From Oceanispirochaeta sp. (GTDB lineage: Bacteria > Spirochaetota > Spirochaetia > DSM-2461), in NCBI GenBank assembly GCA_963663385.2, contig CAXXXD010000004.1, positions 704,001 through 768,000 on the forward strand: a stretch of 64,000 nucleotides of DNA, read 5' to 3'. Below, piece by piece: positions 1 to 64,000 of this stretch. Below the pieces are notes generated by a model. It had not been told where the DNA came from. It did not search any database and worked only from the letters and a program-made list of their open reading frames with translations. Each line of letters starts with the position of its first letter. Position 1 is the stretch's first letter. Both the position numbers and the translations under genes were made by a program.

Positions 1-570
1 CAGCAGGGCATCGGTCATACCGCTTGTTCTGTCTACGGCAGTAGGCAGTTCATTGAAACTGATTCTCATAAAACCGGTTTCATTCTGTTTCCATCCTCTG
101 GCGTCCATCTGCTCCTTCAAGGTATAACCAACCTGCTTTCCGATTTCATAGGCGGAAATACCCATATGGGGAACTTCTTCCATAGGATTGCCGTTGGCAC
201 CGACAAAGCGGTCATCCACGCTCATGACCTTCAGGCCGTTGGCTTTGGCTTTGGCCATAATAGCAGGACCGAGTTTTACATCGGGAGTACAGATGACAAA
301 ACCCTGTGCACCCTGTGCTGCAATATTATCAATAGCCGATAGAACCTTTTCTCCATCGGGGGTTCCGATTTCCAGTACTTTAAAACCGAATTCTCCTCCG
401 GCTTCCTGGGCGAATTTCCATTCATTCTGGAACCAGGGTTCTTCGGGCATTTTTACAAGAAAACCGATTTTTACCTCATCAGATGATCCGGCTCCCTCCT
501 GGGCACCGTTGGCAAAGAGCGCTCCTGATAAAAGCATAAAGCAGATTGCAAGGACTAATCCTTTTTTCAT
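1..570 (-). CDS. araF: L-arabinose-type ABC transporter substrate-binding protein (3' end outside the window)
   Basis: Manual minus-strand translation from ATG 570 (GGAG RBS upstream): MKKGLVLAICFMLLSGALFANG...KIGFLVKMPEEPWFQNEWKFA...GFVICTPDVKLGPAI...SVDDRFV...VPHMGISAYEIG, which are AraF signature segments. Confidence 0.85.
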   Translation of the reverse strand, partial: MKKGLVLAICFMLLSGALFANGAQEGAGSSDEVKIGFLVKMPEEPWFQNEWKFAQEAGGEFGFKVLEIGTPDGEKVLSAIDNIAAQGAQGFVICTPDVKLGPAIMAKAKANGLKVMSVDDRFVGANGNPMEEVPHMGISAYEIGKQVGYTLKEQMDARGWKQNETGFMRISFNELPTAVDRTSGMTDALL

Positions 571-605
571 ATATAACTCCTTTAAGGTTGTTTTCCTCTT
601 TCAAT

Positions 606-621
606 TACAAGTTATATGCCA
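606..621 (-). promoter_or_regulatory. Candidate sigma-54 (-24/-12) promoter for the araF operon
   Basis: Minus strand TGGCATATAACTTGTA versus consensus TGGCACG-N4-TTGCW; correct spacing, GT instead of GC at -12; next to a sigma-54 activator gene. Confidence 0.6.
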
Positions 622-717
622 TTTATTGGAGAATATTGCAAAAAAAATGTAATTTCTTATATGGAATAAAAATGTACTAGGAACATTAAAATAGTACAAT
701 GGGTGTTCTCCGGAAAG

Positions 718-768
718 TGGGAAAACCCGATTTCCCCTTTCCCATGGGAATGGGAAAAAACTTTCCCA
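718..768. promoter_or_regulatory. Candidate enhancer (UAS) palindromes
   Basis: GGGAAA-N6-TTTCCC (719-736), TTCCCATGGGAA (739-750) and TGGGAAA-N4-TTTCCCA (751-768), 100-150 bp upstream of the candidate sigma-54 promoter. Confidence 0.55.
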
Positions 769-830
769 GAACCCGGGCTCCCGTCGGATTTGCTTGTCAT
801 TACTCCATATCACCCTTTATTATCATTCCT

Positions 831-2150
831 ATGAGTAAGAGAATTCTGATTGTGGATGATGAGGAGCAGCTTTGCGTCAGCCTCTCCCGGCTGCTGAAAG
901 CCAGCGGGTATGATCCCGTTTATACAACAGTTCCCGAAATGGCTCTTTCCCTTCTTAAAGAGCAGCCCGCCGACCTGGTCATTACGGATTTGAAAATGCC
1001 CGGGTTTTCCGGAATTGATCTGATTAGGGAAATCCGCATCAGATTTCAGGATCTTCCCATTATAATGGTCTCAGGATACGCCTCAGTGGATAATGTCGTA
1101 AAGGCCATGCGTTACGGAGCCCTGAACTTTTTTGAGAAACCTGTCCGGTTTACCGATTTGATCAAGGATATAGATCTGCTTTTCCCGCAGGGAAAATGCG
1201 ATTCAGGTTCTGGTCCGAACCTGCTTGATATAACCTCCTCCAATAAGAGGATGCAGGATAAAATTTCCATGCTTCACAAAGCCGCCCCGACGGATGCCCC
1301 GGTCCTGATTACGGGAGAGTCCGGTACGGGAAAGGAGCTGGCCGCATCGGCCATCCATTCAAGAAGCAACCGCCGTGACGGCCCGTTTATAAAACTCAAC
1401 TGTGCTGCCATCCCCGAGTCTCTTCTGGAAAGCGAGCTTTTCGGGCATGATAAAGGGGCTTTTACTGATGCCGTAGACAGCCGGCCCGGGAAGTTTGAGG
1501 TGGCCGAAGGGGGTACCATTTTTCTGGATGAAATAGGAGAGATGAGTATTAAAACACAGGCCAAACTCCTCCGTGTCCTTCAGGAGAAGGAGTTTGAACG
1601 CCTGGGATCGCATAAAACCCGTAAAATGGATGTGCGGATCGTAGCGGCAACCAACCGGGATCTGAATAATCAGATTAAAAAGGGAGGCTTCCGTGAAGAT
1701 CTGTACTACAGGCTTTCGGTAATACAGATCGAACTGCCGGCTCTGCGTGAACGCAGGGAAGATATTCTACCTCTTTTTCGGGGGTTCCTTGCAGAGTTCA
1801 ACAGCAAGTACTGCAAAAATATAAAAGGGATGGATCTTGAAACAGAGACTCTGTTTCTGGGGCACGACTGGCCCGGCAATATCAGGGAGCTCCGGAATAC
1901 GGTGGAAAGGATGGTTATCTTCTGTGAAGGGGAAACTCTCTGTTCTCAGCTCCTGCCGGAACAGTACAATCGTTATCCCCTTACGGATGAACTTATCCCT
2001 CTCCGTTATGCTTCGGACAGCATTACAAGGGAGATTATTCTGGATACTCTGGAGAAAACCGGAGGCAGCCGCAGCAGATCGGCGGAAATCCTGGGGATTA
2101 CCAGACGAACCCTGTACAATAAAATGAAGAAACTGAGGATAGAGGTCTGA
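831..2150 (+). CDS. Sigma-54-dependent response regulator (NtrC/AtoC family: REC-AAA+-Fis HTH)
   Basis: ILIVDDE...LVITDLKMP receiver, GESGTGKE Walker A, ESELFGHDKGAFTDA, FLDEIGE, WPGNIRELRN, C-terminal HTH; true start ATG 831 rather than 699. Confidence 0.95.
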   Translation: MSKRILIVDDEEQLCVSLSRLLKASGYDPVYTTVPEMALSLLKEQPADLVITDLKMPGFSGIDLIREIRIRFQDLPIIMVSGYASVDNVVKAMRYGALNFFEKPVRFTDLIKDIDLLFPQGKCDSGSGPNLLDITSSNKRMQDKISMLHKAAPTDAPVLITGESGTGKELAASAIHSRSNRRDGPFIKLNCAAIPESLLESELFGHDKGAFTDAVDSRPGKFEVAEGGTIFLDEIGEMSIKTQAKLLRVLQEKEFERLGSHKTRKMDVRIVAATNRDLNNQIKKGGFREDLYYRLSVIQIELPALRERREDILPLFRGFLAEFNSKYCKNIKGMDLETETLFLGHDWPGNIRELRNTVERMVIFCEGETLCSQLLPEQYNRYPLTDELIPLRYASDSITREIILDTLEKTGGSRSRSAEILGITRRTLYNKMKKLRIEV

Positions 2151-3965
2151 ATGGATTCCCCGATACGGCAGCCTCTGCTTCAAATGCAGAATATCCGCTA
2201 CTCCTATGGGTCTCTCAAGGCTCTGACCGGTATTGATTTCGACCTTTACCCATCCGAGATACACGCCCTCTCCGGTGATCATGGATCCGGGAAATCCTCT
2301 CTGGTAAAGCTGTTGAGCGGTTCTCTGAACTGCCAGACCGGTATGATAAAGATTAAAGGCAGACAGATCACAACCCTGTCTCCCTCCATCGCGGTACAGC
2401 TGGGAATCGGCATGGTTTATCAGAATGAGGAGATTATTCCCACCGGAACCCTTATGGATAATGTCTATCTGGGGCAGTTCCCCCTGTTTATGCTTCCCAG
2501 GAGTAAAGCGGCGCTGCTGCAGCAGTGCCGGGAACTGTTTGACTTTTACGGGTTTGAAGAGGACCCGAGAATGAAAATTGCGGAACTGTCTCCCACACGC
2601 CGGCATATGCTCCCTTTTTTAAGGGTTCTTGCCCGGGGAGCGGATATACTGATTCTGGATGAAATCGCACAGAAAACAACTCCCGAAGAACAGGAACACA
2701 TCTATAAACTGCTGCAGATCTGCAGGGATGCCGGTAAGGGCATAATCTATGTAACTTCCAATATTGATGAAATCTTTCGAATCGCCGACCGTGTAACGAT
2801 TCTTCATAACGGTTTACGCCGCAGTACCGAAGAGGTTTCCCGTGTGGACCGTACGCGGCTGGTTAACCTTGCCTTCAATTTTGCCATGGACCGGGAAGAC
2901 GGCGAATCGCCAGTGGACCATGAGGTCCTTCTGATCTCCCGTTATGATAAGCGGATAATTAATGATATCCCCCAGGGGATAATGATTATTTCTCCGGAAA
3001 ATGAAATACAGGATATTAATACGGCGGCTGCCAGGATACTTGAGTGTCAACCCGAGGATCTGACCGGGTCGGATCTGTCCGAGTATTTCATGGCGCTGCC
3101 GATTGAAAAAAAGGAAGAAATTCACAGGGCAATCCTGGAGCGGAGGAAGGTATTGTGGCAGAGCCTCAAATTCCTCAGGAACAAGAGACTGAAAATCCGG
3201 ATCTCCCCTCTGGGAGAGGAAGGGGACAAGAAACAGGGGCTGCTTCTTTTTCTTGAAGATTTTTCTTCGGATTATGAAACACGAGAATACCTGCTGCAGG
3301 CGGAAAAATTTGTTTCTACTGCGGAAATGGCCGCAGGGGTTGCTCATGAGGTGAATAATCCTCTGGGGATTATTCAGAATTATCTGGATCTTCTCCAGAT
3401 GGAATCTCTGAGCGAGAACGGCGAAGACTGCGTTCAACGGATTCAATCCGAGCTGAGCCGGATTGTAGAGATCATCAGCAGTCTGCTCTCCTTTTCCAGA
3501 GCCGGCGTTCGTCCCCTGAAAACCTTGAATGTGCATGATCTTCTGGATGACGTTGTCCTATTGATGGGGCATAAGCTTAAGCACCGGGAAATCCGTTTAT
3601 TCAAACGCTACTCATCCGGGAAATTATACATAGTGGCTCATGAGAACAAGCTGAAACAGCTGTTCCTTAATCTGCTGAACAATGCATCCGAGGCTGTACT
3701 TAATAAGGGTGAGATTTCCATCTCGACCGGAAAATCGGGAAACTATGTGAATGTAAACATTACAGATAACGGAAACGGCATCCCCGGGGATATCAGGGAT
3801 CAGATCTTTTCTCCTTTTTTTACCACTAAAGTAACGAAAACCAATACCGGTCTGGGATTGTCCATCTGTCAGCATATTGTCGAATCCTATAATGGCTTTA
3901 TAACAGTGAAGAGTACTCCGGGCGAGGCAACCACCTTTACCGTGCGATTGCCTCTTCAAGCCTGA
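2151..3965 (+). CDS. Soluble sensor histidine kinase with N-terminal degenerate sugar-ABC ATPase domain and PAS domain
   Basis: aa 1-245 ABC NBD (GDHGSGKS, GMVYQ, ILILDE, FRIADRVTILHNG); PAS about aa 265-370; H-box AHEVNNPL; N-box NLLNNA; DNGNGI; PFFTTK; GLGLSI. Confidence 0.9.
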   Translation: MDSPIRQPLLQMQNIRYSYGSLKALTGIDFDLYPSEIHALSGDHGSGKSSLVKLLSGSLNCQTGMIKIKGRQITTLSPSIAVQLGIGMVYQNEEIIPTGTLMDNVYLGQFPLFMLPRSKAALLQQCRELFDFYGFEEDPRMKIAELSPTRRHMLPFLRVLARGADILILDEIAQKTTPEEQEHIYKLLQICRDAGKGIIYVTSNIDEIFRIADRVTILHNGLRRSTEEVSRVDRTRLVNLAFNFAMDREDGESPVDHEVLLISRYDKRIINDIPQGIMIISPENEIQDINTAAARILECQPEDLTGSDLSEYFMALPIEKKEEIHRAILERRKVLWQSLKFLRNKRLKIRISPLGEEGDKKQGLLLFLEDFSSDYETREYLLQAEKFVSTAEMAAGVAHEVNNPLGIIQNYLDLLQMESLSENGEDCVQRIQSELSRIVEIISSLLSFSRAGVRPLKTLNVHDLLDDVVLLMGHKLKHREIRLFKRYSSGKLYIVAHENKLKQLFLNLLNNASEAVLNKGEISISTGKSGNYVNVNITDNGNGIPGDIRDQIFSPFFTTKVTKTNTGLGLSICQHIVESYNGFITVKSTPGEATTFTVRLPLQA

Positions 3966-3970
3966 ATGGC

Positions 3971-4822
3971 TTACAGACGGATCTTTTTCTCAAATGCCGC
4001 CCTGAGTTTTCCGGATATCCCCCCCGGGGTTCCCGTCCCGATAATCCGTCCGTCAATACAGGTTACAGGGATTATTTCAGCCCCGGATCCTGTCAGAAAG
4101 CACTCTTCCGCCGTATAAAGGTCAAAGCGGGTCAGGGTTGTTTCCTCAACAGGGATCCCCAGTTCACGGCCCAGCTCAAGTATGGTTGCACGGGTTATCC
4201 CTTCCAGAATCCCCAGCCAGGGGGCGGGTGTCAGGAGTTTCCCTTCCCGGATAATAAAAATATTGTCCGCCGTACACTCCGTCACATACCCGTCCCTGTT
4301 CAGCATTACCGCTTCAGGGCATCCGGCATCCCGGGCTTCCATCTTTGCCATGATGTTTGTCATATAGTTGAGGCTCTTTACCCGGGGATCAAATATATCC
4401 GGGGAGAGTCTTCTTGACGCGGACGTAATGATTTTCATTCCCTTGTCGTAGAGTTCCTGCGGATAGATCTGGATATCCTCGACTATTATAATGACCGAGG
4501 ATACGGGGCAGCTGGAGGGATCAATTCCCAGATTCCCCTTTCCCCTGGTGACAAGCAGACGGATATAGCCCTCTTTTTTTTCATTTAGCTCAACCGTTTT
4601 TTCTACTGTGCGGATCATCTCCTCCCGGTTCATCGGGATAGTCAGTCTGAGGACTTTTGCGCTGTCATAGAGGCGCCGGATATGCTCCTCCAGTTTAAAC
4701 ACTCTGCCTGCGTAAATCCGGATTCCCTCGAAAATTCCGTCGCCGTACAGCAGGCCGTGGTCAAATACGGAAACCTTTGCCTTATCCCTGTCGTAATATT
4801 TGCCGTCCATATAGATTTTCAT
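3971..4822 (-). CDS. ilvE: Branched-chain amino acid aminotransferase (class IV PLP)
   Basis: DHGLLYGDGIFEGIR, KSLNY, EAVMLN, ILEGITR, EECFLTGSGAEIIPV. Confidence 0.92.
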   Translation of the reverse strand: MKIYMDGKYYDRDKAKVSVFDHGLLYGDGIFEGIRIYAGRVFKLEEHIRRLYDSAKVLRLTIPMNREEMIRTVEKTVELNEKKEGYIRLLVTRGKGNLGIDPSSCPVSSVIIIVEDIQIYPQELYDKGMKIITSASRRLSPDIFDPRVKSLNYMTNIMAKMEARDAGCPEAVMLNRDGYVTECTADNIFIIREGKLLTPAPWLGILEGITRATILELGRELGIPVEETTLTRFDLYTAEECFLTGSGAEIIPVTCIDGRIIGTGTPGGISGKLRAAFEKKIRL

Positions 4823-5631
4823 TCTGGTGATACCTCCCGGTTATGAAATATATCTCTCAGAAAGGGATAACCCTCTCCGAACTTCTCGATCAGCCGGGCA
4901 TCGAAGCGTTCAACAATTTTCATGATATAGATGTCGTGCTTGATGTAATCTTCTGCTAGGGTGACAAAGCCTTTGTTGCTGCTCCAGGCTCCCTGCGGTT
5001 CGTCCCGGGAGAATGTTCCCGAGAGGGCGGAAGAGGAATCCGTTACCAGAGTGAATCCCCTCCCTCCCTTTTCCGAGTAGAGGGTATCCTGTATGGGATG
5101 ACTGAAGAGGGATTCCCAGGTCAGTGCTGAGGGGCCGAAGTGTACAACCGCGCATTTTACGCCCTGGTTTTCCTTCTCCTTGACAAGATCCGCCAGAGAG
5201 GAGAACTCCTCCTCCCAGACAGAAAGAAGAATTGTTTCCTTTGACGCAATTATCATACGTTCGGCCCGTTCCATAAGGGCTTCTCTGTCTTTCAGATTCC
5301 ATATATACGAGACATTTCTGCTTTTACCCGTTTTTTTCAGTTCCCGGGAAAGATTTGACAGGGTTTTGTCCATTTTATAGCGGTAGGAGCCCAGGAATTC
5401 TTCCGGATCCTGCGGGGAATACCGTTTTTTGCTTCCCTCCGCCAGTTCCAGGACCATCTCTTTTTCAATCAGTTTTTTTATTACCCCGTAAATTTTTGAT
5501 GTGGGGAGTCCCGCCTGGCCGGCTGCTTCATAGGCTGTCAGGGGGCTGTCCTCCAGAAGGGTCAGATAGGTCCTGGCTTCGTAATCGCTCAATCCGATCT
5601 CTTTGAGTCTGTCAATTATATTAACTACCAT
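4819..5631 (-). CDS. TrmB family transcriptional regulator
   Basis: LKEIGLSDYEARTYLTLL...GLPTSKIYGVIKKL wHTH plus C-terminal effector domain; ATG at 5631. Confidence 0.88.
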   Translation of the reverse strand: MVVNIIDRLKEIGLSDYEARTYLTLLEDSPLTAYEAAGQAGLPTSKIYGVIKKLIEKEMVLELAEGSKKRYSPQDPEEFLGSYRYKMDKTLSNLSRELKKTGKSRNVSYIWNLKDREALMERAERMIIASKETILLSVWEEEFSSLADLVKEKENQGVKCAVVHFGPSALTWESLFSHPIQDTLYSEKGGRGFTLVTDSSSALSGTFSRDEPQGAWSSNKGFVTLAEDYIKHDIYIMKIVERFDARLIEKFGEGYPFLRDIFHNREVSPE

Positions 5632-5668
5632 GGTAGTCAATATAAGACGAATACAAAAAAAATGTCAA
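5624..5668 (-). promoter_or_regulatory. Sigma-70 promoter with palindromic operator over the trmB start codon
   Basis: TTGACA-18-TATATT, then 7 nt to the ATG; perfect 14-bp palindrome ACTACCATGGTAGT at 5624-5637. Confidence 0.7.
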
Positions 5669-5685
5669 GAATTCTGTAATAATAA

Positions 5686-6387
5686 TTAACCGTATTTTTC
5701 GCTTTTTTCGGCATCAAGAATCAACCCGAGGGCTTTATCCCTGCTTCTGGCTTTAATCAGGTTCCGGATTAATTGATTGTCTGCCGCCATCTGACTGATA
5801 CGGGACAGGATGCGCAGGTGCACCACCTCACTGTCTGTAATTATCAGAAAGAAAAGGTGAGTGGGAAGGTTGTCCAGTGAATCGAAATCGCAGCCCTCCG
5901 GGCAGATCCCCAGGATAACTTCCGGTCCCGGCAGGATATTCTCCTCCGGTCGCCGCAGATGGGGGATGGCTACATGCAGACCAATGGCCGTTGAGCTCAT
6001 TTCTTCCCGGTGCATGAGCTTCTTCAGAAAAAGCAGTCTGTTATCCTGACTGATCTGCAACGGGGCTGTCAGCTGTTGAAGCACTTCCTCTTTGCTGCCG
6101 GGCTTCAGATCGCAGATTATACGTTCTTTTCTGATCAGACGGGAAAGGGGAACCAGGGAGCCTTCCTTCTCCAGAAGGGAGGACAGGTCATTCCTGGGAA
6201 GAACAGTCATTCTGGATATCAGCCAGTCATCAATCATAGGCCTCATGAAACGCCATTGACTGGCAATTTTAGCACAGGGAATTTCTCCTTTCTGGATCAT
6301 CCGCAGAACTGTTTTTTCTGCAACCTTGAGGTATTCCGCCACTTCACTGAGGGTCATAATCTGGTTATTAAAAGTGCTGTCAGGCAT
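5686..6387 (-). CDS. Excisionase-like HTH fused to PTS EIIA (PtsN-like)
   Basis: MTLSEVAEYLKVAEKTVLRMIQKGEIP...WRF HTH; REEMSSTAIGLHVAIPH EIIA phospho-His motif. Confidence 0.9.
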   Translation of the reverse strand: MPDSTFNNQIMTLSEVAEYLKVAEKTVLRMIQKGEIPCAKIASQWRFMRPMIDDWLISRMTVLPRNDLSSLLEKEGSLVPLSRLIRKERIICDLKPGSKEEVLQQLTAPLQISQDNRLLFLKKLMHREEMSSTAIGLHVAIPHLRRPEENILPGPEVILGICPEGCDFDSLDNLPTHLFFLIITDSEVVHLRILSRISQMAADNQLIRNLIKARSRDKALGLILDAEKSEKYG

Positions 6388-6496
6388 TTATAGTACACTA
6401 TAGTCTGTATCCGGCTCAGATGCAATCCATATTCTGAAGCTTCTCAACTGGGATAAACGGATTTATTCTGATATGCTGACAGAAGGAGAGCAGAAC

Positions 6497-7267
6497 ATGG
6501 AAGAGTTTATTCAGAAGGTGATCCGGGGGGCAGGTGAACTTGCCATGGAATTCAGGAACCGCCTGGATTCCATAGAAGTTGAGAAGAAAGGATCAGAAAA
6601 AGATCTGGTGACCGAAGCGGATAAAGCTGTGGAGCAGTATATTCGAGATCAGATAACCGGAACCTATCCGGATCATGCCGTAACCGGCGAGGAACAGGGG
6701 GCTACAGGAGATCATGATTACAGATGGATTATCGATCCTATAGACGGTACGGTTGCTTTTCTGCACGGTCAGTATTTTTTCAGTGTTTCCATTGCCCTTA
6801 CCTATCGGGATGAAACCATAGCGGCAGCTGTCTACGCCCCGGCTCTGGATGACCTTTTTTTCGCGGCTAAAGGGAAGGGAGCCTTTCTGAATGGGAAGTC
6901 CATTCATGTCTCTTCCAGGGACCGGCTGGTAAATTCAATCTGTTGTACCGGTTATGACTGCCGGGATGGAATTCTTCAGGCCGGGTCTCTGAAAATTTTC
7001 AACCGTATCATGCCTCATCTGAGGGATATCAGGCGTTACGGATCAGCAGCTCTGGATCTCTGTCTGGTGGCATGCGGTCAACTGGAGGGCTACTGGGAGC
7101 AGAGCCTGATGATTTATGATGTCGCCGCCGGCCTTCTTATTCTGGAAGAAGCGGGAGGAACGGTCAGTGACTACAGGGGCGGTTCTTCCGGGATGCCTGC
7201 TCAGGTTGTCGGAACCAACGGTCTGATCCACCGGGAGCTGGTGGATCTTATTTCATCTGGGGATTAA
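6497..7267 (+). CDS. Inositol monophosphatase family protein
   Basis: [41 protein letters not shown] before ATG 6497. Confidence 0.92.
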
Positions 7268-8667
7268 ATTGAGAACCGGCCTACCAGTTGCCGCAGAGCG
7301 CCAAGAGTTTCCCGGTTCTGTTCGGCATTGGAGTTGATCATCCGGGAGGAGGAGCTGATTTCTCTAATTCCTCCCGATATTTCCCTCATGGAGAGGTCGA
7401 GTTGACTGCTCATATCCTCCAGCCCTTTCATACTCCCGGATATTTCCCTGTTGATAGTGTTGATGTTTTCGGTGCTGGACCGTACGGTTTCGGTAATATT
7501 GCGGATATCCTGAAGGGCTCCGAAAATTTCCTGACTGCCGCTCATCTGCTCGGCAACAGCATCCTTCATTTCAATCATACTCCGGCTCAGATCCTGTACA
7601 GAGTTGTTGACTTCTGTAAATGAGTAACCCGCATTTCCCGCCATCTCCTGAACATCATGGATGTCGTTGATTATCTGGACCAGAGATGAATTGATATTTT
7701 TAGACTGTTCGGACGATGTTTCCGCCAGCTTCCTGATTTCATCTGCCACCACGGCAAACCCTTTTCCCGCTTCTCCCGCATGAGCTGCTTCGATGGCTGC
7801 ATTCATGGCAAGGAGGTTTGTCTGACTGGCTATGCTCTGAATTATGGAATTGGCTTCGGTCAGTTTGCCCGAATCATTTGTTATGGCTGCAATTTTAGAG
7901 TTCACACTATCCTGAAGATTCTTCCCGTTATGGGAGATGGATGTAAGCTGATCAAAGGATTGAACCGTCTTCAGTATACGCGTATCGATTTCGGTAAAGG
8001 TTTTCATCATCTGTTCAATAGACGCAGAACTTTCATGTACCGCGGAAGCCTGTTCATCCACAATGGATTTCAGTGTATTCAGGTGGCTTGTGATTTCGTT
8101 AATCTGGTTTCGGGAAGAACTGACGGCTGAATTCTGGGAGTTCATCTGGCTGGAGTTATTCTGAATATGCTCATCAATCTGCGTTATAGCGGCGGATGTT
8201 TCTTCCAGGTGACTTTTCAGAAGGTCAAAGGAGGAGTTGATTTCATCGGAAGATTCAATAATTTTCCTGACCATGGAATTCATAAAGTTAAGAAAGGCAT
8301 TGAAATTCCCGGCCATCTGACCGAATTCATTGGTTGAACGGTTTTTGAGTCTAACCGTTAAATCCCCTTCGCCGGAAGAGAGGGTTTTAAGAAAGCGGTC
8401 AAAAATCCGTAATTCTCTTATAAAATGAGTATTCATTAAAATGGCATTGATCCCGAAAATAACGAACGTGAGCGGAATGGCCCAGATCAGATGCCGGAAT
8501 CCGTACTTTCCTATAAAATAGGACGCAAGCGCAGTTTCTGCAGCCAGCAGCTGATGGCTGTAGATGAGGACATTCACCAGTGACTTTTTAAAAACAATTT
8601 TTACCGCCGCTGCCGCAACAGCGACAACCGCTATTACAACCCCGACAAAGAGGATATCCTGAATCAT
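7264..8667 (-). CDS. Methyl-accepting chemotaxis protein
   Basis: N-terminal TM helices, HAMP (GDLTVRL...[10 protein letters not shown]), [38 protein letters not shown]. Confidence 0.95.
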
Positions 8668-8792
8668 TTTCCTACTCTCCGTTTTTTGTGATGATGATTA
8701 AATATAATTGGTCCGGGGAGATAGGACAATAACAAAAAAATATTTTGTATTCATTTTTTTATGTGGTATTTGAATTGTTTATACCACTTATC

Positions 8793-9536
8793 TCAGGAAA
8801 TCAGAATCTCCACACCTGCCTGTTTAATTATATCCCTGTACTCATTGGAGATGCCGTCATCTGTAATCAGGTACTCGATATCTTCGATTCCGCAGTACCG
8901 GGAAAGGGCAATCTTGCCGAATTTACTGGAATCTGTCAGAACAAAAGTCTGGGGGCTGCGTGCAATAATTTCACTGTTGATCTCGGCGCGCATCATGTCC
9001 CGGCCGGTAAATCCGGTTTCAGGAGTAAAGCCGTCTATTCCGACAAAGGCTTTGGAAAAATTGAGTGCATTCAGGCAGAGTTTTACCATATTGCCCACCA
9101 TGCATTCGCTTTCCGGCTGATAGATGCCTCCCAGGAGAATCACTTTGCCCAAGGCATCCTTCCCGATCTGCCTGGCAATAAAGGCGTTGGATGTAATGAT
9201 CGTTGTTTTTGGAATCCGGGAAACCTCTTTGGCAAAAAGGGCATTGATTGACCCCGATTCAATATAAATCGTTTCACCTTCGTCCACGTACTCTGCCGCC
9301 AGTCTGGCTATTTTCAGCTTGCTTTCGTAATTGATTCCCATCCGATGGGAAATATCGTCTGTTTCATCCAGAACGGCTCCGCCATGAACCCGGCGGAGGA
9401 AGCCGTTATTCTCCAGCAGGGTAAGATCCTGCCTTACTGTGGCCTGGGACACTCCCAGCTGATCTGCCAGAGCATTGACTGTAACTTTTCGCCCGTCCGA
9501 CATTATACTCAATATCTGTTTGTGCCTCTCGTTCAT
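8793..9536 (-). CDS. yciT: DeoR/GlpR family repressor, YciT-like
   Basis: VSQATVRQDL...LRRVHGGA HTH; SKAFVGIDGFTPETGFTGRDMMRA and LTDSSKFG closely match E. coli YciT as recalled. Confidence 0.85.
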   Translation of the reverse strand: MNERHKQILSIMSDGRKVTVNALADQLGVSQATVRQDLTLLENNGFLRRVHGGAVLDETDDISHRMGINYESKLKIARLAAEYVDEGETIYIESGSINALFAKEVSRIPKTTIITSNAFIARQIGKDALGKVILLGGIYQPESECMVGNMVKLCLNALNFSKAFVGIDGFTPETGFTGRDMMRAEINSEIIARSPQTFVLTDSSKFGKIALSRYCGIEDIEYLITDDGISNEYRDIIKQAGVEILIS

Positions 9537-9575
9537 AATCCTGCCATTCCAATTGTTTTTATAATTACTGCCATC

Positions 9576-10028
9576 CTATACGATTCCCTTCAGAATCTCT
9601 ACTGCAAAATCATGATCTTCATAGTCTTTTAACCCCGAAATAGTAAGAACCGCCACCAGACCGGAACCTTTTATCTGTATGGGGAACGCTCCGCCTTTCA
9701 GGCGGTATCTGTCAGGATTGAGGAAATTATTCTGTCTGATATCTTTTTTATTCTGCTTGAAATAATCAGCCATATAGAGAGAACTGTGCAGAAAGTGATA
9801 GCAGACGCGTTTCTTCCCTTCAATCCAGAGAGCATTATCCGGACCGGTTCCGGGAAGGGCCGCATGAAACAGGCATTGCCCGTATCTGTCAATATCAATC
9901 ACAACCGGGAGATTCCTTTCAAGGGCTATCCCGGCAGCCAGCCGGCCCATTTCCCAGGCGGTTGTATTTGAAAATGTTGCAAGCTGAAGATTTTCTTCCT
10001 CATTCAGCAGTTCGTCCAGATTTTTCAC
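9576..10028 (-). CDS. UPF0303/DUF336 (GlcG/HbpS-like, heme-degrading domain) protein
   Basis: FSNTTAWEMG, PGTGPDNALWIEGK, HSSLY, GGAFPI, ISGLKDYEDH; probable GTG start at 10028. Confidence 0.8.
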   Translation of the reverse strand: MKNLDELLNEEENLQLATFSNTTAWEMGRLAAGIALERNLPVVIDIDRYGQCLFHAALPGTGPDNALWIEGKKRVCYHFLHSSLYMADYFKQNKKDIRQNNFLNPDRYRLKGGAFPIQIKGSGLVAVLTISGLKDYEDHDFAVEILKGIV

Positions 10029-10050
10029 AATAAAAACCCCGGAAATATAT

Positions 10051-10085
10051 TTTCGAATGAAATCTTTAAAACAGTCATATGAAAA
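10051..10085. promoter_or_regulatory. Paired DeoR-type operator (site A)
   Basis: TTTCGAATGAAA and GTCATATGAAAA, cores 22 bp apart, just downstream of minus-strand TTGACA-17-CATACT. Confidence 0.6.
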
Positions 10086-10210
10086 TAGTATGCTGGTGTT
10101 TTTCCGGTTTGTCAATGAATTCTGTTTGCTGTTTGAACTGTACCAACAGCATGGGATTATATAGAATGGAAATCCATAGAGATAATCCGGAGAGGAAAAA
10201 GGGGCTTTTT

Positions 10211-11332
10211 ATGAATAAAATCGGAATAGCTATGGCAGGATTCGGGGCAATCGGACGGATACATCTATTGGCATACAGGGATATTCCCCATTTCTACCCG
10301 GGACAACTGCCCGGGATTCGTCTGTCAGGAGTGCTTCGTTCAACTAAAGAAGCATCAGACGCTACAGCCCGGGAGGCGGGATTTGAGAAGGGGTATGCTG
10401 ATTATCAGGAAATCCTGGATGATCCCGCTGTGGATGTGATTGATCTTGCCACACCTAATTATCTTCATAAGGAGCAGATTCTGCAGGCTTTGAGAGCCGG
10501 AAAGCATGTTCTTTGCGAAAAACCCCTTGCTCTCAACGGCGGTGAGTCGGTGGAAATACTGAAGGAGCTGGACCGATCGGACTGTCAGGTAGGGATGATA
10601 TACAATTACCGGTTTGTTCCTGCCATAATAAAAGCAAAGGAGCTGATCGGCCAGGGCCGTCTGGGAGAGATTTACACTTTCAGGGGGGAGTATTTTCATA
10701 CGGGCTATCAGAATCCTGCAAGACCCTTCAGCTGGCGGATGGATTTCAGCCGTTCCGGGGGAGGAGCTCTCGCCGATCTCGGAGTTCATGTGATAGATCT
10801 TCTGAATTATCTTCTGGGAGATTTTTCAACGGTCAGGGCGGAATTGGAAACGTATATCACGGAGAGACCTGCAGCAGGTGATTCAGGAAGAATGGATGCC
10901 GTTACAGTGGATGATGCCGCCTGGCTGCAATGTATGCTGAATGACGGAGGGAAGGGAACAATAGAAGTTTCCCGCTTTGCAACGGGAACTCTTGATGAGT
11001 TGAATCTGGCTGTCTACGGAAGCAGGGGCGCATTCCGGTTTAATCTGATGGATCCGGGTTACCTTTACTGGTTTGACGAAGAGAAGAAGGAGATGGGGTG
11101 GAACCGCCTTGAAACCCTGCAGCATTACGATGGAGCCGTTATTCCCAATCCCCGATCTGTTGTAGGATGGACGCGTTTTCATTTGGAGAATCAGTACCGT
11201 TTTCTGAAATCTCTTCGGGATAATACTGTTTTCCATCCCGGAGCCATAGACGGAGCACGGGCTCAATTTGTACTGGATGCTGCTTATAGAAGCGGGCAGA
11301 CAGGGCAAATCGAACCGGTCCGGCAGATCTAG
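10211..11332 (+). CDS. Gfo/Idh/MocA family oxidoreductase
   Basis: GFGAIG Rossmann, TPNYLH, GKHVLCEKP, WRMDFSRSGGGALADLGVHVID; ATG 10211. Confidence 0.93.
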   Translation: MNKIGIAMAGFGAIGRIHLLAYRDIPHFYPGQLPGIRLSGVLRSTKEASDATAREAGFEKGYADYQEILDDPAVDVIDLATPNYLHKEQILQALRAGKHVLCEKPLALNGGESVEILKELDRSDCQVGMIYNYRFVPAIIKAKELIGQGRLGEIYTFRGEYFHTGYQNPARPFSWRMDFSRSGGGALADLGVHVIDLLNYLLGDFSTVRAELETYITERPAAGDSGRMDAVTVDDAAWLQCMLNDGGKGTIEVSRFATGTLDELNLAVYGSRGAFRFNLMDPGYLYWFDEEKKEMGWNRLETLQHYDGAVIPNPRSVVGWTRFHLENQYRFLKSLRDNTVFHPGAIDGARAQFVLDAAYRSGQTGQIEPVRQI

Positions 11333-11628
11333 TCAGTAAGATAATCGAAAACCAGAACATCCTTTAACAGCGGTCCGGCAAATTCGCTGAACACCACATG
11401 ATGAGGGTGTGTCAGGTAGCTGTCCCGTTCCTTCTCACCGGCGAAACTCACCACATAGGCATCTGTAAATCCATGGTGTCTGTTTTCCACGCTTACATCT
11501 TTTCCCGATTCAAATGAAAGAATTTCTGGAATCAGAGACGGTAATGTACTAAATTTTTCATGAAGGGCGGTTAACTGTTCATCACTGGCCTCCTTTTTAT
11601 ATGAAAATAGAACTATATGTTTAACCAT
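11329..11628 (-). CDS. Dabb (stress-responsive A/B barrel) protein
   Basis: MVKHIVLF, GFTDAYVVSF, YLTHPHH, DVLVFDY. Confidence 0.88.
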   Translation of the reverse strand: MVKHIVLFSYKKEASDEQLTALHEKFSTLPSLIPEILSFESGKDVSVENRHHGFTDAYVVSFAGEKERDSYLTHPHHVVFSEFAGPLLKDVLVFDYLTD

Positions 11629-11702
11629 TTAAAACTCCTTTTGACTGACATGGGTTGGTATTCTAATGCAAACGCATATGTTTGTATATTGCAGATATAA
11701 GT

Positions 11703-11751
11703 CTTCATATGAAAAAAATATCTTTACATATGAAAACGCGGGTGTTAGAAT
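11703..11751 (+). promoter_or_regulatory. Paired DeoR-type operator (site B) overlapping the sigma-70 promoter of ABC operon 1
   Basis: CATATGAAAA cores at 11706 and 11727 (21 bp apart); TTTACA-17-TAGAAT promoter at 11723-11751. Confidence 0.7.
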
Positions 11752-11805
11752 TATTATAAATTATGATCATTTATCCACAGATGATGTGAGATAAAGGGAG
11801 GAAAA

Positions 11806-13092
11806 ATGAAGAAAGTATCAATCAGTCTGATCGCACTGTTGCTGATGTCAGCTATGGCACTGTTTGCGGGGGGGCAGAAAGAGCAGGGAGCCGCTGAGGA
11901 AGCTGTTGATGGAAACAATGTGGAAGTTCTGCACTGGTGGACATCCGGTGGTGAGGCGGCTGCGCTGAATGTACTGAAAGAGGATCTTGAAAAGAAGGGT
12001 ATTACCTGGACCGATTCCCCTGTGGCAGGGGGAGGCGGAGATCAGGCTATGACTGTTCTTCGTTCCAGAGCAACAGCCGGGAACCCCCCTGTAGCTGTAC
12101 AGATGCTCGGTTTTGATATTATTGACTGGGCTGAACTTGGATTCCTGGCCAATCTGAACGATGTCGCCCGTGATGAAAACTGGGATTCGGTTGTTCCCGA
12201 AGCACTGAAGTTTTTCTCAAAACAGGACGGTGTATGGGTTGCGGCTCCTGTAAATGTTCACTCAACCAACTGGGTCTGGGCCAATAAAGAGATTATGGAC
12301 GGCCTCGGAATTGCCGAACCCAAAACATGGGACGAATTTATCGCGGCCATGGAAAAAGTCAAGGCTTCCGGTAAAATCGCTCTGGCACACGGCGGACAGG
12401 CATGGCAGGATGCAACCATGTTTGACAGCTGTGTAATTGCGGCAGGCGGACCTGAATTCTACAAGAAAACCATGATCGATCTGGATGATGCAGCTCTTCG
12501 GTCTGCAACAATGGCTGATGCGTTTAACAAAATGGCCCAGCTGAGAAGCTTTGTGGATGACAACTTTTCCGGCAGAGACTGGAACCTGGCTTCTGCCATG
12601 GTTATTGAAGGACAGGCCTGTTTCCAGATGATGGGTGACTGGGCCAAGGGTGAGTTTAAAAACGCCGGTCTGGAACCTGGAAAGGATTTTTACTTTTTCA
12701 GAACCCCCGGAACAGAAGGAACCGTCACCTTCAATTCCGATCAGTTTGTTATGTTTGATGTAGATGATGTCTATAAGGATGCCCAGAAAGAACTGGCCAA
12801 AGCCATTATGACTCCCAGTTTCCAGATTGCCTTCAACCTGGTTAAGGGATCTGTTCCTGCCAGAACCGATATCTCCGATGCCGAGTTTGATGCAGCCGGT
12901 AAAAAAGGTATGAAAGATCTGGCGGAAGCTGCCCAAAACGGTACCCTTTTCGGTTCCATGGGTCATGGACATGCTGTTCCTGCCGGAATCAAACAGGCCA
13001 TGTATGATGTTGTGACTTCTCACTTCAATGGTGTTTATGACGGTCAACAGGCTGCCAATGATCTGGCTGATGCTGTTGCAGCTGCCAAATAA
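11806..13092 (+). CDS. Sugar ABC transporter substrate-binding protein (CUT1, glucose/mannose GtsA-like)
   Basis: [47 protein letters not shown]. Confidence 0.93.
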
Positions 13093-13113
13093 GAAATAAG
13101 TCGAATTACAATC

Positions 13114-13143
13114 AAGCTGCCCGTATAATAATGCGGGCAGCTT
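13114..13143 (+). terminator. Intergenic stem-loop after the SBP gene
   Basis: AAGCTGCCCGTAT-AATA-ATGCGGGCAGCTT. Confidence 0.7.
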
Positions 13144-13174
13144 TAACTGACTGTTTTCCAAAGGATTAAAATCT

Positions 13175-14059
13175 ATGACTCTAAACAGCAAATGGCGTTT
13201 TACCAAGGATGATCTTACAGCCAGGTTCGTACTTCTGCCGACCCTCATTCTGACATTCGTTTTTGTTTACGCCTTTATTATCTTTACCATTTATATTTCA
13301 TTTACCAATTCCAGATTAATGCCCTCCTATGAATGGGTGGGGATACAGAACTATGTAAAAATGTTTAAGCTTGCACACTGGCATACAGCATTGAAGAACT
13401 TTGCCATCTTCAGTGTTCTCTATATATCCATTTCAACTTTACTTGGTCTGTTTCTGGCGATTCTTGTAGACTGGAGCAAGCTGGGAGAAAGAGTCTTCCG
13501 GCCTATCTATCTCTATCCTATGGCAATCTCCTTTATTGTTACCGGTACAGCCTGGAAATGGTTTCTCGACCCCGGTATCGGACTGGAACAGATTATGCAT
13601 GCCTGGGGATTCGCCAATTTTAAATTCAACTGGATAAAGGATTCGAATTTTGCCATTTATACCATAGTCATTGCCGCAGTCTGGCAGGTAACCGGATATG
13701 TTATGACCATGTTTCTGGCGGGGCTTCGTGCAGTCAATCATGCGACTATCGAATCGGCCGTTGTAGACGGGGCAGGGGCATGGAAACTATATACCAGAAT
13801 CATTATCCCCCAGCTGGGACCGTCATTTACATCTGTTTTTGTTATATTGGGACATATGGCGATCAAGTCGTACGACCTGGTTATTGCACTGACAAACGGC
13901 GGCCCGGGACGGGCAACCGAACTGCCTTCCACCTTTATGTACTCCTACACTTTTACCAGGAATCAGATGGGAGTCGGAGCCAGTTCCGCTGTATTTATGC
14001 TGGTATTATTTGCCATCATCATCATCCCCTATATCAAAAGTATTGTGAAGGATCGTTAA
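13175..14059 (+). CDS. Sugar ABC permease (CUT1)
   Basis: Hydrophobic; EAA-like loop ESAVVDGA; TNGGPG. Confidence 0.93.
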   Translation: MTLNSKWRFTKDDLTARFVLLPTLILTFVFVYAFIIFTIYISFTNSRLMPSYEWVGIQNYVKMFKLAHWHTALKNFAIFSVLYISISTLLGLFLAILVDWSKLGERVFRPIYLYPMAISFIVTGTAWKWFLDPGIGLEQIMHAWGFANFKFNWIKDSNFAIYTIVIAAVWQVTGYVMTMFLAGLRAVNHATIESAVVDGAGAWKLYTRIIIPQLGPSFTSVFVILGHMAIKSYDLVIALTNGGPGRATELPSTFMYSYTFTRNQMGVGASSAVFMLVLFAIIIIPYIKSIVKDR

Positions 14060-14062
14060 GGT

Positions 14063-14935
14063 ATGACTATAAAAGATACAATGCGTATGCATAAAGCGGC
14101 GGGGTATGTCATCTACTTTTTAATGATAATCTTTGCCATATTTTTTCTGACGCCCCTGTATGTCATGGTCGTCAATTCATTTAAACCTCTTGAAGAGATC
14201 CGGGGAGGGAACATGCTGGCTCTTCCCCAGGCTTTTCAGCTCATCCCCTGGGGAACGGCCTGGTCCAAGGCTCAGATAGGTGTACAGGCTACCGGTCTCA
14301 GGCCCTATTTTCTGAATTCCATCAAAATGGTAATCCCTGCGGTATTCATGTCTACGCTGATGGGGTCTCTGGGCGGATTTGTTTTGTCCAAGTGGCAGTA
14401 TCCGGGGGATAAGCTCCTCTTCGGTCTGATCCTTTTCGGCTGCTTTATCCCTTTCCAGATTGTGCTTATTCCCACCGCCCGCGTGCTGGGCAGTATGCAC
14501 CTTGCCGGCACAACCAGCGGCCTGGTTCTGGTTCATACGGTCTACGGGCTGGGGTTTACCACCCTGTTTTTCAAGAATACCTACGACAGTTTCCCGGCGG
14601 AACTGGTTCAGTCCGCCCAGGTGGACGGGGCCCATTTCTTCAAGATTTTCAGGGATATTATCCTTCCCAATTCCACTCCGATTATCGTTGTATCCGTTAT
14701 CTGGCAGACAACCAATATCTGGAATGACTTTCTGTTCGGAGTATCCTTCGGGGATGCCACATCCCAGCCCATGACGGTTGCCCTGAACAATCTGGTCAGT
14801 TCTTCCACGGGTGTGAAAGAGTACAATGTCCATTTTGCGGGCGCTCTTATGGCAGCCCTGCCTACTCTTACCATCTATATGGTATCGGGGCGTTACTTTG
14901 TCCGCGGGCTGATGTCCGGATCAGTTAAGGGGTAG
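14063..14935 (+). CDS. Sugar ABC permease (CUT1)
   Basis: ELVQSAQVDGA loop, WNDFLFG. Confidence 0.93.
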   Translation: MTIKDTMRMHKAAGYVIYFLMIIFAIFFLTPLYVMVVNSFKPLEEIRGGNMLALPQAFQLIPWGTAWSKAQIGVQATGLRPYFLNSIKMVIPAVFMSTLMGSLGGFVLSKWQYPGDKLLFGLILFGCFIPFQIVLIPTARVLGSMHLAGTTSGLVLVHTVYGLGFTTLFFKNTYDSFPAELVQSAQVDGAHFFKIFRDIILPNSTPIIVVSVIWQTTNIWNDFLFGVSFGDATSQPMTVALNNLVSSSTGVKEYNVHFAGALMAALPTLTIYMVSGRYFVRGLMSGSVKG

Positions 14936-14939
14936 TGAA

Positions 14940-14978
14940 CCCTCTCCCCCGGCCCCTCTCCCAGAGGGTGAGGGGAGA
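14940..14978. repeat. BoxC/REP-like intergenic element
   Basis: CCCTCTCCCCCGGCCCCTCTCCCAGAGGGTGAGGGGAGA: pyrimidine tail plus GC hairpin resembling enterobacterial BoxC. Confidence 0.5.
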
Positions 14979-15041
14979 CATGATTTGTAACTGAAATTAT
15001 TACGAACTTTTTGCTATTTGATAAATAGGAGTATGGATTTA

Positions 15042-16007
15042 ATGTCAGAAAAATTAATATGCGGTGTGGATCTGGGCGGCACCAAACTGTCGGCGGCTCT
15101 GTTTAAACAGGACGGCTCTCTTGTGGGAAAAGAGACTGTCTACGATCATAGCGATAAAGAGTGGGATGATATCGTCCGGATAATCGCCGGTCTGTTAACC
15201 CGCCTGTTTGAGTCCTGCTCGGTGAAAAAGAGGAACGTTCTGGGAATCGGTGTTGCCCTGGCCGGGCATATCCATTTTAAAAAGGGAATGATTGTCACGG
15301 TCAGCAATTTTGCCCATAACATTTACAATTACCCCTTTGTGGATAAACTGTCTGCCCTGTTTCCCGGAGTCAGGATTATCCTGGATAATGATGCCAATGC
15401 CCAGGCTTACGGAGAGTACAAGTTCGGGGCGGGAAGGGGCTATCAGGACCTGGTTTTTGTAACGGTCAGCACCGGAATAGGCGGCGGGATTGTTCTGAAC
15501 GGAAAGATGCTCCGTGGAAAGGTGGGAACCGCCGGAGAAGTCGGGCATTCCATTATCGATATCGATTCGGATGTCAAGTGTACCTGCGGGAATTACGGCT
15601 GCGCCATGGCACTGGCTTCAGGGCTGTTTTTTCCGGACCTCTACCGGATGCACCTGAAAAAAGGGATGAAAAGCACCATCGGTATAACAGAGGAGTCCGC
15701 AGGTGAAATGGACGGGAAAGCGATAGAAGACGGAATGAATGCCGGCGATCCCATCTGCCAGGCCATTGTGGACAATTCGGCTGATGTGGTTGGTTCGACT
15801 CTTTACAATATCTATAAAATGCTGGATCCCGAACTGGTTATCCTGGGGGGCGGCCTGATGTCCTTCGGAGACTACTATATAAACCGGATAAAAGAACGCT
15901 TTATGTCCCATACCCATGAGATGATGGCCGAGGAGATGGAAATCAAACTGGCCGAAACCGGACGGGATGCTGGGCTTCTGGGAGGCGCTGCTCTGGTTCT
16001 GGAGTGA
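15042..16007 (+). CDS. ROK family sugar kinase (paralog 1)
   Basis: GVDLGGTK, DNDANA, VSTGIGGG, AGEVGH, CTCGNYGC; no HTH; exact start uncertain (15033 or 15042). Confidence 0.92.
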   Translation: MSEKLICGVDLGGTKLSAALFKQDGSLVGKETVYDHSDKEWDDIVRIIAGLLTRLFESCSVKKRNVLGIGVALAGHIHFKKGMIVTVSNFAHNIYNYPFVDKLSALFPGVRIILDNDANAQAYGEYKFGAGRGYQDLVFVTVSTGIGGGIVLNGKMLRGKVGTAGEVGHSIIDIDSDVKCTCGNYGCAMALASGLFFPDLYRMHLKKGMKSTIGITEESAGEMDGKAIEDGMNAGDPICQAIVDNSADVVGSTLYNIYKMLDPELVILGGGLMSFGDYYINRIKERFMSHTHEMMAEEMEIKLAETGRDAGLLGGAALVLE

Positions 16008-16044
16008 TCCCTTTTCAAATAAATCATTACAGATTTACATTCTG

Positions 16045-16077
16045 ACCGCTGCTTCTGTGAAAGCGGCGGTTTTTTTT
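16045..16077 (+). terminator. Rho-independent terminator
   Basis: ACCGCTGCTT-CTGTGA-AAGCGGCGGT followed by a T run. Confidence 0.8.
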
Positions 16078-17102
16078 CAGTTTAAGTCCCTGATACTTTC
16101 CCGTTCAATCAGCTTGCCTCCGAAAACCACCTTGGCAGGAGGGGAATCGGCATCTTCAAGAATCCGGTCGGTAAGAAGCTGGACAGCCATTCTTCCCATA
16201 CGGTGTTTGCTTACCTCGATGGTTGTCATTCCCGGGGTGCTCATGGATGTTATGGGAAGATTGTCAAAACCGCAGAGGGATATATCGCCGGGGACATTGT
16301 AACCGGTCTCGGTAAGGGCTTTTAGGCAGCCGCAGGCAATAATATCATTGGCACAGAAAAAAGCCGTAGGGAGAATATCATTCTTGCTGAGTTTTTCCAT
16401 CATATCCGTATAGGCCCCGTTAAACGTTGAATCTACGGAAAAGGAAAGATCCTTCTGGTAGGGGATTTCCAGGCGATTGAGGCTCTCCCTGAAAGCCGCC
16501 TCCCTTATCCTGAAATTGGGAGTGGGGTGGATACTGCTTATCATGCCTATCTCTCTGTGTCCCTTTCGGGCAAAATTATTAATAATCTGCCACACCGAAT
16601 CTTCGTTATTCATGTCGATAAAATCAAACCGCAGGTATTTATAGAAGCTGTCCAGAAATACAATAGGTTTTTCGATAACCGAGAAAGCCTCCACATCCTG
16701 GTAACTCAATTCCGTTCCCAGGATAATTACACCTGAATCATCGCTCTTCTGAACATAATCAACAATTTCCTCTATGGGCGTTGTTTTGTAAGTAACCAGT
16801 TTCAGACTGAAGTTTTCATTTTTGGCCTCTTTGCTCATTCCCCGGATATAATCCGCAATAAAGACATCATGATCCCTGTTTAGAATATGACCGTGTCTGG
16901 CAATCTGAAGAAAGCAGATCGAACCGGTTTCATCGTTTGCATTCTGTCTGGTGGAAGGACCTTTGTACTCAAATTCTCTGATGATGGATTGAATACGATC
17001 TCTTGTTTCCTGTCCAACTCCCGGCTTGTTGTTTATAACCAATGAGACTGTAGCGGGAGAAACGCCGGCTTCCTCTGCAATATCCTTAATTCTTACACCC
17101 AT
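16077..17102 (-). CDS. LacI family regulator
   Basis: IKDIAEEAGVSPATVSLVIN, PTAFFCANDIIA, DISLCGFDN. Confidence 0.95.
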   Translation of the reverse strand: MGVRIKDIAEEAGVSPATVSLVINNKPGVGQETRDRIQSIIREFEYKGPSTRQNANDETGSICFLQIARHGHILNRDHDVFIADYIRGMSKEAKNENFSLKLVTYKTTPIEEIVDYVQKSDDSGVIILGTELSYQDVEAFSVIEKPIVFLDSFYKYLRFDFIDMNNEDSVWQIINNFARKGHREIGMISSIHPTPNFRIREAAFRESLNRLEIPYQKDLSFSVDSTFNGAYTDMMEKLSKNDILPTAFFCANDIIACGCLKALTETGYNVPGDISLCGFDNLPITSMSTPGMTTIEVSKHRMGRMAVQLLTDRILEDADSPPAKVVFGGKLIERESIRDLN

Positions 17103-17142
17103 AAGGTTACTTTATATGTGTTTTGAGAATATGGCAAGAAAA

Positions 17143-17296
17143 ACTAAAATTTAATTAAAAACAACTAAAATAATAGTTGTTTGCTATTCTGCATGTAGCG
17201 AAAATGGTGATCCATGTTGGCTTTAATACAGTAAAAATGGTTTATCAACTAAAAATTACTAAAATAAATTGACAGATATTTAATTGATGTTACAAT
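17143..17296. promoter_or_regulatory. Operator repeats and promoter of the LacI-controlled cassette
   Basis: ACTAAAA at 17143, 17164, 17248, 17258; inverted repeat ACAACTA-N6-TAGTTGT at 17161-17180; TTGACA-16-TACAAT at 17269-17296. Confidence 0.55.
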
Positions 17297-17329
17297 TGGT
17301 TTATATCCACAAGTTAAAGGAGTTTTGAT

Positions 17330-18355
17330 ATGAGTTGGAAAAAGGGTATTCTTCTGCTTCTGGCAGCCCTGATGTCATTTTCTACAGTTTTTGCCGGCGG
17401 TCAGTCTGAAGCCGCAGGTCCCAAGCCTGAATCCGAATGGAAAATCGCACTTGTTCCCAAAGACAGTACAAATGCATGGTTTGTAAGAATGGAAGTCGGT
17501 GTCCGGGAGTTTGCCAAGGACAGCGGATTGAACGCATTTCAGAAAGGACCCGCAAAAACCGATGCGGCCATGCAGGTTCAGGTTATTCAGGACCTTATTG
17601 CTCAAGGTGTTGATGCCCTTTGCATTGTTCCTGTCGACCCTGCCGCTCTGGAACCTGTTCTGGCAGAAGCCCTGGATAAAGGAATCGTTGTAGTCACCCA
17701 CGAAGCATCCTTTCAGGAAAATACAATGTATGATATCGAAGCATTTAACAATGCTGATTACGGTGCTTTTATTATGGATAACCTGGCAAAAGCTATGGGA
17801 GAAGAGGGTGTTTATACAACTATGGTTGGACATGTAACCAACGCTTCCCATAACGAATGGGCTGACGGCGGTGTTGCCCATCAGGCCAAGGCGTACCCCG
17901 GCCTTACCCTTCTGGCGGAAGAACCCAGAGTCGAATCTGAGGATAACATGGAAAGGGCCTATGAAAAAGCCAAGGAACTATTCAAAAAATACCCCAATCT
18001 GAAAGGTATTATGGGAACGTCCTCCAAAGACGCACCCGGTGTTTCCAGAGCCATTGAAGAACTTGGTCTGAAAGATAAAGTATTTGTAGCGGGTACCGGT
18101 CTTGTTTCCGAATGCGGACCTTTCCTGGAAAGCGGAATCCTGCAGTATATTACTCTCTGGGATCCCAAGGATGCCGGTTATGCCATGTGTTCACTGGCTG
18201 CCAAAATTCTGAGAGGCGAAGAGATCGGAAACGGTCTGGATCTGGGGCTCAAAGGTTATGACAACATGCAGTTTGCACCCGGCTCGGATAAAGTGCTGAT
18301 CGGCTCCGGATGGATTGTTATGGATAAGAACAATATGCTTGACTATAACTTCTAA
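17330..18355 (+). CDS. Sugar ABC substrate-binding protein (LsrB/rhamnose-like CUT2)
   Basis: IALVPK...WFVRMEVG, DAAMQVQVIQDLIAQGVDA, LWDPKDAG. Confidence 0.9.
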   Translation: MSWKKGILLLLAALMSFSTVFAGGQSEAAGPKPESEWKIALVPKDSTNAWFVRMEVGVREFAKDSGLNAFQKGPAKTDAAMQVQVIQDLIAQGVDALCIVPVDPAALEPVLAEALDKGIVVVTHEASFQENTMYDIEAFNNADYGAFIMDNLAKAMGEEGVYTTMVGHVTNASHNEWADGGVAHQAKAYPGLTLLAEEPRVESEDNMERAYEKAKELFKKYPNLKGIMGTSSKDAPGVSRAIEELGLKDKVFVAGTGLVSECGPFLESGILQYITLWDPKDAGYAMCSLAAKILRGEEIGNGLDLGLKGYDNMQFAPGSDKVLIGSGWIVMDKNNMLDYNF

Positions 18356-18370
18356 TTACCCGGTTTGAGG

Positions 18371-18402
18371 AAGGGCTACCTCTGAATGGGGTAGCCCTTT
18401 TT
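18371..18402 (+). terminator. Stem-loop or terminator after the SBP gene
   Basis: AAGGGCTACC...GGTAGCCCTT followed by TTT. Confidence 0.7.
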
Positions 18403-18424
18403 ATAGGAAAAGGAGTTAGTCCCT

Positions 18425-19933
18425 ATGTCTGAATATATTTTACAAGTTGATAATATAAAGAAGTCCTTCGGTGGCGTTCAAGCGCTCAAAGGTGTTTCTC
18501 TGTCTATTAAAAAGGGCGAGATTCACTCTCTCGCCGGAGAAAACGGGTGTGGAAAATCTACACTGATAAAAGTTATATCAGGTTTCTATGAAGCCGATGA
18601 AGGTTCCCTTACTCTGGATGGGGAGACGTATGACAAAATCTCCCCCATGGAAGCCATTCATAAAGGGATTCAGGTTATCTACCAGGATTTCTCCGTCTTC
18701 CCGAATCTGACGGTAATGGAAAATCTGGCTTTTAATATGGAACTGATGAACCGTCGTAAATTTGTTAATCAAAGACGGATGAGAAAAATTGCTGAAACGG
18801 CTCTGTCTCGAATCGATTTCAAGGTTGATCTTGATGAACGGGTAGAGAATCTTCCCGTTGCGGATAAACAACTGATTGCTATCAGCCGCGCCCTTCTCTA
18901 TGATGCCAGGCTGATTATAATGGATGAGCCGACTACTGCTCTGACCAAAAAAGAAGTGAAAGCCCTGTTTGAAGTTATAAAAAGCCTTCAGGCCCAGGGG
19001 ATCGCCATTCTGTTTGTCTCTCATAAACTGGATGAAGTATTTGAAATCTCGGAAGGATACACCATTCTCCGGAATGGTGAAAATATAATCAGCGGTGAAA
19101 CAGCCGAGCTTACGGATAGTAAGTTTGCCTATTATATGACAGGCCGTGAGTTTAAGGAGGCTTCTTTTACACCTCCGTCAATCGGTAAAACACCCATTGT
19201 CCAGACTGAAAATCTCAGCCTGAACGGAGCCTATAAGGACGTCTGCTTTGATTTGAAGCCGGGAGAGATCCTGGGGATAACAGGACTTCTGGGATCCGGA
19301 CGGACCGAACTGGTGCAAACCCTGTTCGGTTTGAGTACGCCGGATTCGGGTACCATAAAAATGGAAGGGAAGGCCGTTCAGTTTAACAATGTGAAAGATG
19401 CGGTTGCCAAAGGCATTGGTTATGTTCCGGAAGACCGCCTGACAGAGGGGCTTTTTCTTCCCCAGTCCATCAGCCTTAATACAATCGTTGCCAAAATGGA
19501 CAAACTTTCCGGTAGTTCCGGGTTTCTTGATCAGGAACGGATCGATGGAGAAGTCAAGGGCTGGATAAAGGATCTGGCAATTGCTGCCAGTGATTCGGAA
19601 CAGCCTGTTCAGACTCTGTCCGGAGGAAACCAGCAGAAGGTTGTTCTGGCCCGCTGGCTGGCTAACGATTTGAAAGTTCTTATATTAAACGGTCCGACAG
19701 TCGGTGTCGACATCGGGTCGAAATACGATATCCACTCTCTGCTTCGAGAGCTGGCCGGTAAAGGAATGGGGATTATTGTTATTTCCGATGACCTTCCTGA
19801 AATCATGGCCACATGCAACCGCATCCTTGTTATGAGGGACGGCAGCTTTGTTGAAGAGCTGGATCCTTCCTCAACAACGGAGGAGCATCTGAGCAATGTT
19901 ATTACGGGAGATCTGGAGGGAGCATCCATATGA
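18425..19933 (+). CDS. Sugar ABC ATP-binding protein (two NBDs)
   Basis: GENGCGKST, MDEPT, SHKLDE, LSGGNQQKV. Confidence 0.95.
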   Translation: MSEYILQVDNIKKSFGGVQALKGVSLSIKKGEIHSLAGENGCGKSTLIKVISGFYEADEGSLTLDGETYDKISPMEAIHKGIQVIYQDFSVFPNLTVMENLAFNMELMNRRKFVNQRRMRKIAETALSRIDFKVDLDERVENLPVADKQLIAISRALLYDARLIIMDEPTTALTKKEVKALFEVIKSLQAQGIAILFVSHKLDEVFEISEGYTILRNGENIISGETAELTDSKFAYYMTGREFKEASFTPPSIGKTPIVQTENLSLNGAYKDVCFDLKPGEILGITGLLGSGRTELVQTLFGLSTPDSGTIKMEGKAVQFNNVKDAVAKGIGYVPEDRLTEGLFLPQSISLNTIVAKMDKLSGSSGFLDQERIDGEVKGWIKDLAIAASDSEQPVQTLSGGNQQKVVLARWLANDLKVLILNGPTVGVDIGSKYDIHSLLRELAGKGMGIIVISDDLPEIMATCNRILVMRDGSFVEELDPSSTTEEHLSNVITGDLEGASI

Positions 19934-20958
19934 AATTGAAACGACTTTCCAAAAGTACAGAACCCTATGTACTGGGCGCCATTATACTGCTGAGCCTGCT
20001 CATTCAGTTCAGAAGCGGCCAGTTCTTTACAGGAAATAATCTGGTGGATCTGAGCCGTTCTCTTATTGTTCCGGCACTGTTTGCCATAGGCGCCCAGATT
20101 GTTATTGTTTCAGGAGGAATTGATGTTTCCTTTCCCGCAATCGCCTCCCTGTCCATGTATATCACCACCAGAATCCTGCTGAGTGTGGATTATGCCGGAC
20201 CGATTATCCTCCCTTATCTGATGGGAGCGGTTTTCGGTATCGTTATGGGGCTGTTGAATGGTGTCCTGATCGGATTTTTCCGATTCCCCACACTCGTTGT
20301 TACATTGGGTACTTCCAGTCTGTATATAGGTATAATGCAGGGTGTTCTGGCTGCCCATGAGCTGCCGGTTCCTCCCGCCATGTTTGCCCATGGCAAAGCA
20401 AAGCTGTTTTCCGCCTACAATGCGGGGCTGGGGCTCAGTTCCGATATGCCTGTGACTATTTTTATTCTGATTTTCTTTCTCCTGGTTACCTTCCTTCTGC
20501 TCCGCTTTACCATGCTGGGAAGGGGTATCTATGCTCTGGGAGGGGATGAAGTTTCAGCGCAGAGGGCCGGTTTCAATATTCTGGGGATTAAGCTGTTTAT
20601 CTATTCCTATGTCGGTTTGATAGCAGGTATTGCCGGTATCGCCCGGGCTTGTATGATGCGGAACTGCCATCCTACCAACCTCCTCGGGATTGAGATGATC
20701 GTTATTGCTGCGGTTGTACTGGGGGGAACCAGGGTAACCGGTGGTTTGGGTTCCTTAACCGGGACCATGCTCGGTATGGCTTTGATGACTATCATGTCCA
20801 ACAGTCTCATTCTCCTCGGCATTTCAACATACTGGCAGAAAGTATTCACCGGAGCTATTATTCTGATCGGAACGGGAGTATCCGCCTCGCAGGTTTCCGG
20901 GAAGAGAAGAAAGAAAAAATCGGAAGGGGTTCCCGAAAAGAAGGAGGCTCTCTCATGA
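19930..20958 (+). CDS. Sugar ABC permease (CUT2)
   Basis: SGGIDVS, GRGIYALGG, IAAVVLGG. Confidence 0.93.
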   Translation: MKLKRLSKSTEPYVLGAIILLSLLIQFRSGQFFTGNNLVDLSRSLIVPALFAIGAQIVIVSGGIDVSFPAIASLSMYITTRILLSVDYAGPIILPYLMGAVFGIVMGLLNGVLIGFFRFPTLVVTLGTSSLYIGIMQGVLAAHELPVPPAMFAHGKAKLFSAYNAGLGLSSDMPVTIFILIFFLLVTFLLLRFTMLGRGIYALGGDEVSAQRAGFNILGIKLFIYSYVGLIAGIAGIARACMMRNCHPTNLLGIEMIVIAAVVLGGTRVTGGLGSLTGTMLGMALMTIMSNSLILLGISTYWQKVFTGAIILIGTGVSASQVSGKRRKKKSEGVPEKKEALS

Positions 20959-21971
20959 ACCTGAAAAACAGGATAACCACCAATTCCAACAATTTCCGTC
21001 TCTTTGTAATGCTTGTTGCAGTCTTTACGCTGATGAGCCTGATGAGGCCGGAGATTTTTCTCCGTTCCTGGAATCTGGTTTCCATGCTGAAACAGTTTCC
21101 CGAATACGGCCTTATGGCCGTCGGAATCAGTATTACCATGATTACCGGAGGAATAGACCTTGCGGTTGTCGGAACAGCAAACCTGTCGGCCATAATCACA
21201 GCCCGTTTTCTGATTGCCATGGTTCCCAAGGGAGCCCCCACCGGTTTCGTTATTATGATGATACTCCTGTCCATCGGTATCGCCGTGCTGATAGGAGCTG
21301 TCGCCGGTATTTTCAACGGGATTCTTATCTCCCGATTCAGGATCCCTCCCATTCTGGCAACACTTGGAACGCAGCAGCTTTTTACCGGGCTGGCCATTGT
21401 TGCAACCAGAGGAAGACCTATCAGCGGCCTGCCGATAATGTTCTCCCGGGTCGGAAACAAGACCCTTCTGGGATTCCTTCCCGTTCCTTTTATCATCTAT
21501 GCCGTAGCTGCTGTTCTGGTGGGGATTATGCTCTCCCGGACCCGCTTCGGTAAACAGATCTATCTGATTGGTACCAACCCGACGGCCTCACGGTATGCAG
21601 GGCTGAACAATACAATGATTCTGATTAAAACCTATATGATTTCCGGAATCCTTTCGGCGGTCGCCGGTCTGATTATGATGGCCCGGGTCAATTCGGCCAA
21701 GGCTGATTACGGTGCATCCTATACCCTGCAGTGCGTTCTGATTGCCGTGCTGGGCGGGGTTCATCCGGAAGGGGGATTCGGAAAAATCACCGGTGTTACC
21801 ATGGCGATTCTGATCCTCCAGATTCTTTCTTCCGGTTTGAACATGTTCGAGAATGTGAGCAACTTCTATCGGGATGTAATCTGGGGCGGTGTTCTGATTC
21901 TGGTTCTGATACTGAACTATGCCATTTCCCGCCGGAATACAAGAAAGGCACTGCGGGCTTCCCGCAGCTGA
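20955..21971 (+). CDS. Sugar ABC permease (CUT2)
   Basis: TGGIDLA, FGKQIYLIGTN, IAVLGG. Confidence 0.93.
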   Translation: MNLKNRITTNSNNFRLFVMLVAVFTLMSLMRPEIFLRSWNLVSMLKQFPEYGLMAVGISITMITGGIDLAVVGTANLSAIITARFLIAMVPKGAPTGFVIMMILLSIGIAVLIGAVAGIFNGILISRFRIPPILATLGTQQLFTGLAIVATRGRPISGLPIMFSRVGNKTLLGFLPVPFIIYAVAAVLVGIMLSRTRFGKQIYLIGTNPTASRYAGLNNTMILIKTYMISGILSAVAGLIMMARVNSAKADYGASYTLQCVLIAVLGGVHPEGGFGKITGVTMAILILQILSSGLNMFENVSNFYRDVIWGGVLILVLILNYAISRRNTRKALRASRS

Positions 21972-21982
21972 AAGGAGAGTTT

Positions 21983-22297
21983 ATGCAGCGCGTCGGATTT
22001 AAAATGAAGCTTCATCCCGGAAACGCGGAGGAGTATAAAAAACGTCATGATGAGATTTGGCCCGAGTTGAAGGAAGAGCTGCACGAGGCCGGCCTCAGAG
22101 AATTCAGTATCTTCCTGGACGAGGATAATCTGACTCTGTTTGCCTTTCATCTGCTTACAGCCGACAGGGACAATCCCGATCAGCCAGGCGGGGAAGTGCA
22201 GAGACGATGGTGGAAGTATATGGAGCCGCTTATGGAGTGCAATCCTGATTCTTCCCCTAAAATATGGCCTTTAAAAGAGGTCTTTTATCTTAAGTAA
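21983..22297 (+). CDS. rhaM: L-rhamnose mutarotase
   Basis: MQRVGFKMKL...EEYKKRHDEIWPEL...FSIFL...RRWWKYM...LKEVFYL; AGGAG RBS. Confidence 0.9.
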   Translation: MQRVGFKMKLHPGNAEEYKKRHDEIWPELKEELHEAGLREFSIFLDEDNLTLFAFHLLTADRDNPDQPGGEVQRRWWKYMEPLMECNPDSSPKIWPLKEVFYLK

Positions 22298-22319
22298 CAG
22301 CATGTGAAGGAGAAGCGTT

Positions 22320-23294
22320 ATGATTAAATATTCTGTAATTCTGGGCAATCTGGGCAATACCTGCGACCGTTTCCTTTCTTCGGGATATAAAGATGTGGAA
22401 ACGAAGGAAAGCCTTATACGGCAGGCTTCCGAGATAGACGGCGTCAAGGGAATTGAACTGGTGGGGACCTGGGATGTTACCATGGATAATGCCCTGGAAG
22501 TGAAACAGATGCTGGACCATTACGGACTGGAGTGCGTCTCTATTATCCCCGATCATTTCAGTCAGAAGAAGTGGGGGCGGGGAACCCTTTCCGCCAAGGA
22601 TGCCTCAACCCGGCAGATGGCACTGGATTATACGGCGGAGTGTGTGGAGATCGCCCGGAAACTGAACTGCGGGATTCTGAATATATGGCCCGGACAGGAC
22701 GGTTACGATTATCATCTGCAGAGCGATCTGGTTCAGGAACGCCGCTGGCTGATGGAAAATCTGAGGAAACTGGCTTCCGATGCCCCGGATATCAGATTCT
22801 CTCTGGAATATAAACCCAAGGAACCCCGGAATTTTTCCTTTATGGCCCGGGCTTCAGATACACTGCTTCTGGCCAAGGAGATAGGACTGGATAATGTGGG
22901 TGTAACTATCGATACGGGGCATTCATTTGTTGCCGGAGAAAATGTGTCGGAAGCAGCAGTCATACTTCAGGAGTATGGGCAGAAACTCTTTCATATGCAT
23001 TTCAATGATAATTACAACAGTTGGGATGACGATATGATTGTGGGAAGCGTACACTTCCCCCTGTATGTGGAACTCCTTTACTGGCTGGAGGAAACCGGGT
23101 ATAACGGCTGGTACTCAATGGATCAGTACCCATACAGGGAGGATGGCAAAGCTGCTGTCGAAGCCAGTGTAAAGTACCTGCAGATGATTGAGCGGCTGCT
23201 GACTCCTCAGGCCAGGAACGAAATAAAGGACCTTTTGAAAGAGGGCAATGCCGTACGGTCTCAAACCTGGCTGCGGGAGACTTTCTTTAAATAG
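22320..23294 (+). CDS. Xylose isomerase-like TIM-barrel sugar isomerase/epimerase
   Basis: WPGQDG, LEYKPKEPR, IDTGHS, HMHFNDNYNSWDDDMIVG, DQYPYRED. Confidence 0.88.
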   Translation: MIKYSVILGNLGNTCDRFLSSGYKDVETKESLIRQASEIDGVKGIELVGTWDVTMDNALEVKQMLDHYGLECVSIIPDHFSQKKWGRGTLSAKDASTRQMALDYTAECVEIARKLNCGILNIWPGQDGYDYHLQSDLVQERRWLMENLRKLASDAPDIRFSLEYKPKEPRNFSFMARASDTLLLAKEIGLDNVGVTIDTGHSFVAGENVSEAAVILQEYGQKLFHMHFNDNYNSWDDDMIVGSVHFPLYVELLYWLEETGYNGWYSMDQYPYREDGKAAVEASVKYLQMIERLLTPQARNEIKDLLKEGNAVRSQTWLRETFFK

Positions 23295-23324
23295 TACGTA
23301 TTTTTTCTTTGATAGAACACTTCG

Positions 23325-23354
23325 ACCGCTGTTCCTCCGGGGCAGCGGTTTTTT
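23325..23354 (+). terminator. Rho-independent terminator
   Basis: ACCGCTG...CAGCGGT followed by a T run. Confidence 0.8.
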
Positions 23355-23402
23355 AATTAATGTATGCTTTTTATCAAACGAAGAACATGTGTAGATTTAA
23401 TG

Positions 23403-23610
23403 TTTCGTATGAAATGAAATATAATTTCGAAAGAAAGCTTAGGGCTGGTGAAAAATATCATATGAAAAATATGTATAATCATACGAAAATAAATAACAAT
23501 CATATGAAATTTATGTTGACAGGTGGTAATCCCGGTGATAACATCTCTCATATAAATCATCATACGAAAAATATTAAGATTCACATGAAAGCAAATAGTC
23601 TTCGAAAAGA
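23403..23610. promoter_or_regulatory. Phased operator array (site C) around the promoter of ABC operon 3
   Basis: Cores CGTATG 23406, CGAAAG 23428, CATATG 23459, CATACG 23480, CATATG 23501, CATACG 23561, CACATG 23582, CGAAAA 23603; promoter TTGACA-17-TAACAT at 23516-23544. Confidence 0.75.
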
Positions 23611-23725
23611 AGAAAGTGAACAGCTTGCGCTTAGTGAAATAGGGTTTGATTCCAGAGCTGAGTCGGGATTCAAAATCTGCGAGGCCCTGCCTGGATAAAA
23701 TATGTATCTATCAAAAGGAGAGAGT

Positions 23726-24682
23726 ATGAAAAAGAAACTCTGCGTAATTATTAGTGTTTGTCTGCTGATGAGCTCAATGGTATTTGCCAATGGACAGCAG
23801 GATGGAGTTAAAGAGGGAACTCCCAGGGTTGCCTTCATTCCCGGTGATATGGCAAACGAGTCTCAGGCATTTGCAGCAAAGATGTTCGAAAAGCATGCCG
23901 CGGAGTATGGATTTGAGGTCATCATTCTCGATGGAAAGGGTGATGCTCAGGTTCAGGCACAGGTTGTGAACAATGCTATTGCCCAGAAACTGGAGGCAAT
24001 CTATATAAATCCGAATGACATCAATGCCATCATTCCCAGTCTGATGCAGGCAAAACAGGCCGGTTTGATTGTCGGCATGTTTTCTTCCGACGTTCCTGAA
24101 GCTCAGGAAAGTGTCAGGGATTTCTTTGTCGGTGTAAATGACAATATGGCCGGAGAGGCCGCCGGTGAAGCATTTCTTTCCAATTTTCCGGGGGGGGCAA
24201 ATATTGTGGAAATCGGTGGACAGTCCGGCCATGATGCCCAGATAAAAAGGCATGACGGTTTTAACAGCGCCATCAGCGGTACAAATATCAGGGTTATTGA
24301 CTATAAAGCGACCCAGCAGTGGGCAACTGCGGAAGCAATGGCCATTATGGAAGATATGATTGTTAAAAACGGTGACCGGATTGATGGCGTTTTCTGTCAC
24401 TGGGATAACGGCGCTACAGGTATTCTGGGGGCCCTGAAAGCTGCCGGAATGGAAGGTAAGTACATTGTCGCTGTTGATGGAAACAGAGCGGGGTTTGATC
24501 AGGTCCGAAGCGGCGAACAGAGTGTCACAATTATGCAGAACTTTGAAACTTTTGCCATAAAATCTCTGGAGATGACACGGACTATCCTGGATGGCGGCAA
24601 GATTGATACACCCGTAAACTTTGTTCCTCTCGATATAGTCAGCCTTGAGAATATAGATCAGTTTACACCTCCCGAATGGTAA
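23726..24682 (+). CDS. Sugar ABC substrate-binding protein (RbsB-like)
   Basis: Signal peptide ...VFANG; DAQVQAQ; GHDAQIKRHDGF; FCHWDNG; AVDGN. Confidence 0.92.
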   Translation: MKKKLCVIISVCLLMSSMVFANGQQDGVKEGTPRVAFIPGDMANESQAFAAKMFEKHAAEYGFEVIILDGKGDAQVQAQVVNNAIAQKLEAIYINPNDINAIIPSLMQAKQAGLIVGMFSSDVPEAQESVRDFFVGVNDNMAGEAAGEAFLSNFPGGANIVEIGGQSGHDAQIKRHDGFNSAISGTNIRVIDYKATQQWATAEAMAIMEDMIVKNGDRIDGVFCHWDNGATGILGALKAAGMEGKYIVAVDGNRAGFDQVRSGEQSVTIMQNFETFAIKSLEMTRTILDGGKIDTPVNFVPLDIVSLENIDQFTPPEW

Positions 24683-24707
24683 TAATTTGTCATGTAAAAA
24701 AGTAGAA

Positions 24708-24741
24708 ATGACTCGTTTCGGGCTGGACCGGAACGGGTCAT
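24708..24741 (+). terminator. Stem-loop after the SBP gene
   Basis: ATGACTCGTTTCGG...CCGGAACGGGTCAT. Confidence 0.6.
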
Positions 24742-24774
24742 CCTGTCGGAACAATTGTTATGAGGTTAGGGAGA

Positions 24775-26280
24775 ATGAAAGAAAAGGAACCGGAAGTCAT
24801 TCTATCGGTTAAGGATGTAAGTAAGGCATTTCCGGGAGTTAAAGCTCTGGATCAGGTTTCCATTGATGTCCAGAGAGGATCTGTCCATGGAATTGTAGGA
24901 GAAAACGGCGCCGGTAAGTCGACTCTGATGAAAATACTGTCCGGAGTATACAGGAAAGACTCCGGAACCATTATTTTTGATGGGGAAAATATCAAAACCA
25001 CAACCCCTCTGCAGTCAATGCAGAGGGGGCTGAGTATTATTTACCAGGAGTTGAACCTTGTTGACACCATGACCGTTGGTGAGAACGTATTCCTGGGCCG
25101 GTTCAAGGAACTGAGGGGGATGCGGAATACCCATGCCAGGGCAAAAGAACTTTTGAACAGTATCGCCTGTTCTATTGATACACATACAATGATTTCGGAA
25201 TTGAGTGTTTCCGAAAAACAGATGGTGGAGATAACCAAGGCACTGTCGTTTGATTCAAAACTGATAATAATGGATGAACCCAGCAGCAGTTTGACAAGCG
25301 AAGAAATGAATGAGCTGGAAGTGATTATTCATCAGCTGAAAGAGAAAGGAATCTCCATTATTTATATCAGTCACAAACTGGATGAAATCTTTGATTTCTG
25401 TGACCGTGTTACTGTTATGCGCGACGGGAAGGTTATCGATACAAAACCGATTGGAGAAATTGACCGCAGCGAGATGATAGCCAAAATGGTCGGCCGTACC
25501 ATTGAGAACGAATTCCCCGAACGGCCCCGCTGTGTCGGCGGTACACTGATGAAAGTTCAGTCCATCAATACTTCCAGGCTGAGTAATGTTTCATTTGAAC
25601 TGAAGAAAGGGGAGATCCTCGGATTAGTCGGACTGGTAGGGGCCGGCCGGACAGAAATTGTCCGGGCGATTTTCGGAGCCGACAAGGTAAAGGGTCATAA
25701 GATATCCATCAACGGAAATCCGGTTAAAATCAGAAAACCCTCTGATGCCAAAAAGGCCGGGGTCTGTCTTGTTCCCGAAGACCGGAAACTCCAGGGGCTT
25801 GTTCTGCCATTTTCTGTTGAATCCAATATCACTCTTGCCAGTCTGGATAGAATCACCAGGTTCGGATTTTTGAATAAATCGAAAGAGAAAGAGATTGCAG
25901 AGAAACATATAAAAAGACTGGGAGTTAAAACGCCATCGGCAAAAACCCGGGTTGAAAGCCTTTCGGGGGGGAATCAGCAGAAATGCATTGTCGGCCGGTG
26001 GATGGAACTCGACCCGAGCATCCTTATTCTGGATGAACCTACCAGGGGAATTGATGTAGGGGCCAAGTTTGAAATCTATCTTCTTATGAAACAGATTGTA
26101 GAGAACGGCGGTTCCGTAATTCTTATTTCCTCGGAACTTCCGGAAGTTCTTAATATGAGTAATCGTGTTTTGACCATTTGTGACGGGCGGATTACCGGAG
26201 AGTTTAATCCTGAAGAAGCCTCTGCAGATGCCATTATGGCGAAGTCTCTGGAATTTAAAGATAAAGGAGCTGCACAATGA
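24775..26280 (+). CDS. Sugar ABC ATP-binding protein (RbsA-like)
   Basis: GENGAGKST, MDEPSS, ISHKLDE, LSGGNQQK, LDEPTRGIDVGAK. Confidence 0.95.
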   Translation: MKEKEPEVILSVKDVSKAFPGVKALDQVSIDVQRGSVHGIVGENGAGKSTLMKILSGVYRKDSGTIIFDGENIKTTTPLQSMQRGLSIIYQELNLVDTMTVGENVFLGRFKELRGMRNTHARAKELLNSIACSIDTHTMISELSVSEKQMVEITKALSFDSKLIIMDEPSSSLTSEEMNELEVIIHQLKEKGISIIYISHKLDEIFDFCDRVTVMRDGKVIDTKPIGEIDRSEMIAKMVGRTIENEFPERPRCVGGTLMKVQSINTSRLSNVSFELKKGEILGLVGLVGAGRTEIVRAIFGADKVKGHKISINGNPVKIRKPSDAKKAGVCLVPEDRKLQGLVLPFSVESNITLASLDRITRFGFLNKSKEKEIAEKHIKRLGVKTPSAKTRVESLSGGNQQKCIVGRWMELDPSILILDEPTRGIDVGAKFEIYLLMKQIVENGGSVILISSELPEVLNMSNRVLTICDGRITGEFNPEEASADAIMAKSLEFKDKGAAQ

Positions 26281-27284
26281 TGGACCAGTTGACCCTGAAA
26301 AATGGATTATTGAATAGGAAGCCCGATATGGCCGGCTGCTTTTCATCACTCTTTAAGGAGTACCTTGTTCTAGCCGCTATCGGTCTGCTGGTTCTGGTAA
26401 CAGCTATTGCTGAACCGAAATTCCTGTCTGCGGCAAACCTGACTAATATTATGCGGCAGTTCGGACCATTGATTATGGTGGCTCTGGGCATGACATTTGT
26501 TATTATCGGCGGATTTATAGATCTTTCGGTGGCCGGCATTATGTCGCTGGTAGCTGTTGTCACTCTATCGCTTATTGAACCTCTCGGGCAGATTCCCGCC
26601 TTGATCCTCGGACTGAGCCTGGGAGCCTTCTGCGGTTTATTCAACAGTTTTCTTGTCCTGGTCAGCGGTGCTGTAACACAGGCGGAGGCGCTTTTCATCA
26701 CTTTCGGTATGAGTGTCGTCTATGGCGGAGCCGCTTTGATCTATACAGGCGGCGTGACCGATCATATGAGCTATATAGAAAGAGATTATTCGGTTTTTAC
26801 AAGTATAGGGACAGGAACACTGGGTATTTTCTCGGTATCGTTTCTGATTTTTCTCTTTGCCCTTTTTGTACTTTTTATTTTTCAGAGCAAAACCTATATG
26901 GGAAGAACCATCAGCCTTATCGGAGGGAATAAAACCGCCGCCGGATTATCGGGAATCTCAATAGGCAAGGGTATTATGACGATCTATACCGTATCAGGTT
27001 TGATGACAGCTCTCGGAGCCATTGTCCTTTTTTCCAGGGTCACAACGGCATCTCCCGTTATCGGAAAAAACTTTGATACAAATGCCATCCTGGCTGTTGT
27101 CGTAGGCGGGACCTCTCTGTCGGGAGGGAAAGGCAGTGTTATCCGGACCGTTCTGGGAACAATGCTGGTTATTCTTCTTGCCAACTGCATGAATCTTCTG
27201 GGTGTTTCTGTCTATATGCAGAATGTTATGAAAGGGGCCATCCTTATCCTGGCCATCTGGCTGGACAGCCGAAAACAGAAATAG
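26277..27284 (+). CDS. Sugar ABC permease (RbsC-like)
   Basis: GMTFVIIGGFIDLSV, AVVVGGTSLSGGKG. Confidence 0.93.
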   Translation: MMDQLTLKNGLLNRKPDMAGCFSSLFKEYLVLAAIGLLVLVTAIAEPKFLSAANLTNIMRQFGPLIMVALGMTFVIIGGFIDLSVAGIMSLVAVVTLSLIEPLGQIPALILGLSLGAFCGLFNSFLVLVSGAVTQAEALFITFGMSVVYGGAALIYTGGVTDHMSYIERDYSVFTSIGTGTLGIFSVSFLIFLFALFVLFIFQSKTYMGRTISLIGGNKTAAGLSGISIGKGIMTIYTVSGLMTALGAIVLFSRVTTASPVIGKNFDTNAILAVVVGGTSLSGGKGSVIRTVLGTMLVILLANCMNLLGVSVYMQNVMKGAILILAIWLDSRKQK

Positions 27285-27296
27285 GAGATTCCCTGA

Positions 27297-28256
27297 ATGA
27301 ATGATCTTAATAGAAAATTCTTTATTATGGTAACCAGACAAAAGGCATTCCTGGCAGTTCTTGCCATGTTTTTTATGATGCTTTTTTTTAAAACCAATTT
27401 CTTTACAGGTTTTAATCTTTTCGATCTTGTGAATTCCGCCTCTATTCTGCTTATACTGGCGTTTGGCATTACCCTTGTAATCATAGCCGGCGGGATTGAT
27501 CTTTCCATAGGCGGGACTATGGCTCTGTCCGGCATTATCTGTATTAAATTTCTGAACTCGATGCCAATAGTCCCGGCGATTACGGGAACCCTTCTCGTGG
27601 GAGCTCTAATCGGCATGGTTAACGGTTATCTGGTTGTGTATCAGAAAACTGAGCCCTTTATCATCACTCTGGGAATGGGTATTTTCCTGACGGGACTGGC
27701 CCAGCAGATTACGGACGCCCATCCCATTGCAGCCTCAAATCTCAATTTTATGATGATTGCCAACGGGCGGCTGTTTAATGTTATCCCCAATCTCGTGATT
27801 ATAATGCTGCTGGTATTTGCCGTAACATTCCGGATTCTCCGTTATACCCAGTTTGGAAGAAACTGTTATGCCGTTGGAGGAGACTATGACGTGGCAAAAT
27901 ACTCCGGGATCAATGTCCGGCGGATCAGATCGGCTACATATGTACTGTGCGGTACTGCCGCGGCTCTGGGAGGGGTCATGCTCTCTTCCAAGCTGAACTC
28001 AGGTTCCTCCGTTTACGGGGATGCTACCGCTCTGACTGTTATCAGCGGTGTTGTTGTAGGAGGAACATCCCTGGCCGGCGGTGTAGGGGGTGTCACCCAG
28101 ACGGCAGTCGGGCTCCTTGTGTTCGGTGTTATGGAAAATGCCATGAATATGCTGGGGATCGATTCCTATGTACAGATGATCCTGCGGGGGGTTGTTATTG
28201 TGAGCATCCTCTGTCTTGACAGCTACGGTCGCAAGCGCAAACGGGAAGCCGTATAA
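27297..28256 (+). CDS. Sugar ABC permease (RbsC-like)
   Basis: AGGIDLSIG, FGRNCYAVGG, VVVGGTSLAGG. Confidence 0.93.
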   Translation: MNDLNRKFFIMVTRQKAFLAVLAMFFMMLFFKTNFFTGFNLFDLVNSASILLILAFGITLVIIAGGIDLSIGGTMALSGIICIKFLNSMPIVPAITGTLLVGALIGMVNGYLVVYQKTEPFIITLGMGIFLTGLAQQITDAHPIAASNLNFMMIANGRLFNVIPNLVIIMLLVFAVTFRILRYTQFGRNCYAVGGDYDVAKYSGINVRRIRSATYVLCGTAAALGGVMLSSKLNSGSSVYGDATALTVISGVVVGGTSLAGGVGGVTQTAVGLLVFGVMENAMNMLGIDSYVQMILRGVVIVSILCLDSYGRKRKREAV

Positions 28257-28260
28257 TCCT

Positions 28261-29226
28261 ATGGAGAAATTACTGTGCGGCGTGGATCTGGGAGGAACGA
28301 AACTTGCGGCGGCTCTCTTCAAACAGGATGGAACCCTGATCGCTAAAAAGCTTGTATACGATCACCGGAAGGACTCCTGTGATGAAGTTGTTCAGGTCAT
28401 TGTCGAACTTCTGGGGAAACTCTTTAGGGAGAATGGAGTAGACACCGCCCGGATTGCGGGAATCGGAACAGCACTGGCCGGTCATATACTGTACGAAGAA
28501 GGTAAAATCATCACCACAAGTAATTTCCCGGTCAACATGCAGGGGTATCCCTTTGCAGACAGACTGGGCGCTTACTTTCCCGGTGTGAAAATCCTGCTGG
28601 ACAATGATGCCAACGCCCAGGCCTACGGAGAGTATAAATATGGCGCCGGGCGGGGCTCCGGATCACTGGTTTTTGTTACGGTCAGTACAGGACTCGGCAG
28701 CGGGATAATCCTGGATGGAAAGGTGATTCGGGGGCAGAGCGGTACGGCGGGAGAGATCGGACACTGTATCGTTGATTATAAATCCGATGTAAGGTGCAGC
28801 TGCGGTAATTTCGGCTGTGCCATGGCACTGGCTTCGGGACTGTTCTTTCCTGATCTTTACAGTATGTATATGAAACAAGGTCTTTACAGCACTATTGATA
28901 TAACAGAAGAGAATGTCGGTCAGGTTGACGGCAGGATGATTCTGGAGGGGATTCGCGCAGAAGATCCTGTTTCCTGTGCGGTTGCGGAAAATTCGGCTGT
29001 TGTTGTAGGAACCAGCCTCTTCAATATCTTCTCAATGCTGGATCCGGAACTTGTCGTTCTCGGCGGTGGTCTGATGGCTCTCGGGAAAGACTATATTAAG
29101 CGGATCATTGAGGAATTTCACTCTCATACCCATGGAATGATGTATAGGGAGATGAAGATCAAGCTGGCTGAAACCGGTGCTGACGCCGGATTGTTGGGAG
29201 CCGCTTCACTTATTCTGGAGGGGTAA
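28261..29226 (+). CDS. ROK family sugar kinase (paralog 2)
   Basis: GVDLGGTK, DNDANA, AGEIGH, CSCGNFGC; closely similar to the gene at 15042-16007. Confidence 0.92.
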   Translation: MEKLLCGVDLGGTKLAAALFKQDGTLIAKKLVYDHRKDSCDEVVQVIVELLGKLFRENGVDTARIAGIGTALAGHILYEEGKIITTSNFPVNMQGYPFADRLGAYFPGVKILLDNDANAQAYGEYKYGAGRGSGSLVFVTVSTGLGSGIILDGKVIRGQSGTAGEIGHCIVDYKSDVRCSCGNFGCAMALASGLFFPDLYSMYMKQGLYSTIDITEENVGQVDGRMILEGIRAEDPVSCAVAENSAVVVGTSLFNIFSMLDPELVVLGGGLMALGKDYIKRIIEEFHSHTHGMMYREMKIKLAETGADAGLLGAASLILEG

Positions 29227-29267
29227 ATCATTCCTTTCGGAATCAGTTTGTACTGTCAGAATCTGTT

Positions 29268-29302
29268 AAACTCATCGGGACATTCCCGGTGAGTTTTTTT
29301 TT
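29268..29302 (+). terminator. Rho-independent terminator
   Basis: AAACTCATCGGGA-CAT-TCCCGGTGAGTTT followed by a T run. Confidence 0.8.
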
Positions 29303-29459
29303 GCCGTCCGGAAACTGCCCGGTTCAGATCAGTTCCTCTTTTTTGTCTACCGGAGGCGATCGTCTACTGATTGTTCCGGGTGCCGATTACTATAGGCCCG
29401 TCAGAAATGAATGCGGAATGGATGCGGGTTGATAAAGGGAGCAACCCGCAGAAATCCGG

Positions 29460-30329
29460 TTAGTTCATATTGAGAAAATACTCTCTGACACACCTGGCAA
29501 CAGCATCGGAGGTTTCGGAAAATATGATTCCCTTTGAGCGGATAAGGGACGTATCCAGACGGGCGTCACGGGGTTTGTCCGCATACTTCTCCTCATCCCG
29601 GATTACCAGTTCCGGGATGCGGTGTTCCAGACCCATTTCCTTCAGAATCTGACAGACCACATCATACCGGTTCTTTTTGTTCTCTGCTCCCACATGGTAG
29701 GTTCCGGGAGGAAGGTTCATAATTTTATCGAACTGATCCATGAGCTCATTGACATAGGTGAGCCCGCGGTACTCGTTGCAGGGAACCCTCATCGGTTCAT
29801 TCCTCATTACGGATTTTACCGTATCCCAGAAGATATTATTCACAACAGGCCTGTTCCTCTCGGGAACGCCGAACATCCAGGTAAAGCGGAGGATGATCAG
29901 ATCGCCCAGAATGTCCTTGATTTTACCTTCCGCTTCCAGCTTGTTCCTGCCGTACATGGTATCGGGAACAGGGGTGTCTGTCTCTTTATAGGGACCGGGA
30001 TCGGGGTTGCCGTTGAATACCTGCTCCGTACTGAGAAAGATCATCCTGGCGCCTGTCTCCCTGCAGGCTTCTGCTATATTGACCGCCCCGTCCACATTGA
30101 TGGCATGGCATTTTTCGGGATTTTTATTACAGAAATCCGTCAGGGCTATGGCAGCCGCATGAATCACATAATCGGGCTTGTAAAGCTTGAAGGCATCCAG
30201 GATTTTATCCTTTTCAAGAATATTCAGTTCCTGTACGTCCGTAGCCAGTATTTCATAGTTATGATGATGAGCTTCCCGGAATCGGGTCCCGATAAAACCG
30301 TTCCCGCCGGTCAGAAGAACTCTTTTCAT
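29460..30329 (-). CDS. RmlD-like (dTDP-4-dehydrorhamnose reductase family) extended SDR
   Basis: TGGNGFIG, IHAAA, STEQVFNG, YGRNK (YxxxK); no rmlABC nearby. Confidence 0.85.
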   Translation of the reverse strand: MKRVLLTGGNGFIGTRFREAHHHNYEILATDVQELNILEKDKILDAFKLYKPDYVIHAAAIALTDFCNKNPEKCHAINVDGAVNIAEACRETGARMIFLSTEQVFNGNPDPGPYKETDTPVPDTMYGRNKLEAEGKIKDILGDLIILRFTWMFGVPERNRPVVNNIFWDTVKSVMRNEPMRVPCNEYRGLTYVNELMDQFDKIMNLPPGTYHVGAENKKNRYDVVCQILKEMGLEHRIPELVIRDEEKYADKPRDARLDTSLIRSKGIIFSETSDAVARCVREYFLNMN

Positions 30330-30398
30330 TCCTCTCTCCTTGTTTTCTGTTTTTTATCTGATTTTTCGAATATTATACACTAATCTGTAAAATAAAGA

Positions 30399-30440
30399 TA
30401 GACTAATTTTCATATGATAGTATATAATTTTCATATGATA
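30399..30440. promoter_or_regulatory. Paired DeoR-type operator (site D) over the pflD promoter
   Basis: Exact 16-nt direct repeat TAATTTTCATATGATA at 30404 and 30425 (21 bp apart), flanking TATAAT at 30423. Confidence 0.8.
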
Positions 30441-30457
30441 AATATTGGAGGTGCGTT

Positions 30458-32809
30458 GTGTCTGATATCTCAATGCTGAAATCCATGAAAATTGAAGAGG
30501 AAATCCTCAGTTTAAAGAATAAGATAATGGGTGAAGAGCGGATTGTTTCAATGGAACAGGCTGTCAGTATCACCAGATCCTATAAAGAGAATCCCGGTGA
30601 TCCGGTTGTTCTGCAGAGGGCAAAGGCCTTTTCCCGCTCCCTTGAAGAAATCCCTGTAAGGATTGATCCGGAAGAAAGGATTGTCGGAAACAGAACCCCC
30701 GGTATCCGCAGCGGTGTCGTATTTCCCGAAGCGGGCCTTTCCTGGCTGGAGAGGGAGTTTGATACCCTCCACAGCAGACCTCAGGACAAATTCCGCCAGT
30801 CCAGTAAAGACCTGGAAATCCTTTTCGGCTATCTTCTGCCTTTCTGGAAGGGGCATACCCTGGAAGACTATATCGGGAGGGAGAAGGGGACGGAGATAAA
30901 GGAGATCGGCAAGGTTGTAAAAATCAACCAGAAGGATCATGCCCAGGGGCATATCGCTCCCGACTGCATTTCCTGGTTAAAACAAGGACCGGCCGGTCTG
31001 GCGCAGCAGTACCGGACGGCCCTGAAAGGATCTTCCGGTTCCCGTCGAGATTTCTATCAGGCCGTGGTGATCGTTCTGGAGGCCGCCAGCGCCTATATGC
31101 TCCGCTATGCGGAACAGGCGAAGAAACAGGCCGGTGAATCGGAATGGATGATGGAAACTTCCCGGATCTGCCGGAAACTGGCCGTGGAACCTCCCGAAAC
31201 GTTTCATGAAGCCCTTCAATCGCTCTGGTTTCTCTTTGTTCTCCTTCAGGCGGAATCCAATGCTTCCTCCTTCTCTCCCGGACGGCTGGATCAGTACCTG
31301 TACCCTTTTCTGAAAGGGGATCTTGATTCGGGTCGGCTATCTCTGGGAGAAGCTCAGCTTCTGCTGGAGCATCTCTGGTTAAGTTTCAACAAGATTGTGT
31401 ACCTCAGGAATTCAGAGGGGGCCCGTTATTTTGCAGGCTTTCCCATCGGATTCAATGTGGCTGTAGGCGGTCAGACAGAAGACGGCAAAGACGCTTCCAA
31501 TCTCCTTTCCTGGATGTGTCTGAAGGCGCAGGAACATATCGGCCTGCCCCAGCCGAACCTTTCAGTCCGTTTGCATGCGAACAGTCCTGACAGTTTTATT
31601 GATTTCAGTTCCCGGGTTATCGGTCTGGGCAGCGGGATGCCCCAGATTTTTAATGACGAGAGTATAATCCCGGCTCTGGAAAATGTGGGAATCTCCCATT
31701 CTGATGCCATGAACTATGCTGTAGTAGGGTGCGTTGAACTGACGACTCCCGGGAACAACCTGGGATGGAGTGATGCGGCCATGTTCAATCTGGTGAAGGC
31801 GCTGGAGATGGCCCTGAACAATGGTGTCTGTCTGCAGACGGAAGAGCAGATAGGTCCCCGTTTCGGCTCTCTTGAAGATTTTAAAAGTTTCGATGAACTG
31901 GAAGAGGCATTCCGGAAACAGATGGACTACTATATAGACCGGATGATGGGGATCTGTGATTTTGTCGACCGGGCCCATGCCGAAATCCTTCCGTCTCCCT
32001 TTCTCTCTTCCGTTATCGACAGCTGCCTTGAAAAAGGGCTGGATGTTACGGCCGGGGGAGCCAGGTACAACCTTTCGGGAATTCAGCTGATACAGGTGGC
32101 CAATGTGGCCGACTCGCTGGCCGTTATAAAACAGATGGTATTTGAAGAGAAATCCGTTACAGCTTCACAGCTGATGAACGCCCTGCGCGGAAACTGGGAC
32201 GGGGAGGAGAAACTGCGTCAGCGTGTTCTGCATCATGTTCCCAAATACGGAAATGATGTGGAGTGGGTTGATGCAACGGGAAACAAATGGGTCGCCTACT
32301 TTGCCGGGCGGATGAAGGAATTTAAAAATGCCCGCGGCGGTCCCTATCATACGGGGCTTTATACCGTATCGGCCCATGTCCCCATGGGGAAAAATGTCGG
32401 GGCGAGCGCAGACGGCCGTTTTGCCGGTACCCCCCTGGCGGACGGTGGGATCTCAGCCATGTATGGAAGGGATAAGAAAGGGCCTACGGCACTGCTGAAA
32501 TCCGTCAGCCGGATCAACTCCCTTCCCGCCAGTAACGGGACCCTCCTGAATATGAAATTCCTGCCGGATTTCTTCAAATCCGGGGAGGACCTTAAGAAGT
32601 TTTCCGCCCTGCTGAAAAGTTTTGTCCGTTTGAAGATCCATCATGTCCAGTTTAATGTGGTACGGAAAGAGGATCTGCTGGCGGCACAGGAAAACCCTGA
32701 AGCCTATAAGGGGCTTACCATCAGAGTCGCCGGGTACACAGCCTATTTTACGGAACTGGCAAGGGATCTGCAGGATGAGATTATCGCCCGGACCGGTTAT
32801 GGCGCCTGA
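30458..32809 (+). CDS. pflD: Glycyl radical enzyme, PflD (PFL2)-like
   Basis: Single-Cys loop VVGCVEL, Gly loop IRVAGY; RPQDKF, INQKDHAQGHI, ESNASSFSPGRLDQY, ARYFAGFP and YTVSAHVPMG match E. coli PflD as recalled; GTG start with GGAGG RBS. Confidence 0.88.
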   Translation: MSDISMLKSMKIEEEILSLKNKIMGEERIVSMEQAVSITRSYKENPGDPVVLQRAKAFSRSLEEIPVRIDPEERIVGNRTPGIRSGVVFPEAGLSWLEREFDTLHSRPQDKFRQSSKDLEILFGYLLPFWKGHTLEDYIGREKGTEIKEIGKVVKINQKDHAQGHIAPDCISWLKQGPAGLAQQYRTALKGSSGSRRDFYQAVVIVLEAASAYMLRYAEQAKKQAGESEWMMETSRICRKLAVEPPETFHEALQSLWFLFVLLQAESNASSFSPGRLDQYLYPFLKGDLDSGRLSLGEAQLLLEHLWLSFNKIVYLRNSEGARYFAGFPIGFNVAVGGQTEDGKDASNLLSWMCLKAQEHIGLPQPNLSVRLHANSPDSFIDFSSRVIGLGSGMPQIFNDESIIPALENVGISHSDAMNYAVVGCVELTTPGNNLGWSDAAMFNLVKALEMALNNGVCLQTEEQIGPRFGSLEDFKSFDELEEAFRKQMDYYIDRMMGICDFVDRAHAEILPSPFLSSVIDSCLEKGLDVTAGGARYNLSGIQLIQVANVADSLAVIKQMVFEEKSVTASQLMNALRGNWDGEEKLRQRVLHHVPKYGNDVEWVDATGNKWVAYFAGRMKEFKNARGGPYHTGLYTVSAHVPMGKNVGASADGRFAGTPLADGGISAMYGRDKKGPTALLKSVSRINSLPASNGTLLNMKFLPDFFKSGEDLKKFSALLKSFVRLKIHHVQFNVVRKEDLLAAQENPEAYKGLTIRVAGYTAYFTELARDLQDEIIARTGYGA

Positions 32810-32823
32810 AATACGGAGGAATC

Positions 32824-33723
32824 ATGAATTCAGTAGTGTTTGATATAAAACGTTTTGCCGTGCATGACGGGCCGGGTATAAGGAGTTCCGTTTTTTTGAA
32901 GGGATGTCCCCTGAACTGTGTCTGGTGCCATAATCCCGAAGGGATCTCTCCCGAAATCCAGCTCTGGTATTTTCCGGGGCAGTGTCTGCGCTGCGGGGAC
33001 TGTATTAAAACCTGCCCTGAAGGGGCTCTTCAAATGGATGAAAAACACGGGATTGTAATAGACCGGAACCTTTGTACGAAATGCGGGAAATGCACGGAAA
33101 TATGCCCGACCGGAGCGCTTGCCTTTATCGGCAGGAATATGACAACCGACGAAGTGGTGGAGGAGCTGCTGGAAGACAGAATCTTCTACGAAGAGTCGGG
33201 CGGGGGGATTACACTGACCGGAGGGGAACCCCTGGCGCAGAGTGAAGCGGCCCTGGAAATCCTGAATAGAATGAAAGCAATGGGAATTCATACAGCAGTG
33301 GAAACATCTCTCCAGGTGCCCCGCCGTATCCTGGAAAAGTTCCTGCCCCTGGTGGACTTCTTTATGTGTGATCTGAAAATCCTGGATCCGGACAGGCATA
33401 CGGATCATGTGGGACGGGATAATCGGCTTATACTGGAGAATATTGCCTGGCTGTCTGAACAGGATGCAGAAATTCTGGTGCGGGTTCCGGTCATTCCGGG
33501 ATTTACCGATCAGCAGGAAAATCTGAAAGGAATAGCTGTTTTTCTATCCGGTCTGAATCGTTCACTGCCGGTGGAACTAATGAACTTCAATCCTCTGGCC
33601 CGGGATAAATTCCGGGTACTGGGGCGCCCATACGAACCCCGTCAGGCCTCACAGCCCTATAGGGAAAAGGAGATGAAAGGGTTCCGGGATATATTCAGAA
33701 AACAGGGACTTGAAGTAAAGTAG
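32824..33723 (+). CDS. pflC: Glycyl-radical enzyme activating protein (radical SAM with ferredoxin insert)
   Basis: HDGPGIRS, GCPLNCVWCHNPE, two CxxCxxCxxxCP motifs, GGITLTGGEP. Confidence 0.95.
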   Translation: MNSVVFDIKRFAVHDGPGIRSSVFLKGCPLNCVWCHNPEGISPEIQLWYFPGQCLRCGDCIKTCPEGALQMDEKHGIVIDRNLCTKCGKCTEICPTGALAFIGRNMTTDEVVEELLEDRIFYEESGGGITLTGGEPLAQSEAALEILNRMKAMGIHTAVETSLQVPRRILEKFLPLVDFFMCDLKILDPDRHTDHVGRDNRLILENIAWLSEQDAEILVRVPVIPGFTDQQENLKGIAVFLSGLNRSLPVELMNFNPLARDKFRVLGRPYEPRQASQPYREKEMKGFRDIFRKQGLEVK

Positions 33724-33724
33724 A

Positions 33725-36700
33725 TTATCCCGGATCCCGGGGCAGGCAGACAGACACGACTGTTCCTGTTTCTTCCGATGTGTGCATGTCTATGGAACCG
33801 CCAATGGTTTCAATCATCAGTTTGGCGCTGTAGGTGCCAAGTCCCCGGCCGCTGGTTTTTCCGTGGGATACGTATTTATCGAAGAAATGATTCCTTATCT
33901 CCTCCGGTACAGTACCCTGATTACATACTTCAATCAGGATTTCAGTTCTTTTGTCTGCCGTATTAATATGAACAACACTGCTTTCCGGGGAGGCTTCGAT
34001 GGCATTTTTTATCAGATTGGAAAGGGCTGTATAGCAGAGCACCTCCTCTCCTTTTATTTCCAGTTTATGGAAGGACTCGAGAGGGATTTTTCCCATCATA
34101 AAGGACAGGTCTATATTTTTCTTTTCTGCGGTGAGACTCATTTCCTCCCGGATGTTCTGCATGGTTTCTGCAACATTGAATAGAACCGGTTCGAACATGT
34201 ACTCCCCCGATTCAAGTCTGCTTATATCAAGGTAGCGGTTGATTATTTCCAGCATTCTGTTCCCCGCACTGCTGATTTTACCCAGGTACTCCCGATTCCG
34301 GCCTTTGAATTCTCCCGATTCCATCAGGATCTGAGGATAGCCTATAATGCTGTTCAGGGGGGATTTCAGATCATGACGTATAATCCTTTCCATGTCCTCC
34401 CTGAATTTCTCATGCTTCCTGTCTTCTGTAATATTCCGTTTCACTCCCCTGAATCCGGTCAGTTCGCCGGAACTGTCCAGTATGGGAACAGCGCTGGTTT
34501 CAATAATGACGGGATTCCCTTTTTTATGTATATCCGTATGGACATGCCGGGATATGCTGTCCCGGCTTGCAAGCAGCCTATTGAATACTTTACGGACAGA
34601 TTCCCTCTCCCTTTTGTCTATATAATCAAAAAAAGATGTGCCAATCAGTTCTTCCGGCGTACGGCCTGTAAAATCTGCCGAACGGGGGCTTATATAGGTT
34701 AGCTCCCCTTCTGTGTTGATCTCCCAGAACAGTTCAAGGGAATTTTCAATCAGATCCTGAAACCTTTCCTTTGTATACTTTAAAGAACTCTGGGTACTAA
34801 TCTTCTGAACAGCCAGGGCAAAGACACGGGAAATCCTCTCTATCAGTTCCTGTTCTCTCTCTGAATACCCGTCTTTTCTGTTGAAGAATGCAAAAATGTA
34901 GTATTCATCTTCCTTAAAGGCAAAGGGATAAATTATGAAATTCCCGTAGCAGTTCTCCTTTGGTTTATTTTCAATAACAGGGCATTTCAGGTTTACCCTT
35001 TTCAGGACATTACGGTTGTACTCGTTCCTTTTCATACCCATTCCGGAAAATGCCCCGGTTTTCTGCACTGTATAATCGGGAGAAGAGGTTACCGTAGCAA
35101 TAAATCCCTTTTGACTCTCCATTATGGCAGTCATGCTCTCAAGAAGGGATGCGGTCAGTGATTCCTGTGAATAGTCAATGGATAAGAGTTGTTCCACTGT
35201 CTGGGAAACAAAGGAGTTGGCCCTCAGTTTCCATTCCATCCCTTCCTGATAGGTTTTCATTTCTGTTATTTCCTGCAGTGTTCCAAAAAGATACAGGAGA
35301 CTGCCCTGCTCATTCAGTTCCGGCAGCACAGTGCATTTCACCCAGCACAGATCACGGCTTTTGGTGAAATAGCGGAATTCAATCTCTCTCCTTTCAAGGG
35401 TTTCCGATACGTCCCTGATTGTATTCCTCACAGCATCCCTATCATCATTATGGATGTGATATTTAAAATGTTCAGTCGTCGGTTCAAACTCCCCCGGAAT
35501 ATACCCGAGCATCCTGAATACCTGATCGGACCAGAAAAAAGTCCCATCCCCGAGGTATATTTCAAAACTCCCCAAGCAGGCAATTTCCTGAGCGAATTTC
35601 AAACGGCTTTCGTTCCTGACGACTTTCTGCCTTGCTTCATGCAGTTCCGTAATATCCTGATCGAAACCGATTGTTCTCAAAGGATTTCCGGAAGGATCGG
35701 ATTCCATATGGCAGGATCTTTTTATCTGTTTAATCCTGCCGTCTTTCATCTTCAGTCTATGATATAATGTGTAGGATTCCCTGATATTGTTTTTGAACCT
35801 GTCCAGCACCCGTTTGCGGTCTTCCGGATGGATGGTGTCTATGAATACATTGAATCTTTCCTGCCGGGGATCTCCGTTGAACTCAAATATCTCGGTCAGC
35901 CCGTCTGTCCAGTTCAGTTCCCCGGTTTGATGGTTATACTCCCATCGGCCAAGCTTGACTGCCTGGTGGAGTTTGGCCCACATCCTTTTGGATTTCTGCA
36001 ACTCTGTGACATCCCGTATCAGGCAGATCAATAGAAGTTCTTTTTCGATTGTCACAGGAGTTGTCTTTATTTCAAACTCAAAAATGTCTCCGTTTTTATG
36101 GGCAATTTCAATGGGGGAGTTATTATTGAAATTCTCATTGATCAGATCTTCCGCAGAGCGGGGGTAGAAATCAAAGATGCAGCGGTTCTGTAACTCCGCT
36201 GCCTTATAGCCGATCAGATTGCACATGGTGCTGTTGGCCATGGATATCTTCCAGTCCGAGATACGGCAGAGGAAAATCCCTTCAGAAGTATTTTCAAAAA
36301 CACCCCTGAACTGTTCTCTGCTGCAGTGCAGTTTATCCTTTTCTTTCTTCAGCTGCTGCTCCAGTCTGATCCTGCTGCTTATATCCTGTCCGGTTGAAAG
36401 GATTTCAGTCAGCTCTCCCCTGGTGTTGTATATTCCCTTGTTGGTCCAGTTTATCCACACCCTCTCACCATTACGGCGTATATTTTCATTCACATTGGAT
36501 ATGAAATCATCGGGTTTCTGCAGAAGGCTCTGAAAAAGGTGATTAAGGAATACTTCCTGTGAATCGACCTTGGGAATCAATGTTCCCAATAGGTACTTTC
36601 CAATGATCTCCTTTGGGGTATATCCGTAAAAATCCAATCCGAACTGATTGAGAAACAGGATCTTCCCTTTATTGTCGAATTTGATGATGATGGCGTTTGC

Positions 36701-37075
36701 CATCTCAACAAGGTCCTTGTATTCCTGTTTTTCTATCTGCTTAATAACGGGAGTCTTCTGACGATTGAGGACTTTTTCAATGGAAGATTGTAATTGTCCT
36801 TCTGTCAGGGTTCCCTTTTCGCTGACAGAAAGGCTGACAATCGGGATATACTGGCGCGAATGAATTGTATCAATGGTTTCAATCCAGTCTATTCCATCGC
36901 CCTTGCGGGCATCTATAAGGATCATATCCGGTTCAAGGCGGTTAACTTCTTCCATCAGCCCCGATTGACATAGAGCTGTCCTTATTCTTGTATATCCCAG
37001 GGACGCCAATAGCTTCTTTATATCCTTGTTACCGGACTCGTCCCTGCCTGCCAGTAATATATGAGTTCTATCCAT
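33725..37075 (-). CDS. Multi-PAS sensor histidine kinase with N-terminal degenerate receiver
   Basis: Several PAS/PAC repeats, RHDLKSPL H-box, NLIKNAIEAS, GRGLG. Confidence 0.92.
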   Translation of the reverse strand: MDRTHILLAGRDESGNKDIKKLLASLGYTRIRTALCQSGLMEEVNRLEPDMILIDARKGDGIDWIETIDTIHSRQYIPIVSLSVSEKGTLTEGQLQSSIEKVLNRQKTPVIKQIEKQEYKDLVEMANAIIIKFDNKGKILFLNQFGLDFYGYTPKEIIGKYLLGTLIPKVDSQEVFLNHLFQSLLQKPDDFISNVNENIRRNGERVWINWTNKGIYNTRGELTEILSTGQDISSRIRLEQQLKKEKDKLHCSREQFRGVFENTSEGIFLCRISDWKISMANSTMCNLIGYKAAELQNRCIFDFYPRSAEDLINENFNNNSPIEIAHKNGDIFEFEIKTTPVTIEKELLLICLIRDVTELQKSKRMWAKLHQAVKLGRWEYNHQTGELNWTDGLTEIFEFNGDPRQERFNVFIDTIHPEDRKRVLDRFKNNIRESYTLYHRLKMKDGRIKQIKRSCHMESDPSGNPLRTIGFDQDITELHEARQKVVRNESRLKFAQEIACLGSFEIYLGDGTFFWSDQVFRMLGYIPGEFEPTTEHFKYHIHNDDRDAVRNTIRDVSETLERREIEFRYFTKSRDLCWVKCTVLPELNEQGSLLYLFGTLQEITEMKTYQEGMEWKLRANSFVSQTVEQLLSIDYSQESLTASLLESMTAIMESQKGFIATVTSSPDYTVQKTGAFSGMGMKRNEYNRNVLKRVNLKCPVIENKPKENCYGNFIIYPFAFKEDEYYIFAFFNRKDGYSEREQELIERISRVFALAVQKISTQSSLKYTKERFQDLIENSLELFWEINTEGELTYISPRSADFTGRTPEELIGTSFFDYIDKRERESVRKVFNRLLASRDSISRHVHTDIHKKGNPVIIETSAVPILDSSGELTGFRGVKRNITEDRKHEKFREDMERIIRHDLKSPLNSIIGYPQILMESGEFKGRNREYLGKISSAGNRMLEIINRYLDISRLESGEYMFEPVLFNVAETMQNIREEMSLTAEKKNIDLSFMMGKIPLESFHKLEIKGEEVLCYTALSNLIKNAIEASPESSVVHINTADKRTEILIEVCNQGTVPEEIRNHFFDKYVSHGKTSGRGLGTYSAKLMIETIGGSIDMHTSEETGTVVSVCLPRDPG

Positions 37076-37268
37076 AACAGATTCCTGATGTGAATTTATT
37101 TCCAGTTTTAATAGAATTCTACATTGATTATTGAATAATAATTCATAATTTTAATAATTGCGAATGGAAAACCGCCTCTTTCCGGAAGATTGTCAGCCAA
37201 TGCTGGATGTTTCCCCTCCGGCAGTTTATAGTGTAGTCTGCCAACTTTAAGATTCAGGGAGAATCATT

Positions 37269-38141
37269 ATGAAACCGTACCGTTTTCTCGATCAGGACAA
37301 ACAGGTCCAGGACTACCTGATATCATTGAGGGAACGGGACGTCCAGGTGACAGCCGTCGATCTGGAGGGAGAATTCAATCTTCATCACTATGGGGAGCAT
37401 CTCTGTCTTGTTCAGATCTTTGATGGCCGTGATTCTGTTATTATTGATCCCCAGACTGTCCGGATAAGTCTTATTAAAGAGTTCTTTGAAGATCCTTCGC
37501 TAAAGAAAATTTTTTATGACTGCTCCGGTGACCGAACCCTTCTGTACAGACAGTATGGGATCAGTTTAACCGCCGTTATTGATTTGCTGCCGGCCGTGGA
37601 ACTGCTGGAACTTGAGAAGAAAGGATTGGGTAAAGTTCTGACAGCCGTACTCGGTCTGGAAGAGAAAAACAAGAAAAAATTCCAGCGCTATAACTGGATG
37701 AAAAGACCCATACGGGAAGATGCCCTTGTCTATGCCATAGAGGATGTTGAATACCTGTATGAATTAAAAGAAAAACTGATGAGCGATATTGAGAAAAGAG
37801 GCCTTTTTGAGGAGTATGAAAGACTGAATCACGAGGTTCAGTCAAAGCCGGTGGCACTGGAAGCCGTCCCCGGACTCTTTAAAAAAAACCGTTTTAAAAA
37901 ACTGCCTCCGGAAGCTAAAGAACTGTTCAGGGAGCTTTATTATGTTCGGGACGAGTACGCCCAGCGGATGGACCTGCCTCCTAACTCCGTCATTGCCAAT
38001 GAAGACCTGTACGGGTTGTCCCTGTCCCGTATGGCCTCCTGTGATATCGCCTTTTCCAGACAGGTCTCTCAAAAGTTCATTCCATCTCTTCTGAAGGATG
38101 TTGACAGGGTCCTTTCCCGGAATCCCGCGCATTCCGGATAA
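37269..38141 (+). CDS. rnd: Ribonuclease D-like 3'-5' exonuclease with HRDC domain
   Basis: AVDLEG, LCLVQI, NWMKRP, YAIEDVEYL, RDEYAQRMDLPP. Confidence 0.85.
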   Translation: MKPYRFLDQDKQVQDYLISLRERDVQVTAVDLEGEFNLHHYGEHLCLVQIFDGRDSVIIDPQTVRISLIKEFFEDPSLKKIFYDCSGDRTLLYRQYGISLTAVIDLLPAVELLELEKKGLGKVLTAVLGLEEKNKKKFQRYNWMKRPIREDALVYAIEDVEYLYELKEKLMSDIEKRGLFEEYERLNHEVQSKPVALEAVPGLFKKNRFKKLPPEAKELFRELYYVRDEYAQRMDLPPNSVIANEDLYGLSLSRMASCDIAFSRQVSQKFIPSLLKDVDRVLSRNPAHSG

Positions 38142-38171
38142 CACCGGATAACACCGGATAACACCGGATAA
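38134..38171. repeat. 10-bp tandem repeat (CCGGATAACA) x3.8
   Basis: Directly visible; overlaps the rnd stop codon. Confidence 0.95.
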
Positions 38172-38257
38172 TGGGAATCCTGACAAAATGGATCGTCAGT
38201 ATGATATTTCTCTTGAAAAGCGCATTTTAGTATTCTAGTCTTTAGTTTACTAAAATC

Positions 38258-41203
38258 GTGAAAGACATTATGCAGAGTGAATTCTATAATAAAATCCTGA
38301 ACTCGGTACACGACCATATTGTAGTAGTATCGGATGATTTTCATATCATTTATCACAACTACAGTTTTGAAACCCTTCTTCTGCTGCTGGGAAAGGATCA
38401 GTCTGTTTTCCGCGGCAGGGATCTGAGGAGTGTTCTGCCGCAGCCTCTTAAGGACATTATCCCTTCTATAGAGGAGTGTTTCAGACGGGGCGAGATCATC
38501 CGGCAGACACTCTCGCTTAGTATTTTAAATACACCCACCTATCTTAAACTGGTTGCTATTCCGGATTATTCGGGAAATACCGTTCAGAATATTCAGATTA
38601 TTTTGCGGAATACCACCGATGTGGAGCTCCAGAGGCGGGAGCTGAATCAGAAGGTTCAGTTTTTTTCCCAGTTGGTCCGTTATGCCCCCTTAGGGGTTTT
38701 TCTTATCGATCTGGATAATACCAGTATGACTATCTCACACTGGAACCCGGCTATGTCCGATAATTTTTCCCTGAGTGAATCTGAAGTCTTCGGTCGGGAT
38801 TTAAAGGATATATACCCTTTTTCCGATCTTTATGAAGAGATTTCCCCCGCTATTCATGCCATAACTCAAACAGGGCTCTTCTATAAGATCCCTGAGCTGA
38901 CCATCCCTCCTCTCCGAAAGGATTCCGGTTCTGTCCGATACTTCTATCTTAATCTTGTCCCGATAAAACAGGATTCCGGACCTATATATAATGTCCTGGG
39001 CATTATGGATGATATTACAGAGCAAACTCTGGAAGACAGGAAACTTCAGAAGTATAAAAGCAGGCTGGAATCCAGCCTTGAAAAAACTTCCAATCAGCTG
39101 GATGAAACTACGGCTGAAATATCATCCATTTTGAACAACTCTTCGGGAGTCTGCATTTTTTCTCTGGACAGTAATCTGAATTACAGGGTTTTCAACGCCT
39201 ATCACAAACTGCTGATGGCCAGGATCTTTAACAGGGAAATAAGGAAAGGTGATTCCTATCTGGAGTTGATCGCTTCCAATCCGGCCTTTCATGATCTTAT
39301 GGAAAAATACCTGAAAAATGCATTGTACGGTGTAATTGTCAAGACAGAAACTGAACTGATAGCTGATATAAGGGAACCGCAGTTCTACGATACCCTTATT
39401 ACTCCCCTCTATTCAGAGAAGCAGGAGATTAAAGGCGTCACGGTCATTCTGATAGATACAACAGATCTGAGGCGGTCCGAAAAGGAAGCGTTTATATTCA
39501 AGACTGTTGCTGATAATGCCAGCTATGGCGTAATGATTACTGACGAGACGTTTCAGATACACTATTGCAACAGATATTGGGAGAATCTTTTCGGTTATGC
39601 TGAATATTCTCTGACCGGGAAAAAAGCGGATCTCATCTTCCATGAGAAAAATCTTACCCGGATCAGGCAGTCCATCAGGAAATTCAGAGAAGGCGGCGGA
39701 GCCATGAGTCAGCTGGAACTGGATCTGAAGACAGTCGACCATGAACATATGACTGTTCTTCTGAATATTGTCGTATACGGAAAAGACAAATCAAACCCCG
39801 AAGGCATTGCTTTTACCTGCATGGATATTACTCCTATGAAAGATGCCAGGGAAGCCATCATCCTTGCCCGTGACAATGCGGAAAAAGCTTCTGTTATGAA
39901 AAGCTCTTTTGTGGCGAATATGAGCCATGAAATCCGTACGCCCTTAAACAGTATTATCGGTTTTTCCCGGCTTCTTGAAGCTGAGCTGACCAGTGATAAA
40001 CAGAAGGGTCTGCTGAACAGTCTGGTCGCCAGCAGCCGGATACTGAAGGGACTTATCAGTGATATCCTGGACTTTTCCAAGATCGAAGCAGGCAAAATGA
40101 CTCTGGCTTCCGATATCATTGAATCCCGGGATTTCTTTATACAGCTTTTTCAGATGTTCAGTATTCAGGCGGGGAATAAAAATCTGACCTTTTCCGTTGT
40201 GTCCCGTGGAAAAATCCCGAAGCGGTTTGTTTCGGACAGCATACGGGTCAGGCAGGTCCTTATAAACCTGCTGGGAAACGCCATGAAATTTACAGGCAGC
40301 GGAATTGTGACCCTTTCAATTGAATATGCGGCAGAAGAGAGGCAGTTTATCATGTCAGTAGCCGATTCGGGGGTGGGGATCCCCGCGGCAGATATCAATC
40401 TGATCTTTAATCCCTTTGAACAGAAAGAAAAAGAGGATAAAAGACGGTTTGAAGGAACAGGTCTGGGATTATCCATTACCAAACAGCTGATAGAGCTGAT
40501 GAACGGCGCAATCAGTGTCAGCAGCGAAGAGTATAAAGGGAGTCTGTTCCGCATTGTCATCCCTGTTGAAACCTATGGAAACGATGTCATTGATTTGCCT
40601 GAATGGTCGTTCGTCCCGGAAATACAGATCGAGAATCCCGTTTGCTACAGCACTGTCTCTTTTCCGGAATATCCAGGGTTTCAGAAAAAATGGGGGTATA
40701 CCCTGGTGTATGCTGCAAACCCCGATGACCTTCCAGCAGATGTTCTGACGGACCGGTCGTCCATTTTGATACATAAATATTCCGAAACTGTTTCCGTCTA
40801 TAATGATATGGCCCGAATATGTCTCTGTTCCCCTGATGAAATCCTGAACCGGGAAGACAGCGCCGCTGTTAAGTATATTATTGAAGGCCTGTCCGATGAG
40901 AGTGTTTTTGCCAAAGTGCGCAGCTGTCTGGCGGCCCTGAATCAGGGCCGTATGGAAAAGGAGCCTGACTTCTCACTGTTGAGCGGCGGGGATATCGACG
41001 TTCTTCTTCATGCTGTTGAAACAAAGGATTCGACGGAGATCCGAAAAATGGCTGTCATTCTGAAAAACTGCGGCACCGATGGTTCTGTCCTGTCAGAAGA
41101 GGTGATGGACGCCCTGGAGAATTTCGAGATTCCCCGGCTGAATTCCAAACTGGAAAAAGTGGCAAACAGCCTTAAGGAGTATATAGGAGGTTCTCATGAA
41201 TAA
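38258..41203 (+). CDS. Multi-PAS sensor histidine kinase with degenerate C-terminal domains
   Basis: FVANMSHEIRTPLNSIIG, NLLGNAMKFT, DSGVGI, GTGLGLSI. Confidence 0.92.
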   Translation: MKDIMQSEFYNKILNSVHDHIVVVSDDFHIIYHNYSFETLLLLLGKDQSVFRGRDLRSVLPQPLKDIIPSIEECFRRGEIIRQTLSLSILNTPTYLKLVAIPDYSGNTVQNIQIILRNTTDVELQRRELNQKVQFFSQLVRYAPLGVFLIDLDNTSMTISHWNPAMSDNFSLSESEVFGRDLKDIYPFSDLYEEISPAIHAITQTGLFYKIPELTIPPLRKDSGSVRYFYLNLVPIKQDSGPIYNVLGIMDDITEQTLEDRKLQKYKSRLESSLEKTSNQLDETTAEISSILNNSSGVCIFSLDSNLNYRVFNAYHKLLMARIFNREIRKGDSYLELIASNPAFHDLMEKYLKNALYGVIVKTETELIADIREPQFYDTLITPLYSEKQEIKGVTVILIDTTDLRRSEKEAFIFKTVADNASYGVMITDETFQIHYCNRYWENLFGYAEYSLTGKKADLIFHEKNLTRIRQSIRKFREGGGAMSQLELDLKTVDHEHMTVLLNIVVYGKDKSNPEGIAFTCMDITPMKDAREAIILARDNAEKASVMKSSFVANMSHEIRTPLNSIIGFSRLLEAELTSDKQKGLLNSLVASSRILKGLISDILDFSKIEAGKMTLASDIIESRDFFIQLFQMFSIQAGNKNLTFSVVSRGKIPKRFVSDSIRVRQVLINLLGNAMKFTGSGIVTLSIEYAAEERQFIMSVADSGVGIPAADINLIFNPFEQKEKEDKRRFEGTGLGLSITKQLIELMNGAISVSSEEYKGSLFRIVIPVETYGNDVIDLPEWSFVPEIQIENPVCYSTVSFPEYPGFQKKWGYTLVYAANPDDLPADVLTDRSSILIHKYSETVSVYNDMARICLCSPDEILNREDSAAVKYIIEGLSDESVFAKVRSCLAALNQGRMEKEPDFSLLSGGDIDVLLHAVETKDSTEIRKMAVILKNCGTDGSVLSEEVMDALENFEIPRLNSKLEKVANSLKEYIGGSHE

Positions 41204-42383
41204 GAAGCGGATCCTGGTTGTTGATGATACGGCTCCCAATCTAAAACTTCTGGGAAACATACTGCAGGCGACATACTCTCTCAGTTTCGCGACCAGCGGA
41301 GGGGACGCTTTGAAAATCCTGGAGAAATTTCACCCGGATCTGATCCTGCTGGATATTATGATGCCCGGTATGGACGGATTTGAAGTGTGCAGAAGAGTGA
41401 AAGCCAACCCCGTTCTGAACGGGATTCCCATTTTGTTTATTACAGCCAAGGCGGATAAGGAAAGCGTCATAAGGAGCTATGAGCTGGGAGGCGAAGGATA
41501 CATTCTCAAACCGTTTGAAATGGATGATGTTTTAGACCGGGTAAGGAAACTGATACCCCAGTCAGATCAGGATTCATCCGGCAGCCTCAGCCGGGAACTT
41601 TATCCCGTCAACCCGCTTATGCAGAAAAACAGGATCAGAAATTACAAACTTTATATCAGTATGATTAAAAAAGATCTGGGCAGCAAGCTCAATGAGATTG
41701 AGGAAAATGTTGCAAATCTCGTGACATCTGTTCCGACGCTGATTAAATATCTGGAGGATATGGAGAACCTGATATTCAATCTGGATAAAAAAAGCCTTCA
41801 ATCCGTAGAAAGGATGTATGAAAAGGTTCAAGCAGATAAACTGAATCCTGATCTGGTCAGCGCCATACACTCCTTTTATGAGGAAATACAGAAAACCCAG
41901 TTTCGGCTTGTAGATATAACATCAGAACTCTGGGAGGATACACCTGCTTCCCCAATGGATTTTTTTCCTGTCTCTCTTATCAGAACTCTGGAGTCCGCCT
42001 TTCCCGGGTATATTTCCTTTTACAGGGAGGAAGGAGCAAATCCCTATATTACCGGATCTGAATCCTCTTTTATGCAGGTTGTTCTTTCTCTGGTGGATAA
42101 TGCCATTGAGGCGGCGATTCCAGATAATATAAAACCGGAAATAGTCATCCGTATGGAAAAAGGTGAGGGGAGTCTGATTTTCCATATTGAAGATAACGGG
42201 TGCGGTATAGGCCGTGAAGATTTTCAGACCCTGGTTAAACCGTTTTTTTCCGGAAAGAAAAACAATCCGGGGCTTGGGCTGACAGCGGTGGAATGGTTGA
42301 TGACCAGGGAATTCAAGGGACATTTCTCTCTGGAAAATAGAGAGAACGGGTGCAGGGCCTCCCTGGTTTTTCCGGTGAACTGA
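41196..42383 (+). CDS. Response regulator receiver fused to HATPase_c, no recognisable H-box His
   Basis: ILVVDD, LILLDIMMP, KPF; C-terminal DNAIEA, DNGCGI, GLGL. Confidence 0.85.
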   Translation: MNKKRILVVDDTAPNLKLLGNILQATYSLSFATSGGDALKILEKFHPDLILLDIMMPGMDGFEVCRRVKANPVLNGIPILFITAKADKESVIRSYELGGEGYILKPFEMDDVLDRVRKLIPQSDQDSSGSLSRELYPVNPLMQKNRIRNYKLYISMIKKDLGSKLNEIEENVANLVTSVPTLIKYLEDMENLIFNLDKKSLQSVERMYEKVQADKLNPDLVSAIHSFYEEIQKTQFRLVDITSELWEDTPASPMDFFPVSLIRTLESAFPGYISFYREEGANPYITGSESSFMQVVLSLVDNAIEAAIPDNIKPEIVIRMEKGEGSLIFHIEDNGCGIGREDFQTLVKPFFSGKKNNPGLGLTAVEWLMTREFKGHFSLENRENGCRASLVFPVN

Positions 42384-42385
42384 CC

Positions 42386-43120
42386 CTATTTTTTCCGTTC
42401 GTCCCTGTATTCCGGGTAGTGATGATCCAGGCAGTCCGGGCAGATCCCATGGCTGAAATCTATATCAGCTTCTCTGTTAAGGTAACTTTCAATAGGATGC
42501 CATCTCCCGTTTTTATCCCGTATCCTTTTACAGAAGGAACAGATCGGCAGGTGTTCATTCAGACGGCGGATCTCTTTCTGATAGATACTTCGGCTGATTT
42601 CGTATGAGAAGATTATAAAGCAGTTGAATCCGTATACGATCAGAGCCGCCAGACTCTCCAAACCGTTGTAGGCAATGCATATAAAACCCGAACGGGATAA
42701 AATATAGAGAGTCCCCAGCAGTGACAGATGAAGGGATATCCAGAAAATCCCCCGTTTAATCCCGCGGGTGGAAACAAAAAGCCCCGGAAAAGCCAGACAC
42801 CAGAAAATTCCGGTATGGCCGAATCCTCCATTCCAATAGAGATAGAGTGATAGCAGCACTGTAATAAAATTAAGGGTTATGGAAGGGATGATATTACTTT
42901 TTCTGTACCTGAAAACCAGGATATTGACTGTCAGAATGATTATCCCGGCTCCGGTCTCAAACAGCCCCGCATATGTCTTGCCTATTATCAGATTCACAAT
43001 TCCGAAAACGGTAAAGAGAGCTGAAATCAGAAACGAGACAGAAAAGGAAATATGATTCCTCATGCGGTCATTTTCTGTATTTTTATGCAGAGGATCCTGT
43101 TGAATATAAGCATGTCCCAT
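42386..43120 (-). CDS. Membrane protein with C-terminal CxxC...HxxCxxC motif
   Basis: About 5-6 hydrophobic segments, then LPICSFCKRIRD...FSHGICPDC. Confidence 0.8.
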   Translation of the reverse strand: MGHAYIQQDPLHKNTENDRMRNHISFSVSFLISALFTVFGIVNLIIGKTYAGLFETGAGIIILTVNILVFRYRKSNIIPSITLNFITVLLSLYLYWNGGFGHTGIFWCLAFPGLFVSTRGIKRGIFWISLHLSLLGTLYILSRSGFICIAYNGLESLAALIVYGFNCFIIFSYEISRSIYQKEIRRLNEHLPICSFCKRIRDKNGRWHPIESYLNREADIDFSHGICPDCLDHHYPEYRDERKK

Positions 43121-43215
43121 ATATTAAGAATGCGCTAAAAGAAATGATAATGCAAGTAGTTGTAATCCCGAATTCAGGTTGACAAGGGAGGAGAATCCTA
43201 TGTAGTATTACTAGT

Positions 43216-43896
43216 ATGATCAGTGATAGTGTTAGTAGGGATACAGAGAATCCTCCCTCCCTGAAAGGCAGAATCTATCAGGAAATTCTGTTTGGAATCC
43301 TCACAAACGGATTTTCCCTGGACTCTTTTCTGGTAGAAAAGAAGCTGTGTGAAAATTTCGGCGTTAGCCGCTCCCCCGTGCGGGAAGCGCTTGTAGAGCT
43401 CTGCCGGGACGGGATTCTGAAAAATATCCCGAGAGCCGGGTACCAGATTGTGCGAATTTCTGAAAAACAGATGCGTGATGCCTTCCAGATAAGACTTCTG
43501 CTGGAGTCGGAAGGGCTGGAACTGGCATTTGAGCGTATAAATGATAAGGATATTGCTTCTCTGAAAACAATTGCAAATGAATCAACCAGGGCCCTCCTTG
43601 AAGAGGGGAGTATCTCTCTCCTGCGGCGGATGAATCTGAATGATGCTTTTCATATCAGCCTCTGTTCCCTTTCCGGCAACACACTTCTCAGTTCCTACCT
43701 GTCCGAAACCCTGAAGCTGCTGCATAGGGGGATGGCCCAGTTTATGATAGAAGAGTCCCAGCTGCCTCAGTCTGCTCATTCGATCCACCATCAATTGATT
43801 GAAGCCCTTGAGAGCCGGAAAAAAGATCTGGCTCTCAGGTATCTGAAAGAAGATATTTACTCCATGGAAAAGAAGCTCTGGGAGGTTTTAATATGA
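43216..43896 (+). CDS. GntR family regulator (FCD domain)
   Basis: EKKLCENFGVSRSPVREAL, AFHISLCSLSGN. Confidence 0.92.
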   Translation: MISDSVSRDTENPPSLKGRIYQEILFGILTNGFSLDSFLVEKKLCENFGVSRSPVREALVELCRDGILKNIPRAGYQIVRISEKQMRDAFQIRLLLESEGLELAFERINDKDIASLKTIANESTRALLEEGSISLLRRMNLNDAFHISLCSLSGNTLLSSYLSETLKLLHRGMAQFMIEESQLPQSAHSIHHQLIEALESRKKDLALRYLKEDIYSMEKKLWEVLI

Positions 43897-45182
43897 ACCG
43901 GAAGGATTGGCCTCTGTATATCGACCTGATACACAGGGAAGTTGTACCTGCCCTGGGGTGTACCGAACCAACCGCCGTCGCTCTGGCCTCCGCCCGGGCT
44001 GCGGAAGAGCTGGGAAAGGAACCCGAGTCTATAGACGTATACCTTAGCCGGAATGTGCTTAAAAACGGTTTGAGTGTGGGAATTCCCGGAACAGGAATGT
44101 ACGGTCTGGATACTGCCGCAGCTGTCGGTGCACTGGACGGCCGGTCTGAGCTGGAGCTTGAGGTTTTAAAACAGATCTCTCCCGAAGGTTTGGAAAAGGC
44201 CAGGAAACTGCTGGCGGGGGGACGGGTGCAGGTTCGGTTAAAGGATTGCCCTGATATTCTGTATATTGAGGTAATCCTCCGCTCCGGCAGCGAAACAAGC
44301 CGGGTTATTATAAAAGAACGTCATGCCAATATCTGTGTGGTGGAACATAACGGACGGGTTGTTTTCAAAAAGGATCAGGAAGAAGAGAACGCCCTTAAAG
44401 AGGAATACGAGAGCATCAGGATGACGGAAAGGGATGTGTGGGACTTCGCCAATAATGCGCCCCTTGATGATCTCCGTTTTATTAAGGAGGCGGCGGATAT
44501 CAATACCCGAATCTCCGAGGAAGGTTTAAGCGGGGAATATGGTCTGCAGGTCGGCCGTTCCATTGATAAAAGTATTTCCAAGGGTTATCTGGAAGCCGAT
44601 TTGAGTAATGAAGCCATACGCCGGACGACCGGGGGGACAGATGCCCGTATGGCAGGATGCGATCTTCCTGTGATGAGCAATTCGGGGAGCGGAAACCAGG
44701 GGATCACCGCAACCATGCCTGTGGTCGCCGTGGCGGAGAAGCTTAAGGTTTCGGAGGAACAGCTTATCCGGGCCCTGATATTGAGCCATCTGACATCAAT
44801 CCATATTAAATCGTCCATGGATCGGCTTTCGGCTCTCTGCGGGGCTTCCGTTGCGGCAACCGGTGCCAGCTGCGGTATTGTCTACCTTATGGGCGGAAGC
44901 TATGAACATATCGAATACGCCATTAAAAATATGGTGGGGAATGTGGCAGGCATGATCTGTGACGGGGCAAAAAATGCCTGTTCCCTGAAGATCGCCTCCT
45001 GTGTCAGTGCAGCTGTCCAGGGCGCCCTCCTGGCTATTAACAGCATCGGGGTGAGTAATATTGAAGGGATTGTGGAAGAAGATATTGAAAGGACAATTGC
45101 CAATCTGGTTCAACTGAGTTCTCCCGGTATGATTGAGACCGATAAGGTTATTCTGGATATTATGACTCATAAAAAGAACTGA
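43893..45182 (+). CDS. L-cysteine desulfidase-like (UPF0597/YhaM/CyuA, serine dehydratase alpha family)
   Basis: PALGCTEP, DARMAGCDLPVMSNSGSGNQG, LSALCG, GMICDGAKNACSLK. Confidence 0.88.
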   Translation: MNRKDWPLYIDLIHREVVPALGCTEPTAVALASARAAEELGKEPESIDVYLSRNVLKNGLSVGIPGTGMYGLDTAAAVGALDGRSELELEVLKQISPEGLEKARKLLAGGRVQVRLKDCPDILYIEVILRSGSETSRVIIKERHANICVVEHNGRVVFKKDQEEENALKEEYESIRMTERDVWDFANNAPLDDLRFIKEAADINTRISEEGLSGEYGLQVGRSIDKSISKGYLEADLSNEAIRRTTGGTDARMAGCDLPVMSNSGSGNQGITATMPVVAVAEKLKVSEEQLIRALILSHLTSIHIKSSMDRLSALCGASVAATGASCGIVYLMGGSYEHIEYAIKNMVGNVAGMICDGAKNACSLKIASCVSAAVQGALLAINSIGVSNIEGIVEEDIERTIANLVQLSSPGMIETDKVILDIMTHKKN

Positions 45183-45211
45183 TTTTGCCCACTGATACCG
45201 GTATCTTATAA

Positions 45212-45556
45212 TCAGATTTTAACCCGGTTCCCTTCGGAGAGAAGAAGAACATCCGGAATATGATCTTCCGCGTCCTTAATATCAATCGTACAGTAGGAGC
45301 AGATAATGACTTTGTCCCCTTTGTGGGCCAGTCTGGCGGCGGCTCCGTTCAGGCAGACTTCTCCTTCTTTTCCGTCTATTATATAGGTGGAGAATCTGGC
45401 TCCGTTATTGATGTTCAAAATATCAACTTTCTCGTGACGGAACATATTAACCGCTCTATACAGAGCCGGATCAACGGATACGGAACCCTCATAATTCAGG
45501 TCCGCATCTGTTACGGTGGCCCTATGCAGTTTGGATTTCAGCATTTCTATTTTCAT
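45212..45556 (-). CDS. panD: Aspartate 1-decarboxylase
   Basis: KSKLHRATVTDADLNYEGS, NGARFSTY, LNGAAAR. Confidence 0.97.
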   Translation of the reverse strand: MKIEMLKSKLHRATVTDADLNYEGSVSVDPALYRAVNMFRHEKVDILNINNGARFSTYIIDGKEGEVCLNGAAARLAHKGDKVIICSYCTIDIKDAEDHIPDVLLLSEGNRVKI

Positions 45557-46322
45557 TTCTGTTTAACTCCTGTATGAAATAAATCCCTTCCAGAACCAGA
45601 TCGGGATGGATGGCATCGAATAAACTTTCATGGCGAAAATGTTCAGCAAATCCACCGGTTCCAATAACAAGGGGCTCTTCCGTGGGAAATTTGTCCCTGC
45701 TTATTCTTTTGATAATTTCTCTGACAGCTCCCAGGTGCCCGTAGTAGAGGCCCGACTGGATGCACTCGGTAGTGGAACGGCCGCATATATCGGCGGGATG
45801 AATAAAAGCTACTTCCGGCAGGGCCGCTGTCTTTTCCGCCAGGGCCTGTCCGGCTATCCGGATACCCGGGACAATAGCACCTCCCAGGTATTCCCTGTGT
45901 TTTGTCACTGCCTCAAAGGTTGTGGCGGTTCCCATATCAACAATGATGATATTCCTATCGGTATAGCGGTAAGACCCGGCAACGGCAACCGCCACCCTGT
46001 CGGTTCCCAGTTCCAGAGGATTCCGGTAACGGATTTTCAGGCCTGTTATACTGTCCCTATCTACGGCAAAGGGCTGTTTGCCGTAATACCGGAGGCAGGC
46101 GGATTCGATCAGAGAGTTAAAAGCGGGGACAACACTGGCATAAGCTATGCGTTCCACCTCCTGCGCTTTGTACCCCTCCTGACGGAGCATCTCCAGTAGA
46201 AATTCGCCAAGATCCTTACCGGTCTCTGAATTGAACTCTTTTCTGAAGGGATGGATCAGTTCCCCTTTGCGGAAAAGCCCCCCCTTGAGCTCTGTGTTCC
46301 CTTTATCCAGTACCATTATCAT
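45522..46322 (-). CDS. coaX: Type III pantothenate kinase
   Basis: DKGNT, ELGTDR, VDMGTATT, GGAIVPG, TGG. Confidence 0.93.
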   Translation of the reverse strand: MIMVLDKGNTELKGGLFRKGELIHPFRKEFNSETGKDLGEFLLEMLRQEGYKAQEVERIAYASVVPAFNSLIESACLRYYGKQPFAVDRDSITGLKIRYRNPLELGTDRVAVAVAGSYRYTDRNIIIVDMGTATTFEAVTKHREYLGGAIVPGIRIAGQALAEKTAALPEVAFIHPADICGRSTTECIQSGLYYGHLGAVREIIKRISRDKFPTEEPLVIGTGGFAEHFRHESLFDAIHPDLVLEGIYFIQELNRNENRNAEIQTA

Positions 46323-46996
46323 CTGCGGACAGCTCCTTCTATAAGGGTGTGGATTATTTCCGCCATCTCCTTTTTCGTACTTGTCTGAAACAGGAGCTCT
46401 CCGCCTGATGCATATATGGCGGCCGGGTGTTTATGCTCTGATATTTCCGGAAGGTTATTGTGGATGATATAGTCGACGCTCTCCCTGTGGAGGAGCTTTT
46501 CTACAGCTCTTTTCATCTCTCCCATAGAAATGGTATTGGTCAGTTTAAAACCCACTACCACGGGAGTTTTGTTTTCCGGGGCATATGCCTTTATTTTTTC
46601 AAGGATTTTAGGGTTCCTTTTAAGATGAAGAGTCAGATTCCCGTCGGAAGGGATCTTTCCTTTTTCCTGCGGTTTTATAAGGGTTCCCTTTTCTGTTTTT
46701 ATATAATCCGGAGAAAAATCGCTTACTGCCGCCAGATGCACCACTCCATGGTACTCTCCGGTTTTAAGCAGGTATTCCATTTTTGTCTTCAGGTCCCGGA
46801 AGCTGGTAAAGGGAGCTCTTTTCATTTCTCTCTTTGGAAGAGCTGCCTTTCTGCCGTGGAGGAGGGTCACGTCAGCTCCCATTTCGCTGAGTCTGTCGGC
46901 CAGCAGGGCACCGGTCCTGCCGGTTGAAATATTCGTAATGGACCGGACTCCGTCTATGGGCTCCTCGGTTCCCCCTGAGGTAATCAGTATGTTCAC
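46319..46996 (-). CDS. coaB: Phosphopantothenate-cysteine ligase (stand-alone)
   Basis: ITSGGTEEPIDGVRSITNISTG, HLAAVSDF, VGFKL. Confidence 0.92.
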   Translation of the reverse strand: MNILITSGGTEEPIDGVRSITNISTGRTGALLADRLSEMGADVTLLHGRKAALPKREMKRAPFTSFRDLKTKMEYLLKTGEYHGVVHLAAVSDFSPDYIKTEKGTLIKPQEKGKIPSDGNLTLHLKRNPKILEKIKAYAPENKTPVVVGFKLTNTISMGEMKRAVEKLLHRESVDYIIHNNLPEISEHKHPAAIYASGGELLFQTSTKKEMAEIIHTLIEGAVRR

Positions 46997-47529
46997 AGGG
47001 CTTCCTCCAGCAGGCGGACAATTTCCTCCGGTTCGGGGGCCCGCCCTTTTCCGATTGTTCCGCAGGCCAGAAAGCCCTCTTCGGGTTCTATAATCCTGGC
47101 ACCCCAGTTTTTCAGGGTGCCAAGATTTTCCTGCATCGCCGGATGGGAGTACATATTGATATTCATGGCCGGACAGATCCAGTAGGGCTTTCTGAAATTA
47201 TTGGACAGGAAAACGGCGGAGACCAGGTCTTCTGCCAGCCCCATCCGGAGACGGGCGATCGTTGCGGCCGATGCCGGATAAAGGACAATTGCATCCGCCC
47301 ACTCGGAGAGCTTTATATGGGGAATCTCATAAGCGGGATTGAACATGTCCGTTTGAACAGGTTGTCCGGTTATGCCTTCCAGAGTCACGGCGCCGATAAA
47401 CGCCAGGGCTTTTTCGGTTGCCGCCGTTTTAACGTTATGACCCTTTTTTTTAAGGGCCGATGCCAGAGACGCCGCTTTAAAGGCGGATATGGAACCGCTG
47501 ATACAGATAAGGATATTAGACGGGGACAT
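46993..47529 (-). CDS. coaC: Phosphopantothenoylcysteine decarboxylase (stand-alone)
   Basis: SGSISAFK, PHIKL, PAMNINMY, LACGTIGKGR. Confidence 0.92.
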   Translation of the reverse strand: MSPSNILICISGSISAFKAASLASALKKKGHNVKTAATEKALAFIGAVTLEGITGQPVQTDMFNPAYEIPHIKLSEWADAIVLYPASAATIARLRMGLAEDLVSAVFLSNNFRKPYWICPAMNINMYSHPAMQENLGTLKNWGARIIEPEEGFLACGTIGKGRAPEPEEIVRLLEEAL

Positions 47530-48277
47530 TATCAATTAACCTCGCTTTTCCCAGAAAGACGGCTCCGAAGATCCTGTTTTCCTGTTTTTTCAGATAGTCC
47601 ACTGTAAAACCGGAATTCTCCAGTTCCCGCCGCATCTCTTCGATGGATTTTCCGGAACTGATGGTTTTATAAAAGAGAGGGGCGGTTTCCAGCTCGTCAG
47701 GAGTGAGCATTTTGTTCCGGGAGCTCATGGCCAGGCCGCTTTTTTCTCTTACCAGCGGGCAGGGAACTATGGCGGTGTCCAGAAAAAAAGCTTCGGCCAT
47801 TCCCCTGATCAGCCGGTACTGCTGCCAGTCCTTCTCTCCGAAATACGCTCTTGTGGCCCGGGTCATCCCCAGAAGTTTCATAACCACCGTAAGGACACCG
47901 TCAAAATGGCCCGGTCGGGCGGTTCCGCACAGATCCCGGGAGTAATCCGTTTCTATCACTTTATAACGGTAATCATCCCTGTACATATCTTCGTAGGAAG
48001 GGTAGAGAAGGTAGTCTGCTCCCGCGGCCTCCAGTTCGGCTGCATCCGCCTCCCATGTAACCGGGTACGCCCTCAGATCATCGGGGTTATTGAACTGGGT
48101 CGGATTGAGGTAGATGGAAACGGCGCATATGTCATTCTCTCTGACCGCTCTGTCCACCAGGCTGATATGGGCTTTGTGGAGGGCTCCCATGGTGGGAACG
48201 AAACCGGTGGTTTTCCCTTCCGTTTTTAAATCTCGGAACCTGTCTCTCCATTCTTCTATGGACTGGATAATCTTCAT
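47516..48277 (-). CDS. panC: Pantoate-beta-alanine ligase
   Basis: GFVPTMGALH, NPTQF, RPGHFDGV, FGEKDWQQ, LAMSSRN, RLIDN. Confidence 0.97.
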   Translation of the reverse strand: MKIIQSIEEWRDRFRDLKTEGKTTGFVPTMGALHKAHISLVDRAVRENDICAVSIYLNPTQFNNPDDLRAYPVTWEADAAELEAAGADYLLYPSYEDMYRDDYRYKVIETDYSRDLCGTARPGHFDGVLTVVMKLLGMTRATRAYFGEKDWQQYRLIRGMAEAFFLDTAIVPCPLVREKSGLAMSSRNKMLTPDELETAPLFYKTISSGKSIEEMRRELENSGFTVDYLKKQENRIFGAVFLGKARLIDNVPV

Positions 48278-49065
48278 TAGCTGTAACTCTCCTTTTTGCC
48301 GGGGAAGGTCCTCTCTTTCACGCTGCGGTCGTACCTGTTCAGGGCCTCCAATATCAGAGAGTGTCCGTCCATAAAGGTCCGGACGAAACGGGGGCGGAAC
48401 TCTGTATTGAGCCCCAGAAGGTCCTGCAGCACAAGAACCTGCCCGTCACAGCCGTTTCCTGCTCCAATACCGATGGTAGGAATGGTCAGCTTTTCTGTGA
48501 TCCTGCGGGCCAGGAGGCGGGGGACGCATTCCAGAACCAGGGCAAAGCAGCCTGCTTCCTCCAGAGCCAGAGCATCGGACTCCAGCTGTTCCGCCCTGTC
48601 CGACTCCTTACCCTGAACTTTAAAACCGCCCATCTGATGGACCGATTGAGGTGTCAGGCCTATATGGCCCATAACAGGTACGCCCGACTCCGTTATATGA
48701 CGGATTATCTCTGTGTGTCCGCGGGTGCCTTCCAGTTTTATCGCATTGGCCCCGGCTCTCATCAGTTGTTCCGCTGCTGTCATGGCAGGTTCCAGCCCTT
48801 TCCGGTGGCTGAGGAAGGGCATGTCCCCTATTAGAAAAGCTTCTGGGGCCCCCCGGCGAACGGCTGCAGTATGCAGCGCCATTAGATCGACCGTTGCAGG
48901 GATGGTACTGTCGTAACCGTGCATGGTCATGGCCAGGCTGTCTCCCACCAGGATGCAGTCAATACCGGATCCCTGAATAATCCCGGCGCTCCAGCTGTCG
49001 TAAGAGGTCACCATGGAAAGGGGGCGGCTGTTTTCCTTGTATCTTTTAAAATCCGGTACTGTCAT
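48277..49065 (-). CDS. panB: 3-methyl-2-oxobutanoate hydroxymethyltransferase
   Basis: LVGDSL, DMPF, HIGLTPQS, IGIGAG, DGQVLV. Confidence 0.97.
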   Translation of the reverse strand: MTVPDFKRYKENSRPLSMVTSYDSWSAGIIQGSGIDCILVGDSLAMTMHGYDSTIPATVDLMALHTAAVRRGAPEAFLIGDMPFLSHRKGLEPAMTAAEQLMRAGANAIKLEGTRGHTEIIRHITESGVPVMGHIGLTPQSVHQMGGFKVQGKESDRAEQLESDALALEEAGCFALVLECVPRLLARRITEKLTIPTIGIGAGNGCDGQVLVLQDLLGLNTEFRPRFVRTFMDGHSLILEALNRYDRSVKERTFPGKKESYS

Positions 49066-49301
49066 ATAAATTCTCCCTTTAGTACGGTTGATGCGAAAGA
49101 CCTGTATACAGGCTGATACGGGTCGTTCTCCAGAGACCTGATGTTACGCTGAACCGAGATTTTATCCCCCCGGGAGAGGGGGCCTGTCAGAGCACTCTGC
49201 CGGAGCATGGTTGTAAAGTTTCCGCGGAAAAAGAGATAACGTGCAAAATGTTCAGCCATCCGGCCGTCGCCGACCAGGGCACAGGGGAGGTGTTTTTTCA
49301 T
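49062..49301 (-). pseudogene. Internally deleted Rossmann-like/DUF2520 (PanG-type ketopantoate reductase) remnant
   Basis: 79 aa: N-terminal LVGDGRMAEHFARYL joined directly to C-terminal ALTGPLSRGD...Y, at the head of a pan operon. Confidence 0.7.
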
Positions 49302-49397
49302 GGTACCTGTCCTTGGGATCAAGTCCTTTTTAAATTTAATAAAATGTAATAAAAACGGTTTGCTTTTAGTTTACCTGCCCTCGGGGCTCGGCGTCTC
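49302..49397 (-). ncRNA. pan-motif-like structured 5' leader
   Basis: Two related bulged hairpins CCGAGCCCCGAGGGCAGGTA and CTTGATCCCAAGGACAGGTA, downstream of a TTGACA-17-TATATA promoter (49418-49446). Confidence 0.5.
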
Positions 49398-49471
49398 GAA
49401 GCAATCTACCTGTTATTTATATACAGAGAGGCAAAAAAATTGTCAAGTTGTACCTTCCGAGAACGGGATTT

Positions 49472-50959
49472 TTAAGTTTGTCCGGCTCCGATCCTGTCAA
49501 GGGACCACTGATACAGTTCCCGGTAGCGATAAGCCGATTTCTCCCAGGAAAACCGGCGGCTCATCCCTTCCCGGCGCATCTTCTCAATATGCTCAGGCCG
49601 GTCATACCAGGTGCTGACGGCCCATCCGACGGTATAATAGATGGTCTCGGGGCTTAAATCGTCAAAGAGAAACCCTGTTCCGTTTCCCGTATGCTCATCG
49701 TACTGTTCAACCGAATCCGCCAGTCCGCCCGTTCTTCTGACTATGGGCAGTGTTCCATAACAGAGGGAGTAGAGCTGATTTAATCCGCAGGGTTCGTATC
49801 TGCTTGGCATCAGAAAGAAATCCGAGGCCCCCTCCACCCGGTGAGCCAGGCGGTTGCTGTACGTAATAAAACTTTTCAGGTTGGGAAGGGCATGATCCAG
49901 ATGGCGAAGCTCCTCTTCGCACCAGTGTTCGCCTGTTCCCACTATAATAAACTGAACATGCATATCCTTCAAAATGCTGTAGAGTTTTCCATGCCCCGGT
50001 CCGCAGAGGTCTCCGAATCCCTTCTGGTCCGCCAGTCTGCTGACCATCCCGATAAGGGGAATATGGGGATTCACTTCAAGCCCCGACTCTTTCTGCAGCT
50101 CCATCTTCAATTTGGTTTTGTTGTCCATTTGTCCGGCTGAAAAATTCAGGGGGTGGAGATGAGGATCCCTGTCCGGATTCCATTCATGATAGTCCATCCC
50201 GTTCAGGATCCCGAAAAGATCATTCTGCCTGTACCGCAGAGCGGTGTCCAGTCCGCATCCGAATTCGGCAGTCTTTATCTCATTGGCATAGGAGGGCGAA
50301 ACCGTAGAGATTATCTCGGCATTTTCTATTCCCATTTTCAGATAGTTCAATGCCCCCTTATGGAGCCCGTTATTCCGGGCAATCTGCTCACCCTCCAGGG
50401 GAAGAATCCCTGCCAGATCCGGAGCAAAAACTCCCTGGTACCCCAGGTTGTGGATGGTCATGACTGAGGAACACCGGGAAAAATCCCTCCATCTCTCCCT
50501 GGCTTTCAGCAGGAGCGGAACGGGTCCCGAGACCCAGTCATGGCAGTGGAATATGTCAGGGATCCAGTGCAGCATCAGGCACAGCTGGAAACTGGCGGCA
50601 GAGAGAAAGGCAAAGCGGTGAGCGTTGTCATCAAAGGAGGACCCGGGAGTCGGCCCGTAAATCCCGTTTCGACCGTAAAAGTGCTCGTGGTCCAGCATAT
50701 AGACCGGAATGGAGGTATCCGGCAGAACCGTCTGGAGCACGCGGCACCACTCTTCTCCGTAGCCCATATGCACACCGAGAGGTCCAAGATCCTTTAAATT
50801 GTCTGTCGGGATGCTGTAATACCGGGGCATGACTATGCGGACATCCTCTCCCTGGTATTTCAGTTCTTTGGACAGGGCCCCCACCATATCCGCCAGGCCT
50901 CCGGATTTTGCAAAAGGTACGGTTTCGCTGGTGACCATCAGGATACGGTGATTTTTCAA
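49472..50959 (-). CDS. glgA: Glycogen synthase
   Basis: PFAKSGGLADMV, HCHDW, TIHNLGYQG, SRLADQKG, PSRYEPCGL, TGGLADSV; TTG start with GGAG RBS. Confidence 0.96.
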   Translation of the reverse strand: MKNHRILMVTSETVPFAKSGGLADMVGALSKELKYQGEDVRIVMPRYYSIPTDNLKDLGPLGVHMGYGEEWCRVLQTVLPDTSIPVYMLDHEHFYGRNGIYGPTPGSSFDDNAHRFAFLSAASFQLCLMLHWIPDIFHCHDWVSGPVPLLLKARERWRDFSRCSSVMTIHNLGYQGVFAPDLAGILPLEGEQIARNNGLHKGALNYLKMGIENAEIISTVSPSYANEIKTAEFGCGLDTALRYRQNDLFGILNGMDYHEWNPDRDPHLHPLNFSAGQMDNKTKLKMELQKESGLEVNPHIPLIGMVSRLADQKGFGDLCGPGHGKLYSILKDMHVQFIIVGTGEHWCEEELRHLDHALPNLKSFITYSNRLAHRVEGASDFFLMPSRYEPCGLNQLYSLCYGTLPIVRRTGGLADSVEQYDEHTGNGTGFLFDDLSPETIYYTVGWAVSTWYDRPEHIEKMRREGMSRRFSWEKSAYRYRELYQWSLDRIGAGQT

Positions 50960-51164
50960 GGGGCGGCTCCTTTTTTCTGTATTGCTTCAGTCTAATCGGG
51001 ATAGACCTGCAAGGCAATAAATTTATCAGGTTAACGGATAAATACGGTGGACTGGTTCCTGTTAATGATCAGTTTTATTCTGTCCGCTCTTATATCTCTT
51101 CCCATCAGTCCGGTTATGCGGAAGATGGGGATGATAAGGGAGGGGGATTTGGAACCGGGTTATC

Positions 51165-52547
51165 TTACAGCAGGAATATAGCCAGTAGCAATACAACCCC
51201 CATGGTTGCCAGGCCCTGAATCCCTGTGGCCACCGTATGGGATTTGTAGGCTGTTTTGATATCCATTCCGGTAAATTCCGCCACAACCCAGAAGTAGGAG
51301 TCGTTGGCATGGGAGACTGTCATGGCTCCTGCTCCGATACTCATCACAGTCAGAACCGATCCGATAGTCGAATCCAGTCTCAGCGTACCCAGCAGGGGCG
51401 CCATTAGGGCCGATGTTGCAACCATGGTTGTCGTGGTGGAGCCCTGGGCTGTTTTAAGAGCGGCGGCAATAAAGAAAGGCAGCAGGATTCCTATATGCCA
51501 GCTGCTCATGGAATCCCCGAGGTAGGCGGACAGCGGCGTGGCTTTGATAATGGCGCCAAAGGCTCCGCCTGCTCCGGTGATCAGGATAATGGGGCCGGCC
51601 ATACGAATCCCCGCACCGATCCATTTCATCAGAACCTCCTCCTTCAGTTCCGGTGCCAGTCCCAGGGCGCAAAGGAATCCGATAAACAGGGCAATAAAGG
51701 GTTTTCCGAGAAATATAAGTATCCCGGTCAAAAAACCCAGCCTGGCAGAAAGGGCCGGGAGGGAGGCAAACGTTCCTATGGCAATCAGGAGGATCGGGAC
51801 GATTATGGGCGAGAACGAGCGGGCTGTGGATGGGAGTTTTCCGTACTGCTCTTCGATGATGCTCTCTCCGCTGAGTCCGTTTCTGAACAACTCCTCATTA
51901 ATAAGGTCCTCCTTTGTCTCCATCTTATTTCCGATAAAACAGGCCCAGCCGTAACCTGCCAGCAGGGGAACAAAGGAGATGCAGAAGCCGTACAGGACGA
52001 CCATTCCCAGGTTGTTTGCCAACCCCAGATTGCCCGCTGCGGCAATAGGCCCCGGAGTGGGGGGAATCAATGTATGGGAGGCATACAGTCCGGTGGAAAG
52101 AGCCACAGCCATGGCCGTTACTCTGGTATGGGCTTTTCTGGTAACTGATTTTCTCATGGCATTGAGGATAATAAAACCGGAATCGCAGAATACCGGGATG
52201 GAAACGAGCCAACCGATAAGGCTCATGGCAAATTCCGGTTTTTTGGGCCCGACCAGCCTGATCACCGTATTGGCCATTTTTAAAGCGGCGCCTGATTTCT
52301 CCAGGAATACTCCTATGATAGAACCAAGAACTATAACAATTCCTATATGGGAGAGGATTGATCCGAACCCATGCCGGATAACCGGTTCAATCTCCTGAAC
52401 ATCAAACTGTCCCAGCGCCGATGCGCTGAGTCCAAGGAAGAGGGAGGCGAAGATCAGGGATATGAAGGGATGGAGTTTAAACACAGAAGAGGCCGCCACG
52501 ATCATTACAATGGAAGCAAATAACAGTAAAATCATTACTAATCCCAT
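51165..52547 (-). CDS. GntP family permease (copy 2)
   Basis: KLHPFISL, LEKSGAA, IPVFCDSG, PPTPGP, KTAQGS, SHANDSYFWVV. Confidence 0.93.
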   Translation of the reverse strand: MGLVMILLLFASIVMIVAASSVFKLHPFISLIFASLFLGLSASALGQFDVQEIEPVIRHGFGSILSHIGIVIVLGSIIGVFLEKSGAALKMANTVIRLVGPKKPEFAMSLIGWLVSIPVFCDSGFIILNAMRKSVTRKAHTRVTAMAVALSTGLYASHTLIPPTPGPIAAAGNLGLANNLGMVVLYGFCISFVPLLAGYGWACFIGNKMETKEDLINEELFRNGLSGESIIEEQYGKLPSTARSFSPIIVPILLIAIGTFASLPALSARLGFLTGILIFLGKPFIALFIGFLCALGLAPELKEEVLMKWIGAGIRMAGPIILITGAGGAFGAIIKATPLSAYLGDSMSSWHIGILLPFFIAAALKTAQGSTTTTMVATSALMAPLLGTLRLDSTIGSVLTVMSIGAGAMTVSHANDSYFWVVAEFTGMDIKTAYKSHTVATGIQGLATMGVVLLLAIFLL

Positions 52548-52620
52548 ACAGAACCTCCATAGCCCGGGAAAACACATAGTAGCATAATTTAAGGGTGTGA
52601 TGCCTTTTTATAACAGAAAT

Positions 52621-52648
52621 AGGGCTGAAGCCCAATGGGTCAGCCCTG
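52621..52648 (-). terminator. Stem-loop between the GntP paralogs
   Basis: AGGGCTGA...TCAGCCCT. Confidence 0.55.
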
Positions 52649-52671
52649 TATTCCCTTTTAACAGCCCGTTT

Positions 52672-54057
52672 TTACAGCAGAATAAAGGAGAGGATCAGAA
52701 CAATGGTTATTGTGACCAGTCCCTGGATCAAAGTGGCAGCCGTCTGTGATTTATATGCCGTCTTAACGTCCATTCCCGTAAACTCAGCCACGACCCAGAA
52801 ATAGGAGTCGTTGGCGTGGGAAACGGTCATGGCTCCGGCGCCGATGCTCATAACAGTCAGGACGGCACCGATGGTGGAGTCCAGCCCGAGGGAGGCAAGG
52901 AGAGGGGCCATCAGGGCGGATGTTGTAACCAGAGCAGTTGTGGAGGAACCCTGAGCTGTTTTAAGAGCCGCAGCTATACAGAAGGGAACAAGGATACCCA
53001 GGCTCCAGCCGCTCATGGACTGCCCCAGATAATCGGCTACGGGAGTCGCTTTGATAATGGCACCGAAAGCTCCACCGGCACCGGTAATAAGGATGATGGG
53101 GCCGGCCAGTTTGATCCCCTCGCCGATCCATTTCATCAGGACTTCCTCATCCAGTCCGGGAGCCAGTCCCAGGGCGAAGAAGAAACCTATAATAAGGGCC
53201 ATTACGGGCTTACCGAAAAACTTGAAAAGATTAGCAATAAAGCCGGTTCCCATCAGGTCTCCGGGGAAGGAGGCGATGGTTCCCAGAGCAATCAGAAGAA
53301 TGGGGATCAGGATGGGAGCGAAAGCCTGAAAAGTGGAAGGCAGCTTACCGTACTGGTTTTCGATAGCTTTCTCTTCCAGATCCAGTCCCTTGGCAAAAGC
53401 CGTTTCATTATCCAGGTCTTCCTGAATCCTGATTTTACCGCCAATGTATTTGGCCCAGAAAAAACCGGCCAGCATAGTAAAGATGGAAATGATCATTCCG
53501 AATATGATTACCAGTCCAAGGCTGTCTTCCAGGCCCAGGTTTCCTGCCGCAGCGATGGGGCCGGGTGTGGGAGGTACAAGAGTATGGGAGGCGTACAGAC
53601 CGGTTGCCAGGGCAACACTCATCATGGTGGCCGATACTTTTGCCTTGTGTGTTACAGACTTTCTTAAGGCGGAAAGGATAACATAACCGGAATCACAGAA
53701 TACAGGGATGGATACGAACCAGCCGATAATGCTCATAGCCAGTCCGGGTCTTTTGGGGCCGACCATTTTCAGGATGGTGTCAGCCATCCTGATGGCTGCT
53801 CCTGATTTTTCCAGGAAAACTCCGATGATGGTTCCCAGAACAATTACGATTCCGATATAGGCAAGTATCCCGCCGAATCCCGAACGGATGGTGGATTCCA
53901 CCGCCATTACATCAAACTGTCCCAGAGCGGATGCCCCCAGACCTACAAACAGTGCCGCAAAAATCAAAGCAATAAAAGGATGCAGCTTAAAAACAGAAGT
54001 GGCTACTACGATCAGCACAATCGATGCTGCGAGCAGCAGAATCATCACTAAACCCAT
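52672..54057 (-). CDS. GntP family permease (copy 1)
   Basis: Same motifs as copy 2; GGAGG RBS before ATG 54057. Confidence 0.93.
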   Translation of the reverse strand: MGLVMILLLAASIVLIVVATSVFKLHPFIALIFAALFVGLGASALGQFDVMAVESTIRSGFGGILAYIGIVIVLGTIIGVFLEKSGAAIRMADTILKMVGPKRPGLAMSIIGWFVSIPVFCDSGYVILSALRKSVTHKAKVSATMMSVALATGLYASHTLVPPTPGPIAAAGNLGLEDSLGLVIIFGMIISIFTMLAGFFWAKYIGGKIRIQEDLDNETAFAKGLDLEEKAIENQYGKLPSTFQAFAPILIPILLIALGTIASFPGDLMGTGFIANLFKFFGKPVMALIIGFFFALGLAPGLDEEVLMKWIGEGIKLAGPIILITGAGGAFGAIIKATPVADYLGQSMSGWSLGILVPFCIAAALKTAQGSSTTALVTTSALMAPLLASLGLDSTIGAVLTVMSIGAGAMTVSHANDSYFWVVAEFTGMDVKTAYKSQTAATLIQGLVTITIVLILSFILL

Positions 54058-54085
54058 ATGATAATCCTCCAAATATAATTTTATA

Positions 54086-54244
54086 TCTGTAGTACAAGTT
54101 GGGGATTTAATACGATTATTACGTCAAAACTTTAAAAATAACCCAAATCTGTACTACAGATTTCATGTTAGCACGGGAATTTAAATTATACCAAACAAAA
54201 AATGAAAAAAATGAGATGTTTTGGCTTCAACTTGTAATACAGCT
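54086..54244. promoter_or_regulatory. Three FadR-type operators (TGTA-N-TACA)
   Basis: Cores at 54088, 54150 (perfect palindrome AAATCTGTA-C-TACAGATTT, 54145-54163) and 54233. Confidence 0.75.
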
Positions 54245-54269
54245 TTTTAAAGGGAGGAAATAGAGAAGA

Positions 54270-54986
54270 TCAGAGGGTATCGTAGAGCCAGGGGTTCCAT
54301 CTGTGGGTATCTTCGGAAGGATCCTGTTTCTGCCGGTCCCGCTTCATCAGTTTATTCAGATTCCTGAGGGTGTACAGCACAGCCAGTTCCGCATCGTTCT
54401 CTTTAATGAAACTGTGAATCATTCGATGAGCGGTAATCTGTTCTGTCAGATCATCCTCATAGATCTCCTGTTTGGGGTAGTGCTGCAGAAGGTCCCATAT
54501 CATAAGGTTGATATTGTGTACCAGCCTGTTGCCCGTCAGGCTCGACAGGATCGTGTGAAAGGTTCTGTCCAGATTGAAAAAATCGTCTGCCCTCCGTTTT
54601 TTCTCCATCTCCATCATAACGGCATCCAGTTCCTGATAGTCGTTTTTATCGTGGTGCTCCAGACAGAGTTCGATGATCAGTTTATCGAGGGCACAGCGCA
54701 TTTCCAGAATCTCCCTGTAATCGTTGCTGTTGAATCTGAGGGTGGGCAGTACGATATTGAGAAAGCTGGATGAATCCTGTTCCGTAACAAAGGACCCGCC
54801 CCCCTTCCTTTTTTTGATCAGTCCTATGGCTGTCAGCTGATCAAGGGCTGCGCGAACCGGACCTCTGGAAACATCGAATTCCCTGCAGAGTTCCGATTCA
54901 GAGGGGAGTCTGTCCCCCGGTTTGAACTCTCCGCCTGCAATCTTTCGTTCGAGGAAGGTATAAATGGACTTGCTTTTTGATGCCAT
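54270..54986 (-). CDS. FadR/GntR family regulator
   Basis: KPGDRLPSESELCREFDVSRGPVRAAL; FHTILSSLTGN; ATG 54986. Confidence 0.92.
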   Translation of the reverse strand: MASKSKSIYTFLERKIAGGEFKPGDRLPSESELCREFDVSRGPVRAALDQLTAIGLIKKRKGGGSFVTEQDSSSFLNIVLPTLRFNSNDYREILEMRCALDKLIIELCLEHHDKNDYQELDAVMMEMEKKRRADDFFNLDRTFHTILSSLTGNRLVHNINLMIWDLLQHYPKQEIYEDDLTEQITAHRMIHSFIKENDAELAVLYTLRNLNKLMKRDRQKQDPSEDTHRWNPWLYDTL

Positions 54987-55251
54987 AATCCTAAAGATAC
55001 TAAGAATTGCGGGGAGTATACAAGGAGAAACGGTCGGGAATGTATATCCCTGATGGAAGTTGTATCTGGAAATCCGGTAATAAGCACCTGATTTTTTCAA
55101 GGCAGTAGAATCGTTTCCGGAATATAAAATGTCAGTCAGGATAAGAATAATTTCAGATTAATCCTTCCAATGTATTGTATTATAAATAATAAACAATATA
55201 TACTTGTTTTACCTTTCTTTTTTCTGTTTGAATATATAGGAATAATTGAAT

Positions 55252-57318
55252 ATGTATAAAAAGTACCTCCTTCTTGCCGCGATCCTTTTCTGTACGACAG
55301 TTATATTCGCACAGAATAAACTGAACATTCAGGTTAAACCGGGGATATCTATACCTGTCTCGTTTACGGATAATAAATCAATTTTTAAAACGGGGTTTAC
55401 AGGTCAGCTGGCCGGACAGTATTACTTCAACCCGGAATCCCGGTATTTTGCCAATACCCTGTTTTCATACAGTAATAATCCGACAAAAGCCGAAGCTCTT
55501 TCCATGAATCTGTTGGCTCTGGGCGGTGGTATGGGGGTTCTGTTCAATCTGCTGCCTTCCCTGAATATGCAGACGGGACTGAATCTGGGCTGGTACCTTG
55601 GTATGGCCGACGGAGAGACTACCGGTAATCCCTTCACTTCGGCATTTCTTGATTTTAATTTAAACTTGTCTTCTGCCTTCTCTCTTACCCTGGGATCCTC
55701 CTACGATTACTATCTTACGAACAATCAGGGTAAGTACGGTGATCTTTATCAGGGGATAGGTGTTTTTCTGGGAGCCCGCATTACCCCCGGAGCAAAGGTC
55801 AGGAATGCCGATCTGGATTACCAGGGTATCCGGTTTTTACCGGTATTCCCTGTTTTTCATAAATATTACAATGACAATCCCCTTGGATATGTGAATATTC
55901 AGAATAAGGAACGTCTCTCTCTGTATGATCTGGATGTCTCCTTTTATGTCCGTCAGTATATGGACGCTTCCAAGGAGAGTTACCAAATAAAGGAACTGAA
56001 GGCAGGAGAGAGTGTCGAGGTTCCCCTCTATGGCCTTTTTAATATGGATATAATGGATCTTACAGAATCCTCTCTTTCTACGGCTGTGATCAATGTCAGT
56101 TACACCTGGCAGAAGACGGCTATGAGTCAGGAATTTTCCGAATCCCTGCCTATTCAGAACCGGAACGCCATGATCTGGGATGATGATAGAAAGGCTGCGG
56201 CATTTGTCACATCAGGGGATCCCTATGTGCTGCAGTTTGCCAAGAATGCGGGAGGTTTGATCCGGGAGTCCGGCAGCAGCCCGGTCAATCTCAGTTTCCG
56301 CATCGCCATGGGACTCTTTGAGGCATTGAAGGATTACGGTATTAATTATGTTGTTGACCCCCTTACTCCCTACCTGGATCTTTCGGAGAACCGGACTGCC
56401 GTGGATTACCTGCAGTTCCCCCGGCAGACCCTGACCTATAAGGCCGGTGACTGCGATGATCTTACGATCCTGTACTGTTCCCTTTTAAAAGCAGTGGGAA
56501 TGGAAACTGCTTTTATCACTGTGCCCGGGCATATTTATATGGCCTTCAATCCGGGTATCAGCGGAGAAGAGTTGAACAGGAGTTTTAATAACAGGGATAA
56601 TTTTATACTGATTGAAGACGAGGTCTGGGTGCCTGTAGAAATCACCCGGATTCAGGATGGTTTTCTGGATGCCTGGGAGACAGGAGCACGCCTTTGGAGG
56701 GAAAACTCAGAAAAGGATACTCTGGCATTTTTACCTGTTGATGAAGCCCAGAAGATCTACCAGCCTGTGGGGCTCCGGAGTGAGCAGCTGAATCTGGATT
56801 TTCCGGGTAATGAAGAGATCCTCAGCTCCTATCACAGAGCATTCAATCTTTTCCTCTCCCGTGAAATATATACGGAAGAACAGCAGCTGATTCAACTTAT
56901 AAAGAGTTCCGGCGGAAAATCCCGGTATGTGAATAAACTGGGAGTGCTTTATGCCCGCTATGGCTTGTACGATAAAGCGACGGAGCAGTTTGAAAAACTG
57001 GTGCCGCAGGGCTTTCCATCCGCTCTGGTTAATCTGGGTAATATCTCTTTTCTGGAAGGAAACTTCCCGGAAGCTTTGAACTGGTTTTCTCGTGCTGCTG
57101 CATCGAACCCCGATAGTACGGCGATACTGGTAGGGTTGGCCCGGACAAATTACGAGATGGAGAATTATACGGTAGTTAACCGTCTGTATGACAAAATTGT
57201 TCTGGTTAATCCCTCTGCCGCGGAACGCTACGGCTATCTGGTGATGGGGAGCAGCAGTGAAACCAGGGCGGAGAGTCAGAATGAGTTTATTGGCATGGTC
57301 TGGGATGAGGTGGAGTAA
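55252..57318 (+). CDS. Exported protein: beta-strand-rich N-terminus, transglutaminase-like domain, TPR repeats
   Basis: Signal peptide; GDCDDLTILYCSLL, VPGHIYMAF, WVPVEIT; TPR-like NKLGVLYARYGLYDKA and VNLGNISFLEGNFPEA. Confidence 0.8.
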   Translation: MYKKYLLLAAILFCTTVIFAQNKLNIQVKPGISIPVSFTDNKSIFKTGFTGQLAGQYYFNPESRYFANTLFSYSNNPTKAEALSMNLLALGGGMGVLFNLLPSLNMQTGLNLGWYLGMADGETTGNPFTSAFLDFNLNLSSAFSLTLGSSYDYYLTNNQGKYGDLYQGIGVFLGARITPGAKVRNADLDYQGIRFLPVFPVFHKYYNDNPLGYVNIQNKERLSLYDLDVSFYVRQYMDASKESYQIKELKAGESVEVPLYGLFNMDIMDLTESSLSTAVINVSYTWQKTAMSQEFSESLPIQNRNAMIWDDDRKAAAFVTSGDPYVLQFAKNAGGLIRESGSSPVNLSFRIAMGLFEALKDYGINYVVDPLTPYLDLSENRTAVDYLQFPRQTLTYKAGDCDDLTILYCSLLKAVGMETAFITVPGHIYMAFNPGISGEELNRSFNNRDNFILIEDEVWVPVEITRIQDGFLDAWETGARLWRENSEKDTLAFLPVDEAQKIYQPVGLRSEQLNLDFPGNEEILSSYHRAFNLFLSREIYTEEQQLIQLIKSSGGKSRYVNKLGVLYARYGLYDKATEQFEKLVPQGFPSALVNLGNISFLEGNFPEALNWFSRAAASNPDSTAILVGLARTNYEMENYTVVNRLYDKIVLVNPSAAERYGYLVMGSSSETRAESQNEFIGMVWDEVE

Positions 57319-59036
57319 TGAAACGATCAGGATTGACAGGTCCCTTTTTTCTTTCAGTATTACTATTATTGCTTTTCTCCTGTGAAGACGTATTCCGGGA
57401 AAATCTTGAATCCAAGGTTAAGCTGGCGACGGAAGCCCTTGATACGCCTGAGGTTTCGGGGCCGGATTCCACCAGTAACAGTAAACCCACATGGGAGTGG
57501 ACTGTTCCGGACGGAACGGTTAACTTCCGCTATCAGCTTGATGGAACAGAGGGCAGCTGGACGGAGACCAGCGGTAATCAGGCTACTTCCCATACACCAT
57601 CAATAGAGTTGGAAGAGGGAGAACACACCTTTTATGTTCAGGCATTGGGCCCTTCGGGGAAATGGTCCGGATCGGGCAGTAAAACAACCTTGATTGATTT
57701 ATCCGCTCCCACTGTCTCGGCGGGTGAAGATATCCCCTGGACGAATACGGCGGTAACCCTTGCAGGGACAAGCGGCGACACTATGGGAATTACCTCTTTG
57801 TGGGAAGTGGTTCCGGAGAATCCCGGGATTGTTTTTTCAGATGCATCGAGTCTGACCTCCACTGTGGAAGGCCCTGCGGATACGGAAGGATCCTATACGC
57901 TGAAGCTGACCTGTACGGATGCACTGGGGCACTATGCCACCGATGAAGTTATACTTAACTGGGATGCGAAAGCTCCTGTTCCCGGAAACGAGGGAGTTCT
58001 TACCTTTTCTGATGAGACAATTGACAGCCTTACATTGAACTGGACAGCTGCGGGTGATCTGAATAAAGCTGCAATGGAGCTGGAATACAAAATTATCGGA
58101 TCCGACTCTATTAACCACCTGAATACTCTAACAGATTGCCAAACCACGGGAGACGGGCGGTTTACCGTAACAGACTGGACCGCCGGGATTACTTCCGCGA
58201 AAGCGGTGGGATTGAATCCGGCGGGGACTTATTACTTCAATATTCTTGTGAGGGATACTTTAAAACAGGAAAGCCTTTATAGCAAAAAAAAAATTACTTT
58301 GGATCCTGTGCCGCAGAATGTATCGGTACTGCTTCAGCCTTCGGGGAAATTGAAAATCAGCTGGTCTGCTGTTATTGGAGCCGATTGGTATCGGGTTTAC
58401 CGTTCTGATTCGAAAGATGGCGCATATACTCAGATCGGCAGTGATTTTACTGGTGTTGATTATCCGGATGAGGTATGTCCCTCTTCCCATCTCTATTGGT
58501 ACAAGGTCAGTGCGTTTAAAGACGGGTTTGAATCAGATAAGAGTTATGCCTCCTCGGGAGGCCTTTTCTCTGTTCTTCATGCCGGGCCAGCTGGTGGAAC
58601 TATTATCTATGTTGACAATACAGACTCCTATCCAGGATGGACGTACCTTGAAATGGCACCGGAGAATCAATGTTCAATCTGCTGGGACGAAAATTTACCA
58701 GATGATTTTATTTATACCGGTGCTTCCGGAACTGCTATAGGAACAGGCGCTGATAACACGGATGCTATCGTTTTAAAAATGGGAGAAGGGAACTATGCGG
58801 CACAAGTCTGTGCTGATCTTGTTCTGGGGGAGTATGATGACTGGTTTCTTCCTTCGAAAGATGAGCTGAACTTGATGCATGATATTGCAAAAACGTATTC
58901 TTTCACTGCGGGGGAATATTGGAGTTCATCAGAATTGGATAGGTCATTTGCCTATTATCAAAATGTAGATAGTGGTTATCAGGATAAGGATGGAAAGCTT
59001 TTTTACAAATATGTACGAGCCGTTCGGGCATTTTAG
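57318..59036 (+). CDS. Lipoprotein with Ig-like/FN3 domains and C-terminal DUF1566 (Lcl-type) domain
   Basis: Lipobox LLFSC; FN3-like LNWTAA and ISWSAV...YRVYRS; GPAGG, DWFLPSKDEL, YWSSSE, VRAVRAF. Confidence 0.8.
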   Translation: MKRSGLTGPFFLSVLLLLLFSCEDVFRENLESKVKLATEALDTPEVSGPDSTSNSKPTWEWTVPDGTVNFRYQLDGTEGSWTETSGNQATSHTPSIELEEGEHTFYVQALGPSGKWSGSGSKTTLIDLSAPTVSAGEDIPWTNTAVTLAGTSGDTMGITSLWEVVPENPGIVFSDASSLTSTVEGPADTEGSYTLKLTCTDALGHYATDEVILNWDAKAPVPGNEGVLTFSDETIDSLTLNWTAAGDLNKAAMELEYKIIGSDSINHLNTLTDCQTTGDGRFTVTDWTAGITSAKAVGLNPAGTYYFNILVRDTLKQESLYSKKKITLDPVPQNVSVLLQPSGKLKISWSAVIGADWYRVYRSDSKDGAYTQIGSDFTGVDYPDEVCPSSHLYWYKVSAFKDGFESDKSYASSGGLFSVLHAGPAGGTIIYVDNTDSYPGWTYLEMAPENQCSICWDENLPDDFIYTGASGTAIGTGADNTDAIVLKMGEGNYAAQVCADLVLGEYDDWFLPSKDELNLMHDIAKTYSFTAGEYWSSSELDRSFAYYQNVDSGYQDKDGKLFYKYVRAVRAF

Positions 59037-59246
59037 CATTTCTCCCTTTGTTAACAGACAGGGATCAGGTGATTCTCCCGGTCAGGTCCGATGATAAACA
59101 ACAGCTGGAGGGGATGGGGGAACTGAAGCCCTTTTAGTGCTTTACTATTAGAAACAGTTTAACAGGAGCACTATAAAGAACGCCGTATATTGTCGGAATG
59201 TTTTCTCATTGGAATATACGAATCGGAGAAAATACGTATTTTAAAC

Positions 59247-59300
59247 TTGACAACAGCAAAAAATATGTTAATCTGAAAACGTTACCGGTAACGTTGCCGG
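59247..59300 (+). promoter_or_regulatory. Promoter with tandem LacI operators
   Basis: TTGACA-16-TAATCT; 18-bp palindrome AACGTTACCGGTAACGTT at 59278-59295. Confidence 0.75.
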
Positions 59301-59315
59301 AAAGATGGAGTGCCA

Positions 59316-60326
59316 ATGGCGACTATTAAGGACATAGCGAAAAAAGCCAATGTATCAGTTTCTACGGTTTCCCGGGTTCTGAATAGCAAGCCCGATGTAA
59401 AAGCTGAGACAAAGGAAAAAATTGACAGAGCTATTGCAGAACTCGGATTCAGTCCAAGCACCGTTGCCAGGGGACTCGTTCTTAAAAAATCCAATATCAT
59501 CGGTTTTATTGTTCCCGACATAGCCAATCCCAGTTTTCCCGAGTTGGCGAGAGGCGTGGTGAACCGCGCCAGAACTTTGGGGTATTCGGTTATGTTTTTT
59601 GATACGAACCACGACAACCGGGTCGAGGTGGAAGCATTGAATTTAATGCAGGGAAAGCATGTGGACGGTATAATCCTCTCCTTTGATGAAGCGAACAGGG
59701 AGGAGCTGAAAAAACTCAAGGAAGAGCAGTTTCCTGTTGTCCAGATTTACCGGAAATCTTCAGAAAATTCAATTTCGACTGTTGCACTGGATAATGAATA
59801 TGCCGGAGAGATGGCTACGCATTACCTGATTCAAAAGGGGCACAAAAGGATAGGGCTTATCTCTACGGGGGAACGGACTCAATCCGGTTACGAGCGGATG
59901 AAGGGTTACAGAAAAGCCCTTGAAGAGGCGGGGATCTCGCCGGATGAGAAACTCATTCAGGTGGGCAAAAATGATGCCGAATCGGGAAAAGCCTGTATGG
60001 ATTCCCTGCTGCAGCTGGATCCCGCGCCAACAGCTGTCTTTGTCATTCATGACCTGATGGCCGTAGGCGCTTATGAGTCGATTTATGATAAAGGTCTGTC
60101 CATTCCCGGTGATATTTCGATTGTCGGTCATGATAATATCGATTTTTCCAGTTATCTTCGTCCGAAACTGACCACTATCGATACCCATAAATTCCATCTG
60201 GGAGAGATTGGTGTCGATCTACTTGTCGAGGAGATTGATGCGGAAAAGCCCCTCAACCGGGAGGCCGTCATTCAGGCGGAGCTGATTGAGAGGGAGTCTG
60301 TCAGGGATTTATTAAAAACAAGGTAA
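59316..60326 (+). CDS. LacI family regulator
   Basis: TIKDIAKKANVSVSTVSRVLN, PTAVFVIHDLMA, DISIVGHDN. Confidence 0.95.
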   Translation: MATIKDIAKKANVSVSTVSRVLNSKPDVKAETKEKIDRAIAELGFSPSTVARGLVLKKSNIIGFIVPDIANPSFPELARGVVNRARTLGYSVMFFDTNHDNRVEVEALNLMQGKHVDGIILSFDEANREELKKLKEEQFPVVQIYRKSSENSISTVALDNEYAGEMATHYLIQKGHKRIGLISTGERTQSGYERMKGYRKALEEAGISPDEKLIQVGKNDAESGKACMDSLLQLDPAPTAVFVIHDLMAVGAYESIYDKGLSIPGDISIVGHDNIDFSSYLRPKLTTIDTHKFHLGEIGVDLLVEEIDAEKPLNREAVIQAELIERESVRDLLKTR

Positions 60327-60344
60327 AAGAATTATTTTACAATT

Positions 60345-60376
60345 TTCCGGTAACGTTACCGAGAACGTTACCGGAA
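60345..60376. promoter_or_regulatory. Second tandem LacI operator
   Basis: TTCCGGTAACGTTACCGAGAACGTTACCGGAA; AACGTT cores 12 bp apart, as at 59278. Confidence 0.75.
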
Positions 60377-60400
60377 GAAAGTGGATGAATAGGAGTCATT

Positions 60401-61411
60401 GTGAGTATAAAAGAAGAAATCAGCAGAGAGTTTAATAGTCCCGATGCGGTGGAATTCGCCGGCAGAGCCATTGCGGCTATGGTCGCTCTGGGAATCGGCG
60501 ATGCGGCCGGGGATCTGGGGCGGGACGATGATGTCCGTCAGAAATATGGGATTCTCACGACCTTGCTGCCTGAGGGGAAAAGCACGGATGATACGGAATT
60601 TACCGTCCTTACAGCCAGAAGTATTCTTGATTGCCCCGGTGAGTATACCAATGAATTTGTTGCGGAAACATGGAGAAAACTGGTGCTTGCCGATGGCGGA
60701 GCCAGAGAAAGAGGCGGCATGCCTTTATACGGTGCTCTCAACAATCTTTCCAGGGGAGTGAATCCTCCCCTTTCCGGCCGGGATAATGTATTTAATGTGG
60801 ATGACGGTGCGGCGATGAGGGCAGTTCCCTTCGGTATCGTCGGAAACGGGGATACCGGCAAAGCGGCGGAAATGGCCGCTGTTGATGCGTCTGTCAGTCA
60901 TGATAAAGACGGCATATGGGCGGCGCAGGCCATTGCGGCAAGCATTACTGTGGCATTGAAGGGCGGGGCTGTCGACGCTGTTATCGAAGCGGGACGCAAG
61001 TATATACCGGAAGACAGCTGGCTGGGACGCAGAATGGATCAGACATTCAAGATGCTGGATGAAACAGAAGATCCCGACGAAGCTTATGAACTGCTGCACA
61101 CCCTTCTCTGGACACCTAAACACTCATCGGCTCCCGAAGCTGTCCCCCAGATTTACGGGCTTTATAAAATGAGCGGCGGCAGTTTTAAAAAAGGATTCAA
61201 ACTGTCAGCGAATTTCGGCAGGGATGCCGATACGATCTGTGCTCTGGTTCTGGCTCTCTGTGCCGCCGGTGAGGGATTGGATGTTATCCCCGAGGAATGG
61301 ATTGAACAGGTGCGGACGCCCGCCGGTGTCTGCCTCCGCTTCGCCGCCGGTGAGGATATGGTGGAACTTGGGAAAAAACTTGTTTCCCATGCGCTTCGAC
61401 AAGCAGGTTGA
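60401..61411 (+). CDS. ADP-ribosylglycohydrolase family protein
   Basis: GDAAG, STDDTE, DGAAMRA, GRDADT; GTG start with AGGAG RBS. Confidence 0.9.
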   Translation: MSIKEEISREFNSPDAVEFAGRAIAAMVALGIGDAAGDLGRDDDVRQKYGILTTLLPEGKSTDDTEFTVLTARSILDCPGEYTNEFVAETWRKLVLADGGARERGGMPLYGALNNLSRGVNPPLSGRDNVFNVDDGAAMRAVPFGIVGNGDTGKAAEMAAVDASVSHDKDGIWAAQAIAASITVALKGGAVDAVIEAGRKYIPEDSWLGRRMDQTFKMLDETEDPDEAYELLHTLLWTPKHSSAPEAVPQIYGLYKMSGGSFKKGFKLSANFGRDADTICALVLALCAAGEGLDVIPEEWIEQVRTPAGVCLRFAAGEDMVELGKKLVSHALRQAG

Positions 61412-61414
61412 TCT

Positions 61415-62317
61415 ATGAAAAAACAGCAGCTGAAGAAAAGGATATACCGGGACCGGGCGCTGTATCTCATGTTTATTCCCGTTCTGCTCTATTATGTGAT
61501 TTGGCACTACGTTCCCATGTGGGGAGCCAGAATCGCGTTTCAGAATGTCAGATACATCGGCCCCAATGAGTGGGCCGGGCTTAAACATTTCAGGATGCTC
61601 TTTTCTTCCCCGGTTTTTCTGAATGTCTTCAAGAACACCGTCATTATCAGTTCCATGAAGATTTTCATCTTCTTTCCCATGCCGATTATCCTGGCTTTCC
61701 TGTTCAATGAAGTCAGAAGCGTTAATTACAGGAAGGCCGTGCAGAGTGTAATCTACCTGCCCCATTTCTTTTCATGGGTCGTCATTGCCGGGATTTTCAT
61801 TTCACTTCTCTCTTCGCCGGACGGAGTCGTCAATGTTATTTTGAACTTCTTCAATCGGGAGCCTGTCTCTTTTATGACATCCACAAAGCATATACGGTGG
61901 GTGCTTGTCTTTTCGGAAATCTGGAGGAGTATCGGATGGGATTCCATTCTATATATTGCGGCTATCAATTCCATCTCTCCCACGCTCTACGAAGCGGCAA
62001 CGATTGACGGAGCTTCCAAATTCCAGCAGGCATTGCGAATTACCTTTCCGGCCATTGTTCCGACTATCATAACGGTTTTCATCCTCAATCTGGGGTTTTT
62101 TATGAATGCCGGTTTTGACCAGGTCTTCAATATGATGAACGATGCGATCATTAACCATATCGATATCATAGACACCTATGTGTACCGCATCGGACTGGCC
62201 AAGGGGAATTTCTCCCTGGGTACGGCAGCGGGACTGTTTAAGGGGATCATCGGCCTTTTTCTCATATTGACGACCGACAGGCTGAGCAGAAAAGCAACGG
62301 GCGAGGGGGTCTGGTAA
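61415..62317 (+). CDS. Carbohydrate ABC permease (LplB/YteP-like)
   Basis: YLPHFFSWVV, LYEAATIDGA, IDTYVYRIGL. Confidence 0.93.
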   Translation: MKKQQLKKRIYRDRALYLMFIPVLLYYVIWHYVPMWGARIAFQNVRYIGPNEWAGLKHFRMLFSSPVFLNVFKNTVIISSMKIFIFFPMPIILAFLFNEVRSVNYRKAVQSVIYLPHFFSWVVIAGIFISLLSSPDGVVNVILNFFNREPVSFMTSTKHIRWVLVFSEIWRSIGWDSILYIAAINSISPTLYEAATIDGASKFQQALRITFPAIVPTIITVFILNLGFFMNAGFDQVFNMMNDAIINHIDIIDTYVYRIGLAKGNFSLGTAAGLFKGIIGLFLILTTDRLSRKATGEGVW

Positions 62318-63201
62318 TGGTTGTGGAAAAAAAGAGTCCGGGGAACGGGATAATCTGTGTGCTGCTCTTTCTGCTAGCCCTGATCATGGTGTATCCCATT
62401 TACAATCAACTTGTCATCTCCCTGACGGGACCGGAGTATATCGCCGCAGCCGACGGGACGACACTTATACCTCACGGGTTCACTCTTAATACATATAAAA
62501 ATGTTCTCTCTATAGGAAAAGTTTATAGAGGGCTGCTCAACAGTATACTCATCACATCCGCAGGGCTGTTTATCAACATCGTTCTGACAAGTATAGGCGC
62601 CTATGTCCTGACAAAAAGAGATCTGCCGGGAAGACAGATTTTTATCACACTGATTATAATCACTATGATAATAGAAGGGGGGCTGATTCCCGATTATTTC
62701 CTGATGAAGGACCTCCATCTACTCAACACCTACTGGTCGGTCATCCTTTATAAGGCTGTGAATCCCTACTATCTGATTATCCTGATGCGCTTTTTTGACA
62801 AAGTACCGAAATCTCTGATTGAAGCGGCCAGAATCGACGGGTATGGAGAGACCAGGATTCTGTTCAAGATCGTCATGCCCATCAGTGTGGCGGGACTGGC
62901 GACGATCAGTCTGTTCTATGGTGTTTTTCACTGGAATGAATATTTCAGAGCCATGATATACCTGACCGATGAGTGGAAAGTTCCGCTGCAGGTCGTTGTC
63001 AGGGAACTGGTTATTGCAGGAGAAAAAGCCAGTTTTATCGGAGCTACGAATTATTTCAATGTGGAGGGAGCGGCGACTATCGACTTCAAGGCTCTTAAAG
63101 CCGCCCTTATCATTCTTGTTATTTTACCAATTCTTCTGTTTTACCCCTTTGTACTGAAATATTTTGTCAAAGGTAAGCTGGAAGGTTCGGTTAAGGAATA
63201 G
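62317..63201 (+). CDS. Carbohydrate ABC permease (LplC/YtcP-like)
   Basis: GGLIPDY, LIEAARIDG, HWNEYF, YPFVLKYFVKG. Confidence 0.93.
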   Translation: MVVEKKSPGNGIICVLLFLLALIMVYPIYNQLVISLTGPEYIAAADGTTLIPHGFTLNTYKNVLSIGKVYRGLLNSILITSAGLFINIVLTSIGAYVLTKRDLPGRQIFITLIIITMIIEGGLIPDYFLMKDLHLLNTYWSVILYKAVNPYYLIILMRFFDKVPKSLIEAARIDGYGETRILFKIVMPISVAGLATISLFYGVFHWNEYFRAMIYLTDEWKVPLQVVVRELVIAGEKASFIGATNYFNVEGAATIDFKALKAALIILVILPILLFYPFVLKYFVKGKLEGSVKE

Positions 63202-63233
63202 ATTTTGTTTTTAATGTTTCTAAGGAGGATTAC

Positions 63234-64000
63234 ATGAAACGATTTTCACTGACAATTCTGGGTGTATTGCTTATGGTATCTCTGGGATTCGCTAACGGAC
63301 AGAAAGATGAAGCGGCACCGTCTGACTCAACTCAGACCATCAGGATGGTTCTGAAGGATTTTTCGCCTTCCGAGGAAGTCAATGCCCGGTTTCTGAAGAA
63401 TGTGGAAGCCGGGTTTGAAACCTGGTCCGGTAAAAAGATCCATATTGAGGCCGTTCAGATGCCGGAAGGGGCCTATGCCGAAAAACTGAATCTTATGCTG
63501 CTCGGGGGAGATATCCCCGATCTTATCTATTTCCAGGGAGGAGACGAAGTCATATCCAATCAGGGGCTCCTGGTTAATTTGAATGACTATGCCAAATCAT
63601 CCGAGGTCATGAATAAAGCCATGATGGATTTTAACCGGGACCGTCTGGCCAATTATCCCTACATCCTCTGGATCGCACCGCCAAGGGCGAGAACCGCTGT
63701 AATCAGAGAGGACTGGTTTGCAGAGGCGGGAGGAAAAATTCCCGTTACGATTGATGATTACTACAACCTGTTTAAAACTGTAAAAGCCAATCACCCCGAT
63801 GTCGCCGTTATGACCGATACGGGGAACACGACGAGAATGGACTATACATTCAATCAGGCATTCGGTGTCAGTGCCACCTGGATCAGGCAGGGAAACTCCT
63901 ATGTTTACTGCAAAGTTTCAGAAGGAGAAAAAGATAAACTGGCCTTTTACCAGAAGCTCTACCGGGAAGGCCTCTTTGACAGGGATTATGTCACAACCGC
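63234..64000 (+). CDS. Extracellular solute-binding protein (3' end outside the window)
   Basis: AAGGAGG RBS; MKRFSLTILGVLLMVSLGFANG...YAEKLNLMLLGGDIPDLI...IREDW...PVTIDDYY; open to the window end. Confidence 0.88.
   Translation, partial: MKRFSLTILGVLLMVSLGFANGQKDEAAPSDSTQTIRMVLKDFSPSEEVNARFLKNVEAGFETWSGKKIHIEAVQMPEGAYAEKLNLMLLGGDIPDLIYFQGGDEVISNQGLLVNLNDYAKSSEVMNKAMMDFNRDRLANYPYILWIAPPRARTAVIREDWFAEAGGKIPVTIDDYYNLFKTVKANHPDVAVMTDTGNTTRMDYTFNQAFGVSATWIRQGNSYVYCKVSEGEKDKLAFYQKLYREGLFDRDYVTT

Follow-up and report, generated by a model that had tools for sequence, protein, structure and literature searches.

The window, by which we mean the whole 64,000-nucleotide stretch of Oceanispirochaeta sp. 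DNA analyzed here, contains close to its left end a divergent arrangement of three genes (Table 1). A sigma-54 response regulator is followed on the forward strand by a soluble histidine kinase that carries an ABC nucleotide-binding domain (NBD) and a PAS domain ahead of its kinase core; as an earlier note on this DNA had it, the two genes abut (the regulator stop codon ends at position 2150 and the kinase ATG is next), and the divergent gene does encode a periplasmic sugar-binding protein. The regulator start was set at 831, in a frame open from 699, on the basis of homolog lengths and the location of the enhancer within 699-830. The sugar-binding protein gene, a complete ORF of 332 residues in the extended locus (L001), is the first of an araFGH operon of which AraG (780 bits, NCBIfam cut-off 689) and AraH (493, cut-off 378) are encoded just left of the window (G000:C4:700972-703485). 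The sugar-binding protein itself matched no NCBIfam model at E 1e-60, and hence the name AraF is taken from its neighbors.

Table 1. Positions in the window of the genes, protein domains and regulatory sites of the kinase locus
Feature	Position	Strand	Details
AraF-like periplasmic sugar-binding protein, 5' part	1..570	-	Peripla_BP_1, E 2.9e-25
Predicted sigma-54 -24/-12 promoter of araFGH	606..621	-	TGGCAT-N5-TTGTA; 9/11 consensus matches, -12 GT not GC
Putative second, weaker enhancer site	718..736	.	~32 bp promoter-proximal to main dyad; judged by eye
Palindromic enhancer candidate	751..768	.	TGGGAA-N6-TTCCCA; 147 bp upstream of sigma-54 site; top score 8
NtrC/AtoC-type sigma-54 response regulator (REC-AAA+-HTH, GAFTDA loop)	831..2150	+	Pfam Response_reg, Sigma54_activat, HTH_8
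NBD-PAS-histidine kinase	2151..3965	+	604 aa
CUT2 NBD1-derived ABC domain	2166..2879	+	aa 6-243
Walker A of kinase NBD	2274..2297	+	GDHGSGKS from aa 42
Other kinase NBD residues			Gln91 (Q-loop), Asp170/Glu171 (Walker B), DEP proline absent, Ser203 at H-switch position
PAS domain	2949..3260	+	aa 267-370
HisKA + HATPase_c	3324..3959	+	His399 in HEVNNPL; N, G1, F, G2 boxes intact

The dyad at 751-768 is likely the binding site of the response regulator, and a near-identical dyad occurs at -147 to -150 in four other loci (L123, L124, L127, and L130); the second enhancer site is probable. As rpoN is also encoded in the genome, the locus has, at the level of its sequence, the full set of parts of a sigma-54 two-component system: a REC-AAA+-HTH regulator, a -24/-12 promoter and an upstream dyad. 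Two more perfect TGGGAA-N6-TTCCCA dyads were found at window position 40571 (G000:C4:740571) and at G000:C4:166739, which may be chance occurrences or further targets of the regulator. A second sugar-importer ATPase, encoded at 24760-26280, was considered as the partner of the kinase and rejected in favor of AraG, since it lies 20 kb away and the best sigma-54 score of its operon is 8 (G000:C4:728760), with none of 9 or more. Elsewhere in the window (5686-6387, reverse strand), an excisionase-like HTH_17 domain is fused to a PTS EIIA-2 domain.

Domain structure of the kinase

The four Pfam domains of the kinase lie in one frame (ABC_tran at residues 25-172, with 74.8 bits for a cut-off of 25, PAS at 267-370, HisKA at 392-451, and HATPase_c at 498-603), and its best 19-residue Kyte-Doolittle window reaches 1.14 vs. 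2.83 in the permease, confirming that the protein is an in-frame NBD-PAS-HisKA-HATPase fusion without a transmembrane helix. The NBD motifs were also located as first described, with GDHGSGKS at residue 42, MVYQ at 88, ILILDE at 166 followed by IAQ, and YVTSN at 200. Residues 9-254 align with the first NBD (NBD1) of the 24760-26280 ATPase at 28% identity (E 7e-36), and the domain aligns with the second NBD (NBD2) at 22% identity (E 6e-10). The best models on the NBD side are AraG, AlsA, YtfR, and MglA, whose cut-offs the kinase falls far short of because half of each model is covered; against AraG it scores 155.5 for a cut-off of 689 and has one NBD rather than two in tandem, which sets it apart from the transport ATPases of CUT2 importers.

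The kinase core has the H box histidine and the N, G1, F, and G2 boxes that would place it among the class I histidine kinases, and residues H399, E400, N507, N511, D539, G541, and G543 are invariant across 145 alignment rows. The best NCBIfam matches of the system are AtoS/NtrB kinases and AtoC/NtrC regulators, with which it shares the PAS-HisKA-HATPase core, the sigma-54 regulator, the -24/-12 promoter and the upstream dyads. We nevertheless rejected an identity with AtoS, as the score against that model (NF008468) is 222.6 for a cut-off of 646 and the match covers residues 263-603 only; the JGI label "AtoS" carried by many homologs rests on the core only.

An AlphaFold2 model of the kinase (mean pLDDT 79.9, pTM 0.64) has a complete NBD, PAS domain and kinase core, joined between the NBD and PAS by a linker of low confidence (residues 244-264). 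The modeled NBD matches those of ABC transporters, e.g., FbpC (9j4r, rmsd 2.8 over 228 columns). By Foldseek the parts of the protein match separately, to ABC NBDs and to PAS-kinases, and among the matches listed none spans both NBD and kinase (best TM by query 0.36). Misassembly or read-through as the origin of the fusion is ruled out by the full-length homologs described below and by contig continuity: positions 1-4200 lie within a single contig in three of four public runs, which may be the source of the window DNA, and the fourth run, which belongs to another study, has a contig of its own (2481-3224) spanning the NBD-PAS junction.

Distribution of the family and its linkage to CUT2 importers

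The fusion is not unique to this assembly. All 120 homologs among the matches listed carry ABC_tran and kinase domains over 98-100% of their length (40-100% identity), and of the 150 clusters (50% identity) listed by a profile search, 135 align over the whole model in one stretch. Their source names are of Spirochaetota (Oceanispirochaeta, Marispirochaeta, Sphaerochaetaceae) and KSB3 (Vecturithrix, Moduliflexus), with single records under the unverified labels Desulfomarina, Bacteroidia, and Planctomycetota. Matches at E 1e-90 were found in 31 of 61 near relatives (this genome included) and in 13 of 301 genomes of the phylum, with four candidates scored per genome; the sole genome match at E 1e-90 or better that starts past model residue 50 is at a contig end. 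A related-locus search with kinase-core patterns gave 80 loci, four of which match the query full length in one stretch (L006, L007, L008, and L010), and in the ESM Atlas the family is present as unnamed kinase clusters. Searches of the open-access literature, judged by titles and the starts of abstracts, listed no description of an ABC-NBD histidine kinase, and the passages of PMC8534201, PMC5847659, and PMC6321045 reached by term look-ups do not mention the fusion. The NBD-kinase family is real and conserved and apparently unstudied, a variant of transporter-coupled two-component signaling.

A few members depart from the common form. P0121, a homolog of 851 residues, has a duplicated PAS-HisKA stretch joined by junk sequence and looks like an assembly duplication, and some kinases or regulators are frameshifted or contain a stop (L109, L134, and L153, and genome rows with one stop), for which sequencing errors or decay are possible. 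In L153 the binding protein and permease are present and the adjoining ATPase gene was not found. Longer NBD fusions (1058-3020 residues) were absent among 1852 candidates at E 1e-25, which is weak evidence. In Actinomycetota (251 genomes of the phylum of G360, including G412, G452, and G484, with five candidates scored each), no full-model match occurs among the 150 matches shown, beyond which there are 204 more, and none of 12 long-frame candidates fetched is an NBD-kinase fusion. The ESM Atlas does hold two Actinomycetota clusters (166 and 64 members, ~830-850 residues) with ABC_tran and HisKA, one of which also lists GAF_2 (score 0.83, a lead only); such an NBD-GAF-kinase may be a second NBD-kinase architecture and a parallel invention.

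We mapped 77 loci holding 76 kinase ORFs, and counted a kinase as linked to an importer when two or more of the genes for a binding protein, an ATPase and a permease were close by. A CUT2 importer lies beside the kinase in 53 of the 54 fully flanked loci (at least 6 kb upstream and at least 5 kb downstream of the kinase) and in 69 of 76 overall, most of the misses being at contig ends, whereas in this genome 5 of 66 other kinases passed the same test, as did 46 of 600 random genes. The mapped loci do not count as independent observations, since 18 clusters hold all 58 of those with a two-NBD ATPase. In 70 of 76 loci the gene immediately before the kinase encodes a sigma-54 regulator (69 of the 72 with at least 1.5 kb upstream), and in most loci the two genes abut or overlap. 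The synteny proposed as a check by the earlier note, with CUT2 sugar-ABC operons and a sigma-54 regulator, is therefore a property of the family. Its architecture is unchanged across the 18 ATPase clusters and where the importer has a Bmp-type binding protein (L005) or is CUT2-like with a single-NBD ATPase of ~263 residues (L108:4703-5500, L120:4908-5699).

The genome encodes five paralogs with 25-33% identity to the window protein, each of which adjoins a different importer. Each of four further regulator-kinase pairs (G000:C4:67054, C2:932157, C1:132097, and C1:180956; L002-L005) adjoins a CUT2 importer distinct from the others, and every one of these importers has a sigma-54 site. The L005 locus encodes two permeases together with a Bmp-type binding protein, and in L003 an alanine-racemase-like gene lies within the importer operon. 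At L007:2962-9812 two regulator-kinase pairs are arranged back to back, each directed toward its own importer genes.

Sigma-54 sites accompany this linkage. Among the 63 loci with both a regulator and a transporter gene, 54 have a -24/-12 site (at least 9/11 consensus matches) upstream of the importer operon, compared with none of 63 on the opposite strand and 2.7% of base shuffles, and 18-bp dyads scoring at least 7 lie upstream in 14 of 54 loci vs. 0.5% of dinucleotide shuffles. Within the genome, all five kinase-linked CUT2 operons have a sigma-54 site, and none of 30 other CUT2 operons does. Activation of the importer operon, here araFGH, by the regulator-kinase system is thus well supported by gene order and promoter sequence, and in the broad sense that the pair is predicted to regulate its linked transporter operon, this is a transporter-coupled two-component system.

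The one fully flanked exception is L119 (L119:3804-15130, G143), where kinase and regulator lie beside LacI-araB-araD-araA and an importer is absent. A search for AraH in that genome found no close homolog (best 28-36%). The L119 kinase is without the Walker B Glu and the H-switch His. Downstream of the sigma-54 site of this locus (6314, minus strand) there is now a 48-codon ORF, along with a gene for an ice-binding/Ig-like lipoprotein. The locus looks rearranged, and may be a relic or rewired.

Origin of the NBD and state of its motifs

The kinase NBDs form a single clade nested in the NBD1 of CUT2 ATPases, with a support of 0.99 by FastTree (69 kinases and 88 NBD1 sequences) and of 100/99 by IQ-TREE (19 and 31 rows, rooted on NBD2). 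By these phylogenies, the NBD arose once, from the N-terminal NBD of a CUT2 sugar-importer ATPase, and repeated local copying of each neighboring ATPase is ruled out, as the kinase NBDs form one clade. Two deep clades are present among the kinase NBDs, and sister AraG proteins (L001, L010) are served by kinases of either, from which it follows that the module was re-paired with importers.

Motifs were counted in the 69 genomic kinases of at least 560 residues (seven shorter ORFs were excluded) and in the 88 NBD1 sequences. The Walker A Lys, Q-loop Gln and Walker B Asp are each retained in 69 of 69 kinases and the Walker B Glu in 61; the fold and these residues, as well as a degenerate signature, are shared with the N-terminal NBDs of RbsA, AraG, and MglA, as described in part of PMC11466899. 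The kinase differs from those ATPases in its single NBD, a Walker A His or Arg (replacing Asn44 in 68 of 69), the lack of the DEP proline (0 of 69 vs. 87 of 88 NBD1 sequences), a basic residue at 175 (Lys or Arg in 61 of 69), and a variable H-switch. The altered D-loop of the window protein, DEIAQ, was singled out by the earlier note, and the loss of its proline is family-wide. The loss of the H-switch His stands for the window protein, which has Ser203, and for some relatives, but not for the family, since the His is retained in 44 of 69 genomic kinases (78 of 145 alignment rows); we therefore rejected this loss as a family mark, and by sequence the marks of the family are the change of the Walker A Asn to His or Arg and the loss of the DEP proline.

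The earlier note described the NBD as dead. With LSPTRRH in place of LSGGQ and Ser203 at the H-switch, the window protein lacks these features of a catalytic NBD, and its signature is poor; "dead" is nevertheless too strong a term, as the Walker A Lys, Q-loop Gln and Walker B Asp-Glu of a competent ABC NBD are present and mostly kept in the family, as is the His in many members. The NBD1 sequences of CUT2 ATPases are also without LSGGQ, and NBD2 has LSGGQ and is mostly without the Walker A Lys, and so the poor signature of the kinase was inherited from NBD1; a degenerate site with a poor NBD1 signature, and an RbsAC2B stoichiometry, are described in part of PMC11466899. From the nucleotide-binding motifs kept alongside this ancestral signature, the kinase NBD probably binds ATP-Mg, and we infer that an NBD homodimer would hydrolyze poorly.

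Conservation varies along the protein. At depth the NBD is far more conserved than the PAS domain (mean distance 1.40 vs. 2.48), whereas among close orthologs PAS is about as conserved as the NBD (86/86, 75/69, and 68/65%). Within the NBD, residues 76-90, before the Q-loop, are as conserved as in NBD1 (0.34 vs. 0.35), and residues 92-108, after it, are relaxed relative to NBD1 (0.31 vs. 0.44). The regions remodeled relative to NBD1 are the D-loop (cross-similarity 0.19), the C-terminus with the MVG motif (0.15) and Walker A Asn44. In MalK and BtuD, the permease side of the NBD includes the residues ahead of the Q-loop, and it is the partner NBD that the D-loop, Walker A Asn and C-terminus lie against.

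Possible routes of signal input

The reading we prefer, at roughly even confidence, is that the kinase senses through its own CUT2 importer by docking on the permease in place of AraG. Because a histidine kinase is a dimer, it would offer a pair of NBD1-like domains, one for each of the docking sites that the AraH dimer has on its cytoplasmic face, and would occupy a share of the permease where AraG would sit. Sugar-loaded AraF on that permease would then close or open the ATP-bound NBD pair, and the movement would be relayed via PAS to the DHp helices. As each of the two nucleotide sites would combine a poor signature with a Walker A that is intact, the complex would be a receptor with little or no hydrolysis, for which the importer would provide both the membrane crossing and the ligand specificity. 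The kinase would phosphorylate the adjacent NtrC-type regulator, as gene coupling and intact motifs suggest, and the regulator very probably acts from the dyad at 751-768 to open the sigma-54 promoter (606-621), a step strongly supported by their sequences. The output side, activation of the importer, is accordingly well supported, and the input side is what we infer.

Docking on the permease is consistent with the lack of a transmembrane helix or extracytoplasmic sensor, the NBD1 origin of the domain, its linkage to importers with sigma-54 sites, the pairing of one unchanged architecture with many kinds of importer, and the constraint on the NBD, including that on the residues ahead of the Q-loop. 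Since the NBD is nested in CUT2 NBD1, it derives from the very importer class that the kinase regulates, and as there are five paralogs, five different importers and no membrane part, each kinase needs its own specific signal. Against docking stand the relaxation of residues 92-108, the conservation of PAS among close orthologs, from which PAS may bind a ligand, the L119 locus without importer, and tests of co-evolution that gave no significant result. In the latter, the distance of the kinase NBD to its cognate NBD1 was not significantly smaller than to others (10 of 18 clusters above 0.5, with a mean percentile of 0.59; percentile 0.61 for the 76-111 stretch), the cognate NBD1 ranked top in 7 of 58 loci, and the best column for convergence (102, p 0.003 among ~234 columns) was lost after correction. 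A cluster-level Mantel test of NBD against permease (49 complete loci, 18 clusters) gave r 0.12 and p 0.13, and r 0.01 for the 76-111 stretch; the partial correlation given the kinase core was 0.24-0.26 across non-independent pairs.

The weakness of these tests speaks for a rival reading in which the kinase never contacts the transporter. The PAS domain, or a remodeled nucleotide pocket of the NBD, would instead bind a cytoplasmic ligand, either the sugar once imported or the first metabolite made from it, with the NBD serving as an ATP-gated dimerization or scaffold module. We consider such internal sensing unlikely, though a serious alternative. A PAS domain that diverges fast between clades and is yet conserved among orthologs is expected if ligand specificity changes, the L119 kinase sits beside arabinose catabolic genes in the absence of an importer, and the basic residues gained at 44 and 175 could serve to hold a phosphorylated ligand. 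According to part of PMC7096432, L-histidine is bound by the PAS domain of CbrA. Internal sensing leaves unexplained, however, why the NBD originates in the regulated importer class and is retained throughout, and why it is more constrained than PAS at depth.

We give distinctly less credence to true flux sensing, in which the kinase would bind the working transporter via its ATPase, at the NBD2 half of AraG or a side surface, and read the hydrolysis cycle. The kinase domain is a homolog of NBD1, which naturally pairs with NBD2, an intact ATPase gene is near 52 of the 54 fully flanked kinases, and BceAB-BceS offers a precedent for coupling signaling to transport activity (part of 10.1101/2020.02.28.969956). 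Yet the D-loop, C-terminus and Walker A Asn44, the surfaces of NBD-NBD contact, are where the kinase is most unlike NBD1, NBD1 and NBD2 are already tethered in one chain, and kinase-NBD distances do not track ATPase distances (r 0.03). Least of all do we favor the NBD as a free ATP/ADP (energy-charge) sensor or as the vestigial passenger of an old fusion, for although its nucleotide-binding residues are retained and the protein is soluble, so general a signal cannot distinguish five paralogous systems with five importers in one cell, and a vestige would not be strongly constrained across more than 130 clusters at 50% identity.

Several known systems resemble the one proposed. In PstSCAB-PhoU-PhoR and MalK-MalT the state of an ABC importer likewise reaches a regulator via the NBD side; these systems differ in that the components are distinct proteins and the ATPase involved is the active one of the transporter itself. 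PhoR, moreover, is anchored in the membrane, and MalT does not belong to the two-component proteins. In the flux-sensing BceAB-BceRS systems of Firmicutes, as parts of two accounts describe them, a kinase without an extracytoplasmic sensor controls the neighboring ABC transporter operon and is thought to sense through the transporter (10.1101/2020.02.28.969956; PMC8534201). BceS, however, has two transmembrane helices and meets its transporter within the membrane, and the role of BceAB is resistance to peptide antibiotics, whereas the window kinase is soluble, has its own NBD, acts with a sigma-54 activator and is partnered with a CUT2 importer; with no transmembrane helix and AraGH as the transporter, it is not a Bce-type module. 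Transporter-derived domains N-terminal to a histidine kinase are described in parts of the literature for CbrA (SLC5; PMC7096432), which as in the window kinase also has PAS ahead of the kinase core, and for Ks-Amt5 (PMC8534201). In these proteins the fused part is a membrane domain, taken from a secondary transporter or a channel, whereas in the window kinase it is the cytoplasmic ATPase domain of an ABC importer.

Tentatively, and with somewhat less confidence than in docking itself, we suggest that the binding protein and permease of the importer are reused as a cell-surface receptor, its motor swapped for a kinase dimer with two motor-like domains, and that one soluble kinase design can acquire a new ligand specificity by re-pairing with any CUT2 importer, with the NBD-GAF-kinase of Actinomycetota maybe a parallel invention. 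A PDB search with the CUT2 permease returned no chain at E 0.01, and so a kinase-permease complex would be structurally new too. If the proposal is true, it would represent a new route for a signal to cross the membrane, in which mimicry of the ATPase subunit lets a soluble kinase employ an ABC importer as its receptor. Coupling of transporter to kinase would become testable with a single soluble domain, whereas the Bce and Pst/PhoU systems need multi-protein membrane contacts, and many importers of sugars and nucleosides in KSB3 bacteria and free-living spirochaetes would have a regulator assigned to them.

Follow-up and report, generated by a model that had tools for sequence, protein, structure and literature searches.

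The window, by which we mean the whole 64,000-nucleotide stretch of DNA analysed here, contains two paralogous ROK kinases, each the last gene of an ABC importer unit, and a glycyl radical enzyme from which the kinases lie 14.5 kb (ROK1) and 1.2 kb (ROK2) away. The features of the region, with the number of related loci where a family recurs, are as follows.

8793-9536, - strand: DeoR/YciT-type regulator, of a family present in 95 of 161 loci of Met-type ROK kinases
10079-11332, + strand: Gfo/Idh/MocA oxidoreductase, accessory; closest to levoglucosan dehydrogenase, below the cut-off, in a loose cluster of 25 loci
11723-11751, + strand: sigma-70-like promoter match upstream of the binding protein, 10 of 12 positions with extended TG; a consensus match only
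11806-14935, + strand: glucose-type CUT1 ABC importer before ROK1, made up of a binding protein (11806-13092) and permeases (13175-14059 and 14063-14935), the unit lacking an ATPase gene
15042-16007, + strand: ROK1, a Met-type ROK kinase of 321 aa; the start is an ATG that matches homologues
15579-15608, + strand: zinc motif CTCGNYGCAM of ROK1, Met codon ATG at 15606-15608
16044-16071, + strand: hairpin resembling an intrinsic terminator, at the end of the importer-ROK1 unit
23702-28256, + strand: CUT2 ABC importer before ROK2, comprising binding protein, ATPase and two permeases
28261-29226, + strand: ROK2, a paralogous Met-type ROK kinase 63% identical to ROK1; motif CSCGNFGCAM, Met codon 28822-28824
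29460-30329, - strand: RmlD-like NAD(P)-dependent reductase/epimerase, of a family in 11 loci, where the gene usually runs divergently to that of the PflD-like enzyme
30479-32809, + strand: glycyl radical enzyme of a sister clade to PflD, sharing 42% identity with E. coli PflD and 34% with YbiW
32824-33723, + strand: glycyl radical activating enzyme (TIGR02494, 335.8 bits, cut-off 174.35)

The CUT1-type importer of the ROK1 unit also precedes YbiW and a Met-type ROK in loci L003 and L004, and the family of the CUT2 binding protein occurs in 11 loci, including the window. Between the two kinase units (16077-23294) lie genes for a LacI regulator, a rhamnose-type ABC importer, and mutarotase-like and xylose-isomerase-like proteins; this cassette is also present in one congener (G008) and was absent from the other congener stretches viewed. 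Further downstream (45522-49065), a look at the sequence suggests a pantothenate/coenzyme A cluster with a type III kinase, CoaB/C halves, PanC and PanB.

The zinc-motif region encoded by the ROK1 open reading frame (15042-16007, + strand) reads CTCGNYGCAMALASG. A preliminary description of this DNA had pointed to a Met at 15606-15608 where ROK kinases have Glu, with the catalytic NDAN and GExGH motifs intact, and both readings were borne out. The column of this residue, Met189, is Glu in the E. faecalis, S. griseus and T. thermophilus glucokinases by PDB alignment and corresponds to D187 in an alignment with P. shigelloides NagK, while DLGGT (15069), NDAN (15387) and GEVGH (15534) are all read in the ORF. 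Kept as well are D10, T14, N116, D117, T144, E166, H169 and C180/C182/C187; M189 stands in place of the 1-OH-binding acid, and H36, H76, S88 and Q121 are specific to the subfamily described below. The substitution had been flagged in the first kinase only, where it stands, but ROK2 has GCAM too. Of the 16 ROK-like ORFs found in the genome, no others carry this motif; those that could be read have Glu and in one case Asp.

ROK1 scored 209.7 bits against the Pfam ROK family PF00480 (gathering cut-off 22.9), and its AlphaFold model (pLDDT 94) has the two-domain actin-like fold and the HC3 zinc site, with ROK glucokinases as its best structural matches (Z 37.0, rmsd 2.5 Å, 317 residues aligned). 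It also carries the marks of the catalytic ROK branch, namely DxGGT, the catalytic Asp of ND, the phosphate-binding Thr and the lack of an N-terminal helix-turn-helix, with roles as given in PMC10031466. Neither window kinase reached the TIGR00744 glucokinase cut-off of 260.35 bits (201.5 for ROK1 and 181.1 for ROK2), and both have Met where glucokinases, NagK and NanK have the 1-OH acid of CGxxGCx(E/D). The ROK repressors NagC and Mlc are proteins of about 400 aa with an N-terminal helix-turn-helix; ROK1 has no such domain, and the profile matches begin at positions 83-92. An Atlas search returned generic glucokinase clusters only. Judged by these profiles and motifs, ROK1 is a member of the ROK family, yet not a canonical glucokinase.

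The role of the replaced acid is taken from a study of NagK (PMC10031466). There, D187 "engages the 1'-OH", in agreement with the earlier statement that the acid of this column contacts O1 of the sugar. According to the same text, D187N lowered kcat from 202 to 110 per s and raised KM from 98 to 430 uM, so that kcat/KM fell approximately 8-fold (2.1 to 0.26) with activity retained, and changes at D6, D105, T10, T132, N104 and E154 were far more damaging. The counterparts of those six residues in ROK1 (D10, D117, T14, T144, N116 and E166, respectively) are invariant or nearly so. The acid is also included in the sugar-binding set of ROKs, with the consensus CGxxGCx(E/D), in PMC5458393 and PMC2742894. 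With the other catalytic residues kept, the enzyme has lost a single contact, that to the anomeric hydroxyl. The activity of D187N indicates that such a kinase can work without the contact, and its cost of just 8-fold to NagK means that glucose may remain a substrate of the Met-type kinases. In addition, because Met is accompanied by changes in the pocket (H76, S88, Q121 and H36), an M-to-E change alone may not restore a preference for glucose.

Conservation of the Met was assessed in an alignment of 121 rows, consisting of the two window kinases and 119 of the best 120 of 2484 database matches (one 221-aa fragment was dropped). The aligned matches are 44-94% identical to ROK1, and the column is Met in 120 of the 121 rows and Ile in one. 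H169, C180, C182 and C187 are invariant throughout, and H36, H76, S88, N89 and Q121 are conserved along with Met; ROKs outside the group mostly have Pro at 76, Pro at 88 and Ala at 121. The suggestion that these enzymes form a kinase subfamily was therefore upheld, as the Met is near-invariant across that range of identity and comes with companion pocket residues, and on this sequence evidence it is a subfamily trait, not a one-off. The same conservation rules out a sequencing error, chance or a pseudogene as the source of the ROK1 Met.

Among the best 150 representatives at 50% identity (164 domains), the column contains Glu in 131, Met in 20, Gln in five, Asn in three and Trp in one, with a gap in four. 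With the column masked, all Met proteins fell in one superclade (FastTree support 0.99; SH-aLRT 85 in a quick IQ-TREE run) with three parts: the core clade, a sister clade, and a mixed clade whose members have Glu, Gln, Asn or Met. A single Met-only clade (23 of 44 rows) was rejected, with an AU p value of 9e-5 from a quick tree under LG+G4 and a constraint tested after an earlier tree, which fits repeated gains or reversions. One lineage of the mixed clade, 32% identical to ROK1, is of the Met type and lies beside YbiW, and Glu-type relatives branch between it and the ROK1 group. Two Met-type kinases of the sister clade (P0140 and P0166) are fused at the N-terminus to a complete glycyl radical activating enzyme.

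Comparison with characterized ROKs places the difference in the sugar pocket. ROK glucokinases (2QM1, S. griseus GlkA 3VGK and T. thermophilus 3VOV; TIGR00744) have the fold, DxGGT, NDAN, GExGH and HC3 in common with ROK1 at about 30% identity, whereas ROK1 has Met for Glu, His76, Ser88 and Gln121 against mostly Pro, Pro and Ala, and a tie to YbiW loci. The sugar-binding set of NagK (7P7I) and human ManNAc kinase (2YHY) equals that of ROK1 except in one column: NagK D187 and human ManNAc kinase E588 are Met in ROK1, and the substrate proposed for ROK1 has no anomeric hydroxyl. S88 of ROK1 matches NagK S78 in the alignment, and, going by motif register, H76 would seem to correspond to human R477.

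A link between GCxM ROKs and radical enzymes of the PflD/YbiW kind, raised in the preliminary description, was confirmed by the gene neighbourhoods, with YbiW as the usual partner. We examined 160 loci, the best 80 of 249 from genomes and the best 80 of 330 from metagenomes; one scan pattern required Met, so their residue tally (159 Met, one Ile) is not independent and their neighbour counts alone were used. A YbiW- or PflD-like glycyl radical enzyme was found in 139 of these best-matching loci, 133 having the YbiW type (127 within 300 bp), 13 a PflD-like enzyme and seven both. Where at least 3 kb was available on both flanks the proportion was 76 of 77, and all but one of the 21 loci without such an enzyme have less than 3 kb on a flank. 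The commonest gene order is activase, YbiW, kinase and DeoR. The 80 genome loci come from Bacteroidota (51), Spirochaetota (26), Bacillota (one), and Planctomycetota (one), with one unnamed. The neighbouring YbiW proteins share 52-65% identity with E. coli YbiW, whose motifs GCIE, YRC, ESNGHS, KIRS and TSSIS are kept in 97 aligned copies. Two loci speak against a reading of the kinase as part of the pathway: L147 retains the kinase but has lost activase and YbiW, and in L010 the long flanks hold no radical enzyme. In two loci of genus g3 (L166 and L167), YbiW adjoins DeoR but neither an activase nor a kinase; these are possibly decaying loci.

The same association was observed in genome samples that were not chosen by neighbours. 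There, kinases were identified from their profile scores, and the residue was taken from those loci whose sequence was retrieved; as in the locus counts, relatives among these genomes are not independent. Every Met-type kinase sampled in this way was accompanied by YbiW. Among 29 genomes of the host's own order, 11 have the kinase and all 11 have YbiW, 15 have neither, and three have YbiW alone; of the latter (three of 14 YbiW genomes), two also have no adjacent activase and one ends at a contig edge. One Bacteroidales family of 121 genomes has 14 with the kinase, 13 of them with a YbiW match and one with an activase and a YbiW gene carrying a frameshift alongside, and three of its 16 YbiW genomes have activase and YbiW with no ROK adjoining. 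Nine of 251 Spirochaetota genomes passed the kinase score. Seven of the nine have a YbiW of at least 53% identity, with Met in all six of those read, and the other two, in genomes without a YbiW match, have equal-scoring ROKs that read GCWE. The 32%-identical mixed-clade kinase stands directly before YbiW in three of these seven genomes, with GCLM read in two of the three. In a class of Bacillota (339 scored genomes), four relatives of the mixed lineage were found, each reading GCxM and having a YbiW-type gene less than 5 kb away; one such Bacillota locus, L216, comprises an activase followed by kinase, YbiW and a fructose-6-phosphate aldolase (FSA) over its cut-off. The link between kinase and YbiW thus holds in three phyla and two kinase lineages, and in the tree each lineage lies beside its own YbiW branch, with E. 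coli YbiW between the branches. The partner of the Met-type kinases is mainly YbiW, the 1,5-anhydroglucitol-6-phosphate lyase, not the PflD-like enzyme of the window.

The host genome has a YbiW orthologue as well as the PflD-related enzyme of the window. The window enzyme has PflD as its best PDB match and groups with PflD, with an NF007437 score of 740.7 against a cut-off of 1109. In the active-site strands, members of its clade read LGWSD and GIQLIQ, against YGLHD and GVQGIG in PflD, and these changes suggest that its substrate may be another epimer. The host YbiW orthologue and its activase are on a second contig, C2 (C2:445581-448871), with no kinase beside them; this YbiW is 53% identical to that of E. 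coli and conserves the Cys-x-Glu and the substrate motifs. Its place on a different contig counts against the proposal made below, as do the distances of 14.5 and 1.2 kb between the window kinases and an enzyme that is no more than a sister of PflD. Four congeners have a single Met-type kinase and the two radical enzymes together in one region, an arrangement suggesting that one kinase serves both enzymes. Several further radical enzyme clades related to YbiW and PflD, with distinct Cys-loop motifs (L198-L208 and L165), occur in sugar loci of family f16 and near 730 kb of the host's own C2.

YbiW and PflD cleave 1,5-anhydroglucitol-6-phosphate and 1,5-anhydromannitol-6-phosphate, respectively, to 1-deoxyfructose-6-phosphate (PMC13450708), and both known routes start with phosphorylation by the PTS (PMC12441222). 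No match to PTS EIIC or EIID permeases of the Glc/Fru or Man families (PF02378 and PF03613) was found in the 98%-complete host genome. E. coli anhydroglycolysis (YbiW/YbiY, PflD/PflC, FsaA/FsaB and GldA; as described in reviews) has in common with the present systems a YbiW orthologue with its activase and active-site motifs, a PflD-related enzyme and, in L216, FSA. It differs in that an ABC or other carrier and an ATP kinase are found here, not the PTS, in that the PflD relative belongs to a sister clade, and in that no FsaA or GldA match was found in the host genome. FrwC, PtsA, FsaA/B and GldA had no match in the 160 Met-type loci, and blastp found no homologues of FsaA or GldA in the host genome, only two long transaldolase-type PF00923 proteins.

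Several other families recur in the loci without FSA, namely RmlD-like reductases, Rpe-like epimerases, GMC and Gfo oxidoreductases and a shikimate-dehydrogenase-like protein. The RmlD-like family of the window (29460-30329) is also seen in L003, L007, L094, L108, L110 and L116, and a second RmlD-like family in L025, L027, L072, L091, L128 and L132. Genes of all these types are candidates for a route upstream or downstream of 1-deoxyfructose-6-phosphate.

On the strength of these comparisons we consider it likely that ROK1 and ROK2 are ATP-dependent 6-kinases adapted to 1,5-anhydrohexitols, above all 1,5-anhydroglucitol, that replace the PTS in anhydroglycolysis. The Met-type enzyme would probably be the starting kinase of the pathway in bacteria without a phosphorylating transporter. 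In the proposed mechanism an ABC importer would bring in the anhydro-polyol unphosphorylated, and the kinase would carry out ordinary ROK chemistry on O6 with ATP, using D117 as base, D10 at the metal site, the zinc-held H169, and E166 and N116 on O3 and O4. Met189 would fill the space facing the C1 methylene and pack there, where a carboxylate would find no hydroxyl partner. The 6-phosphate would then pass to YbiW, encoded on C2, and perhaps to the PflD-like enzyme, with the ring opened to 1-deoxyfructose-6-phosphate. We infer the substrate, the selectivity against glucose and the service of one kinase to both radical enzymes. Human hexokinases and ADP-dependent glucokinase also make 1,5-anhydroglucitol-6-phosphate, as a weak side activity of 1/20 to 1/100,000 of that on glucose (10^4-10^5-fold worse for the hexokinases and ~20-fold for ADP-glucokinase; PMC6347702), whereas in a Met-type kinase the reaction would be the selected function. 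The poor performance of the hexokinases gives a dedicated enzyme a reason to exist.

An improbable alternative is that the Met-type enzymes are broad-specificity hexokinases acting on anhydro-polyols and glucose alike, the Met being a tolerated lineage marker and no adaptation. The mild effect of D187N in NagK (just 8-fold; PMC10031466) would permit this, as would the glucose-binding type of importer before ROK1 and the existence of YbiW without the kinase in six YbiW genomes. However, a tolerated marker would not account well for a Met that is near-invariant over 44-94% identity, that recurs beside YbiW in a separate lineage with Glu-type relatives branching between, and that is Glu in equal-scoring ROKs of genomes without a YbiW match. 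Somewhat less probable still is another C1-deoxy substrate (1,5-anhydro-D-fructose, for example, or an anhydro-sugar in a 3-keto or epimeric form) that would be phosphorylated before neighbouring oxidoreductases reduce or epimerise it. Such compounds likewise have no 1-OH, genes of fitting types recur (Gfo/Idh/MocA in 25 loci, RmlD-like in 11 plus nine, Rpe-like in 11 and GMC oxidoreductase in nine), and the window radical enzyme differs from PflD, but E166 and H169 are kept and most Bacteroidota loci contain just activase, YbiW, kinase and in many cases DeoR, without any oxidoreductase. That the protein is a catalytically dead ROK sensing sugar or partnering the radical activase, as the activase fusions P0140 and P0166 might hint, is very unlikely given that its 321 residues include no helix-turn-helix, that the residues for ATP, metal and base show little or no variation, that the module already has a DeoR regulator, and that a kinase is required where the genome has no PTS permeases.

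Other ROK-like proteins are found near radical enzymes. A protein of 610-631 aa follows a PflD-like enzyme and its activase in L178 (6515-8347, P0285) and in L009, L015, L026 and L197. It has no Pfam family over the cut-off, yet it has ROK-like motifs and can be aligned, though weakly, to the Met-type kinases (hhalign 81%, E 1e-5), its Gln then standing where they have Met; it was not found in the host genome or in four congeners. Possibly, this protein is a second anhydro-sugar kinase. Zinc-less ROKs lie beside PflD-related genes in L201 (9626-10612), L007 (11732-13138) and L223 (9146-9715, a fragment), and three other relatives do not. Those of L201 and L007 read GExW, with no acid in the 1-OH column; as an extra convergent case they are weak, just two of five genome matches being near radical-enzyme genes.

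A wider reading, which we offer tentatively and hold to be somewhat short of even, is that the Met-type kinases are the first enzymes selected for 1,5-anhydroglucitol against glucose, that Glu-to-Met arose more than once in ROKs recruited to YbiW, and that the Pfam-less Gln protein feeds a PflD sister enzyme that acts on a different anhydro-sugar phosphate; in Spirochaetota, Bacteroidota and Bacillota these would together make up a branch of anhydroglycolysis that does without the PTS and varies in its aldolase. We found no account of a ROK 1,5-anhydroglucitol kinase in the literature searched, which did not extend to the pathway-defining study of Ma et al. 2024 and its supplement, where these genes may be mentioned.

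The Met-type kinases offer a clean natural test of the share of the anomeric-hydroxyl contact in ROK specificity. Glucose interferes with present 1,5-anhydroglucitol assays, and if glucose proves to be rejected the enzyme would suit selective measurement of this polyol. The toxic phosphate of GSD Ib and of G6PC3 deficiency is formed from 1,5-anhydroglucitol (PMC12441222, PMC6347702). The motif CxCGxxGCxM provides a one-residue signature with which such kinases may be found among proteins annotated as glucokinase. For the bacteria themselves, the Met-type ROK would be a variant entry into the known anhydroglycolysis pathway, and it likely gives a name to the missing first step of that pathway in anaerobes without a sugar PTS.
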